Below are positions 1-34,649 of a stretch of 34,649 nt of DNA, one piece after another. Both the position numbers and the translations under genes were made by a program. This stretch comes from Nitrospirota bacterium (lineage in GTDB: Bacteria; Nitrospirota; 9FT-COMBO-42-15; HDB-SIOI813): assembly GCA_016234155.1 (NCBI GenBank), contig JACRGZ010000152.1, forward strand, positions 1 to 34,649. The letters run 5' to 3'. The notes under the pieces are model-generated. The model did not search any database and was not told the DNA's origin. It saw only the letters and a list, made by a program, of their open reading frames with translations. How positions within the stretch are numbered: the stretch's first letter is position 1; the number at the start of each line of letters is the position of its first letter.

Positions 1-737
1 CCAAGTGGCTTATTGGTACCTATAATGGTTAAAGGGATAACAGGGAGGGTTAGGAGGAAGGGGATAAGATGGTAGACCCTCCTCCACCTGTCCCTAAAAA
101 AGATACCCTCATAAAGGAGAATAACAAAAGGAAGGGTAAAGCTTATCTCCTTTGTCTTCATCGCAAGGACAGCGGAGAGAATGGAAAAGAGATAGAAAAC
201 CACTCTCGATACGGACCCAGAGGACAACCTCCATTTAACAAAGAGGACAACGGATAAAAGATAAAACAGGGTTGCAAGGGATGCATACCTCTGGACAATA
301 TAGGTAACTGCCTGGGTCTGGATGGGATGGGAGACAAAGACAAGGGAGGAAGCAAGGGCAATAAGACTATTTAGCCGTGAATTGTTAGTTAACCCGCCCA
401 TCTGCGGTGTCTTAAATGTCAGGATAACAAGCCACCAGACAAGAAGACCATTTATAATATGGATAACAATATTGACCAGGTGATATCCAGAGACATTAAA
501 TTGTCCAAAATGGTAATTCAGGGCAAAGGAGAGCTCACCTACGTATCTCGTACCCGAAAGGTCAAGAAAATTAGAAAGGTCCAGGATTTTATTATTTATA
601 ATGATACTGGTTCTATCATCAAAGTGGAATGAGGATGAAAATGTGTTGGAATATATTAGAAGGGTTGTTATAACTATAAGGGATAGCGCAATGACAGAAC
701 TGTACTTTCCAGAACGTCTCAGAGGAGAGTAAAACAT
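1..737 (-). CDS. TMTC/DUF1736-like GT-C membrane glycosyltransferase, N-terminal 245 codons only (gene continues past the left edge); seventh tandem paralog
   Basis: Absent from the ORF track (no stop in the window). Hand translation of the minus strand from ATG 737..735 gives MFYSPLRRSGKYSSVIALSLIVITTLLIYSNTFSSSFHFDDRTSIIINN...GYHLVNIVIHIINGLL...FVSHPIQTQAVTYIVQRYASLATLFYLL...LAMKTKEISFTLPFVILLYE. The frame stays open to position 3. The motif order (F-x-F-DD loop, GYH, HP...V.Y..R, K-E-hydrophobic, LYE) matches the six upstream paralogs. The ATG overlaps the upstream stop as TAATG. Track ORFs 69..257(+) and 158..361(-) lie inside it and look spurious. Confidence 0.8.
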   Translation of the reverse strand, partial: MFYSPLRRSGKYSSVIALSLIVITTLLIYSNTFSSSFHFDDRTSIIINNKILDLSNFLDLSGTRYVGELSFALNYHFGQFNVSGYHLVNIVIHIINGLLVWWLVILTFKTPQMGGLTNNSRLNSLIALASSLVFVSHPIQTQAVTYIVQRYASLATLFYLLSVVLFVKWRLSSGSVSRVVFYLFSILSAVLAMKTKEISFTLPFVILLYEGIFFRDRWRRVYHLIPFLLTLPVIPLTIIGTNKPL

Positions 738-2500
738 TATTTCACCTGTAAATCCTTTTTCAAATCTCTGCTGTTTCCCTGCAGCCTGGCCAGCTTATTC
801 CTGACTTCACCGGCCACCCTTTGATCTGAAATCCCCTTCTGCAGAAGAGCCTCATATTCCGTCATGGCCTCATTAACCCGTCCCAAATGGACCAGCGCAT
901 CTGCTAAGAGCCTGTGCCCCTCTATACCGTCCGGCCACATCAGTACGGCACGTTTGTATACATGGATCGCATCATCCAAGCGTCCCTCCTCAGTACCTTT
1001 TTTACCGACCTGCAGCAGTGCGGCATAGAAACCAGAATTCAAGCGGAAGGCCGCCCCGTACCATAAGCCGGCATCATTCAACCGTCCCTGTTTTTCAAGG
1101 ATCAGCCCCACGTTAAATACGGCTTCAGGGTCCGTCGGATTAATAATCCATGCGCGATGAAACTGTTCGAATGCCTGATCCAGTTGACCCAGGCGTGAAT
1201 AGGCTGTACCCAGGATCTCCCGGCTCAAGGCAGAATATGGTTCCTTTTGTACTGCATCGCCCCATAGGGATATATCGTCCTGCCAGACGATATTGCGCTG
1301 AATCGTCAGTGCCCCATAAATTAAAATAAGAGTTACAGTCCCTGCACAGACACCCCACCAGAGACTATGTATTCGATGCCTGGTCCAGTCCAAAAGCCGA
1401 ACCAGGCCGGTCGCCTCCAGTCCCACAATCCCAACTATGGCCAGATAGGCACGATTCTCCTGTAACACTGTATACAACTGAATAACTGCCAGCGGGCTCA
1501 GCGCCATAAAAAACCAGGCCAGCAGGAAGGCATATGTCCGTTTCGTGATATCACCGGTACTTACCCACCAAAGAATCAGTCCCAGGAGACCAACCAACAC
1601 GAGACATGCAAGGGCTACCGGCCATGCTGCAAAGGTCTTGTAAACCTCTGCCTGATGATCTATCGTCAGGTTCGCAGGCCAGAGGATCAACCCGATTGTC
1701 CTGACCAGCACCACACTCTCTGTAGCCAGTTGTTTCACGAGATCCCGGCCCACAGTCGGCGCCAGGACTGCCCCCAACATCACCTTACGGATCGCCAGAT
1801 AGGAAATGACCACCACAACACCGATACCTGCCGGCACCTGTAAACGCCTTAGATGATCCCGCCACCCTGCAGCAGGACCTAAAAACCATTCGTACAGGAG
1901 TATCGCCAATGGGAAGGTCACTGCCAGCTCCTTAGAAAGCATGGACAGGACAAAGGATATCAAAGATAGTACCAGCCAAAGGTAAGAGTTGGAAGAGCGA
2001 GAGGACAAACGATAGCGCAGGTACGCATAAAAGGCCAGCAAATAAAACATGGCGTAGAGCTGAGATGACCGGGCCGTTACATAATTTACAGCCTCGGCAT
2101 TAAAGGGATGGACCAGAAACAAAAGTCCCGCCAAAACCCCGACAGACGTCCTGCCTGTCAGACGATATAGCACCAGGGCCGTAAGAAAAGCCGTCAGGAT
2201 GTGAATCAGTATACTGAGCATGTGATACCCGAAGGGATCTAACCCGCTGATAGCATAGCTCAACATGTATGACGTATACACCATCGGACGGTAATGGATA
2301 GCCATGACAGGGTCATCCCCGGGATGCATGGTATTGCTCCAGATATCTATTAATCGAGACGCATGACGGATCCCCTCGTTTTGGAGAATGACATGGGCAT
2401 CATCAAAGGTAAATCCGTTATCAAGGGTGTTAACATAAAGGATGCCGCCCAGGATTGAGAAACCTATGAAGAGGAGTAATATCCTTATCTTAATGCCCAT
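737..2500 (-). CDS. GT-C (TMTC/DUF1736-like) membrane glycosyltransferase with C-terminal TPR repeats, paralog 1
   Basis: Track ORF 737..2599. I prefer the ATG at 2500 (MGIKIRILLLFIGF...) because GGAGGG lies about 8 nt upstream and the longer form would overlap about 110 nt of the upstream gene. Motifs: NGFTFDDAHVI, HYRPMVYTSY, HPFNAEAVNYVTARSSQLYAMFYLL, LSKELAVTFPL, LQENRAYLA, then TPR-like repeats (YSALSREILGTAYSRLGQLDQAFEQF...). Confidence 0.85.
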   Translation of the reverse strand: MGIKIRILLLFIGFSILGGILYVNTLDNGFTFDDAHVILQNEGIRHASRLIDIWSNTMHPGDDPVMAIHYRPMVYTSYMLSYAISGLDPFGYHMLSILIHILTAFLTALVLYRLTGRTSVGVLAGLLFLVHPFNAEAVNYVTARSSQLYAMFYLLAFYAYLRYRLSSRSSNSYLWLVLSLISFVLSMLSKELAVTFPLAILLYEWFLGPAAGWRDHLRRLQVPAGIGVVVVISYLAIRKVMLGAVLAPTVGRDLVKQLATESVVLVRTIGLILWPANLTIDHQAEVYKTFAAWPVALACLVLVGLLGLILWWVSTGDITKRTYAFLLAWFFMALSPLAVIQLYTVLQENRAYLAIVGIVGLEATGLVRLLDWTRHRIHSLWWGVCAGTVTLILIYGALTIQRNIVWQDDISLWGDAVQKEPYSALSREILGTAYSRLGQLDQAFEQFHRAWIINPTDPEAVFNVGLILEKQGRLNDAGLWYGAAFRLNSGFYAALLQVGKKGTEEGRLDDAIHVYKRAVLMWPDGIEGHRLLADALVHLGRVNEAMTEYEALLQKGISDQRVAGEVRNKLARLQGNSRDLKKDLQVK

Positions 2501-4241
2501 GATGTCTATCCCTCCTGTCTCCCCGCAGCCTGGCCAGCTTAGTCCCTGCTTCCTCGGCCAAATTTTGGTCATGGATCCCTTTCTCCATGGCCGCCTCATA
2601 CTCCCTTATGGCCTCTCCTGTCCGTCCTGCATGGTCAAGGGCATCGGCCAGACGATAGCGTGCAATACCGCTATCTGGAGATAGCCGCACAGCCTGTGAG
2701 AACGCCCATACAGCTTTGTCCCAATTGTTTTGCAGCTCTTCTAATTTCCCCAACCTGAAATAGGCAAGAGTATATTTAGGATTCAGCCGGATCGCCTCTA
2801 AATACCACTTTCTTGCCTCATCATATCGTTCCTGCTTCAGTGCCGTCACTCCAAGATTAAAAGCTATGTTGGAGTTGTTTGGGTCCAGAGAATACATGAT
2901 ACGGTAATGTTCCGCAGCACGGTCTAACTGCCCCATCTTTTCATAGGCCCAGCTAAGGTTGTCGTGACTTACCAGTGACTTGGGTTCCTTTTGAACTGCA
3001 TCGGTCCAGAGGGAGAGGTCATCATGCCATACAACATTACGCTGGATCGTCAAACCTCCATATATAAGGACTAAAACCAGGATCCCTGCCCACCCCCCCC
3101 ACCAGAAGACCGGCCCGCGGGTCCTGGCCCTCTCCACAACCCAGACCAGGCCAATGGCTTCAAGTCCCACAATCCCCATAGTCGCCAGGTAAGCCCTGTT
3201 CTCTTGTAAGACCGCATGAAACGGCATTACCACCAGAATACTCACTATTGAGAAAAACCATACCATATGGAAGGCATATATCCGCTTCTTTATATCGTTT
3301 GATTGTCCCCAGTAAAAGATAAGTCCAAACAGGAACAATAACACGATGCATGCCCCTAATACAGGCCACGCCATAAAGGTCTTGTAAATCTCCACCTGGT
3401 GGTCTATCGTCAAGTTGGCAGGCCATAGAATCAACCCTATTGTACGAATCAATACCACACTCTCAGTAGCAAACTGCCTCACCAGATTCCGGCCCACCGC
3501 AGACGGCACGACCTCTCCTATCAAAAACTTCCGGATCATCATATAGGAAATGACTACGGCAAGACCAAAACCTATGGGGATACTCAGTCGTCGCAGCTTA
3601 TCCTGCCACCTTACGTTTGAGCCTAACAGCCATTCGTATGCCACTACGGATAAAGGCAGGGTTACAGCCATCTCCTTGGATAACATGGACATGATAAAGG
3701 ATAATAAGAAGATACCCAGCCAGAGTTTGGGGCGGGACGGTGAACGATAACGTACATACGAATAAAAGGCTATCAGATAGAACAGCGCATAGAGCTGAGA
3801 TGACCTGGCTGTTACATAGTTTACAGCCTCCGCATTAAATGGGTGTATCAGAAACAGAAACCCTGCCAGACCTCCTATGGACAATTGACCTGTTAATTGA
3901 TAAATTACCAAGGCTACCAGAAAGGCCGTCAGGATATGAATTATCAGATTGACCACATTATAACCAATAGGATTCACCCCGCCAATGGCATAGTTCAACA
4001 TGTAAGAGGTGTATACTAATGGACGATAATGTTTCGACATGGCAGGATCATCGCCTGGGTGTTCGGTGTTAGTCCAAATATCTAAAATTTTCGAGGGAAG
4101 ACGAATTCCCTCATTATTGACAATCACATGCGCATCATCGAAGTGAAAGCTATTATCAATGGAGTTGGCGTAAAGGATCCCCCCTACAGCCATAAAACCT
4201 ATAAGGAGGAGCAGCATCATGTTACGTGGAAATTGCAGCAT
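2490..4241 (-). CDS. GT-C (TMTC/DUF1736-like) membrane glycosyltransferase with C-terminal TPR repeats, paralog 2
   Basis: 583-aa ORF. Motifs: NSFHFDDAHVI, HYRPLVYTSY, HPFNAEAVNYVTARSSQLYALFYLI, LSKEMAVTLPL, LQENRAYLA, with TPRs at the C-terminus. A 77-nt stretch (about 3790-3866) aligned by eye is about 84% identical to paralog 1 (about 2050-2126). The stop overlaps the paralog 1 start by 11 nt. Confidence 0.85.
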   Translation of the reverse strand: MLQFPRNMMLLLLIGFMAVGGILYANSIDNSFHFDDAHVIVNNEGIRLPSKILDIWTNTEHPGDDPAMSKHYRPLVYTSYMLNYAIGGVNPIGYNVVNLIIHILTAFLVALVIYQLTGQLSIGGLAGFLFLIHPFNAEAVNYVTARSSQLYALFYLIAFYSYVRYRSPSRPKLWLGIFLLSFIMSMLSKEMAVTLPLSVVAYEWLLGSNVRWQDKLRRLSIPIGFGLAVVISYMMIRKFLIGEVVPSAVGRNLVRQFATESVVLIRTIGLILWPANLTIDHQVEIYKTFMAWPVLGACIVLLFLFGLIFYWGQSNDIKKRIYAFHMVWFFSIVSILVVMPFHAVLQENRAYLATMGIVGLEAIGLVWVVERARTRGPVFWWGGWAGILVLVLIYGGLTIQRNVVWHDDLSLWTDAVQKEPKSLVSHDNLSWAYEKMGQLDRAAEHYRIMYSLDPNNSNIAFNLGVTALKQERYDEARKWYLEAIRLNPKYTLAYFRLGKLEELQNNWDKAVWAFSQAVRLSPDSGIARYRLADALDHAGRTGEAIREYEAAMEKGIHDQNLAEEAGTKLARLRGDRRDRHHGH

Positions 4242-4246
4242 CCTAC

Positions 4247-6061
4247 CTACCTCTTCTCCGGAATTTTAGTAAGCATAGTCCTGACCTCCGCTTCCAATTC
4301 CGGATCCTCGAGTTTTTTCTGCAACAGGGTCTCATATTCACCGGCGGCATCCTGATACCTGCCTGCTTTAAAGAGGGCATTACCCAACCATAGACGTACT
4401 TGATCAAGTTCCGGATCGAGACCAATAGTTTGGGAATATTCCTGAATAGCGTCACTGACACGGCCCTGCTTCTCATAAAGCAATCCGAGGGCCAGGTGGG
4501 CCTTATGAAACTGTGGGGCCAACTGGAGGGTTTGTCTGTACAATCGTTCTGCCTCATCGTACCGGCCCTGTTTATCTGTGATCAGTCCAAGATTATAAAC
4601 CCCTACAAACCGCCCAGGTTGCAGACGGATCGCCACCCGGAACTGGTCGGCCGCCTCGTCCAATCTCCCCAGCCTGCGGTAGGCAACACCCAGATTATCC
4701 CTTGCAATTACTGAAGAAGGATTTTTCTGGACAGTATCTGACCAGAGGGTCAGTTCATCCTGCCAGACCTGATTGCGCAGAATGGTGCCTCTCCCATAGA
4801 CGAGGATTATCATAATAATCGCCCCCCAAATCCACGGTTGCAGGGATGGGCATCGAATCTTAGCCCAATCCAAAAGCCGGGACATAACCAAAGCCACTAA
4901 CCCTATCAATCCTACAACTGCCAGATAGGCACGGTTTTCCTGAAGGATGTCATGTAATGGTAATAATACTATAGGAGTCAAGGCTACAAAAAACCATGCT
5001 ATCATGAAGGCGGTGAGACGTCTGTTCCGGCTGGGTGATCTGGACCACCAAAGGGTGAGAACTAATATCCCGGACAGGATAATCGAGTAACCCAGGACAG
5101 GCCAGGCAGCAAACGATTGAAAAGTAACCACCTGGTGTTCAATGGAAAGGTTGACAGGAAAAAGAAATATCCCTATGGTTTGCAACAGTACCCTGGTTTG
5201 TGTAGCCAGCCTGGTTGTCAGGTCTCTCATAATAATCTCTGGAATGCTTCCACCATATAGAAATGTCCTGACCATGATATAAGGGATTACTGTGGACAGG
5301 ACGTATCCCGCAGGGATTGCATAACCCTGCAACCGGGCACGCCACCCCTGGGGAGAACGGATCATCCATTCATAAAGGAACAGTGTCACTGGCAGCATCA
5401 CTGCCATCTCCTTTGACAGCATGGACAGTAAAAAGGCAGCAAATGATAATCCAAGGTAAGCATAGGAAAGGGATTTCCCACTTTCCTTTGAAGGTTTATC
5501 CAGGGGATGAAATTGCAGATAGGCGTAAAGGGATATTAGATAGAACAGGGCATACAACTGGGAGGACCTGGCTGTCATGAAATTCACCGCCTCCGCATTA
5601 AAGGGGTGTACCAGAAATAAGAGCCCGGCCAGGGTGCCTGTCATAAACCTGCCTGTGAGCTGACCAATCACAATGGCTGTAAGGAACGCAGTCAGAACGT
5701 GAATTAGAATATTTGCCAGGTGCCAACCTGCCGGATTCAGTCCCCCTATCCAGTAATTCAATAGATACGATGTAAACGTTAGCGGTCGATAATGCCACCT
5801 TAACCAGGACAACTCACCAGAATGTTGTTTACTGACAAATAACCCTGGCAGATTTTCTATATGATGCACCCCCTCATTTTTTACAATATAGAATTCATCG
5901 TCATAGTGAAATCCATTATCCATGGAGTTTGCATAGATAAATCCCCCGGCTATCAGATAGACCAGCAGCAACACCACTGTCTGATGTTTGATGAACCAAA
6001 TCAGTCTGCCATTCCCCATCTTCCGGATGCCGGAATCAATCTCTGTCATTGCTGCACTCAC
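4247..6061 (-). CDS. GT-C (TMTC/DUF1736-like) membrane glycosyltransferase with C-terminal TPR repeats, paralog 3
   Basis: 604-aa ORF. The codon at 6061 is GTG; alternative ATG starts are at 6049 and 6019. Motifs: NGFHYDDEFYI, HYRPLTFTSY, HPFNAEAVNFMTARSSQLYALFYLI, LSKEMAVMLPV, LQENRAYLA, plus TPRs. There is a 5-nt gap to paralog 2 and a 0-nt gap to paralog 4. Confidence 0.8.
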   Translation of the reverse strand: MSAAMTEIDSGIRKMGNGRLIWFIKHQTVVLLLVYLIAGGFIYANSMDNGFHYDDEFYIVKNEGVHHIENLPGLFVSKQHSGELSWLRWHYRPLTFTSYLLNYWIGGLNPAGWHLANILIHVLTAFLTAIVIGQLTGRFMTGTLAGLLFLVHPFNAEAVNFMTARSSQLYALFYLISLYAYLQFHPLDKPSKESGKSLSYAYLGLSFAAFLLSMLSKEMAVMLPVTLFLYEWMIRSPQGWRARLQGYAIPAGYVLSTVIPYIMVRTFLYGGSIPEIIMRDLTTRLATQTRVLLQTIGIFLFPVNLSIEHQVVTFQSFAAWPVLGYSIILSGILVLTLWWSRSPSRNRRLTAFMIAWFFVALTPIVLLPLHDILQENRAYLAVVGLIGLVALVMSRLLDWAKIRCPSLQPWIWGAIIMIILVYGRGTILRNQVWQDELTLWSDTVQKNPSSVIARDNLGVAYRRLGRLDEAADQFRVAIRLQPGRFVGVYNLGLITDKQGRYDEAERLYRQTLQLAPQFHKAHLALGLLYEKQGRVSDAIQEYSQTIGLDPELDQVRLWLGNALFKAGRYQDAAGEYETLLQKKLEDPELEAEVRTMLTKIPEKR

Positions 6062-7954
6062 TTACTGCACCGCACCTAATCGCTTCAACTGTTCCCTCGC
6101 CTTCCCGATGGCAAACTGGTTCTCGGGGCTGGACAGGTCCTGCTCTGCCACCAGCCTGTATTCTGCAATGGCCTGCACACGGTCCCCCTGTCGTTCGATA
6201 AGGCTTGCCATATTTAACCTGCTTAGGGCATCACCAGGATCAATGGACAGTGCCTTGCGGAAGTAGGAAATGGCCAGGTCCGAACGATTCTGTAACCCGT
6301 ACTCCTCGCCCAAGATCACATACCCTTCCACAAAGGATTTATTATATTCCACTGCCTTCAGGAATTCCTGTATAGCCAGGTCCCTTCGGTTCTGTCGCCT
6401 GTATACAAGTCCCAGGTTAAAGTGGGCCTCGGCGATATCGTAACCGGATCTCAATGCCTCTATCAGCACTTTCTCAGCCTGTGACAGTTGTCCTGCATCA
6501 TAGTATAACTTCCCCAGATTCAGGTAGACAAGGGAATCTCCCGGATCAAGGGAAATGGCCTTTTGATATTCTGCAAGGGCCAAACCCTGGCGGTTCCCTG
6601 AGCGATATGCCCTTCCCAAAAAGGTGTGCGCCCTGGCCAGGTCAGGCGATTTTCTTACCGCATCCTGCCATAGTGCAAGGTCGCTGTCCCATACGACATT
6701 CCGCTGATAGGTCAGACCCGAATATATGATGGCAACAAGGATTATCACCCCCCATTGAACTGTCCTCATCCGTGGAAAATATTTAGCGCCTTCTGAAAAA
6801 AGAAGGGCAAACAGTTGAACCATAGTGAATATTATTCCGGCGGCCGAGAGGTATCCGCGGTTTTCTTGTAAAAGAGAACCAAGAGGAATCAACACTGTTG
6901 GAAGTTGTGTTACAAAAAACCAGGCCACACCGAAAGAGAGTATGCGGGAAGTACGCCCTCCCCGCGTCATGCATATTGCAGCGGCCGCCACAAGCCCCAG
7001 GATCACGCCTAAGGCCGCAAGGGGAGGCCATGCAAGTATTGTATGCATCACAGGAATATAGTGCTCTATCGTCAGTCCGATCGGGAGTAGTATGAGTTGA
7101 AGCATTTTTACTAATACGAGCGGGGCAGTAGCCAATTGCGAGGACATTCCTCTGGCATAGGTATCGGATAAGGGGGTCCCGTAGAAAAAAACTCGCATCG
7201 AGAGATACGGGAGAACTACCGCTGACAGGAAGATGACTGGTATCCCCCAGGAGGCTGCACGAAAGAATCCACCCTTGGGAGCACGCCTGAAGGTGATTTC
7301 ATAAAGATAGAGGGTGACAGGCACTGTCGCCGCAACCTCCTTGCTGAGCATTGCAAGGACAAATGTGCCAAAAGAGATCCCAAGCCACAACCTTCCATAA
7401 TGAGCAGTATGGCGGGGTTCCGTTTCCCGTGGAGGGCGGGCCCGCATATAGGCATAAACGGATAACAGATAGAAAAAGGTCGCCATGACGGATGATCTGG
7501 CCGTGATGTAGTTCACCACCTCTGAGTTAAAGGGGTGGAGTAGAAACAGCATCCCCGTTATACCGCCCAATCCGTGAGAACCCGTTAATAGTGCCGTTAT
7601 TAAACAGAGCAGGAAGGCCGCACCCACATGGAGCCCCAGATTGACTATATGATATCCTGCGGGATTGAGTCTGCCCAGTGCATAATTGATATTGTACGAC
7701 GCGTAGGTAATGGGGCGAAAGGTGTGGGTAAACCGCTCTGAACCGCTTGAGTATATCGGATTGTAGAAGAGTTTAGGGATGTTCTCTGTGGATTGGAGGT
7801 AATGGTTGTTTACAATGTCATGCTCGTCGTCATAATGAAACGGGTTGTCAAGGGCGTTTGCATACAGGACGAGACCGAGTATTCCATAAATGAGCCCATA
7901 AATGAGGAAGGTCACCCACTTGTTCTTATGTGATACACGCTGCACAAGGTTCAT
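6062..7954 (-). CDS. GT-C (TMTC/DUF1736-like) membrane glycosyltransferase with C-terminal TPR repeats, paralog 4
   Basis: 630-aa ORF. Motifs: NPFHYDDEHDI, FRPITYASY, HPFNSEVVNYITARSSVMATFFYLL, LSKEVAATVPV, LQENRGYLS, and a longer TPR tail. The start overlaps the paralog 5 stop as ATGA. Confidence 0.85.
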   Translation of the reverse strand: MNLVQRVSHKNKWVTFLIYGLIYGILGLVLYANALDNPFHYDDEHDIVNNHYLQSTENIPKLFYNPIYSSGSERFTHTFRPITYASYNINYALGRLNPAGYHIVNLGLHVGAAFLLCLITALLTGSHGLGGITGMLFLLHPFNSEVVNYITARSSVMATFFYLLSVYAYMRARPPRETEPRHTAHYGRLWLGISFGTFVLAMLSKEVAATVPVTLYLYEITFRRAPKGGFFRAASWGIPVIFLSAVVLPYLSMRVFFYGTPLSDTYARGMSSQLATAPLVLVKMLQLILLPIGLTIEHYIPVMHTILAWPPLAALGVILGLVAAAAICMTRGGRTSRILSFGVAWFFVTQLPTVLIPLGSLLQENRGYLSAAGIIFTMVQLFALLFSEGAKYFPRMRTVQWGVIILVAIIYSGLTYQRNVVWDSDLALWQDAVRKSPDLARAHTFLGRAYRSGNRQGLALAEYQKAISLDPGDSLVYLNLGKLYYDAGQLSQAEKVLIEALRSGYDIAEAHFNLGLVYRRQNRRDLAIQEFLKAVEYNKSFVEGYVILGEEYGLQNRSDLAISYFRKALSIDPGDALSRLNMASLIERQGDRVQAIAEYRLVAEQDLSSPENQFAIGKAREQLKRLGAVQ

Positions 7955-9771
7955 CTCGGGATTTCTAACTCCCTTTGGAGTGATGGGTCCAACCTGACAG
8001 CATAGTCAAATGCTTGTCTGGAAGCCAGGGCATCACCATGCTCCTTGTAAAGGCGCCCTGCCAGAAACTGGATTCTGGGTAGATTCGGGTTTCTTTCCAA
8101 CACCTGGCTTAACAGCCTTAATGCCTTGTCCGGCGAACCCTCCTGTTGATATATCATGCTCAGATTGTAGAGGGCTATTTCACTGTAAGGATAGATTCTG
8201 AGGGCTGTTTCAAACTCATTGCGGGCTAACTCCATATCTCCCCGTCTTTTATATAAAATCCCCAGGCTCGTATGTGCCCGTTCGAATAAGGGGTCAATAC
8301 TAAGGGCATCCCTGTACTCTTTCTCTGCAAGGTCTTCCCGTTTTAAATGCATGTAGAGCCCGCCCATATCATTATGAAGGTCCGGACGGTCATTATTGAG
8401 TTTCAAGGCCATCTGCAGCTCGCTCGCCGCAGCATCCAACCATCCAATATGTTTATAGGCTATTCCAAGGGAGTGGTGAGCCTGATAAAATCCGGGCGCC
8501 TTTCTGACAGCATCCTGCCAGAGATTTATACTGCTGTCCCAAACCCGATTCCGCTCCCGTATTCCTGCCCCATAAACTACAAGTACAACTGCAAAGAGAA
8601 CCCATCTGGCCATTTTCAGTTTCCCCTCCTGCCACCTTTCCATGCAGGTGAACAAAAGGGCTGTAAGGGCAGTAAATGCAAGGAATGCGATATAAACCCG
8701 ATTCTCCTGAAGGGAGGCATTGAGGGGGAGGAGGATTGTGGGTAATAGCGTAATGTAGAACCAGGCTAATGCAAACCCCATCACTTTAAGATTCCTGTTT
8801 GAGGATCTGAGTCCCCACACCATGACTGCCAGGAGTACCGTCAATAATAACACGCCTCCCACAACTCCCCTCTCAAAGAAAGAGTTGGGTTCAGGTATGT
8901 CATGCATCAGAGTAAGATTCACAGGGAAAAGCAGCATCTGCCATGTAATTGCAAGGGCCTTGACCTGTAACACAAGGTTCGTTATCAAATCCCGTATTAA
9001 GACCGGAGGGCCTACTACCCCTATAACCAGCTTTCGGACTATCAGGTAGCATAGAGAGATCAGAAAGAAGGGGACCATACGCCTTGACAGCCCTTTCCAA
9101 TCCCTGCCTGCCGAAGGGATAAAAATCATCTCATACAGGATTAGCATAAGCGGCAGGGTAATTAATATCTCTTTGGTCAAAATGCCCAGGAGAAACGCTG
9201 CCCATGAGAGATATCTCCACTGGAGTTCCTCCGCCCCACCCTTCACTGATGCAGCATCCTGATTCGACGGCCTGTACCGGAGATAGGCATAAAAGGCCAG
9301 GAGGTAAAAAAATGTTGCCATTACAGAAGACCGGGCCGTCACATAGTTCACTACCTCTGCATTAACAGGGTGGAATAACATAACCAGACCGGCAACAAGG
9401 GCTGGTAAGTTGGATCTCAACATTACACTTACGATGAGAAACACCAGAAACGACGACCCCACATGAAACGCCAGATTTACCAGGTGATAGCCAATCGGAT
9501 TCAGTCTCCCTATCCAATAGTTGAGCACAAAGGTGGAGAGCAATAAAGGCCGGTAGTGTCCAGCCCCAAAAGCAGTCTCTCTGCTATTACGTGTGTTTTC
9601 ATAGAAAAAGGTGGGGATACTGCCTACGTCCCTGATAAATGAGTTTTCAATAATCTGATGATTATCATCATAATAGAAGCCGTTATCCAGAGACGTTACA
9701 TAGAGGGCCAGTCCTGACACAATAAAGATTAATAAAATCCACCTCTTCAGAAAAATCTTTTCTAATATCAT
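7951..9771 (-). CDS. GT-C (TMTC/DUF1736-like) membrane glycosyltransferase with C-terminal TPR repeats, paralog 5
   Basis: 606-aa ORF. Motifs: NGFYYDDNHQI, HYRPLLLSTF, HPVNAEVVNYVTARSSVMATFFYLL, LTKEILITLPL, LQENRVYIA, plus TPRs. The start overlaps the paralog 6 stop as ATGA. Confidence 0.85.
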   Translation of the reverse strand: MILEKIFLKRWILLIFIVSGLALYVTSLDNGFYYDDNHQIIENSFIRDVGSIPTFFYENTRNSRETAFGAGHYRPLLLSTFVLNYWIGRLNPIGYHLVNLAFHVGSSFLVFLIVSVMLRSNLPALVAGLVMLFHPVNAEVVNYVTARSSVMATFFYLLAFYAYLRYRPSNQDAASVKGGAEELQWRYLSWAAFLLGILTKEILITLPLMLILYEMIFIPSAGRDWKGLSRRMVPFFLISLCYLIVRKLVIGVVGPPVLIRDLITNLVLQVKALAITWQMLLFPVNLTLMHDIPEPNSFFERGVVGGVLLLTVLLAVMVWGLRSSNRNLKVMGFALAWFYITLLPTILLPLNASLQENRVYIAFLAFTALTALLFTCMERWQEGKLKMARWVLFAVVLVVYGAGIRERNRVWDSSINLWQDAVRKAPGFYQAHHSLGIAYKHIGWLDAAASELQMALKLNNDRPDLHNDMGGLYMHLKREDLAEKEYRDALSIDPLFERAHTSLGILYKRRGDMELARNEFETALRIYPYSEIALYNLSMIYQQEGSPDKALRLLSQVLERNPNLPRIQFLAGRLYKEHGDALASRQAFDYAVRLDPSLQRELEIPR

Positions 9772-11873
9772 CGAAATCGCTCCAGTTCATTTCTGGCAAG
9801 GGAAATAGCCGTCTGATTCCTTCCTTTGGCGGGATCCAGCGTGAGGACCTTTTTGTATAGGTCCCTTGCCTTAACGGATTCCCCTAACTGCTCGTAGAGT
9901 TTCCCCAGTGTAAGGTATCCGAAACCATCCTCAGGCTGGAGGGTCACTGCCTGCTGGAACGTATGGATCGCCTCCCTGGGCCTTCTAATTGTCAGGTACT
10001 CCTTTCCCAGTGCGATGTAGGCATCCGCATAGGAAGGGTTCAGGGATACTACCTTCTCAAATGACCTGATCGCCGGTTCGTGGTCACCCTGTTGTTGATA
10101 AAAAATCCCCATCTGCATCTGAATACCCGGCAGATTCGGATTTCTGCTAAGTGTTCGTGTATAAAGTCCAATAGCCTTCTCCTGATGACCCCCCTGTTGA
10201 TAGATTGTCCCTAAGTTGATCAGTGCAGTTTCGTTGAAGGGATTGAGGCGAGTGGCTGCTTCGAAGGATTGAACAGCCTCTCCTGTCCGGCCATTCTGGC
10301 TATAAAGGAGCCCCATGTTGCTGTAGGCAAGGTCATACTCAGGATTAATGCGGATGGCCTCTTCAAATTGCCGGAGGGCTTCATCCGGCCTATTGGTCTC
10401 GTTGTAGAGGGCACCAAGATCGTTGTGTAAGACAGGGTCCTTGTCTTCAATTTCGAGGGCCCTCAGGTATTCCACCTCTGCCTGATCCAGACGCCCCTGA
10501 CGCTGATAGGCTGATCCCATGCCAAAGTGTGGCCCATAGGAGGACGGCGACTTCCGGATTGCGTCTTGCCAGAGGGTAACTTCACTCCCCCAAACCCTGT
10601 TTCTATCCCATACCCCGATTGAGTATAGGATCAGTATCAATCCGATAACAGATACAAATACCACACGTCTCCGTGTCTGAAGAAGGGACTCTACTATAAG
10701 GACCAATGCCCCAATAATTCCCGCAAAGGCAACAGACGCGATGTATCCCCGGTTTTCCTGAAGCACTGCGGTGAGGGGAATAATGGTCGTGGGAAGCAGG
10801 GTCACATAGAACCATGCGAGAAAAAAACCGATTACCCGAAGGGCACGGTGTCGCGAACGCCAGAACCATAGCATCGCTGCTAGGAGGACTACCAACAGTA
10901 CCAACGCCCCCACAAATGTCAGATCCCGTACAGACTTGACCATTGGTACCGGGTGTTCAATACTGAGGTTGATGGGGGCAATAAGCATCTGCCATGTGGA
11001 TGCCAGTACCTTAACCTGGATCAGGATATTCTCAACCAGTCCCCTCGCCACAGCCACAGGTCCGACCACTCCAACGACCAGCTTCTTGATAATCATATAA
11101 CCAAGAGGAATGGCTATAAACGGGGCGATCACTAAGGCTAAGCTCCTACAATTCCCCTTCCCATTAATCCCCACCCGTGAGGGGAGGGGGTGAGGGGGAG
11201 GGTGGGCTACGGAGATTTTCGTATGAAGAACATACTCATAAAGGATAAGGATAAGGGGTAAGGTAATCAATATCTCTTTGGTCAGCATCCCGAGTCCAAA
11301 CGCTGCCCAGGAGAGATAGACCCACCGTCTGTCCCCTGCGATCTTCGTTATGGGCGCGGGTTCCTGAATGCCCTGTCTATACCGGACATAGGCATAAAAG
11401 GCCAACAGGTAGAAAAAGACGGCCATGACAGATGACCGGGCTGTCACATAGTTCACCACCTCTGAATTAAAGGGATGGAATAACATGACCAGACCGGCGG
11501 CAAGACCGGCATAGAAGGAGGTCAACATCAGGTTCACAATCAGAAACACCAGAAACGCCGTACCCACATGAAAGGCCAGATTCACCAGATGGTATCCTAT
11601 GGGATTCAGACCTCCAAGGGCATAGTTGATCGCAAAGGTGGAGAGTAGTACCGGGCGGTAGTGCAGTGTTTCCACAGGACTCCTCGATCCGGTAGCAATA
11701 TCTGTGAAAAAGGAGGGGATGCCGGTCAGGCTCCTGATCGAGGAGTTTTGCAGAATCTGATGGGCATCATCGTATGTAAAAACACTGTCCAATGCGGTTG
11801 AATACAGGATAAGTCCGGCTATTCCAAATAACAGCAGAATTCTTAAAAACATAGGACGATTATATTGACTCAT
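9768..11873 (-). CDS. GT-C (TMTC/DUF1736-like) membrane glycosyltransferase with a long C-terminal TPR domain, paralog 6 (first gene of the array)
   Basis: 701-aa ORF. Motifs: SVFTYDDAHQI, HYRPVLLSTF, HPFNSEVVNYVTARSSVMAVFFYLL, LTKEILITLPL, LQENRGYIA, followed by about 290 aa of TPRs. The real start may be ATG 11852 (MFLRILLLFGIAG...), because an exact sigma-70 consensus promoter has its -10 box inside codons 3-5 of the long form. One loop carries an extra segment of about 20 aa (VAHPPPHPLPSRVGINGKGN) encoded by a G/C-rich palindromic element. Confidence 0.85.
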   Translation of the reverse strand: MSQYNRPMFLRILLLFGIAGLILYSTALDSVFTYDDAHQILQNSSIRSLTGIPSFFTDIATGSRSPVETLHYRPVLLSTFAINYALGGLNPIGYHLVNLAFHVGTAFLVFLIVNLMLTSFYAGLAAGLVMLFHPFNSEVVNYVTARSSVMAVFFYLLAFYAYVRYRQGIQEPAPITKIAGDRRWVYLSWAAFGLGMLTKEILITLPLILILYEYVLHTKISVAHPPPHPLPSRVGINGKGNCRSLALVIAPFIAIPLGYMIIKKLVVGVVGPVAVARGLVENILIQVKVLASTWQMLIAPINLSIEHPVPMVKSVRDLTFVGALVLLVVLLAAMLWFWRSRHRALRVIGFFLAWFYVTLLPTTIIPLTAVLQENRGYIASVAFAGIIGALVLIVESLLQTRRRVVFVSVIGLILILYSIGVWDRNRVWGSEVTLWQDAIRKSPSSYGPHFGMGSAYQRQGRLDQAEVEYLRALEIEDKDPVLHNDLGALYNETNRPDEALRQFEEAIRINPEYDLAYSNMGLLYSQNGRTGEAVQSFEAATRLNPFNETALINLGTIYQQGGHQEKAIGLYTRTLSRNPNLPGIQMQMGIFYQQQGDHEPAIRSFEKVVSLNPSYADAYIALGKEYLTIRRPREAIHTFQQAVTLQPEDGFGYLTLGKLYEQLGESVKARDLYKKVLTLDPAKGRNQTAISLARNELERFR
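11154..11207. repeat. G/C-rich palindromic element lying in frame inside paralog 6
   Basis: Sequence: ccccttcccattaatccccacccgtgaggggagggggtgagggggagggtgggc. It contains the inverted repeat cccaccc/gggtggg. Its complement carries cccaccctccccctc, which matches 14 of 15 positions of cccaccctgcccctc at 34613-34627. The five paralogs that cover this loop (paralogs 1-5) lack the corresponding peptide segment; the partial seventh gene leaves the window within or just after this loop, so it cannot be compared. Confidence 0.5.
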
Positions 11874-11887
11874 CCTTTCCCTGTCAA
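11859..11887 (-). promoter_or_regulatory. Exact sigma-70 consensus promoter for the TMTC-like array (leaderless geometry)
   Basis: The minus strand reads TTGACA gggaaaggatgagtcaa TATAAT cgtcct ATG. The -35 box is at 11887..11882, the spacer is 17 nt, and the -10 box is at 11864..11859. The A of ATG 11852 is the 7th nt after the -10 box. Confidence 0.6.
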
Positions 11888-11961
11888 GTTAGCCACAGGA
11901 CCAAAATCCACCACCTATTATATACCTGTATATACATGCAGCGTCCCAGACTTGCTCGTCT

Positions 11962-12651
11962 CTACTTTTTTATAAAATTGTATTTAATAACACACCAGAG
12001 GGCACTGACCCCATCCTTCCACCCTATCTTTTTCCCCTCCGCATAATCCCTGCCACTGTAGGATATTCCAACCTCGTAAATCCTGTATTTCCCTTTTGCT
12101 ATCTTGGCGGTAATCTCCGGCTCAAAACCAAAACGGTCCTCTTTAATGTGAATTTGTTTAATAACTTCGGATCGAAAGACCTTGTAACCTGTCTCCATAT
12201 CCGAAAGGTTCAGGTTGGTAGCCATATTAGAAATTAACGTCAGAAGAGAATTGCCAAGGAAGTGCCAGAAGAATAATATACGCCGCTGTTCAGTCGTCAT
12301 AAAGCGGGAGCCGTATACGACATCCGCCTTCCCCTCCAGGATTGGCCTGATCAGTTTATGATATTCCTGTGGATTATATTCAAGATCAGCATCTTGTATA
12401 ATCACAATATCTCCGGTTACATTCCTGAACCCGGTCCTTAATGCCGCCCCTTTCCCCTTATTCTTATCATGGTAGAATACACGAATATTAGGGCCTTTCT
12501 CCATGCTTTTCAGTACATCCCGTGAACCGTCTGTAGAGTAATCGTCTACTATCACTAGTTCCTTATCCAGATCTACTTCCATCACCCTCTGGATAATCTC
12601 TCTGATTGAATTCACTTCATTGTAGACTGGAATGACAATTGAAAGCATCAT
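11962..12651 (-). CDS. GT2-family polyprenyl-phosphate sugar synthase (DPM1/Ppm1/GtrB/ArnC-like)
   Basis: 229-aa ORF. Motifs: MMLSIVIPVYNE, VIVDDYSTDGS, KNKGKGAALRTGF, IIQDADLEYNPQEY (DXD motif), VVYGSRF. No C-terminal TM segments are evident. The start overlaps the upstream stop as ATGA. Confidence 0.8.
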   Translation of the reverse strand: MMLSIVIPVYNEVNSIREIIQRVMEVDLDKELVIVDDYSTDGSRDVLKSMEKGPNIRVFYHDKNKGKGAALRTGFRNVTGDIVIIQDADLEYNPQEYHKLIRPILEGKADVVYGSRFMTTEQRRILFFWHFLGNSLLTLISNMATNLNLSDMETGYKVFRSEVIKQIHIKEDRFGFEPEITAKIAKGKYRIYEVGISYSGRDYAEGKKIGWKDGVSALWCVIKYNFIKK

Positions 12652-14252
12652 GGCTGAATATGCCTATAGTAGATCACAATAGCACCATCTTTGTTGTAAT
12701 AGATATCTCCTTTATAGCCTAATTTCGACTGTATAACTTCATGAATATAGAAAAGCTCACCTGGTATTGCATGCGTCGCTAATAACCAGAACGGTCTTCC
12801 TGCCTCGATGCACGGCTTAATATCTTCAATATATTCGGGGTTATTGCCCCGGTGCATCTTTCCAATAAAGACAGGAGAAGTGATAGACAACGCATTGTAA
12901 TAATGTCGGGAATAATATTCAAATGCAAGATCTCCTCCATAGTAAATATATACCGGTTCATTGTCATTGCGCTTCTCCTCTAAGATAGAAAGCGCTGATC
13001 TCATGTCCTGGACCAGAGGATATTGTTTATACCAGAAATATCCCTTGTTATTTTTATAATACAAACCAGCATCTGCGACTGCCACAGGGATCAGGAACAA
13101 ACCAAGATAGGCAACCGGTCTCAGGAGGGGAATTACCATTGATAACCGCCAGATGGATCTGATGCCGGATATAAACAAAATAATAAAACAAGGGATTGTA
13201 AAAAGGTTGACACGGTTTCCGCCAAATGGATACCTTTGGAGAACAGAGGCAATCAATAGAAGGAAGAAGACAATCCCCCAGTAAGCGACTATTCGAGTCC
13301 TGTTTGACCGGTATAATTCCCATATACCAACAAGGCTTAAAAACATTGCTATTGGCGCATATCCATTCCAGAAATAAACAAAAAAACTCCAACTCCCTGT
13401 TATCAGCCATTTCAAAAAGGGTATGGGTTCTACTAAGTCAGGAAAGGCAGTGCGCCAATAAGATTCTAATCCAGGGGTCACCTGATTTCTGATAACCGTA
13501 AAATATAGTATTAAAAATGAAACCATGATTAAGGAAAACGTTCCGACCCAGTAAAAAACCATCCTGTACTTTTCTCTATCAGGTATATTTATTTTCGAAA
13601 TATTCTTTGCTATATCCCACAATAAAATGGTTCCCACAGAGCACAACACAAAAACAAGAGGATAAGAAAACCACAGGCCAATGGCTCCGGAGATAGCCAG
13701 CATGCCCCATGAAGCAGACCTGTGCCTTTGCTGTATGATATGCTCGGCTATGAGGATTAACAGCAGGCTAAAGAAGATATCCGCAGTATATTGCTTTAGT
13801 TCTTGTGAATATGCCATAAGAACAGGAAGGGCAGCAAAAAGAATCAGCGCCCCTATAGCCTCTGTCTTTCCTAAGAACCGCTTTACACTGTAATAGATTA
13901 AGGCCATCCCCCCTATGCTGAATAGCGCTGGAATGATACGCAAAAACCATTCATTATTCTTGAATAGATGAACGGATAGGTATATGGAGGAGATGAATAG
14001 AGGCGGGACAGGCCACTGCGTAAAGGAGATAGAGGAAAAACTGCCGGATGATGCAAGGTTTGCAACCCATGCCTCGTCTCTCCAGAGAGGCCTTTCACCG
14101 AGATTGTAGAGCCTGATAAACATCCCCACAAGGAAAATTAAGCCAACGAACCATGGTCCTTCAATAAGTGAGTGAAGTCTCTTTTGAGTTATTTTATACA
14201 CTATGAATCTGTTTTTTGGGGCTATAGTAGCCAAAAAGCATTTATACGTCAA
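12648..14252 (-). CDS. Polytopic GT-C membrane glycosyltransferase (PMT_2/ArnT, GT39-like) without TPRs, with a C-terminal soluble domain
   Basis: 534-aa ORF. The first loop reads RLYNLGERPLWRDEAWVANL (W-x-DEA motif after TM1), followed by about 11 hydrophobic segments and then a soluble tail of about 120 aa. The start codon at 14252 is TTG with CAGGAAG about 7 nt upstream, so the exact start is uncertain. The gene is AT-rich. Confidence 0.7.
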   Translation of the reverse strand: MTYKCFLATIAPKNRFIVYKITQKRLHSLIEGPWFVGLIFLVGMFIRLYNLGERPLWRDEAWVANLASSGSFSSISFTQWPVPPLFISSIYLSVHLFKNNEWFLRIIPALFSIGGMALIYYSVKRFLGKTEAIGALILFAALPVLMAYSQELKQYTADIFFSLLLILIAEHIIQQRHRSASWGMLAISGAIGLWFSYPLVFVLCSVGTILLWDIAKNISKINIPDREKYRMVFYWVGTFSLIMVSFLILYFTVIRNQVTPGLESYWRTAFPDLVEPIPFLKWLITGSWSFFVYFWNGYAPIAMFLSLVGIWELYRSNRTRIVAYWGIVFFLLLIASVLQRYPFGGNRVNLFTIPCFIILFISGIRSIWRLSMVIPLLRPVAYLGLFLIPVAVADAGLYYKNNKGYFWYKQYPLVQDMRSALSILEEKRNDNEPVYIYYGGDLAFEYYSRHYYNALSITSPVFIGKMHRGNNPEYIEDIKPCIEAGRPFWLLATHAIPGELFYIHEVIQSKLGYKGDIYYNKDGAIVIYYRHIQP

Positions 14253-14273
14253 CAGAATTCTTCCTGCCCTGCG

Positions 14274-15818
14274 CTATTTATGCGCCGTCTCTAAAATCGC
14301 TAAGTAGGTATCCGTAAGGTCAAATTTCTCAATTATCTTCAGGGCATAATTTTGGTCCAAACGTTGTTCAAATGCCTTCTTATCATCAGAAGTAAAATAG
14401 TAAAAATGAGGAGCGCCGGATGGGTTGTCTTTGCCAAATTTTCTAATCCAGGTCAGATTATCTTTAACGATATAAAAATTCATGCTTGGCTTAAACAACC
14501 AGGTAACCCCTAATCTGATTGTATCAGGCGGGAGGTTGTATTTACTTGTCGTTTCTGCTATTTGCTCTATTACCTTTTTAGTGTTGGCGTCATATTTCCA
14601 ATTATTATAATATCGAAAATTGGCGCTGTTAATAAAATGAAGTATTAATGCGGCTGAAGGAATATAAAAAATCAAAACCATGAACGCCCTAATATATTTT
14701 TTATCAGAGTGAGGTAAAATATTTTTCCACAAGGCTAATACATAAAGGAAAAACATAGGGATAAAAAAGATGGCGGTCCTCTCGATTACATAAAGTGTGT
14801 TAAATAACAGATGCTGCAAAATAATACCTGCCGAACAGATCAGTAACATGAGAGACATCCATAATAAATAATTTCTTAGAAGGTTTGGCAAGTTTTCTTT
14901 CTGAAATGCAAAAAACAAAGTCAACCCGGCTAATACTAACATCATGATAATCCATATTTTTATAAAGAATATGGTGTCCCAATTCCCATATTTCTTACTA
15001 TACAATGTAGCCGAAATCAAACTTGTCACTGTGTCTTGCCAAAAACCGTTCGATCCGCCAAAGTAAAATTCATCGAGCTGTTTCATTAACATAACAGGCC
15101 TGTAATAAATCAAGAATAGCAAAAACATACCTGGGAAAACAAAAAAGGCGGTTTTCAGAATATCCGGTGATTTTTTTTGTAAAATAACCTCACTGATCTC
15201 CAAGAGGACTAACAGACATATTGCTGTTAAATAGACATTTAAAAAGGTTAAATTAGCCAGGGTTGATATTGCCAGCATCGTAGTCGCTAAAAAAGATTCA
15301 TACCTGTCTCTATTGCCCCCTAAGGTATAAATTCTTCTAAAGAGATAATATAATCCAAACATTAAGAAACCTAATCCCAATGCGTAGCCACGGGCTATAG
15401 ATAGATAGTCCAATATAAACGGATTACAGATCATTAATAAGATTCCTGCTACTAAGAGCCATTTATCCAGGAATAATTTTAGTATCTTATAGGTACCTAT
15501 AACGTATAATATACCCCCGATTAATGCGGGAAGCCTGACTGTAAATTCATGCAAACCAAATAATTTAATAAATATCTTAATCAGGAGAGTATTTAAAAGA
15601 TGATTGTTAGACTTATTAAATCTTCCGGCATTGGTAAAGATATCTGAAAAAGGCAGGGTGGCATGAAACAGACAGGTTATGGCTTCATCGTGGGTAATAG
15701 ACAGAGAATATGCCCTCATACCTATATAGAAGATCGCTCCGGCAATAGATAAATACGCCAGGCCTTCATATACATTTATCATTGATTTTCGCAAAGCCAT
15801 AACTTCTCTATCCAGCAT
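14274..15818 (-). CDS. Polytopic GT-C-like membrane glycosyltransferase (PMT_2/ArnT-like) without TPRs
   Basis: 514-aa ORF. It has an early loop motif SLSITHDEAITCLF, many hydrophobic segments and a soluble C-terminal tail. It is strongly AT-rich (a spot count at 14581-14640 gives 30% GC). Confidence 0.6.
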   Translation of the reverse strand: MLDREVMALRKSMINVYEGLAYLSIAGAIFYIGMRAYSLSITHDEAITCLFHATLPFSDIFTNAGRFNKSNNHLLNTLLIKIFIKLFGLHEFTVRLPALIGGILYVIGTYKILKLFLDKWLLVAGILLMICNPFILDYLSIARGYALGLGFLMFGLYYLFRRIYTLGGNRDRYESFLATTMLAISTLANLTFLNVYLTAICLLVLLEISEVILQKKSPDILKTAFFVFPGMFLLFLIYYRPVMLMKQLDEFYFGGSNGFWQDTVTSLISATLYSKKYGNWDTIFFIKIWIIMMLVLAGLTLFFAFQKENLPNLLRNYLLWMSLMLLICSAGIILQHLLFNTLYVIERTAIFFIPMFFLYVLALWKNILPHSDKKYIRAFMVLIFYIPSAALILHFINSANFRYYNNWKYDANTKKVIEQIAETTSKYNLPPDTIRLGVTWLFKPSMNFYIVKDNLTWIRKFGKDNPSGAPHFYYFTSDDKKAFEQRLDQNYALKIIEKFDLTDTYLAILETAHK

Positions 15819-15872
15819 GACTGAACAAATGATAATAAATCACACACGTTAGGGAATATATATGCTCCTCCA

Positions 15873-18722
15873 TCAAAAGGCGACACTATAGTAGATGGAT
15901 AGAGTACTATTATTGTAATCCCCCCCTACGATCGGGATCGGAGATGCAAGGATATCTGTCAGGTCCTGTAGTTCCTTGGAGGACACGTGGATATTGGTCG
16001 AGCTGGTTACATAGGAGTAGGATAGACCGCAATTTACCTGATCAGACAGCGGATAGCTTAGCCCCCCTGACAGACCATACTGAACAGTCTTCCGGAACCG
16101 TTGAAATAGTGTTACAGAGTCTGGATTGGAATAGACGTAATAGGTCCCATTGGCCCCTAAATTGCCTGACAGGTCTTTTGTGATCTGCCGGCTATAATTT
16201 ATAGACATACCATTTGACCGGTATGCAAAGTTACTGGCCATAGGGTCCAGATTCATACTGCTTGAGAAGCTATATGAGAGGCTCATCGAATCCCGTGGTG
16301 ACAATTGTTGAGAGCCTGTGACAGACATGCTGTGACGATTGGTATCACTGATTTTCGTGCGAAAGGACCGGGCACCTGTAAAGGAATACTGCAGGTTTAG
16401 ACGTGAGGGGATTCCTCTCCCCACCATAGATGCAGAGATGGAGGCGTTATTGGTCGTTGAAGTAGTTACCTTATTAAAAAACCCGTAGCTCTTGTTCAGA
16501 CTGCCCCCTATGACCCACTCTTCCCACACTCGGTACTGACCTGAAAGAGAGCCTGCAAGACTGTTTCCTAATCCCTGACTCTGATAGTAGACACTCTGAG
16601 ACCCAGTCCCACCTGCTGAAAAACGCATCTGTTTGTTCCGGATGAGAATATAGCTGAACCCGGCATTCAGGGAAGATGAGTACCCTGTCACAGGCTTGGT
16701 ACCTTTCGAGATGTTGTTATCCATAGTCTGATTATAACTCACAGAGTAGGAGATATCCCGCAGCCGTCTAAGTTCAACGGCCGACAAATCCCCTTCACGG
16801 GTACCTTTTCCAACCTGCACGATCAGTTCGTACTGTTCCTTGGCCTCTTCAAACCTCCCCTCATCCATATAGACCCGGGCTAACTGAAACCTTGTCTGGG
16901 TAGACTTGGGTTGGAGCTCCAATGCCTTTTTAAATGCGTCAATGGCCTCCAAAGGTTTTTTGAGGCCAATATAATCCATGCCCCTGAAAAGGTAGGTCAC
17001 ATGATTGGATGGGTTCAGCACGCTCAAGATATCGGTCTCTTTCAGACTCTCCTCGAATTTCCCCTTATCATACAACTCACGGGCGGTGCGGGTATGTTCA
17101 TACAATTTGGCAACATTATCCAGGCCCTTTAACCTGGCTTGGGTCTGCCCCATCATCTTTTCATCAGGTTTCAGTGACAGGACATTTTCATATTCGGCCC
17201 TCGCCTCATCAAACCGAGCATGGTTCTCCATTACCAGGCCCAGTTGCATATGGGCATTGGCATAATCCGGTCTCAACTCAATGGCCTTTTTAATAGAGGC
17301 TATGGCATCCTCTGTTTTATTCATGCGGTCGTATATGATCCCCTGGCTCATATAGGCTGAGGCATCCTCCGGGAAGAGGGCGATCACCTCCTTGATCTCA
17401 CTTAGGGCCGCCTCAAATTCACCCTTTTTGATCTGCACATTCACCTCCCGGAAGTGGAGATCCGATTCTATCGTCTGGAGGTGTTTCGTGGCTGTTCCTC
17501 CCTCTGTCGTCTCTTTTCCCAGGGAGAGCACATGATTCAACTCAACGCGTGCCTCTTCTAACTGTCCCACCTGCTCCAGTAATAGACCTAACTGGAGATG
17601 GGCTTGAATAGATTTGGGGTTATTCTCCACGGCCCGCCGCAACGTATCCAGTGCCTTATCCCTTTGACCTGCCTTGCTATAAAGGACTGCCATAAGGAGG
17701 TAGGGCTGCACCTGCTTCGGCCGTAACCGGATGGATTCTTCCAGAGACTGTTGCGTCGCCTCTATATTCCCCTCCTCCATGGAAGTCCTGGCCTCTTCGA
17801 TCACGGCCTTACGTACCTTGGCTGACTCGACGACCTCCAGCCACCCCCTGGCAATACCGACATTCTTATCTTCCGGGGTCCCGCTTCCGATCGGTTTTCC
17901 CCTTTCAATAACATCTTTAAAGAGTCCAATGGCCTCATCTGTCTGACCTTTCCGCTGATACAGGATACCTAATTCGACCTTGGCGGAGATGGACTCGGGA
18001 TTCAGTTCTACCGCCAGCTTCATATCCTTAATAGCCTCCTCAAACCTTTGTTGCGTATCCTCCACATTTCCCCGTAAGTGATAGGCCATCGCGTTTTTGG
18101 GGTCTAAGGCCAATATGGCCTCGACACCCTTAAGGGCCTGGTCGTTTTCTGCCTTTCCAATATGCGTTTGTACTTGTTGGAGTAGCTCCTGGATACGGAT
18201 CTGGCGCTTTACCCCCTCCAGGCGGACGGCTGCTAACCGGGACTCAGCGCCTCCCTTTTGTAAGGCAATGACCTTTTCATAGAATTGTCCGGCCTTTGCC
18301 CAATCTTTCTGGTTTTCATAAAATTGGCCCAGCCGCAGATTGGCCTGCAGGTTATCGGGGTTGATCTCCACGGTCTTTTGATAGGACTTGAGCGCCTGGT
18401 CTCGTTGTTTCAAGAGGGTATACATCTCCCCCATGCCAAAGTATGCATCCTCATTCTTTGGGTCTAAACGCACCACCACCTCAAGTTCGGTCACTGCCTC
18501 TTCTATCTTTTTAGTCCTGGCCAGTTCCATGGCCCTGGATAGATGCGTCTGGATCTCCTGTTGAAGTGTGGGAGCATCCTGGGCGTGGACTGTGGATGGG
18601 ACAAAAAACAGATAGAGATAAAAAAAAAGTAAGGAAAAGAAAAAAACACGAATGGAAAGGGGCCCGAAGAGAGCCAGCGGATAGTTTCTCGGTTTCATGA
18701 TCCGATCTATTATATCTGACAT
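15873..18722 (-). CDS. Outer-membrane protein: long periplasmic TPR domain plus C-terminal beta-barrel (BcsC/PgaA/PelB-like export porin architecture)
   Basis: 949-aa ORF. The signal peptide ends ...FVPSTVHA/QDAP. About 600 aa of TPR repeats follow, then about 290 aa of alternating Ser/Gly/Tyr-rich strands ending ...STLSIYYSVAF with a terminal Phe. The likely true start is ATG 18698 (MKPRNYPLALFG...), downstream of an exact consensus promoter. Confidence 0.75.
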   Translation of the reverse strand: MSDIIDRIMKPRNYPLALFGPLSIRVFFFSLLFFYLYLFFVPSTVHAQDAPTLQQEIQTHLSRAMELARTKKIEEAVTELEVVVRLDPKNEDAYFGMGEMYTLLKQRDQALKSYQKTVEINPDNLQANLRLGQFYENQKDWAKAGQFYEKVIALQKGGAESRLAAVRLEGVKRQIRIQELLQQVQTHIGKAENDQALKGVEAILALDPKNAMAYHLRGNVEDTQQRFEEAIKDMKLAVELNPESISAKVELGILYQRKGQTDEAIGLFKDVIERGKPIGSGTPEDKNVGIARGWLEVVESAKVRKAVIEEARTSMEEGNIEATQQSLEESIRLRPKQVQPYLLMAVLYSKAGQRDKALDTLRRAVENNPKSIQAHLQLGLLLEQVGQLEEARVELNHVLSLGKETTEGGTATKHLQTIESDLHFREVNVQIKKGEFEAALSEIKEVIALFPEDASAYMSQGIIYDRMNKTEDAIASIKKAIELRPDYANAHMQLGLVMENHARFDEARAEYENVLSLKPDEKMMGQTQARLKGLDNVAKLYEHTRTARELYDKGKFEESLKETDILSVLNPSNHVTYLFRGMDYIGLKKPLEAIDAFKKALELQPKSTQTRFQLARVYMDEGRFEEAKEQYELIVQVGKGTREGDLSAVELRRLRDISYSVSYNQTMDNNISKGTKPVTGYSSSLNAGFSYILIRNKQMRFSAGGTGSQSVYYQSQGLGNSLAGSLSGQYRVWEEWVIGGSLNKSYGFFNKVTTSTTNNASISASMVGRGIPSRLNLQYSFTGARSFRTKISDTNRHSMSVTGSQQLSPRDSMSLSYSFSSSMNLDPMASNFAYRSNGMSINYSRQITKDLSGNLGANGTYYVYSNPDSVTLFQRFRKTVQYGLSGGLSYPLSDQVNCGLSYSYVTSSTNIHVSSKELQDLTDILASPIPIVGGDYNNSTLSIYYSVAF

Positions 18723-18736
18723 TTACCTGGTGTCAA
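18709..18736 (-). promoter_or_regulatory. Exact sigma-70 consensus promoter in front of the TPR/beta-barrel gene
   Basis: The minus strand reads TTGACA ccaggtaaatgtcaga TATAAT agatcggatc ATG. The -35 box is at 18736..18731, the spacer is 16 nt, and the -10 box is at 18714..18709. ATG 18698 lies 10 nt after the -10 box. The track start at 18722 sits inside the spacer. Confidence 0.55.
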
Positions 18737-18808
18737 AGGGATTAACATCTCATAGTCTGTATCCTCCTTCTTCTATCGGTACAAACCTAGCCGGCCAGAA
18801 AGCCGGGC

Positions 18809-18850
18809 AAAAAAAAGGGGAGAGGTCCAGGTTCCCCTGGACTTCTCCCC
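18809..18850 (-). terminator. Rho-independent terminator of the 304-aa secreted-protein gene
   Basis: The minus-strand RNA reads GGGGAGAAGUCCAGG GGAA CCUGGACCUCUCCCC UUUUUUUU. This is a 15-bp stem (one G-U pair), a 4-nt loop and a U8 tract, 38 nt after the stop at 18888-18890. Confidence 0.8.
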
Positions 18851-18887
18851 GAGTAACATAACAAACGATCAGTATTCCAACCGAAAA

Positions 18888-19802
18888 TTACGGATCGTGG
18901 GCGCCTGTTACACTGTTGCCGTTATACGTAGAAGCTGAGACAGTCCCATGACCGCCAAACTCGTTGTGATTACACACTATACCAAGACTTCCACAAGTTT
19001 GGTTCAGCTCGCCGACCTGCATCCATGTGCCTAAGTAGACAACAACTTCTCCAGGGGCTACGCCACTGGCTGTAAGACCGAGAGAGGATGATCCGCTCTC
19101 CTCAGACAGGAATGCCTCCATGGTCTGATCAATTGCACGAATCCAAGGATCGCCAGCCGCACCTAATGGTGTACCTACTACATCGGCACCTGACCATGCA
19201 ACATCAACAGCCTGATGCAACCTCTGCCAAATGCCAAAGGAACCACCGCCTGCAGTCATGTCAGCAAGGTCCTGATCCAAGGTCTGGTCAACATAGGAAA
19301 AATCTTGATTTCCAGTAACCCCTTTGTTGAGCACGAACAATGAATCCAGGTATTGAGCGATACCCTGCTCATTTGCAGCCTTGGCTACAGTACCCTCAGT
19401 CACTTTCTGAAAGAGATCCGAGATGATCAAGGTGGCCTCCTGCTCTTCCAACTGTGCAGCAGTAGAACTGGTTGGACAATGACTGTAGGAAGCCGCGAGA
19501 GGACTACCTGTCGCCTCGTCCATAATCGGAGGACATGTTACGATACCATAGGGCTCATTCGCGTATGGGACATAGATCGTCCCAGGACCGTAATTAGGGT
19601 TCTCATCAGCCGCTAGTCCCCATTTGTTCGCTGGCATTGGATCACCATGTGCAGTAGTAATAAACATAGTAGCACCGAATGCTGAATGGTCTGCCTGATC
19701 TATCATAACATCAGACTTGTCATATCCTGCAAAAGCCGGAGCTGCTGTAAGTGCCAGCATCCCCATACCTAATGCTAAGAAGAAAAATTTATTTTTTCTC
19801 AT
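18888..19802 (-). CDS. Secreted protein of unknown function (304 aa), monocistronic
   Basis: Track ORF 18888..19928. I place the start at ATG 19802 (MRKNKFFFLALGMGMLALTAAPAFA/GYDK, a clear signal peptide) because AAGGAGGTG lies 8 nt upstream. I recognised no domain. The protein is acidic and Gly/Thr/Ala-rich, with 4 Cys. Confidence 0.75.
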   Translation of the reverse strand: MRKNKFFFLALGMGMLALTAAPAFAGYDKSDVMIDQADHSAFGATMFITTAHGDPMPANKWGLAADENPNYGPGTIYVPYANEPYGIVTCPPIMDEATGSPLAASYSHCPTSSTAAQLEEQEATLIISDLFQKVTEGTVAKAANEQGIAQYLDSLFVLNKGVTGNQDFSYVDQTLDQDLADMTAGGGSFGIWQRLHQAVDVAWSGADVVGTPLGAAGDPWIRAIDQTMEAFLSEESGSSSLGLTASGVAPGEVVVYLGTWMQVGELNQTCGSLGIVCNHNEFGGHGTVSASTYNGNSVTGAHDP

Positions 19803-19876
19803 ATTCAATTCACCTCCTTTCTTTTTTAATGTTCCGCCATCGGCGATAACCACCGTGGCAGACGAAAGTAAGATAT

Positions 19877-19892
19877 AGCAAGGCGTGTGCCA
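19877..19892 (-). promoter_or_regulatory. Sigma-54 (-24/-12) promoter of the 304-aa secreted-protein gene
   Basis: The minus strand reads TGGCACACGCCTTGCT. This has TGGCAC and TTGCT with the canonical 10 nt between GG and GC (consensus TGGCACG-N4-TTGCW). The predicted start is near 19866, giving a leader of about 64 nt that contains the strong SD. Confidence 0.6.
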
Positions 19893-20243
19893 TAACAACA
19901 GGGAAAATTGTGAACTTAAAAGAATCACACTGATTTATCCAATATAAACAAAGGGTTATTTAGTTTTAACATTTTCTGCATTCCCCGGTTAAAGACCATG
20001 ACAGGCAGCGGATGAGCACTCAAGCCCCCCTGAAAAGTCTGGTAAATTGTAGCCTTTTACCACGCTTCATCCTCCTTGCGTGCGATTCATGCAGACTAAC
20101 CCATTGAAAGTTATAAAAAATTAAACCTGTATAAAATAGATACACCCCAAGTCTGGAGGTGGGTACTTACGTGACATCAATAAAACACCATGAGATATTT
20201 GGGGGTAAGGGGTAGTATAGTGGCAGGAAAACCAAAAATAAAG

Positions 20244-20272
20244 ATGACAAATATTCTTGAATAGGGTATAAC
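20244..20272 (+). promoter_or_regulatory. Sigma-70-like promoter candidate for the surface-protein operon
   Basis: Sequence is ATGACA-N17-TATAAC (5/6 and 5/6 matches), about 55 nt upstream of ATG 20328. No SD is evident near the ATG. Confidence 0.3.
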
Positions 20273-20327
20273 CTCAAATCAGCTTAATCAAAGAAGTGGA
20301 ATAATACTTGCAACTTCAATATATAAG

Positions 20328-23300
20328 ATGCGTATTATGTCAGATATCAAGAAACTGTTTCTGGTCCTTTTAATCAGTAGTCTCATATATTGTCTCATAC
20401 TCGGTGGGTTCGGGACCCTTTACGCAGCCAATTTCCAGTGGATACAAACCGACTGGTCCGGAGGTGCGTCACCTTCCAGCACCACAGGCCATAATCCAGC
20501 TCAGAATGGGCAGACAAGCTGGAACCAATATTATAGCAAGGACCCGAACATAGAGGCATTATCCACAAATGGTCAACTCACACTCTCTCCCCTCTCCGCC
20601 TCCTGGATACAGGATACGGACACTGATTTTAACTCAGGGACACTAACCAGCCTCCAAATAATGGGGACGGGGAGTGCTGCCTATCTTACGTTGAACGATT
20701 ATGTACCGGCCCTTGGCACCGGCGCCGATGGAGACCTGATCGTAGACGGTACAACAGCATCCAGTAGCTCAGACCTCCAGGTGCATGGTGCAGGGAATCC
20801 TCTTATAATAAATGGTATCAAAAATTACAACAAGGTATTTGTCCAGAATGGGGGCGTCATCAGTGGTAGTCCGGCAAGTCTCCTCTCCCCCCCTGCTTCT
20901 ATAAATTTCAACTCTCTCTATGGATACACAGCTCCGCCCGGGGACAACTACTATATCGTAACCACCGTGGACCAGTTTGGCAATGAAACCCAACGAAGCC
21001 CGTTGACTGATAACCCTTATGGAAACAGGATCATCGGACTCAGGGGGTGGGCACCCTATATTACATGGAGTCCGGTAGCCGGCGCTGCAGGATACCGGGT
21101 CTACCGGCGGACCGAATATGTTTCTACGGACTATAGCTCCCCTGCCTTAGTCTGTTCCATTACAAATCCCGCAACTACATCTTGTCTGGATACCCTGCCG
21201 GCTCCTCAACCGGGGTCCCCTCATTTAAAACTGACGCCCGCCCTTGCAACTCCTGGCGTCTCCCCCACCGGCGGCAATTTAACGGACGGCACCTACTATT
21301 ATGTGGCCACTGCCATTGATTTCTGGGGATTTGAGACGAACCCCGGGACCCAGAGGACAGTAACGATTTCTACGGGGACAAATACCGCATCTGTTAGCCT
21401 TTCATGGTCGGCCATTAGTGAGGCATCCGGTTACCGGGTTTATCGTTCGTCCACCAGCGGCATATACAATATTAACGACCCTAATTCCGGGATGGTCTGT
21501 CAGACCACCTCATTGAGTTGTACTGATACACTGTCTACCCCTATACCTGGCGCCCCTTCCATGAGTTATGATAATGCAGCGGCCAATGGCATGCTCCAGC
21601 TTAAAATAATTGGAACCCTTTCAGTGGATTCAACGTCTTCGATTAATCTTGATGGGATGGGATTCTCAGGAGGGGTAAATACAACAACCAGCACCCAGGG
21701 CGTGCCGGGAAAGGGCCCCGGGGCAGCGGGCAACAGGGGCGGGGGTGGCGGCTACGGGTCAGCAGGGACATCAAACAGCAATCCATTATTCCCATCGGCA
21801 ACCGGAATACCTTATGGCAGTACAGTTTCAGTTGCCCAGTCTCCTTATCCCGGTTCTGGCGGTGCCTCCGGCAGTTTCAGCAGTCTTATTTATCAGGGTG
21901 GAACCGGAGGAAACGGCGGCGGGACAGTCCGGATCTCTGCTAATGACATTTCACTCGCCGGCACCATTTCAGCGAAAGGAAGCCCCGGACAGAATGCAAA
22001 CCAGAATTTGACGGACCCGGGAGGCGCCGGCTCAGGGGGACTTGTATTTTTAGACAGCAATATACTGAACAGTACGGGACAGATCACTGCCATAGGCGGC
22101 AGCGGGGGTGTCTTCATCCCGTCTTCTGGTAAAAACCCCAGTAACTATGCAACAGCAGGCTCCGGTGGAAACGGGCGTATCCGGTTGTCTGCATTATCCG
22201 CTATCCCTGGTACTACCAATCCTGCGGCCTTCGTGGGAAATGCCGGGCTATATGAGAGTCCATCCCAGGATCTGGGGGCCGGCGGTGTCAGATTCACCAA
22301 CCACAACATCTCATGGACAGGACAACTCAACGGGGGGAACATTAAGTTCCTAATAGCCACTAACAAGGATAATCAGACATGGATATTCTGTGGACCTGGC
22401 GGGGTTATGGAAAGTTCAGTAAGCCCCGCCTATTACACACCCGACCCTTTCTCTGTGGGAACCCCCATATGGGACGGTCACAACGGTGACAGATATATCA
22501 GATACAAGATAATCTTTGAGGCACCTGATATTGACCCGTTAAATAGTCCTGTGCTGGATAACGTCACCATAGGTTACGAATACAACCCTTTCTTCCAGTC
22601 TTTGGTATCATCTCCTTATGATACCGGAAACACGGCCAATCCAATAAGGGCGTTAACATGGGATGCTAACCTTGCACCCGGGACAGATGCCTCCCTCCAA
22701 TTGAGGACAGGAGGAAGTTCTGCAGGTGTACTTGCGACAGACTGGTATGGCCCAATTAATAGTGCACTTGCAAACTCCGGCGTCATTGTAGCCAACCCTG
22801 GCTTCGAGTCCTGTACCGGAAGCTATACTATTCCACCCGGTTGGACTGCATCAACAGTTCCTATTGACGACGGATGCTACAATTCGGGATATACCGGGAG
22901 TTGGTCTCTCAGTGAAAGACGCACTCAAGACTATTTCTCCCAGTCCTTACAGCTCTCATCCGGAGTAACTTATACCTTTGGTGTCTGGGCCAGATCAGCC
23001 CAGGCAGCTCAACAGACTGCCATACTATTGGTCTCCAGTACCGCAGGTGGAGGATCAACCTATTGTACTAACCAGACGAATAGTACTTCATGGACTCTGT
23101 TAAGCTGTCAGTATACACCCTCTACCAACCAGACCATTTACTTAAATCTCAGGTCTACTGGTACCAAAGGATACTATGCATGGTTTGACGATGTCAGTGT
23201 TAGTGTACTTAGCACAAGCGGCCTCAGCACTATTGCTGTTCAGGATGTAAGTGGATTCTCTGTTGGAGACTGGGTAACTATAACTGAGAGTACGAACCCA

Positions 23301-26300
23301 TCACAGGTTGAGCTCAAAAAGATTTCTGCGATTGATACCGCCACCAACCGGATTACTCTAAATTCCCCGCTTTTATACGGATATACCACAGATTCTGTAG
23401 TAACCAATACCTTCACTGACCCTCAGGGAACAAAGCCTGTTAATATTTTAAACCGGGATGGGGTCAACGACCAGTGGCTCCAATACAGGGTCCTACTAAC
23501 AGCAGAAGACCGGCTTCAGACCCCTGTCTTCCTTGAAAATCGTATAGGTTACCTGCCGGCCGCCGGTATCTATCAACCCGATGGTGTGATTGATTCAAAT
23601 GGGGATTGTTTACTTACTTTTGATGAATGCCGGCTTAATGGAAGCCTTGGAACCTTTGGATCCGGAGGGGGCGGTATATCAAATAGAAGTGTAGACCCGG
23701 GCTTTAAAAATGGCCTGGCCACTTATACAGTACAGATACAGAACGACGGTAATCCGGCCAGTGGTATGGATTCTATCTCAATCAACTGGAATACCCCATC
23801 GGATGCCTCAGGGGCATGGACAGTAGTCCTGAATGATATAAGTCAGAATCTTTCATCGCCGGTAACCGTCACCTTAGATCCCGGCAGCAGCCAGACTTAT
23901 ACCCTGGAGGTGACACCTTCGATATATGCCCCGGCAGACTCTGTTAAGACAGTCACACTGGACATCCACTCACAAAACGAATATGTAAAAGGGGATTCTA
24001 TACAGGCAGTAACCACCATCAACCGTGCCTATCAGACTGATGGAATTATAGAAACAAATGGAAATGACACGCGGGACACCACCGGTAACGGGAATGGAGG
24101 ATCAGCCTCTAAGACCTCTATGCCGGCAGATACAATGACGTATACGATAACAATTGAAAATGAGGGGAACATACAGGATGTCTACATATTATCCCAAACA
24201 TCTTCCTGCACAGATAGTAATAACCTCGCTCAACCCCTTCCCCCGAACTGGAAGATCCTGATTAATGACGGGACAACAGATTATGACCTTGTCTCTGCAA
24301 CCTGGACCACGACCGCTGTCCCGGCAAAGATCAATGCAGGCTCCGTAGTTCAGTACACCCTCAAGGTATTTACCTCAGGGGAACCCATGACCTGCACTAC
24401 CATCTTAAAGATAGACTCTATTGGAACCGGCACAACGCAGGATTCCCTAACTGCAACGACCGTCCTCAGCAACGCCTACGGTGTAGACCTGTGGATTGAA
24501 GGAACAAACGGGGATAATCTCTATGACGCTACAGGAACCGGCGGTGGAGGCAACTATTCTAAAGGGATTTTGGGGGGAGTTGCCGGAACATTCGATATAA
24601 AAGTACAGAACGAGGGAAATGGCCCTGATTCATTTATACTCGAATGGAGTTTTGACCCACCTATCCCACCCGACTGGTCCATAACCATCCTGAACCAGGA
24701 TGGGTCCACACTTTGTGCTTCTCCCTCATCATGCATTGTTCCTCCTTCAGACCTTGCCTGTATCTATAAATCAGGGTCTCAGTGCTTAGCTATCGCCGGC
24801 GAGGTTATTCCTTTAAGGTTACAGGTTTCACCCCCCTCCTCTTTCACATCAGGGTATCAGGATATTATCATAAAGGGAACATCCATGGGAGATACTTCAA
24901 AAGTGGATTCTATTCGGGCCAGGGTATGGGCTAATTCATTGACTATCACTGTGGCCTCAGTAACACCTACTTCTTCTACAATAACCTGGCCTGCCCCTCC
25001 ATGGCCAGCAGATAGTTATGACCTGAGATACTCAAGGGGAGACATTAACAGTGCAAAGGAGATTATAGAAGACGGGTTAATACCTGTACCCAATCAGGTC
25101 AATTTCTCTAATGCGACCGCTGTGAGAGGACTCCCAAAACCCAAAACATCCGGAACCGAGTCCTTTACTGTCACACAGCTTTATGCCAACACCAACTACT
25201 ACTTTGCCTTAAAAACAAGGCAAAACGGGGGCAATACATCAGTCATATCAAGCTGTAGCAATTGCCCGCGTAAAACAGATAGCTCCTCAGATTTAACACC
25301 GCCTTCAGCCGTCAGTGACCTGGTGGTTACTTCCGGCACAGCAGATTCAGAAACACTCTGCTGGACTGCACCCTATGACGACAACCCCAGTACCCCTGTT
25401 ACAGGATATGTCCTGAAATATTCTACCAAAAAGATTGTGGATGGTATCACACCTGGCATGGGGGAGGTACTGTTCAGTAATGCGACTACTATAGATGACC
25501 TCGGGATACCCAAGTCCCCGGGGACCCAAGAATGCTACAAAGTAAAGGTAAACAACATCATATCGCAAAATGATCGTACCCCTAATACACAGTTCTTTTT
25601 TGCCCTGAAGTCAGGAGACGAAAATCAAGCCGGTAACGATGGCATCCTCAATACCCAGGACGATAACCTCTCCTCCATATCCAATGTAGCCCAGGGACTG
25701 ACGGCGATGTCTTCAAACGCCTATAATATGGTTTCAGTTCCCAAGGTCCCAAACCCTAATTCCCCAGCGGATGTCTTTGGGGATGATGTGGGCTCACCCC
25801 TCTATCTCTATTGGTGGGATTCCCGGGGGGTCGGTCACGACCAGGGATGCTATGATGGCCTGCCGAATCAGTTTAATCCCAATAATGTGAACCCGCCCTG
25901 TACACAGATCACTGCAATACAGGAAGGCAAAGGGTACTTTCTCTGGTCTCCCCGACAGGATGTTGTCCTCGATGCCCCGGTTGGCTCATCTGAGGTTACT
26001 CCAGCTTCCTGTACTAATGAACTCAATCAGAGTTTTAACTGTTATGTTTACACCCTTAAGGAAGGGTGGAATACGATAGGTAATCCATTTGGAAAAGAGG
26101 TGGATGTCAGCGCTGTAAGGATCAGGGAAACAAAACAGCAGGAATTGACTACCACTATTACTACGGCACCATTCCTGCAAGCAGTTAACAATAACTGGAT
26201 AGGGAATGCAATCTATTCTTATAACGGGACAGCCTATTCGTACGACATTTGTGATAATACAGGCTGTAATCCTGTGTTGCAGTCATGGAAGAGTTACTGG

Positions 26301-26369
26301 GTATGGCTGTATAGCCAGGGTGGAGCCGGCGAGATTACTACGTATTACCTGCTGATACCAATGCCGTAA
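20328..26369 (+). CDS. Giant secreted multidomain cell-surface protein (2013 aa)
   Basis: The signal peptide ends ...GGFGTLYA/ANF.
- About 20950-21460: two FN3-like modules (GYRVYRRT, GYRVYRSS).
- About 21650-22210: Gly-rich beta-helix-like region (GGGGGYGSAG...GGTGGNGGGTVRISANDISLAGTISAKG...GSGGNGRIRLS).
- About 22790-23210: CBM4/9-like module (NPGFESC...GWTAS...YTFGVWARS...YAWFDDVSVSV).
- About 23690-24900: CARDB/DUF11-like modules (TYTVQIQNDGN, TYTITIENEGN, FDIKVQNEGNGPD).
- About 24940-25560: two FN3 modules (YDLRYS, GYVLKYS).
- 25719-26366: unassigned C-terminal module shared with the next gene. Confidence 0.85.
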   Translation: MRIMSDIKKLFLVLLISSLIYCLILGGFGTLYAANFQWIQTDWSGGASPSSTTGHNPAQNGQTSWNQYYSKDPNIEALSTNGQLTLSPLSASWIQDTDTDFNSGTLTSLQIMGTGSAAYLTLNDYVPALGTGADGDLIVDGTTASSSSDLQVHGAGNPLIINGIKNYNKVFVQNGGVISGSPASLLSPPASINFNSLYGYTAPPGDNYYIVTTVDQFGNETQRSPLTDNPYGNRIIGLRGWAPYITWSPVAGAAGYRVYRRTEYVSTDYSSPALVCSITNPATTSCLDTLPAPQPGSPHLKLTPALATPGVSPTGGNLTDGTYYYVATAIDFWGFETNPGTQRTVTISTGTNTASVSLSWSAISEASGYRVYRSSTSGIYNINDPNSGMVCQTTSLSCTDTLSTPIPGAPSMSYDNAAANGMLQLKIIGTLSVDSTSSINLDGMGFSGGVNTTTSTQGVPGKGPGAAGNRGGGGGYGSAGTSNSNPLFPSATGIPYGSTVSVAQSPYPGSGGASGSFSSLIYQGGTGGNGGGTVRISANDISLAGTISAKGSPGQNANQNLTDPGGAGSGGLVFLDSNILNSTGQITAIGGSGGVFIPSSGKNPSNYATAGSGGNGRIRLSALSAIPGTTNPAAFVGNAGLYESPSQDLGAGGVRFTNHNISWTGQLNGGNIKFLIATNKDNQTWIFCGPGGVMESSVSPAYYTPDPFSVGTPIWDGHNGDRYIRYKIIFEAPDIDPLNSPVLDNVTIGYEYNPFFQSLVSSPYDTGNTANPIRALTWDANLAPGTDASLQLRTGGSSAGVLATDWYGPINSALANSGVIVANPGFESCTGSYTIPPGWTASTVPIDDGCYNSGYTGSWSLSERRTQDYFSQSLQLSSGVTYTFGVWARSAQAAQQTAILLVSSTAGGGSTYCTNQTNSTSWTLLSCQYTPSTNQTIYLNLRSTGTKGYYAWFDDVSVSVLSTSGLSTIAVQDVSGFSVGDWVTITESTNPSQVELKKISAIDTATNRITLNSPLLYGYTTDSVVTNTFTDPQGTKPVNILNRDGVNDQWLQYRVLLTAEDRLQTPVFLENRIGYLPAAGIYQPDGVIDSNGDCLLTFDECRLNGSLGTFGSGGGGISNRSVDPGFKNGLATYTVQIQNDGNPASGMDSISINWNTPSDASGAWTVVLNDISQNLSSPVTVTLDPGSSQTYTLEVTPSIYAPADSVKTVTLDIHSQNEYVKGDSIQAVTTINRAYQTDGIIETNGNDTRDTTGNGNGGSASKTSMPADTMTYTITIENEGNIQDVYILSQTSSCTDSNNLAQPLPPNWKILINDGTTDYDLVSATWTTTAVPAKINAGSVVQYTLKVFTSGEPMTCTTILKIDSIGTGTTQDSLTATTVLSNAYGVDLWIEGTNGDNLYDATGTGGGGNYSKGILGGVAGTFDIKVQNEGNGPDSFILEWSFDPPIPPDWSITILNQDGSTLCASPSSCIVPPSDLACIYKSGSQCLAIAGEVIPLRLQVSPPSSFTSGYQDIIIKGTSMGDTSKVDSIRARVWANSLTITVASVTPTSSTITWPAPPWPADSYDLRYSRGDINSAKEIIEDGLIPVPNQVNFSNATAVRGLPKPKTSGTESFTVTQLYANTNYYFALKTRQNGGNTSVISSCSNCPRKTDSSSDLTPPSAVSDLVVTSGTADSETLCWTAPYDDNPSTPVTGYVLKYSTKKIVDGITPGMGEVLFSNATTIDDLGIPKSPGTQECYKVKVNNIISQNDRTPNTQFFFALKSGDENQAGNDGILNTQDDNLSSISNVAQGLTAMSSNAYNMVSVPKVPNPNSPADVFGDDVGSPLYLYWWDSRGVGHDQGCYDGLPNQFNPNNVNPPCTQITAIQEGKGYFLWSPRQDVVLDAPVGSSEVTPASCTNELNQSFNCYVYTLKEGWNTIGNPFGKEVDVSAVRIRETKQQELTTTITTAPFLQAVNNNWIGNAIYSYNGTAYSYDICDNTGCNPVLQSWKSYWVWLYSQGGAGEITTYYLLIPMP

Positions 26370-26372
26370 GTC

Positions 26373-26409
26373 CCCCCCCTTCCCCCTTTATTAACCGGGG
26401 AAGGGGGGG
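26373..26409. other. Very stable G/C hairpin between the giant gene and the 696-aa gene
   Basis: Sequence cccccccttcccc (26373-26385) / 11-nt loop ctttattaacc / ggggaaggggggg (26397-26409). It is a perfect 13-bp stem starting 4 nt after the stop codon. Neither strand has a following U-tract. Confidence 0.6.
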
Positions 26410-26438
26410 ATTGAAAGGATAATGTTGAAAAAGGGCAC

Positions 26439-28529
26439 ATGAAGCTGCAAAATATCATCTTATACATACTTATAGCCCTATTCTTATCTGGAAGTTCGGG
26501 ATATGCCATGGCTGCCCAAGGTATGATTGATGATTGGGGAGTCACTGTTTCTGTCTCTACACCATACCCGACAGTTCCCGGAGGGATCGTATCAATCCCC
26601 CTGTCAGCCGGCATAAGAACTGGTGCATCAGATAAATATGACAATGCTATGGACACTGTCTCGTTTCTAAGTGCTGACGCCCCATTGCAGGCTCATTTTC
26701 CACATGGTGCTGTTATAAAAGATAATAATGCCGGAGGAGTGGCAGGATGGGACTGCCCCAATCCAGAGAGTGGATACAACCCTTACCAATGCTCACTCTG
26801 GCGGGACTTCAGGGCGCTGAATCAGACAGTCACATGGGACTTCGAGGTTGTTTCCACGATCAATGGGGCTACGATTTCCCTGAACTGGCAGATAGATGGC
26901 GGGCCTATAGATCCATCAGAAATTGAGCTTACCCTTGTAGATCTTTCGGCAACTCCCCCGATGCCGCCAATGAGACTTGACGGGTCATCACAGTATCAAT
27001 ATACAAACTTTTTTGCTGCTGGCAATAAATTTGGTCTGCGGAAATTTGAGATACGGATGAAGACCTCCGGACTTTTCATTACTCCACCGACCCTCCAGCC
27101 CGGGGTATTGAATTCCTCTTATAGCGAATCTCTGCAAGCGATTGGTGGAAATGTCATGTGGAGTTTAGAAAGCGGAGATTTGCCGCCTGGGCTTCGACTA
27201 GATACCTCCTCCGGTCAGATTGAGGGTATCCCTCAAAGTGAAGGGGTTTATTCATTTACAGTCCGGGCTATTGATCCTGTCATAGGAAACCAGGCAAGTC
27301 ATAATTATACATTACAGATTCTTCCTCCACTCATTATCACGACTCCGGATCTGCCCGGAGGAGAACTCTATTCCTCTTATTCTGAGACACTCGGGGTTTC
27401 GGGAGGTACCCCACCTTTTACCTGGAAACTATCTTCCGGATCCCTTCCTGAGGGGATCTCTTTGGATAAGGATTCCGGAACCCTTTCAGGAGACCTGTCT
27501 GTACCGGGGATATTCGATTTTGCAATCCAGGTCGGAGATTCCGTCGGGGCAAAGACAATCCGCACATACCATATCCTCGTAACAGAGCAGGCAGATACAA
27601 CTCCCCCGACGGCCATCTCAGATCTTCGGGTGCTCTATACGACACCTTCAACAGCAATCCTGGCATGGTCAGCGCCTCAGGATGACAGCATCACCGGAAC
27701 AGCAGCAGCCTATGACCTTCGTTATTCAAAGGACTGTCCCGCAGGTCAGGACATGACATGGTGGGACACTGCACTTCAAGCCATAGGAGAACCAAGACCC
27801 CAGTCAGCGACACTCCATACTTATACCCTTGGGGGGGTGGAGGCTGGTCAAAACTACTGTGCAGCCATACAAAGCATGGATGCATCTGGCCATGTCTCGG
27901 CAAATTCTAATGTTGTCAGATTCCCTGATGGATCATCTCAGTACGACACCAATTTCTCCGTATTAACAACACGGCAGTATCACGTTCAAAAGGGATATAA
28001 CCTTATTTCAATACCAATGATTGCTCTGCCCAGTGACACCTCTATTTTTGAAAACGCCATCGGGGGGACAGCATCTGTCTACCGCTGGTACTCAGCCTAT
28101 CCGGGGCTGACCGAGGCGCAGTGGTACATGGAGGGCAACGTTCATCCAGGCTATGGCTACTTCCTTTATGTTCCGGATCAGGGGATAACCCTGGACATCA
28201 CTGGAATGGAGATAAACGACTCCCAATACATCGTTCGTCTCCAGGGAGGATGGAATATGATAGGAAATCCCTATGAAGTGGATATCACACTCAAGGATGT
28301 CTTGATAAGAGAAGTCAAAGATACAGGGGATGGAAAATCCAAGTCCTTTGAGGATGCTGCCAAATCAGGGTTAGTAGGCAATTCCCTCTATGCCTTCAAT
28401 GGCCTAGACTATGAGTTCCTCGCGGTCAATGACGATCCCCCTGCCGTCTTGAAACCGTGGGCCGGATTCTGGTTGTATGTACAAGAAGGTAAAGACTATG
28501 AAATGATATTCAGGAAGCCACAAAAATGA
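26439..28529 (+). CDS. Secreted surface protein (696 aa): unassigned N-terminal module, 2 putative-Ig (He_PIG-like) repeats, FN3, unassigned C-terminal module
   Basis: The signal peptide ends ...SGSSGYAMA/AQG.
- He_PIG-like repeats: VLNSSYSESLQAIGGNVMWSLESGDLPPGLRLDTSSGQIEGIP and ELYSSYSETLGVSGGTPPFTWKLSSGSLPEGISLDKDSGTLSG.
- FN3: ILAWSAPQDD...AAYDLRYS.
- The C-terminal 178 aa (27993-28526) align with the giant protein's C-terminus: YNLISIP/YNMVSVP, GYGYFLY/GKGYFLW, GGWNMIGNPY/EGWNTIGNPF, NSLYAFNG/NAIYSYNG, LKPWAGFWLYV/LQSWKSYWVWL. Confidence 0.85.
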   Translation: MKLQNIILYILIALFLSGSSGYAMAAQGMIDDWGVTVSVSTPYPTVPGGIVSIPLSAGIRTGASDKYDNAMDTVSFLSADAPLQAHFPHGAVIKDNNAGGVAGWDCPNPESGYNPYQCSLWRDFRALNQTVTWDFEVVSTINGATISLNWQIDGGPIDPSEIELTLVDLSATPPMPPMRLDGSSQYQYTNFFAAGNKFGLRKFEIRMKTSGLFITPPTLQPGVLNSSYSESLQAIGGNVMWSLESGDLPPGLRLDTSSGQIEGIPQSEGVYSFTVRAIDPVIGNQASHNYTLQILPPLIITTPDLPGGELYSSYSETLGVSGGTPPFTWKLSSGSLPEGISLDKDSGTLSGDLSVPGIFDFAIQVGDSVGAKTIRTYHILVTEQADTTPPTAISDLRVLYTTPSTAILAWSAPQDDSITGTAAAYDLRYSKDCPAGQDMTWWDTALQAIGEPRPQSATLHTYTLGGVEAGQNYCAAIQSMDASGHVSANSNVVRFPDGSSQYDTNFSVLTTRQYHVQKGYNLISIPMIALPSDTSIFENAIGGTASVYRWYSAYPGLTEAQWYMEGNVHPGYGYFLYVPDQGITLDITGMEINDSQYIVRLQGGWNMIGNPYEVDITLKDVLIREVKDTGDGKSKSFEDAAKSGLVGNSLYAFNGLDYEFLAVNDDPPAVLKPWAGFWLYVQEGKDYEMIFRKPQK

Positions 28530-29278
28530 ATATGAATAAAAAAGACAGGACCAAAATCACTATCATTAACACCCTTCTTCTAATAATGACTATGACCTTC
28601 CGGGCATACCCGGTTTGGGCTGACACATCACAGATCATCCTGGAAGTTTCAGTCCCGTTAGAGGATACCACCGGCGCCGGTATCACTAAGGCATATAATC
28701 GCCTTGTCCTCGGAGTCCACCCTGAGGCTACAGGGAATTACGACCCTCAATGGGACACCCCTGCCTTTTTCAGCACACCAGACCCTGAAAATCCGCCTCT
28801 TTTGAGGGCATATTTTGAACATCCTGAATATGCATCAAACCAGAAAGAGTTATGGCGGGATATTCGATCCGATACCGGTGGCTCACAGAAAACATGGGAT
28901 ATGGCAGTTGTCTTAGCCCCCTCGGAGATTGGGAAGGCGATCACTCTATCGTGGGCTCTCTCTCCCTCCCTGCTGACATCTAAAGATAAGATAACCCTAC
29001 TGGATCAGAATTCTCAATCCAGCATAGACATGCGAAGACAGTCCTCCTACAGTTTTGTCAATGGCTCGTCATCTCCAAAAATGTTATCGGTGACTATCAA
29101 CTCATCAAAGGGTTCTTCCAGTAGTGGATCGGGTAACTTTGGATGCGGTACAGTAAAGCGGGACGACTTCAATAAACCGGGCACTGGAACTACGATACCG
29201 ATACTGATAAATTTATTAATTCTGTTAAGCCCTGTTCTGCTTCGTCTTAGGCCATTACGATCAAATTCAACAAACTAA
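28526..29278 (+). CDS. Small exported protein (250 aa) with an N-terminal module shared with the 696-aa protein and a C-terminal Gly-Cys / TM / Arg-rich tail
   Basis: The start overlaps the upstream stop as ATGA. The signal peptide ends ...AYPVWA/DTS. Module matches with the 696-aa protein: LGVHPEATGNYDPQWDTPAFF vs AGIRTGASDKYDNAMDTVSFL; LRAYFEH vs LQAHFPH; ELWRDIRS vs SLWRDFRA; KTWDMAVV vs VTWDFEVV; ITLSWAL vs ISLNWQI; KITLLD vs ELTLVD. The tail reads SSSSGSGNFGCG...IPILINLLILLSPVLLRLRPLRSNSTN. Confidence 0.75.
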   Translation: MNMNKKDRTKITIINTLLLIMTMTFRAYPVWADTSQIILEVSVPLEDTTGAGITKAYNRLVLGVHPEATGNYDPQWDTPAFFSTPDPENPPLLRAYFEHPEYASNQKELWRDIRSDTGGSQKTWDMAVVLAPSEIGKAITLSWALSPSLLTSKDKITLLDQNSQSSIDMRRQSSYSFVNGSSSPKMLSVTINSSKGSSSSGSGNFGCGTVKRDDFNKPGTGTTIPILINLLILLSPVLLRLRPLRSNSTN

Positions 29279-29281
29279 GAC

Positions 29282-29311
29282 TTGACAGGGGAGAGAGCAA
29301 CAAATTATAAT
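29282..29311 (+). promoter_or_regulatory. Exact sigma-70 consensus promoter in front of the multiheme cytochrome gene
   Basis: Sequence TTGACA (29282-29287), 18-nt spacer ggggagagagcaacaaat, TATAAT (29306-29311). It starts 4 nt after the stop of the 250-aa gene. ATG 29327 lies 15 nt after the -10 box, so the leader would be only about 8-9 nt and has no SD. Confidence 0.55.
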
Positions 29312-29326
29312 ATCCTGAATTTTTCC

Positions 29327-32080
29327 ATGAAGAATATTGTCATCAGAAAAACATCAAAAATATTTGTTGTTCACCTCCTTCTCGTCTGCATACTCCTTTG
29401 GCCTGGGAGGATGGCCCTAACCCAGCTCTCTCAACCGCCTCCGCCTCCACCTGTCCCTGGAATGCCATCGATTCTGGAGGATATCAGGAATACACGCCAT
29501 AATCTCTCATCTGTTCCTCCACCGGACACAGCAATATTCGAGAAACTCTATGGACCCGGAGTACAACGGCGGGTCTTCACTGTTGAAACAACAGAGGTGT
29601 GTATATTCTGCCACACCCCCCATGGGGCCTCTGTTGAGACGGCATCGCAGATCAACGCACCTCTATGGAACCGCAGCCTTTCGACCGCACGATATATCCT
29701 CTATGATCAGGTCTGGAGTACCAGTTTTGAAGGATATGAAATCGGCCCGAAACCAAATGCGCCAACAGGATATTCCAGACTTTGTCTTTCATGTCATGAT
29801 GGAACCATCGCATTGGGCACCATTATCAATGCACCAGGGTCAGGTGGTTATAATAATCAGGGCTTTCTTATGACCTATGCCCCAAGTCAGAGTCCGGCAG
29901 GTGGGGCCTTTGGAAGGATACCGGTAGGCTCTGGTCCCTCTACCGGGGATACCCGCCTCATCGGGACGAACCTTCAGAACGACCACCCGATCTCCTTTGT
30001 TTTCGATTCCGTCCTGGCCAACAGGGATGAAGAACTGGTCGACCCGGGACCGGCGTTGGTTCCACCTGCAAAGGTCAGCGATTCTACACCTATCTCCCCC
30101 CTTAGACGTTATCCGGGAATGGATCCATACCAATTCGATTCGGTCCAGTGCACCTCGTGCCACAACCCCCATGCGGCTGCTTATCCAAAGTTTCTGAGGG
30201 CCGGTTATTTCAATAATGATCCGAATGATCCGAATTACGCCACTGGATCGAGCAAACTCCTCTGCCTCTATTGTCATGATAAACCAGGATGGGTGGGCAG
30301 CTCCCATGATACCGATACCTTCAAACCGCCTCCAAGCCCGACTGCGGCTAACCCCTATAACTATGACGGTGAACATACTGTAGGCCAGTATGCCTGCAGG
30401 GCATGCCATGACCCTCACACTGTCCAGGGTGCAAGACGGCTTTTAAGGGAAGGGGTAGATGCTAACAATAATTTTGCTATTGAGAATACCTGTTTCCAGT
30501 GCCATAAACCCTCCTCAGAGCTTGCAGGGGGTTCAGGGCCATTTCCTCCGGATATACGCAGCGAATTTCAGAAAGATACAAACTCCACAGGCAATGGCAC
30601 TGCTATGAATCTCACCCTGAGTCAGACTCATGAGCCGGTCTTTGTGGCACGGCCCCAGGAGGGGGTCGAACTTTTTAGCCCAGCCCCTCCCCTCTTTAAT
30701 GAATATCTACCTGGTACAGCACTGCCGGATACTGCACATGTCGAATGTGTGGACTGCCATAATCCACACCAGGTGAGAAAAGAGAACCGTCTCAAGGGAA
30801 TGAAAGGGATAGATATCAACGGCAATATAGTAGGGGCCAAAATTCCTGGAAACAGCCGCGAGCCTTATGTCTTCGAGGTCTGCTTCCGTTGCCATGGGAA
30901 CAGTTACACCAACCTCTTTGTCGGAGACCGGTTTCCAGAGGAGCTTGTCAGTGAAGTCATTCCTGGCGCAAGCCTCGTGACTTTTAGTCCCCGGTCTGAT
31001 CCCAGGGCAGGGACACCGGCCAATGGGAGCCAATTCAGCCTGAAGGGGTACAGCAATAAACGAAAGGAGTTTGACCCGAATACCCCGGACACCTCCCCTA
31101 ACCATTCACAACAGCCCAAAAATACTGCATATCATCCGGTTGCAGCACCTGGCAGAAACGGATCCCTGCAACTCTGTAATCAGCTGGCTCAAGCATTTAA
31201 TCTGAAGAGTTCTCTTGCCAATCCAGGGGGAAATGTCGGCAATTGCGATTCTGACCCAGCAGGGACGCTCAGCAATATCACTATCCAGTGCACCGACTGC
31301 CACAATAATAACGCATTCGAAAATGTTGTCCGTGGACCTATCACCGGCCTTTATGATGGGAGTTCATATCGGCGTATAACAGATTCTCCGGCAGCACCTA
31401 ATCCAAGTTATAATACTCAGATGCAGACGTTAAATGACAACCCCTCCAAGCCTCAGGGACCTCATGGTTCTGACTACATCCGTATTCTGCGTGCCCGCTA
31501 CAATACAGACATCTTTAACCCCAGCCGGTGCTTCAAGAATGGCACCCCTAATGCGGGATGTGCCGGTTCTGATGGCAGGAGTGCATCCTTCTATGATAAC
31601 TTTAACCTCTGTTTTCAGTGCCATGACCGAAGGGCCTTTGACGGTGTTCTTTATAATTATCCTACTACTGGGCTAAAAGACCAGCCATGGACCAATTTTT
31701 TTGGTAAACCGACTAATGCAATTGATTTTTGGGAGGGGAACCTTCACAAATTCCATCTGCGGTATAGCGGGGCCTATTGTCATGAATGTCATTATAATGT
31801 TCACAGTAATGTCGAGGCTCAGAACACTATATATGGTGATGGCTCAGGAGGGGGCCTACCCCCGGACAGCGGGTATGGAATGCCGGGTGGGGTTGCAGAT
31901 ACCCATCTGCTCAATTTCGCCCCCACGGTCACAGGAAGTGTAGCTGGCAAGCCCAGATGGTTTTATAATGGAAATCGCATCAGTTGTTATATGAGTTGTC
32001 ACAATGTCACTATGGACAGTTGCTCCTATCAGGCGGCATCTTCTGTTACGGAGTGCCAGGTAAGCAGATGTGGTGATTAG
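29327..32080 (+). CDS. Exported multiheme c-type cytochrome (about 917 aa; 11 CXXCH plus 1 CX3CH)
   Basis: Track ORF 29282..32080 begins at a TTG that is the -35 box. I prefer ATG 29327 (MKNIVIRKTSKIFVVHLLLVCILLWPG, a signal/anchor sequence). Heme motifs: CIFCH, CLSCH, CTSCH, CLYCH, CRACH, CFQCH, CVDCH, CFRCH, CTDCH, CFQCH, CHECH and CYMSCH. Many occur as C-x-x-C-H-x-P-H. A Pro-rich linker (QPPPPPPVPG) follows the signal sequence. Confidence 0.85.
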   Translation: MKNIVIRKTSKIFVVHLLLVCILLWPGRMALTQLSQPPPPPPVPGMPSILEDIRNTRHNLSSVPPPDTAIFEKLYGPGVQRRVFTVETTEVCIFCHTPHGASVETASQINAPLWNRSLSTARYILYDQVWSTSFEGYEIGPKPNAPTGYSRLCLSCHDGTIALGTIINAPGSGGYNNQGFLMTYAPSQSPAGGAFGRIPVGSGPSTGDTRLIGTNLQNDHPISFVFDSVLANRDEELVDPGPALVPPAKVSDSTPISPLRRYPGMDPYQFDSVQCTSCHNPHAAAYPKFLRAGYFNNDPNDPNYATGSSKLLCLYCHDKPGWVGSSHDTDTFKPPPSPTAANPYNYDGEHTVGQYACRACHDPHTVQGARRLLREGVDANNNFAIENTCFQCHKPSSELAGGSGPFPPDIRSEFQKDTNSTGNGTAMNLTLSQTHEPVFVARPQEGVELFSPAPPLFNEYLPGTALPDTAHVECVDCHNPHQVRKENRLKGMKGIDINGNIVGAKIPGNSREPYVFEVCFRCHGNSYTNLFVGDRFPEELVSEVIPGASLVTFSPRSDPRAGTPANGSQFSLKGYSNKRKEFDPNTPDTSPNHSQQPKNTAYHPVAAPGRNGSLQLCNQLAQAFNLKSSLANPGGNVGNCDSDPAGTLSNITIQCTDCHNNNAFENVVRGPITGLYDGSSYRRITDSPAAPNPSYNTQMQTLNDNPSKPQGPHGSDYIRILRARYNTDIFNPSRCFKNGTPNAGCAGSDGRSASFYDNFNLCFQCHDRRAFDGVLYNYPTTGLKDQPWTNFFGKPTNAIDFWEGNLHKFHLRYSGAYCHECHYNVHSNVEAQNTIYGDGSGGGLPPDSGYGMPGGVADTHLLNFAPTVTGSVAGKPRWFYNGNRISCYMSCHNVTMDSCSYQAASSVTECQVSRCGD

Positions 32081-32082
32081 CC

Positions 32083-32886
32083 ATGGTTAGAGTTTTTCTT
32101 ATTCTTGCCCTGCTCGTCGGATTACTGATGGCATTTCCCCTTCCGGGTATTTCCTCTCCGATTTCACAAGGGGATGATATGGCATTGATCCCTGAAGGAT
32201 ATTTCATAATGGGGACAGGGCCTGAGACCGGAAAAGCAGGAGAAGACTATGGTGTTGATGAAGAACCAAGGCACAAGATTTACATAAGGGAATTCTATAT
32301 TGACCGCTATGAGGTCACGATCGGGCAATACAAAAAATATCTTAAGGCGACAGGCCTGACATGGGTTGGCGACACCGATTTCCCGGATGAGTATCCTCCG
32401 GAAGTCGTTTTCAATCCACCGCAGAGAGATAAATACCCGGTGAACTATATGTCATGGAATGATGCTAATGAATTTTGCCACTGGAAGGTGAAGAGGCTTC
32501 CCACAGAAGAAGAATGGGAAAAGGCCGCCCGAGGCACCGATGGAACGACTTATCCCTGGGGGAATGAGTTTGATCCACAAAAGACCAACTCCGAAGATGC
32601 AGGTATCAAAGGGCCGGCACCTGTCGGCAGTTTTCCGGAGGATAAAAGTCCATTCGGACTATACGATGTAAGCGGCAATCTTATGGAATGGACAAGTTCC
32701 CATTATCTTCCTTATGAGGGAAATACGCTGAAAGACGGACGATGGACCACCAACGCCTATGTCCTCAAAGGAGGATCTTTTTTGCTGCCTGGAAAGTTGT
32801 TTGCCCGGCCTGCCCGTCGCTCAATTGCCTATCCTGGCTATGCCCACCGGATGTTTGGTTTCAGGTGTGTCAAGGATGTACATTAA
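32083..32886 (+). CDS. Exported FGE-sulfatase domain protein (SUMF1/EgtB/PvdO family)
   Basis: 267-aa ORF starting 2 nt after the cytochrome stop, with a signal peptide MVRVFLILALLVGLLMAFPLPG. Motifs: YPVNYMSWNDANEFCHWKVKRLPTEEEWEKAARGTDGTTYPWGN, GLYDVSGNLMEWTSS, LKGGSF, FGFRCVKD. Confidence 0.8.
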   Translation: MVRVFLILALLVGLLMAFPLPGISSPISQGDDMALIPEGYFIMGTGPETGKAGEDYGVDEEPRHKIYIREFYIDRYEVTIGQYKKYLKATGLTWVGDTDFPDEYPPEVVFNPPQRDKYPVNYMSWNDANEFCHWKVKRLPTEEEWEKAARGTDGTTYPWGNEFDPQKTNSEDAGIKGPAPVGSFPEDKSPFGLYDVSGNLMEWTSSHYLPYEGNTLKDGRWTTNAYVLKGGSFLLPGKLFARPARRSIAYPGYAHRMFGFRCVKDVH

Positions 32887-32889
32887 GAT

Positions 32890-33864
32890 CTATTTAAAAT
32901 ACATCTTCACCTGTCCTTTAAGATCCCATCCCTCTAAGTTGAGAAAGAGGGGGGCCATACGCCCCTTCTTCAAGTCTACATAAAAGACCTTGTCACCTGA
33001 TTTTATAATATCCTTTTCAAGAGGGTCTACGGTAAAGTAGTGGGTAAATTTCATATCTCCCACCCCGCCGACATCATAGTCTATGTCGAAACATAGTGTT
33101 AACCATTTCTTCAGATAATACTCGCCACCAATGCCGAGGTAGGTCGCATACCCGTTCCCGCTAATTCCTGTTTCTGTAACTTTATAGAAGTTAAATCCTT
33201 CCTCAGGGGCGTAAACATGGAGCCACACATCGGTTGTCAAATATGCCCTGGTAACGGCAAGGAACCCCATTTCTGCATAGAACCTGCTGGCAGGCTTTTG
33301 GGAAAGGGGTAAAGTTTCCTGATCTTTCTTATCTTCTGACTTCTTACTTCTATCCCCAGATTCTCGCCATGTCCAGTATCTCCTGACCCCGAGCCAAGAC
33401 TGGTTGAGCGAAAGAGAAAATCTCATCTCGCGGGTGGCAGGAATGTTAAAACCGACAAAGAAGGCACGGACATCTCTCGATTTGGAATCGAACACGGCCA
33501 TGCTTCCACCAAAGACAACCGCATAGCGGGGATTAAGATCGGCTTGGATCTGCAACCCGACCTTCGGCGCGTTTGGGCTCATCTCCGGCATTTCAGGGCT
33601 GATACCCTGATAGATCACCGGATAGGTGGATGGCCTTGCCTCGGTGTTCCGGGGACCGAGTTCCACCTCTCGATGTTTTAAGATATAGTTAAGCTCATCA
33701 AACCTTGGGAGGTAGTAGCCTTCGACAACGGAGAGGCTCCACTGGACTGCGGCATGGCTTATGGAAGGAAGGAGAAGGAGTGCGAGAATTGCAATGACCG
33801 GAATTATTGCACTCCATGTCCCGGCCCTCCGAGCGATATGGCGGTAATAATTGAGAACTTCCAT
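32890..33864 (-). CDS. Exported hypothetical protein, possibly an outer-membrane beta-barrel (324 aa)
   Basis: Track ORF 32890..34029. I prefer ATG 33864 (MEVLNYYRHIARRAGTWSAIIPVIAILALLLLPSISHA/AVQ, a signal peptide), because the longer form overlaps the upstream gene end and has no signal sequence. The second half has an alternating hydrophobic pattern (YATYLGIGGEYYL, LTLCFDIDYDVG) and a charged insert (SGDRSKKSEDKKDQE). Its stop is only 3 nt from the convergent FGE gene stop. Confidence 0.6.
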   Translation of the reverse strand: MEVLNYYRHIARRAGTWSAIIPVIAILALLLLPSISHAAVQWSLSVVEGYYLPRFDELNYILKHREVELGPRNTEARPSTYPVIYQGISPEMPEMSPNAPKVGLQIQADLNPRYAVVFGGSMAVFDSKSRDVRAFFVGFNIPATREMRFSLSLNQSWLGVRRYWTWRESGDRSKKSEDKKDQETLPLSQKPASRFYAEMGFLAVTRAYLTTDVWLHVYAPEEGFNFYKVTETGISGNGYATYLGIGGEYYLKKWLTLCFDIDYDVGGVGDMKFTHYFTVDPLEKDIIKSGDKVFYVDLKKGRMAPLFLNLEGWDLKGQVKMYFK

Positions 33865-33910
33865 CGTAGTGCTTAATTGCAATATTAAACGATATAAAAT
33901 AGTTGTTATC

Positions 33911-33945
33911 CCCGAGTGCTTTAATCGGTGATTAAACACTTCGGG
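33911..33945 (-). terminator. Imperfect hairpin downstream of the RND gene (possible terminator or processing site)
   Basis: The minus strand reads CCCGAAGTGTTTAATC acc GATTAAAGCACTCGGG, forming stems of 7+4+4 bp with two single-nucleotide bulges. There is no adjacent U-tract. Confidence 0.25.
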
Positions 33946-34000
33946 AATGACATAATAACTAATACTTTTACAAGTAAGCAGTAGTTGAACTCCATGCTCA

Positions 34001-34649
34001 TTACTTATAAATAAATCCAGGCCGCACAACCTTCACTATAGCAGGCAGTACAATAAGTGTCGCTAAGGAGCTTGTGATCATGGCGAGGGGCACAAGAAAA
34101 CCTTCCATGTGGAGGTAGTATCCGGTGAAGAGTAATGTAATGCCGCCTACTGACATGGCTGCTGCGACAAAGATTATCGCCTTCCCGGCAGTCAAGAGTG
34201 TCCGTCGCACCGCTGCATCTACCCCTGTTTTCTGATCTCTAACTTCTAACTTCTGACTTCCAACTTCTGCATTCTCCCCTCTAACTTCTTCCCTAAGCCT
34301 GTAAATCAGATAAATTGAGTAGTCCGCCCCAAAGCCTACTGCCATAGCTGAGATGGCGGCCGTGCCTACTCCAAGCCCTATACCGAAGAGGCCAAGCACG
34401 CCGAAGTTAGTCAACACGGCTATACCAAGGGGCAGGAGGACAAGGATGCCTGCGACCGGTGACCTTAATACGATAGCTGTAATAACAAATACTATGCCTG
34501 CGATCTGGAGAATATTCCATATCTTACCTGCGACCATTGTCTGATTAAGCGCCATCATGACAGGGATACTGCCGGCAACGCCTATCTTGATGCCGGGCGG
34601 GAAACCTGCCCCCCCACCCTGCCCCTCCCCCGCAAGGGGGGAGGGAACA
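34001..34649 (-). CDS. RND/MMPL-superfamily transporter permease, C-terminal part (gene continues past the right edge)
   Basis: The track ORF begins at 34558, but my translation of the same frame stays open to 34648 (FPPPLAGEGQGGGAGFPPGIKIGVAGSIPVMMALNQ...). C-terminal TM bundle: GIGLGVGTAAISAMAVGFGADYSIYLIYRLREE...AVRRTLLTAGKAIIFVAAAMSVGGITLLF...SSLATLIVLPAIV. Confidence 0.7.
   Translation of the reverse strand, partial: VPSPLAGEGQGGGAGFPPGIKIGVAGSIPVMMALNQTMVAGKIWNILQIAGIVFVITAIVLRSPVAGILVLLPLGIAVLTNFGVLGLFGIGLGVGTAAISAMAVGFGADYSIYLIYRLREEVRGENAEVGSQKLEVRDQKTGVDAAVRRTLLTAGKAIIFVAAAMSVGGITLLFTGYYLHMEGFLVPLAMITSSLATLIVLPAIVKVVRPGFIYK
34241..34268 (-). repeat. Heptanucleotide tandem repeat inside the RND gene
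   Basis: The plus strand reads AACTTCT AACTTCT GACTTCC AACTTCT (coding strand AGAAGTT-type units), with a further AACTTCT at 34283-34289. It encodes part of ...GENAEVGSQKLEVRDQK... in a loop just after the YRLREE motif. Confidence 0.6.
34609..34645. repeat. G/C-rich palindromic element in frame inside the RND gene
   Basis: Sequence cccccccaccctgcccctcccccgcaaggggggaggg. The hairpin is cccctccccc / gcaa / ggggggaggg (9 bp plus one bulge, with a GNRA-type loop). It shares a 14/15 match with the complement of 11192-11206. It is translated as ...PPPLAGEGQGGGAG... Confidence 0.5.

Follow-up and report, generated by a model that had tools for sequence, protein, structure and literature searches.

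A tandem array of seven TMTC-family genes in a Nitrospirota contig and its possible role in periplasmic glycosylation

The window analysed here, a complete contig of 34,649 bp (NCBI title 'MAG: Nitrospirae bacterium'), carries on its minus strand a tandem array of seven paralogous genes whose membrane domains, as judged by profile comparison, belong to the TMTC family of glycosyltransferases (CAZy GT105). Features of the window are summarized in Table 1. On balance, we favor a reading in which the array is one transcription unit of at least seven TMTC-type inner-membrane glycosyltransferases, with the donor supplied by a neighboring GT2 and the acceptors, likely Ser/Thr residues of exported proteins, chosen by tetratricopeptide repeat (TPR) domains. 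The enzymatic function of the array is argued from homology and gene context.

Six of the array proteins are complete (583-701 aa) and one is truncated by the contig end; because the window is the whole contig, the array may extend past it. Each protein has a polytopic domain of about 400 aa. C-terminal TPR repeats (5-9 per protein) are present in all six complete ones, where TPR Pfam families match the C-terminal halves with E values of 1e-12 to 1e-46. A preliminary description had reported seven consecutive minus-strand genes of one architecture in positions 1-11887, with TPR repeats in the six complete genes, and the ORF calls, homology and Pfam matches agree with it. It had also expected such proteins to be annotated merely as TPR or DUF1736 proteins, and their public label is indeed 'tetratricopeptide repeat protein'. 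Identity of g2-g7 to g1 ranges from 29 to 50%. The family profile matches all seven proteins with E values of about 1e-60 to 1e-150 (g7, 1e-59 to 9e-62), so their similarity reflects paralogy rather than chance.

Table 1. Features of the array and its neighborhood (positions in the window)
Feature	Position	Strand	Length (aa)	Description
g7	1..737	-	245 (N-terminal part)	More divergent seventh member; contig end cuts the rest
g6	737..2500	-	587 if start is ATG 2500	TMTC-family GT-C + TPR
g5	2490..4241	-	583	TMTC-family GT-C + TPR; protein chosen for modelling
g4	4247..6061	-	604	TMTC-family GT-C + TPR; GTG start; 0-nt gap after g3
g3	6062..7954	-	630	TMTC-family GT-C + TPR; ATGA overlap with g2
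g2	7951..9771	-	606	TMTC-family GT-C + TPR; ATGA overlap with g1
g1	9768..11873	-	701 by ORF	TMTC-family GT-C + longest TPR domain
Perfect sigma-70 consensus	11859..11887	-		TTGACA-17-TATAAT, 12/12; directly upstream of array
GT2	11962..12651	-	229	Polyprenyl-phosphate monosaccharide synthase type (DPMS/ArnC/GtrB/AglJ-like); just upstream of array
PMT_2-type GT-C	12648..14252	-	534	No TPR; low-GC cassette
Second PMT_2-type GT-C	14274..15818	-	514	No TPR; same low-GC cassette
TPR/putative barrel protein	15873..18722	-		Signal peptide + ~640-aa TPR + ~290-aa S/T/G/Y-rich C-terminal domain; ends ...YYSVAF
Secreted giant	20328..26369	+	2013	fn3 + CBM_4_9 domains; 22% Ser+Thr
He_PIG (Ig-like) + fn3 protein	26439..28529	+	696	Pfam domains

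All junctions within the array are overlaps or gaps of 5 nt or less. From g1 to g7 they read, as first described, ATGA, ATGA, a 0-nt gap, a 5-nt gap, an 11-nt overlap and TAATG (g6/g7). The 11-nt g5/g6 overlap holds if g6 starts at ATG 2500; this start is ambiguous, with 2572 (the NCBI call, 611 aa) and 2599 as the other candidates. The junctions support the proposed single operon, and the array also has its own promoter-like site. Perfect sigma-70 consensus sequences number 11 in 1.38 Mb (all loci), three of them in the window, all at gene starts. The transcript start predicted from the one in front of the array falls on ATG 11852, which would leave g1 leaderless; this ATG is probably the true start of g1 (694 aa) since the perfect promoter overlaps the start of the longer ORF. 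Going by this consensus match, the site may serve as a promoter. A second perfect match, at 18736-18709, lies ahead of ATG 18698, the probable start of the gene for the TPR/putative barrel protein, which heads the proposed transcription unit.

The assignment to the TMTC family comes from reciprocal profile matches with TMTC1-4, which confirm the earlier reading of the membrane domain. A profile built from N-terminal membrane domains (A3, 396 positions) matches human and Drosophila TMTC1-4, taken from Additional file 1 of PMC7801869, with 147-213 bits over profile positions 13-395. In the reverse direction, the animal TMTC profile matches all seven window proteins with E values of about 1e-21 to 1e-31 (Z=20000; g7, 6e-21) and matches neither ArnT nor the window's two PMT_2 proteins. 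A3 likewise does not match ArnT, nor does the array profile match the 534-aa PMT_2 protein. The Pfam families suggested beforehand were found only in part: the array proteins match TPR families and, weakly and in g1 alone, PMT_2 (E=0.016), and none of the seven matches PF08409 (DUF1736) even at E<=10. We attribute this last result to the EL4 loop of the array proteins, which is shorter than that of the animal enzymes and has no DNPA and DW motifs. PF08409 is present in three more distant bacterial homologues (P0089, P0113 and P0131). No match to DUF2723/TMEM260 was found for the array proteins.

Across 64 homologues, D35 and D36 of the domain never vary, and H133-P134, R146 and K189 vary little or not at all; these positions map to motifs M1-M4 and M7 described for TMTCs by Eisenhaber 2021. 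The array contains HYRP, HPxNxExVNYxTARSS, [ST]KE and LQENRxY in the order first described, but they are not universal. M1, the strictly conserved DD of the first external loop, occurs in all seven proteins, and [FY]x[FY]DD is invariant in these and in the 64 homologues. M2 (SHKSYRP, loop 1) corresponds to HYRP in g1, g2, g4, g5 and g6; g3 has TFRP, and in g7, a divergent subtype (HPIQTQAVTYIVQRYAS), the region is deleted or divergent. At M3 (RxD, loop 2), R146 is nearly invariant, but the array reads ARSS (RxS) and g7 QRYA. M4 (KE(T/Q)xxT, loop 3) appears as [ST]KExxxT with the same spacing and an invariant K, g4 reading SKEMAVM with a final M instead of T. M5 (DW, loop 4) is absent from the array, which reads NL[ST][IL][DE]H, closer to the HEH of ArnT than to DW; in g2 this motif (NLTLMH) has no acidic residue. 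At M7 (ERxxY, loop 5) the array has LQENRxY, in which the spacing of E and Y is kept and R is shifted by one; ERxxY itself is found in more distant homologues within A3.

Such conservation bears on whether the proteins are enzymes at all. They could instead be non-enzymatic, membrane-anchored TPR scaffolds or chaperones with a relic GT-C-like domain, as their public label and the want of a catalytic Pfam family might suggest. We consider this very improbable, since the invariant DD and the near-invariant H-P, R and K-E fall at metal-, phosphate- and sugar-binding positions of TMTC and ArnT models, a putative donor synthase gene adjoins the array, and the catalytic halves are better conserved than the TPR halves between paralogues.

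Structure prediction supports a GT-C fold for the N-terminal domain, as had been proposed. AF2 models were obtained for full-length g5 (pLDDT 94.3, pTM 0.92; TPR helices pLDDT >90) and for its N-terminal domain (pLDDT 88.9, pTM 0.90). When the latter was compared with the PDB by Foldseek, 24 of the 25 best matches were GT-C enzymes, including AglB, ArnT, Pmt4, AftD, STT3, DPY19, Pmt1/2, PglB and Emb (probability 0.92-1.00; TM-score by query 0.38-0.57). The sole exception among these 25 was an iron importer at rank 19 (probability 0.13); matches below rank 25 were noise, and other folds had probabilities <0.15. Sequence-profile searches alone found no relative in the PDB, and the copy searched contained no TMTC structure. 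In all seven proteins, the density of K+R is 0.23-0.32 in predicted cytoplasmic loops versus 0.06-0.08 in predicted periplasmic loops. [quoted passage not shown]

TMTC1-4 are O-mannosyltransferases that use Dol-P-Man and act on cadherins (PMC7801869, PMC8724618) and protocadherins, and full-length bacterial homologues have been noted without characterization (PMC7801869). The array resembles the animal enzymes in the end-to-end homology of the ~400-aa membrane domain, in 11 TM helices with the N-terminus in and the C-terminus out (for the array, by prediction), in the loop-1 DD, (H)YRP, loop-2 HP...R, loop-3 KExxxT and loop-5 E.R.Y motifs, in a non-cytoplasmic C-terminal TPR domain and in the occurrence of several paralogues per genome. 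It differs from them in the EL4 loop, in being an apparently co-transcribed tandem array, and in location and carrier, with the periplasm and an expected undecaprenyl-type carrier in place of the ER and dolichol. The preliminary statement that no bacterial member has an assigned acceptor overlooked TfpW of P. aeruginosa, which we liken to the array by its described architecture: an 11-TM protein with DDx and a periplasmic TPR that glycosylates pilin from a polyprenyl-phosphate sugar (bioRxiv 10.1101/2020.04.19.049825). TfpW, a GT-C arabinofuranosyltransferase of group IV type IV pilin, polymerises D-Araf and is encoded by a single gene directly after its acceptor gene pilA, whereas the array is preceded by a GT2 gene rather than a pilin gene; on its downstream side the contig breaks off. 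PMT/POMT protein O-mannosyltransferases (GT39), including actinobacterial Pmt, share the GT-C fold and the acidic first-loop motif, and, like TMEM260, O-glycosylate proteins from a polyprenyl-phosphate sugar. PMTs differ in having, in place of C-terminal TPRs, a loop that holds a MIR beta-trefoil domain; TMEM260 bears TPR-like repeats (PMC10214176).

The GT2 just upstream of the array is its likely donor supplier. It matches PF00535 at 1.4e-35; in the PDB its best match is the P. furiosus Dol-P-Man synthase (5mlz, 3.7e-20), followed by ArnC and GtrB, and in NCBIfam it matches AglJ (8e-37), ArnC and PpgS, all below cut-off. Among 84 loci, 16-17 have a GT2 of the polyprenyl-phosphate-sugar synthase type no more than 10 kb from a family member. 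According to the reading we favor, this GT2 would load a monosaccharide onto polyprenyl phosphate at the cytoplasmic face. The lipid-linked sugar would then be flipped, a step for which the neighboring 534-aa PMT_2 protein may be considered, as it weakly resembles the flippase-activity-associated Agl23 (49 bits, below the threshold of 126). In the periplasm, each TMTC-like enzyme would finally pass the sugar on to acceptors of its own, which its TPR domain selects. If TMTC1-4, and TfpW with its pilin, are taken as guides, these acceptors would most likely be Ser/Thr residues of proteins that are exported or lie on the surface. What we infer in this scheme is the donor sugar, the choice of proteins over glycans as acceptors, and the pairing of one paralogue with one acceptor set.

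An adjacent ArnC/GtrB/DPMS-type GT2 serving periplasmic GT-Cs is also a feature of ArnT and of the Gtr three-component systems (GT2, flippase and GT-C). ArnT and GtrC differ from the array proteins in having no TPR domain and in acting on lipid A or O-antigen, and the array locus differs from Gtr systems in having no GtrA-type flippase gene, no GtrA-like small membrane ORF being present in 11.8-20.4 kb. A possible, if doubtful, alternative is nevertheless that the array encodes Gtr/ArnT-like 'third components' that decorate exopolysaccharide, LPS/O-antigen, S-layer glycan or lipid A, with the TPRs docking export machinery; the paralogues might differ in the side-branch sugar that each adds in the periplasm, or in the position at which they add one and the same sugar. 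ArnT, which acts on lipid A, is among the closest solved folds, and a GT2 synthase with a GT-C is what the classic three-component systems use to decorate glycans after polymerization (PMC11194591). The operon head, moreover, encodes a secreted TPR protein whose C-terminal domain, for which no Pfam or PDB match was found, is probably an outer-membrane barrel; in L001, one of the loci compared, an orthologue with 47% identity lies immediately upstream of the array. A TPR region with an outer-membrane barrel is the layout of BcsC/PgaA/PelB-type exopolysaccharide exporters. Sugar-nucleotide and GT4 genes are abundant around the family in other phyla, the recurrent neighbors across phyla being general sugar/polysaccharide genes (GT4, DegT, GFO and epimerases), and these neighbors and the putative barrel fit a glycan acceptor equally well. 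On the other hand, the domain is specifically TMTC-like, with no match to ArnT in either direction, and the characterized enzymes combining 11 TM helices, DD and lumenal or periplasmic TPRs (TMTC1-4, TMEM260 and TfpW) all glycosylate proteins (PMC7801869, PMC10214176, bioRxiv 10.1101/2020.04.19.049825). Distinct protein partners would also explain paralogue-specific TPR conservation more easily.

This conservation is seen when the window is compared with L001. Between orthologues, the TPR halves are of equal length and are 55 and 58% identical, versus 54% in each case for the catalytic halves; between paralogues the TPR halves diverge more (mean 33.6 versus 41.7%). Such a pattern fits paralogue-specific acceptor recognition. 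The orthologue of g1 in L001 is 51% identical, and none was found there for g3. g6 is, by its sequence, a recent duplicate of g5, their catalytic halves being 63-64% identical. The paralogues might alternatively be subunits of one hetero-oligomeric glycosyltransferase, as in Pmt1-Pmt2 or POMT1-POMT2, or enzymes that act one after another to build a short glycan on just one acceptor. Stop and start codons that overlap or abut suggest that the genes are co-expressed stoichiometrically, PMT-family GT-C enzymes are described in PMC12705809 as obligate dimers, and g2, without the acidic EL4 residue, could be a non-catalytic partner. We nonetheless think this quite unlikely: every copy keeps the DD and most other motifs, and a range of one to seven copies per locus, lineage-specific expansions and the recent g5/g6 duplication are unlike a fixed stoichiometry.

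The seven copies, first taken for an unusual expansion, prove to be the high end of a pattern that recurs, with runs of seven in 3 of 79 other species loci and runs of 5-7 in 8 of the 79, in several phyla. Comparison of these loci indicates that arrays expanded independently in different lineages. The organisms are uncultured, the Nitrospirota bacterium of the window among them. Members of the family abound in bacteria (about 139,000 cluster representatives, mostly labelled 'TPR protein'), and the array is a good lead rather than a unique case. It indicates that bacterial homologues are genuine TMTC-family enzymes, g5 being modelled with very high confidence. A putative donor synthase lies beside it, and some lineages have expanded such genes into apparently co-transcribed arrays with paralogue-specific TPR evolution. 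The array also draws attention to a large class of periplasmic glycosylation enzymes that is mis-annotated, and its compact proteins lend themselves to structural and biochemical study of TMTC-type catalysis and TPR-guided acceptor choice.

A bolder extension, which we regard as improbable, is that the array is a bacterial counterpart of the animal TMTC-cadherin system and may even be related to its ancestor. The TPRs of each paralogue would pick particular Ig-like, fn3 or He_PIG domains in the Ser/Thr-rich surface giants encoded nearby, for O-glycosylation in the periplasm, and new specificities would arise by tandem duplication and by half-swapping between adjacent copies. A hint of half-swapping comes from g5 and g6, as their catalytic halves are nearest copy 5 of L001 and their TPR halves nearest copy 4. 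The hint of Ig-like acceptors comes from synteny of the giant/He_PIG block with arrays, seen in three related Nitrospirota genomes only; the broader enrichment of Ig-like giants is weak (7/24 versus 6/60, Fisher p=0.04). As candidate acceptors, both the 2013-aa secreted giant and the 696-aa He_PIG/fn3 protein are speculative. Homologues of the former adjoin TMTC-like arrays in loci L002 and L005 with 38-41% identity, and the latter has a syntenic homologue in L002 with 47% identity.

The window is an entire contig of 34,649 bp from a Nitrospirae MAG, and seven consecutive open reading frames occupy its positions 1-11873 on the minus strand (g1 to g7 in transcription order; see table). ORF calls and alignment confirmed both the junctions and the motif order of the preliminary description. 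From g1 to g7 the junctions are ATGA, ATGA, a 0-nt gap, a 5-nt gap, an 11-nt overlap (taking ATG 2500 as the start of g6) and TAATG. At the protein level the other copies are 29-50% identical to g1, and all share, in the same order, the motifs [FY]x[FY]DD, HYRP, HPxNxExVNYxTARSS, [ST]KE and LQENRxY, with small deviations (TFRP in g3, SKEMAVM in g4 and NLTLMH in g2); g7 represents a divergent subtype. In the six complete genes the C-terminal 180-280 residues match TPR families of Pfam, and in a protein search two of the window's proteins were named "tetratricopeptide repeat protein" and nothing more. Repeat mis-assembly as the origin of the seven copies was rejected, since they are 29-63% identical and have distinct orthologues elsewhere.

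Domain databases say little about the membrane half. Pfam and NCBIfam, scanned with the complete proteins and with their N-terminal halves, returned TPR families and otherwise only chance-level matches (H_PPase, CNNM and DUF2061, E 0.011-0.085). In the N-terminal halves, Pfam gave a weak PMT_2 match in g1 only (E=0.016) and no PF08409 (DUF1736) even at E<=10. PDB sequence searches with the membrane domain, whether single-sequence or profile, found nothing meaningful, and a profile search of a 5.8-billion-protein set reached no named eukaryotic TMTCs, owing to its word prefilter. The family was therefore compared directly with human and Drosophila TMTC1-4, using their N-terminal regions as given by Eisenhaber et al. 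(2021, PMC7801869, Additional file 1). A3, a profile built from the N-terminal membrane domains of the window paralogues and bacterial homologues, matched all eight animal TMTCs over positions 13-395 of its 396, at 147-213 bits. Conversely, the animal-TMTC profile matched all seven window proteins with E values of 1e-21 to 1e-31 (Z=20000). Neither profile matched ArnT or the two neighbouring PMT_2 proteins, and the latter were accordingly rejected as extra array members. Because the matches are reciprocal, end-to-end and specific, the array proteins are, by sequence, members of the TMTC family, which is CAZy family GT105 (PMC8724618, PMC10214176). The JGI label of several homologues is "protein O-mannosyl-transferase", and PF08409 is present in three homologues that are more distant. 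Of the earlier TMTC/DUF1736 assignment, the first part thus stands on the reciprocal profiles, and the DUF1736 label, with PF08409 unmatched, does not.

Measured against the seven TMTC motifs (M1-M7) of Eisenhaber et al. (PMC7801869), the DD of M1 is invariant in the array copies and in 64 homologues. M2 appears as (H)YRP, M3 keeps its arginine as RxS, and M4 is [ST]KExxxT with spacing identical to that of TMTC. At M5 the array has [DE]H in place of DW, resembling the HEH of ArnT. M7 is ENRxY: its E and Y are in register, its R is one position off, and ERxxY occurs in distant homologues. Animal TMTCs contain a DNPA stretch in loop 4 that the array proteins lack, which is why PF08409 fails. From these motifs the catalytic apparatus looks intact in every copy, with g2 as a possible exception. 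The loop-4 motif of g2 has a Met where the other copies (NL[ST]I[DE]H) have Asp or Glu, and this acidic M5 position is metal-coordinating in TMTC models; g2 may be catalytically altered, or may use the following Asp instead.

Structural modeling agrees with a GT-C fold, as had been proposed. The full-length AlphaFold2 model of g5 (pLDDT 94.3, pTM 0.92) retrieved mostly TPR proteins in Foldseek. When its N-terminal 400 residues were modeled alone (pLDDT 88.9, pTM 0.90), 24 of the top 25 PDB matches were GT-C enzymes (probability 0.92-1.00), including archaeal AglB, ArnT, Pmt4, AftD, STT3, DPY19, Pmt1/Pmt2, PglB and EmbA/B; rank 19 and all ranks beyond 25 were noise (probability <0.15), and no TMTC structure was seen among the PDB matches. 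The model has 11 transmembrane helices, the same topology that has been deduced for TMTCs. In all seven paralogues the Lys+Arg density is 0.23-0.32 in the predicted cytoplasmic loops versus 0.06-0.08 in the predicted periplasmic loops. This bias puts the N-terminus on the inner side, and on the outer side the TPR domain together with the DD loop and the remaining loops that carry motifs. The DD loop and the TPRs are thus predicted to be periplasmic, in line with the orientation first suggested.

Full-length TMTC-like proteins, with transferase and TPR parts, have already been noted in many poorly characterised prokaryotes (PMC7801869), so the array proteins are of a known kind, though one uncharacterised in bacteria. 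By architecture, the nearest characterised bacterial enzyme is Pseudomonas aeruginosa TfpW, a 646-aa protein that glycosylates pilin with D-Araf. Its N-terminus lies inside, it has 11 TM helices, the DDx of its loop 1 is essential, and its TPR domain is periplasmic (bioRxiv 10.1101/2020.04.19.049825). The likeness is one of architecture, and our literature search found no paper linking TfpW with TMTC or DUF1736.

The array family is very large: its cluster representatives (50% identity) number 139,452 at E<=1e-3, and still 69,556 at the stricter E<=1e-30. Scanning GTDB species genomes yielded at least 586 relatives, and the best 79 loci belong to MAGs from a wide range of groups (Nitrospirota/Thermodesulfovibrionia, Omnitrophota, Desulfobacterota, Planctomycetota, Gemmatimonadota, Latescibacterota, KSB1, Patescibacteria and others). 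Counted within +-10 kb, tandem runs on one strand reached at most one copy at 51 loci, two at 15, three at 8, four at 1, five at 4, six at 1 and seven at 3. Three further arrays, outside the 79, were found via individual homologues: a Logan contig (L001), where five copies follow an orthologue of TPR-949, the window's 949-aa TPR protein, and two other Nitrospirota MAGs with four and five-plus-one copies. Since longer runs recur elsewhere, seven copies mark the upper end of a recurring pattern, and their description as an unusual expansion was overstated: three of the best 79 loci also reach seven. A neighbour-joining tree recovers four orthogroups common to the window and the Logan contig in the same order, a recent g5/g6 duplication and no orthologue for g3, and in more distant MAGs the copies cluster by genome. 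As read from this tree, the history of the array is one of birth-and-death evolution with independent expansions. Three database homologues, P0162 (969 aa), P0167 (1270 aa) and P0180 (923 aa), each have two stretches matching the catalytic-domain profile; they would be fusions of tandem copies, or else gene calls that read through from one array member into the next. In two other Nitrospirota MAGs, large proteins (790-986 aa) with a Spermine_synth domain are encoded beside or within TMTC-like arrays.

The two halves of the proteins have diverged differently. Among the window paralogues, mean identity is 41.7% for catalytic halves and 33.6% for TPR halves. Between window and L001 orthologues, the TPR halves are 55% (copy 1) and 58% (copy 2) identical, against 54% for the catalytic halves of both, and the TPR lengths are equal. 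Conserved in orthologues and divergent in paralogues, the TPR half carries constrained, paralogue-specific information. This pattern, which gives some evolutionary support, is as expected if the TPR half selects different partners, and we infer that the paralogues could form the acceptor-specific panel proposed earlier. The catalytic halves of g5 and g6 are closest to L001 copy 5 (54-56%), and their TPR halves to L001 copy 4 (41-47% versus 29-31%), a mosaic suggesting that halves were exchanged by recombination between adjacent copies.

Directly upstream of the array, on the same strand, lies a gene (11962-12651) for a 229-aa GT2 protein. Its best solved relatives are the Pyrococcus Dol-P-Man synthase (E=3.7e-20), then ArnC and GtrB, and among NCBIfam models it scores best with AglJ, ArnC, PpgS, PgfS and dolichyl-phosphate hexose transferase. 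Such GT2 enzymes load a single sugar onto polyprenyl phosphate, the donor type of GT-C enzymes. Of the 84 loci examined, 16-17 have a similar GT2 no more than 10 kb from a family member. ArnT and Gtr three-component systems share this donor logic with the array locus, but they lack TPRs and their acceptors are lipid A or O-antigen. After the GT2 come two PMT_2 GT-C genes without TPRs, one of whose products has a sub-threshold NCBIfam match to Agl23 (flippase-activity-associated). These three genes form a low-GC cassette (0.37-0.41 versus 0.47-0.51 around it), and in NCBIfam they are closest to archaeal Agl families (AglJ, Agl23). In L001 the array comes straight after the TPR-949 orthologue, with no cassette between, so the cassette looks inserted in the window, probably by horizontal transfer.

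TPR-949 itself, encoded next after the PMT_2 genes, has a signal peptide and about 640 aa of TPRs and is secreted. Its C-terminal ~290 residues are S/T/G/Y-rich, end in ...YYSVAF and have no Pfam or PDB match; they form a probable outer-membrane barrel. The layout recalls the TPR plus outer-membrane-barrel exporters BcsC, PgaA and PelB.

Perfect sigma-70 matches are rare (11 in the 1.38 Mb of all loci), and the window holds three, all at gene starts. Their -10 boxes lie inside the start of the longest ORF or a few bases before it, so that the mRNAs would be leaderless or nearly so and the true ORFs shorter (TPR-949 from ATG 18698). At g1, transcription would start on ATG 11852, yielding a leaderless gene for 694 aa, also the length of the database homologue P0164. 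A terminator-like hairpin precedes the TPR-949 promoter. The promoter-like site before g1 and the gene packing bear out the operon reading, and the array looks like one unit, with a predicted promoter of its own, inside a larger envelope-glycosylation locus. The core of the preliminary description, periplasmic TMTC-family GT-C plus TPR proteins predicted to be expressed from one operon, is thereby supported. In L002, a locus of another Nitrospirae MAG, the promoter of the cytochrome gene is conserved.

Coordinates of features in the window and in compared loci
Feature	Position	Strand	Remarks
g1	9768-11873	-	701 aa by ORF
g2	7951-9771	-	606 aa
g3	6062-7954	-	630 aa
g4	4247-6061	-	604 aa, GTG start
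g5	2490-4241	-	583 aa
g6	737-2500 or 737-2599	-	alternative starts
g7	1-737	-	245-aa N-terminal fragment, cut by contig end
Low-GC cassette	~11960-15820		GT2 and two PMT_2 genes
PMT_2 genes	12648-14252, 14274-15818	-
TPR-949	15873-18722	-
Divergent four-gene block	20328-32080	+
FGE-sulfatase-type gene	32083-32886		after cytochrome
Sigma-70 consensus at g1 start	11859-11887	-	TTGACA-17-TATAAT, 12/12
Sigma-70 consensus at TPR-949 gene start	18709-18736	-	12/12
Sigma-70 consensus at multihaem cytochrome gene start	29282-29311	+	12/12
Cytochrome promoter in L002	21327-21354
Four-gene block in L002	12811-21914
Giant alone in L005	13915-20013
Spermine_synth-domain protein in L002	1-2608
Spermine_synth-domain protein in L004	17641-20013

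Four genes are transcribed divergently from the glycosyltransferase locus. Two encode candidate acceptors, a secreted 2013-aa protein with fn3 and CBM_4_9 domains (Ser+Thr 22%) and a 696-aa He_PIG (Ig-like) plus fn3 protein; the third encodes a 250-aa uncharacterised protein and the fourth a 932-aa multihaem cytochrome. In L002 the whole block is syntenic beside a four-copy array, and the proteins of that array share only 31-35% identity with those of the window. Of the block, the 2013-aa giant alone is conserved in L005, and the giant adjoins a three-copy array in RBG_16_43_11. Giant ORFs (at least 1000 aa) occur near 7 of 24 loci with three or more copies versus 6 of 60 with one or two (Fisher p=0.04), an association that is suggestive, though weak and limited in lineage. 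The genes that recur beside the family in different phyla belong to general sugar pathways, and they are as compatible with glycan acceptors as with protein ones. In the window, the cytochrome gene is followed by an FGE-sulfatase-type gene.

Follow-up and report, generated by a model that had tools for sequence, protein, structure and literature searches.

Directly upstream of a tandem array of TPR-bearing GT-C glycosyltransferase genes, a Nitrospirae MAG carries four genes for a TPR-barrel outer-membrane protein, two polytopic GT-C proteins without TPRs and a GT2 enzyme, which raises the question whether these genes belong together functionally. A preliminary description of the locus had seen in them one co-evolved module, in which the GT2 enzyme makes a lipid-linked sugar donor for GT-C enzymes that assemble a periplasmic polymer or glycoprotein, with the barrel protein as a dedicated outer-membrane exporter like BcsC, PgaA or PelB. 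Our analysis of the DNA (one entire contig of 34,649 nt, referred to as the window) rather suggests, with a probability of roughly 0.6, that a GT2/GT-C cassette was inserted beside an envelope TPR-barrel gene, adding a donor synthase and two transferases to a pre-existing locus.

Gene layout and transcription signals

The four minus-strand ORFs were all confirmed as real, with verified coordinates (Table 1). In the order of transcription, from the barrel gene through the 514-aa and 534-aa genes to the GT2 gene, they are separated by 54, 21 and –4 nt, with nothing between them that convincingly resembles an internal terminator. This close spacing on one strand, behind a strong promoter, favors the single module of the preliminary description. 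The promoter itself is indeed an exact consensus (TTGACA-N16-TATAAT), and is one of three exact sigma-70 consensus sites in the window, against an expectation of 0.03 (0/100 shuffles reached three). Its –10 hexamer (18714–18709) is located downstream of the first ATG of the ORF (18722), and because the promoter overlaps this ATG the encoded protein should count 941 aa, in agreement with NCBI record P0001, not 949. Transcription is expected to start around position 18702, about 4 nt ahead of the usable ATG at 18698. The terminator between the barrel gene and the upstream w346 gene sets the latter apart from the TPR-barrel transcription unit, and an equivalent hairpin with a T-run is found at the same place in the related locus L001.

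That all four genes form one transcription unit is called into question by a second promoter-like site (TTGACG-17-TACTAT) ahead of the 534-aa gene, which moves with that gene and accompanies it on another contig (L054). The –10 element of the second exact consensus promoter, between the GT2 gene and the array, ends 6 nt ahead of an ATG at 11852 (Met8 of the first array ORF), and appears to let transcription of the array begin independently, past the insertion. The earlier count of nine GT-C genes on one strand was borne out: there are six complete TMTC-like paralogs, a seventh (3–737) cut by the contig end, and two genes of the PMT_2 type. Likewise, as noted before for the window, neither the window nor the related loci examined revealed a Wzx/Wzy, polysaccharide synthase or ABC exporter. 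The window also contains an MMPL fragment.

Table 1. Features of the locus, ordered by position in the window.
Feature	Coordinates	Strand	Remarks
Seven TMTC-like TPR-GT-C paralogs (array)	3..11873	–	Conserved downstream partner of the barrel gene; outside the interval of the preliminary description
Second exact sigma-70 consensus promoter	11859..11887	–	Between GT2 gene and array
Portable two-gene block	11957..14266	–	534-aa GT-C, GT2 and own TTGACG-17-TACTAT site; matches L054
GT2, 229 aa	11962..12651	–	Catalytic domain only; DAD motif; start overlaps 534-aa stop by 4 nt
534-aa ORF, PMT_2-type GT-C	12648..14252	–	WRDEA in first loop
Promoter-like site TTGACG-17-TACTAT	14252–14224	–	Precedes 534-aa gene
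514-aa polytopic GT-C	14274..15818	–	HDEA in first loop; distant relative of the 534-aa PMT_2/ArnT-like family
Barrel-protein ORF from first ATG, 949 aa	15873–18722	–	
Outer-membrane protein gene, 941 aa	15873..18698	–	Signal peptide, TPRs, C-terminal beta-barrel
C-terminal 14-strand beta-barrel domain	15876..16754	–	Residues 657–949; AlphaFold2, pLDDT 82
Periplasmic TPR region	16758..18581	–	~Residues 48–655, ~600 aa; TPR_1, TPR_2, TPR_8, others, E down to 1e-58
Exact sigma-70 consensus TTGACA-N16-TATAAT	18709..18736	–	5′ of TPR-barrel gene
Strong intrinsic terminator of w346 gene	18821..18838	–	Hairpin
w346, secreted protein	18888..19802	–	Likely start ATG 19802 behind AAAGGAGG

An apparent insertion between the barrel gene and the array

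The GC content of the three genes downstream of the barrel gene is 0.35 (the 514-aa gene, the most AT-rich gene of the window), 0.41 and 0.42, against 0.47–0.51 in the neighbouring genes, with sharp edges, and their GC3 is 0.39–0.48 against 0.52–0.57. In ten related loci (L001, L002, L040–L047) the barrel gene is directly followed by TMTC-like TPR-GT-C genes; the L001 barrel protein is 47% identical to that of the window, and the eight metagenome loci L040–L047 show the gene order MMPL, w379, w346-like, barrel, TPR-GT-C. Homologs of the three cassette genes are absent from L001 and L002, and a GT2 or PMT_2 gene occupies the cassette position in 0/12 such loci, although only fragments represent L001 and the other related loci, and a GT2 gene may sit elsewhere in those genomes. 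Moreover, the cassette is partly portable: the block from 14266 to 11957 is 93% nucleotide-identical to contig L054, the identity ends at both borders, and the flanks of the block on L054 differ from, and are unrelated to, those in the window. No integrase, repeats or tRNA were found at the cassette borders.

Judged by composition and synteny, the GT2 gene and the two GT-C genes appear to be an AT-rich, strain-specific insertion of ~3.9 kb, and the conserved unit appears to be the TPR-barrel gene plus the array, not the four-gene set. The four genes are thus not syntenic as a set in relatives, and both this and the foreign composition of the cassette argue against the proposed module, whose "dedicated conduit" arose because the insertion junction had placed the cassette beside the barrel gene; adjacency is no proof of a module. 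On the composition itself, it should be noted that the low GC of the cassette may partly reflect the amino-acid make-up of polytopic proteins, yet GC3 is lower as well and the membrane domains of the array are not AT-rich.

The GT2 enzyme and its PMT_2-type partners

The GT2 protein has zero TM segments and contains the VIVDD...QDADLEY signature described earlier. Its best match among solved structures is the DPMS of P. furiosus (3.7e-20, GT2 residues 1–208 against PfDPMS 23–231), ArnC aligns to residues 3–207 (1e-16), and the DAD motif is aligned with DADLQ. Processive GT2s, in contrast, align over the first ~90–145 residues only. These alignments support the earlier prediction that the enzyme groups with the polyprenyl-phosphate sugar synthases and not with the processive, cytoplasmic polysaccharide GT2s. 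The best NCBIfam matches are AglJ (127 bits against a curated cutoff of 325), ArnC (75 against 529), PpgS (73 against 370) and Dol-P-hexose transferase (56 against 375), so that the enzyme resembles named equivalogs yet, every cutoff being missed, appears to fall in none of them.

The neighbours of GT2 orthologs are PMT_2, YfhO or TPR-GT-C proteins, and GT2/GT-C pairing was observed in the window and in L054, L039, L009, L006–L008, L012, L017 and L020. In L009, a syntenic Nitrospiraceae locus, a 73% identical GT2 gene lies between TMTC-like genes and adjoins orthologs of window genes w696, w250, w932 and w267; L039 holds a GT2 gene (76%), a w534 homolog (56%) and a TMTC-like gene within ~10 kb; and in L012 the neighbour of the GT2 gene encodes a PMT_2 protein that itself bears TPRs. 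Because the GT2 gene thus recurs beside GT-C genes elsewhere, even inside a TMTC-like array, the earlier idea that one lipid-sugar donor feeds several periplasmic transferases is supported.

Both TPR-less proteins are polytopic (9 and 8 or more hydrophobic segments), and the motifs reported before were located in the first loop after TM1: in the 534-aa protein WRDEA begins at residue 57, and in the 514-aa protein HDEA begins at residue 43. The TTG assigned mechanically as the start of the 534-aa ORF coincides with the –35 hexamer of the promoter-like site, and the likely start is GTG 14201, yielding 517 aa as in P0268. Pfam PMT_2 matched the 534-aa protein at 46.0 bits (gathering score 26.1) and the 514-aa protein at 22.1 bits, under this cutoff. 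Within the 534-aa family D59 and E60 are invariant in 27 members, and the family profile matches ArnT (5ezm, E 6.5e-5, positions 64–380) as its sole solved structure, whereas the single 534-aa and 514-aa sequences yielded no match to solved structures. Profile alignment (hhalign) relates the 514-aa protein to the 534-aa family with 96.3% probability (E 1.8e-9, 304 columns), its HDEA falling on the invariant DE. Together, these data support the assignment of both proteins to the GT-C enzymes.

The matches to ArnC and ArnT would also fit a lipid acceptor in place of a protein acceptor. The GT2 protein and its PMT_2-type partner might then constitute an ArnC/ArnT-like unit modifying lipid A, LPS core or another envelope glycolipid, with the array next to it by coincidence and its TMTC-like enzymes not fed. 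This would agree with the finding that the pair travels as a unit, complete with a promoter-like site, and with the position of a 534-aa homolog among housekeeping genes, away from TMTC-like neighbours, in L037. However, all ArnC and ArnT matches remain far under the equivalog cutoffs, the window has no genes for Ara4N biosynthesis, and the GT2 orthologs of L009, L039 and L012 lie between, near or beside TMTC-like or TPR-bearing proteins. We therefore regard a lipid-modifying pair as possible but doubtful.

The TMTC-like array

The array proteins carry C-terminal TPRs behind a GT-C domain in which D28 D29, R66 P67 (within HYRP) and K192 E193 ... T197 are invariant or nearly so among 14 family sequences. 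The published TMTC motifs are DD in the first loop, (SHKS)YRP and KE..T (PMC7801869). Pfam DUF1736 had no match in the array proteins, PMT_2 matched one of the 14 family members (E 0.015), the family profile did not match any solved structure, and hhalign against the PMT_2-type family returned a probability of 5% only. An AlphaFold2 model of an array protein (pTM 0.78, pLDDT 71) nevertheless retrieved exclusively GT-C proteins as its top 17 Foldseek matches (STT3, Pmt4, AglB, DPY19, ArnT, PglB, Pmt1/2), after which the probability drops to 0.2 or lower. Motifs and fold thus support the array proteins as TMTC-like GT-C enzymes.

Genes for giant secreted fn3/Ig-like proteins neighbour the locus in the window, L001, L047 and L048, and their position beside the array recalls the cadherin substrates of TMTC1-4, the eukaryotic O-mannosyltransferases of family GT105. 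Unlike TMTC1-4, the array is bacterial and comprises seven tandem paralogs.

The TPR-barrel protein and its genomic partners

The signal peptide of the barrel protein is predicted to be cleaved after VHA at residue 47 (949-aa numbering). The TPRs, barrel and terminal Phe of the preliminary description stood, and the C-terminus came out as a barrel in AlphaFold2, with the helical hairpins of the TPR region running up to it; its size did not, because the strands number 14, not 16, in what is one AlphaFold2 model from six sequences. Conserved in the domain are an NPDS motif and an ILASPIPxVGGDY loop, and it ends in the terminal Phe, which is present in 68 of 76 family members. It had no match in Pfam or NCBIfam, and the full domain was found in 85 of the best 150 profile matches, nearly always following long TPR regions at the very C-terminal end. 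It therefore appears to represent a large family that lacks a Pfam or NCBIfam model.

Across the wider family the barrel seems to recur with a w379-like protein, DUF1302 and an MMPL exporter. The gene for the w379-like protein (~300 aa) adjoins the barrel gene in L005, L050 and L052 and is nearby in L003; DUF1302 occurs in L003 and L052, and a DUF1302-like ORF was recognised by eye in L053. A polysaccharide synthase was found neither near the barrel gene in the Pfam gene tables of L001–L005 and L050–L053, nor among the tested families in L040–L048. From this neighbourhood we infer that the barrel protein is probably part of an envelope export or assembly apparatus; a dedicated outer-membrane glycan conduit does not fit partners that never include a polysaccharide synthase.

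Such an apparatus might resemble Slam/DUF560, which according to two published accounts (PMC5449769, PMC8406197) likewise combines periplasmic TPRs with a 14-strand barrel. In this type XI secretion-like reading, the TPR-barrel protein would be a translocon bringing the w346-like protein, or the giant fn3/Ig-like proteins once glycosylated by the TMTC-like enzymes, to the surface. A gene for w346 or a homolog immediately precedes the barrel gene in at least six loci, five or more of them related loci, in the manner of Slam cargo genes; the giant secreted proteins are encoded close by; and in a few distant family members the barrel matches Pfam SlipAM, with a single match exceeding the cutoff (24.5 against 22 bits). 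However, the window barrel does not match SlipAM (PF04575) even at E≤1, and the matches among 41 family members (SlipAM 4, Porin_4 6, OMP_b-brl 6, Omp85 4) look like a generic outer-membrane-protein signal. Moreover, w346 is not a lipoprotein, distant barrel subfamilies have w379-like and DUF1302 neighbours without w346-like genes, and the host belongs to the Nitrospirae, not the Proteobacteria. The TPR region is also about three times longer than that of Slam, and altogether we consider a Slam-like translocon rather unlikely.

Proposed mechanism and remaining alternatives

For the preferred reading, a GT2/GT-C insertion into an existing locus, the following steps are inferred from family knowledge. 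At the cytoplasmic face, the peripheral GT2 enzyme would load polyprenyl phosphate with one sugar taken from a nucleotide sugar, after which the lipid-linked sugar would be flipped. The GT-C enzymes, with DE (PMT_2 type) or DD (TMTC type) in their first periplasmic loop, would then pass the sugar to periplasmic acceptors. Proteins are the likeliest acceptors of the TPR-bearing enzymes, probably the giant fn3/Ig-like secreted proteins encoded nearby. The insertion would thereby provide a local donor synthase and two extra transferases.

A bolder version, which we hold with low confidence, is that the TPR-plus-14-strand barrel and its w379-like and w346-like partners form an undescribed outer-membrane translocon family, coupled in this Nitrospirota lineage to tandem TMTC-like protein O-glycosyltransferases that glycosylate the giant Ig-like/fn3 surface proteins and aid their display, while the GT2 cassette supplies or diversifies the lipid-linked sugar. 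If true, eukaryotic cadherin O-mannosylation would have a counterpart in bacteria, one equipped with an export step of its own.

Because the cassette has no gene of the GtrA type, an Agl23-like role in flipping might be considered for one of the TPR-less PMT_2-like proteins, making the cassette a synthase, a flippase and one transferase. Agl23 of H. hispanica is a putative hexose-P-dolichol flippase that moves lipid-linked oligosaccharide in liposomes (PMC11182771), its family model TIGR03663 is the best NCBIfam match of the 534-aa protein (E 3.4e-13), and the best match of the GT2 protein is archaeal AglJ. We nevertheless find this improbable, since the TIGR03663 match reaches 49 bits where the cutoff is 126 and is confined to the N-terminal 150 residues common to PMT_2, the invariant DE pair is a catalytic signature of PMT-type transferases, and the 514-aa protein has no Agl23 match.

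The likeness of the barrel protein to BcsC, PgaA and PelB, on which the original module leaned, is real as far as the signal peptide, long periplasmic TPRs and C-terminal outer-membrane barrel with an aromatic last residue are concerned, and the PgaA barrel (4y25) and PelBC (9h80) are among its Foldseek matches. However, the barrels of these three exporters have 16 strands, the Foldseek matches are generic (TM 0.3–0.45, with OmpG, FadL and CymA ranking equally), and the domain matches neither BCSC_C nor the PgaA barrel, while the NCBIfam scores for BcsC (46 bits, cutoff 858) and PgaA (52, cutoff 367) stem from the TPR part only. As the loci examined also have no synthase or c-di-GMP receptor gene nearby, but w379-like, DUF1302, MMPL and TMTC-like genes as conserved neighbours, the analogy fails, and a co-evolved module with a dedicated exporter is very improbable.

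Relation to described systems

By itself, the GT2/GT-C cassette is a periplasmic glycosylation unit of an ordinary type. As in the ArnC/ArnT, GtrB/Gtr-type, Ppm1/Pmt, CsbB/YfhO and archaeal Agl22 or AglJ with Agl23 systems, a GT2 enzyme and a GT-C protein are paired. The GT2 enzyme has a DAD motif and can be aligned with DPMS and ArnC along its entire length; its partner, to which it is coupled in translation, is a polytopic PMT_2/ArnT-like protein with DE in the first loop, and the pairing recurs across phyla. Unlike in those pairs, the GT2 enzyme consists of the catalytic domain only, and a GtrA-type flippase gene is missing. Without TM or interface helices, it stands nearer to the catalytic domain of mycobacterial Ppm1 or to human DPM1 than to GtrB, ArnC or PfDPMS. 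The portable block exemplifies how such loci may acquire a new donor supply.

The point of interest is the recipient locus, in which, within this lineage, a TPR-barrel family is tightly linked to tandem TMTC-like enzymes and giant Ig-like proteins; our literature search found no published description of such a bacterial system. Should the TMTC-like enzymes glycosylate the giant proteins, they would offer an accessible prokaryotic model for a eukaryotic O-mannosylation family with a poorly characterised mechanism.

Finally, the neighbourhood of the barrel family can be compared with the described DUF1302 / DUF1329 / BNR / RND (COG1033) envelope-export cluster (Price et al., bioRxiv 10.1101/072470). 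That cluster, as described, is without TPR-barrel and w379-like proteins, and no DUF1329 or BNR protein was seen near the barrel family, but an MMPL/COG1033-type exporter and DUF1302 do recur beside it.

The barrel gene adjoins the array in related loci and the cassette is an insertion

The preliminary description had treated the gene for the 949-aa barrel protein and the cassette downstream of it (genes for a 514-aa GT-C, a 534-aa GT-C and a 229-aa GT2) as one module with a dedicated outer-membrane porin. Its observations are largely right, but this interpretation is not. Locus L001 has a barrel protein 47% identical to that of the window, together with orthologs of the secreted protein w346, the signal-peptide protein w379 and the giant protein w2013, and is therefore the same locus; here, the array of TMTC-like TPR-GT-C genes starts 54 nt after the barrel gene. 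The array also directly follows the barrel gene in locus L002, and tblastn of the 514-, 534- and 229-aa proteins revealed no homolog in either L001 or L002. Scanning metagenomes with the conserved C-terminus of the barrel yielded ten more loci, all without the cassette. A TMTC-like gene was the next gene downstream of the barrel in eight of them (L040–L047) and lay upstream of it in L048, and the recurrent order in these metagenome loci was MMPL exporter, w379, w346-like gene, barrel, one or more TPR-GT-C genes and a giant protein. The linkage of barrel and array is conserved, and the window was the only locus compared with three genes between them; the supposed module is not syntenic in relatives, the window alone having the cassette at this position.

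The three cassette genes are an insertion. Their GC content is 0.35 (the 514-aa gene), 0.41 and 0.42, with GC3 values of 0.39–0.48, against a GC of 0.47–0.51 for every neighbour and a GC3 of 0.52–0.57 for the flanking barrel and array genes, and this compositional shift has sharp edges near 11.9 kb and 15.8 kb. Moreover, window positions 14266–11957, comprising the 534-aa gene, the GT2 gene and about 50 nt upstream with a TTGACG-17-TACTAT element, are 93% nucleotide-identical to a contig (L054) whose flanks are unrelated on both sides. This GT-C and GT2 pair is therefore a portable block, from which the 514-aa gene is separate. No repeats, tRNA genes, RNA families or mobile-element genes were found at the cassette borders; the copies of a 31-nt "repeat" (12664 and 15886) have 71% identity and look like a chance match.

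Features of the window and ORFs at the w346 position in compared loci
Feature	Sequence	Position	Strand	Remark
w346, secreted protein gene	window	18888-19802	-	first of this series in transcription order
Strong terminator	window	between w346 and 949-aa ORF	-	
Barrel protein ORF, 949 aa	window	15873-18722	-	
514-aa ORF	window	14274-15818	-	
534-aa ORF	window	12648-14252	-	
229-aa ORF (GT2)	window	11962-12651	-	
Array	window		-	six complete paralogs (583-701 aa) and a seventh cut by the contig end (3-737)
Exact TTGACA-N16-TATAAT	window	18736-18709	-	at barrel gene
Perfect consensus promoter	window	11887-11859	-	at first array gene
Perfect consensus promoter	window	29282-29311	+	at 932-aa multihaem cytochrome gene
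2013-aa fn3/CBM protein	window	20328-26369	+	
696-aa He_PIG/fn3 protein	window	26439-28529	+	
w379 and MMPL pair	window	32890-34029 and 34001-34558	-	related loci: L003, L005, L040, L044, L047, L050, L052
w346-position ORF	L001	9098-9913		
w346-position ORF	L002	1-879		
w346-position ORF	L040	5947-7119		
w346-position ORF	L043	1684-2988		
w346-position ORF	L044	2160-3530		
w346-position ORF	L045	2-700		
w346-position ORF	L047	2818-4197		

The barrel domain belongs to an unnamed outer-membrane family

The barrel domain matched nothing meaningful in Pfam or NCBIfam. Searches with the full-length 949-aa protein were swamped by TPR proteins (only four matches covered the barrel), and a word-indexed search with the barrel alone found one fragment; an index-free profile search was required, and yielded 126 representatives below 1e-30. 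The full domain was present in 85 of the best 150 matches, nearly always at the extreme C-terminus, with a TPR region of about 440–1400 aa preceding it in full-length members and Phe as the final residue in 68 of 76. Against solved structures, the family profile gave a marginal BamA match only. These domains make up a genuine family of outer-membrane barrels that has no name.

AlphaFold2, run on the C-terminal 353 residues together with six homologs (pLDDT 82, pTM 0.67), produced a model with 14 beta strands after four TPR helices, which bears out the barrel predicted earlier for this C-terminus but not its proposed 16-strand size. The sole low-confidence stretch, a conserved ILASPIPxVGGDY loop ahead of the last strand, is too short to accommodate two more strands. 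Foldseek returned generic outer-membrane barrels only (TM 0.3–0.45). Because OmpG, FadL and CymA, which have 14 strands, ranked beside the PgaA barrel and PelBC, no barrel class could be assigned; with 14 modelled strands and such generic matches, the analogy to BcsC, PgaA and PelB was not upheld.

The barrel protein is possibly a Slam-like protein translocon, as it has TPRs and 14 strands in common with Slam. This likeness is architectural only, however: when 41 barrel domains were compared with Pfam, SlipAM (4) was no commoner than Porin_4 (6), OMP_b-brl (6) or Omp85 (4) among the weak and about equal matches. Slam membership, considered after the first weak SlipAM matches, was rejected since the members match several unrelated barrel families equally often.

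Barrel partners point to envelope export

In the window, L001, L043, L044, L045 and L047, the gene immediately upstream of the barrel encodes a w346-like secreted protein; the ORFs at this position in L002 and L040 had no significant match to w346. The homologs, for which Pfam has no model, have DQTLDQDxAD and DQWV motifs and conserved Cys residues in common, with all but one chain ending in ...DP. This protein may act as a partner of the barrel or be its cargo.

Distant barrel subfamilies had no GT-C gene nearby. In L005, L050 and L052, a w379-like protein of 303–314 aa is encoded directly upstream of the barrel (HMM E 7e-6, 1e-11 and 1e-20), and DUF1302 adjoins the barrel gene in L003 and L052. 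L003 further has a w379-like gene and an MMPL exporter that is 54% identical to the fragment in the window. In L053, the ORF after the barrel gene resembles DUF1302 by eye, without a Pfam match on record. Price et al. (bioRxiv 10.1101/072470) proposed that DUF1302, DUF1329, a BNR protein and a COG1033 RND exporter jointly export an envelope component. The occurrence of w379-like, DUF1302 and MMPL partners without GT-C genes therefore places the barrel in an envelope export or assembly context, which would predate the glycosylation genes and be independent of them. The w379 protein itself (about 300 aa, with a signal peptide and no Pfam model) forms with the MMPL exporter a conserved pair beside the barrel gene.

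Giant fn3/He_PIG proteins are neighbours of the TPR-GT-C enzymes in the window, L001, L009, L047 and L048. The 2013-aa and 696-aa proteins have an apparently homologous C-terminal region of about 200–350 aa. By tblastn, both matched the same L009 region, and the 696-aa protein also matched the giant-protein ORFs of L001 and L048. The common region could be a sorting or anchoring domain.

Glycosyltransferases of the cassette and the array

The gene identities hold at the level of fold and family. The GT2 matched Pfam Glycos_transf_2 (1.4e-35), and its best matches among solved structures were all polyprenyl-phosphate glycosyltransferases, including P. furiosus DPMS (3.7e-20, query residues 1–208), three ArnC sequences (about 1e-16, query residues 3–207) and GtrB, whereas processive or soluble GT2s aligned over the first ~90–145 residues only. 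As it does not group with cytoplasmic polysaccharide GT2s, the earlier interpretation as a polyprenyl-phosphate type stands. AglJ, ArnC, PpgS, PgfS and a Dol-P-hexose transferase ranked highest in NCBIfam, all far below their equivalog cutoffs, so that the GT2 falls outside any named equivalog; it is predicted to work like a polyprenyl-phosphate sugar synthase. A look-up for sequences identical to the GT2 gave no match. The GT2 has no hydrophobic segment and consists of a catalytic domain only, in which it is closer to the catalytic domain of mycobacterial Ppm1 and to human DPM1 than to GtrB or ArnC.

Both TPR-less proteins are polytopic and carry their described first-loop motifs, WRDEA in the 534-aa and HDEA in the 514-aa protein, just past the first hydrophobic segment. 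While single-sequence searches of solved structures yielded nothing useful for either, the 534-aa protein passed Pfam PMT_2 (46 bits vs a cutoff of 26.1), and the profile of its family (27 homologs), which has an invariant D59-E60 pair, matched ArnT 5ezm (E 6.5e-5). The 514-aa protein alone remained below the PMT_2 cutoff (22.1 bits), but hhalign related it to the 534-aa family (probability 96.3%, E 1.8e-9, 304 columns), with its HDEA placed on the invariant DE. These matches agree with the earlier GT-C assignment and indicate that both are GT-C proteins of the PMT_2/ArnT kind. A flippase role for the 534-aa protein is kept as a minor rival, because its best NCBIfam match is TIGR03663 (Agl23 family) and H. 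hispanica Agl23 is a putative hexose-P-dolichol flippase (PMC11182771); this match, however, is limited to the N-terminus and far below cutoff.

The array membrane domain had no significant Pfam or solved-structure sequence match, and hhalign revealed no link between the array profile and the PMT_2-type family. Fourteen array-type sequences have in common an invariant DD in the first loop, HYRP and KE..T, corresponding to the M1, M2 and M4 signatures of human TMTC1-4 (PMC7801869). In an AlphaFold2 model from the seven window paralogs (pTM 0.78, pLDDT 71), the top 17 Foldseek matches were all GT-C enzymes, beyond which the probability collapsed. Predicted structure and published motifs together settle the fold and identify the array proteins as likely TMTC-like GT-C enzymes. 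With six complete paralogs, one cut paralog and the two TPR-less, PMT_2-like genes, all on the minus strand, the earlier count of nine GT-C genes is arithmetically right and is supported as seven TMTC-like and two PMT_2-like proteins.

Orthologs of the GT2 occurred in 31 genome loci from many phyla (47–76% identical). Specific HMMs missed most of their GT-C neighbours, and hydrophobicity counts with Pfam on selected neighbours were used. The large polytopic neighbours that could be classified were PMT_2 in L006, L012 (with TPRs) and L020 (weak), YfhO in L017, and TMTC-like in L009. In the latter (uncultured Nitrospiraceae bacterium, CAZTAM010000007.1), the GT2 (73% identical) is flanked by TMTC-like genes and comes straight after orthologs of w696, w250, the w932 multihaem cytochrome and w267. 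This neighbourhood is therefore that of the other flank of the window, and the cytochrome/giant-protein block and the glycosyltransferases travel together. Within about 10 kb, L039 combines a GT2 (76% identical), a methyltransferase, a 534-aa homolog (56%) and a TMTC-like gene. Such comparisons support the GT2 as a putative donor supplier to both GT-C types, its position varying by locus.

L009 positions 11–13138 correspond to window 26439–32886, with He_PIG, 250-aa, 932-aa cytochrome (59% identical) and FGE-sulfatase-like orthologs. A 201-aa class I methyltransferase adjoins 534-aa GT-C homologs in L039 (5383–5988, between GT2 and GT-C) and L037 (11623–12228); the window cassette has none. 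Upstream of the closest named-genome GT2 orthologs (L006–L008, Nitrospirae RBG_16_43_11 and relatives; 71–73% identical) is a gene for a small DUF2304 protein with three TM segments, and downstream are genes for an ~890-aa polytopic protein (the PMT_2 protein in L006) and for another GT2. DUF2304 is a candidate for the missing flippase-type partner, and the window has no gene of this type.

Taken together, the GT2 would attach a monosaccharide to polyprenyl phosphate; once the resulting lipid-linked sugar is flipped, DE-type and DD-type GT-C enzymes would transfer the sugar in the periplasm, and for the TPR-bearing enzymes the giant fn3/He_PIG proteins encoded nearby would be the most likely acceptors. 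As a unit, the cassette is of an ordinary kind; what is unusual is its host locus, for which our literature search found no describing paper.

Promoters and start codons

The exact TTGACA-N16-TATAAT reported earlier at the barrel gene was present, and the window, a complete 34,649-nt contig of a MAG, contains three perfect TTGACA-N16-18-TATAAT sites against 0.03 expected, which is therefore not chance. The promoter at the first array gene sits exactly at the downstream cassette junction and provides the array with a start of its own; no such site is present within the 54-nt barrel-array gap of L001. At the barrel gene, the –10 hexamer lies downstream of the first ATG of the ORF (18722), and translation therefore starts at ATG 18698, matching the 941-aa "tetratricopeptide repeat protein" of the NCBI record. 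The first array gene has its –10 end 6 nt ahead of ATG 11852, the codon for Met8 of that ORF. All three perfect promoters overlap the mechanical 5′ ends of ORFs, with the likely start codon only ~6–15 nt past the –10 hexamer. This suggests that the barrel, first-array and 932-aa cytochrome mRNAs are leaderless or near-leaderless. The fifth and sixth array paralogs have mechanical ORFs that share 110 nt (2490–2599, minus strand), and paralog alignment indicates that the 620-aa array ORF probably has a later start, near MGIKIRILLLF.
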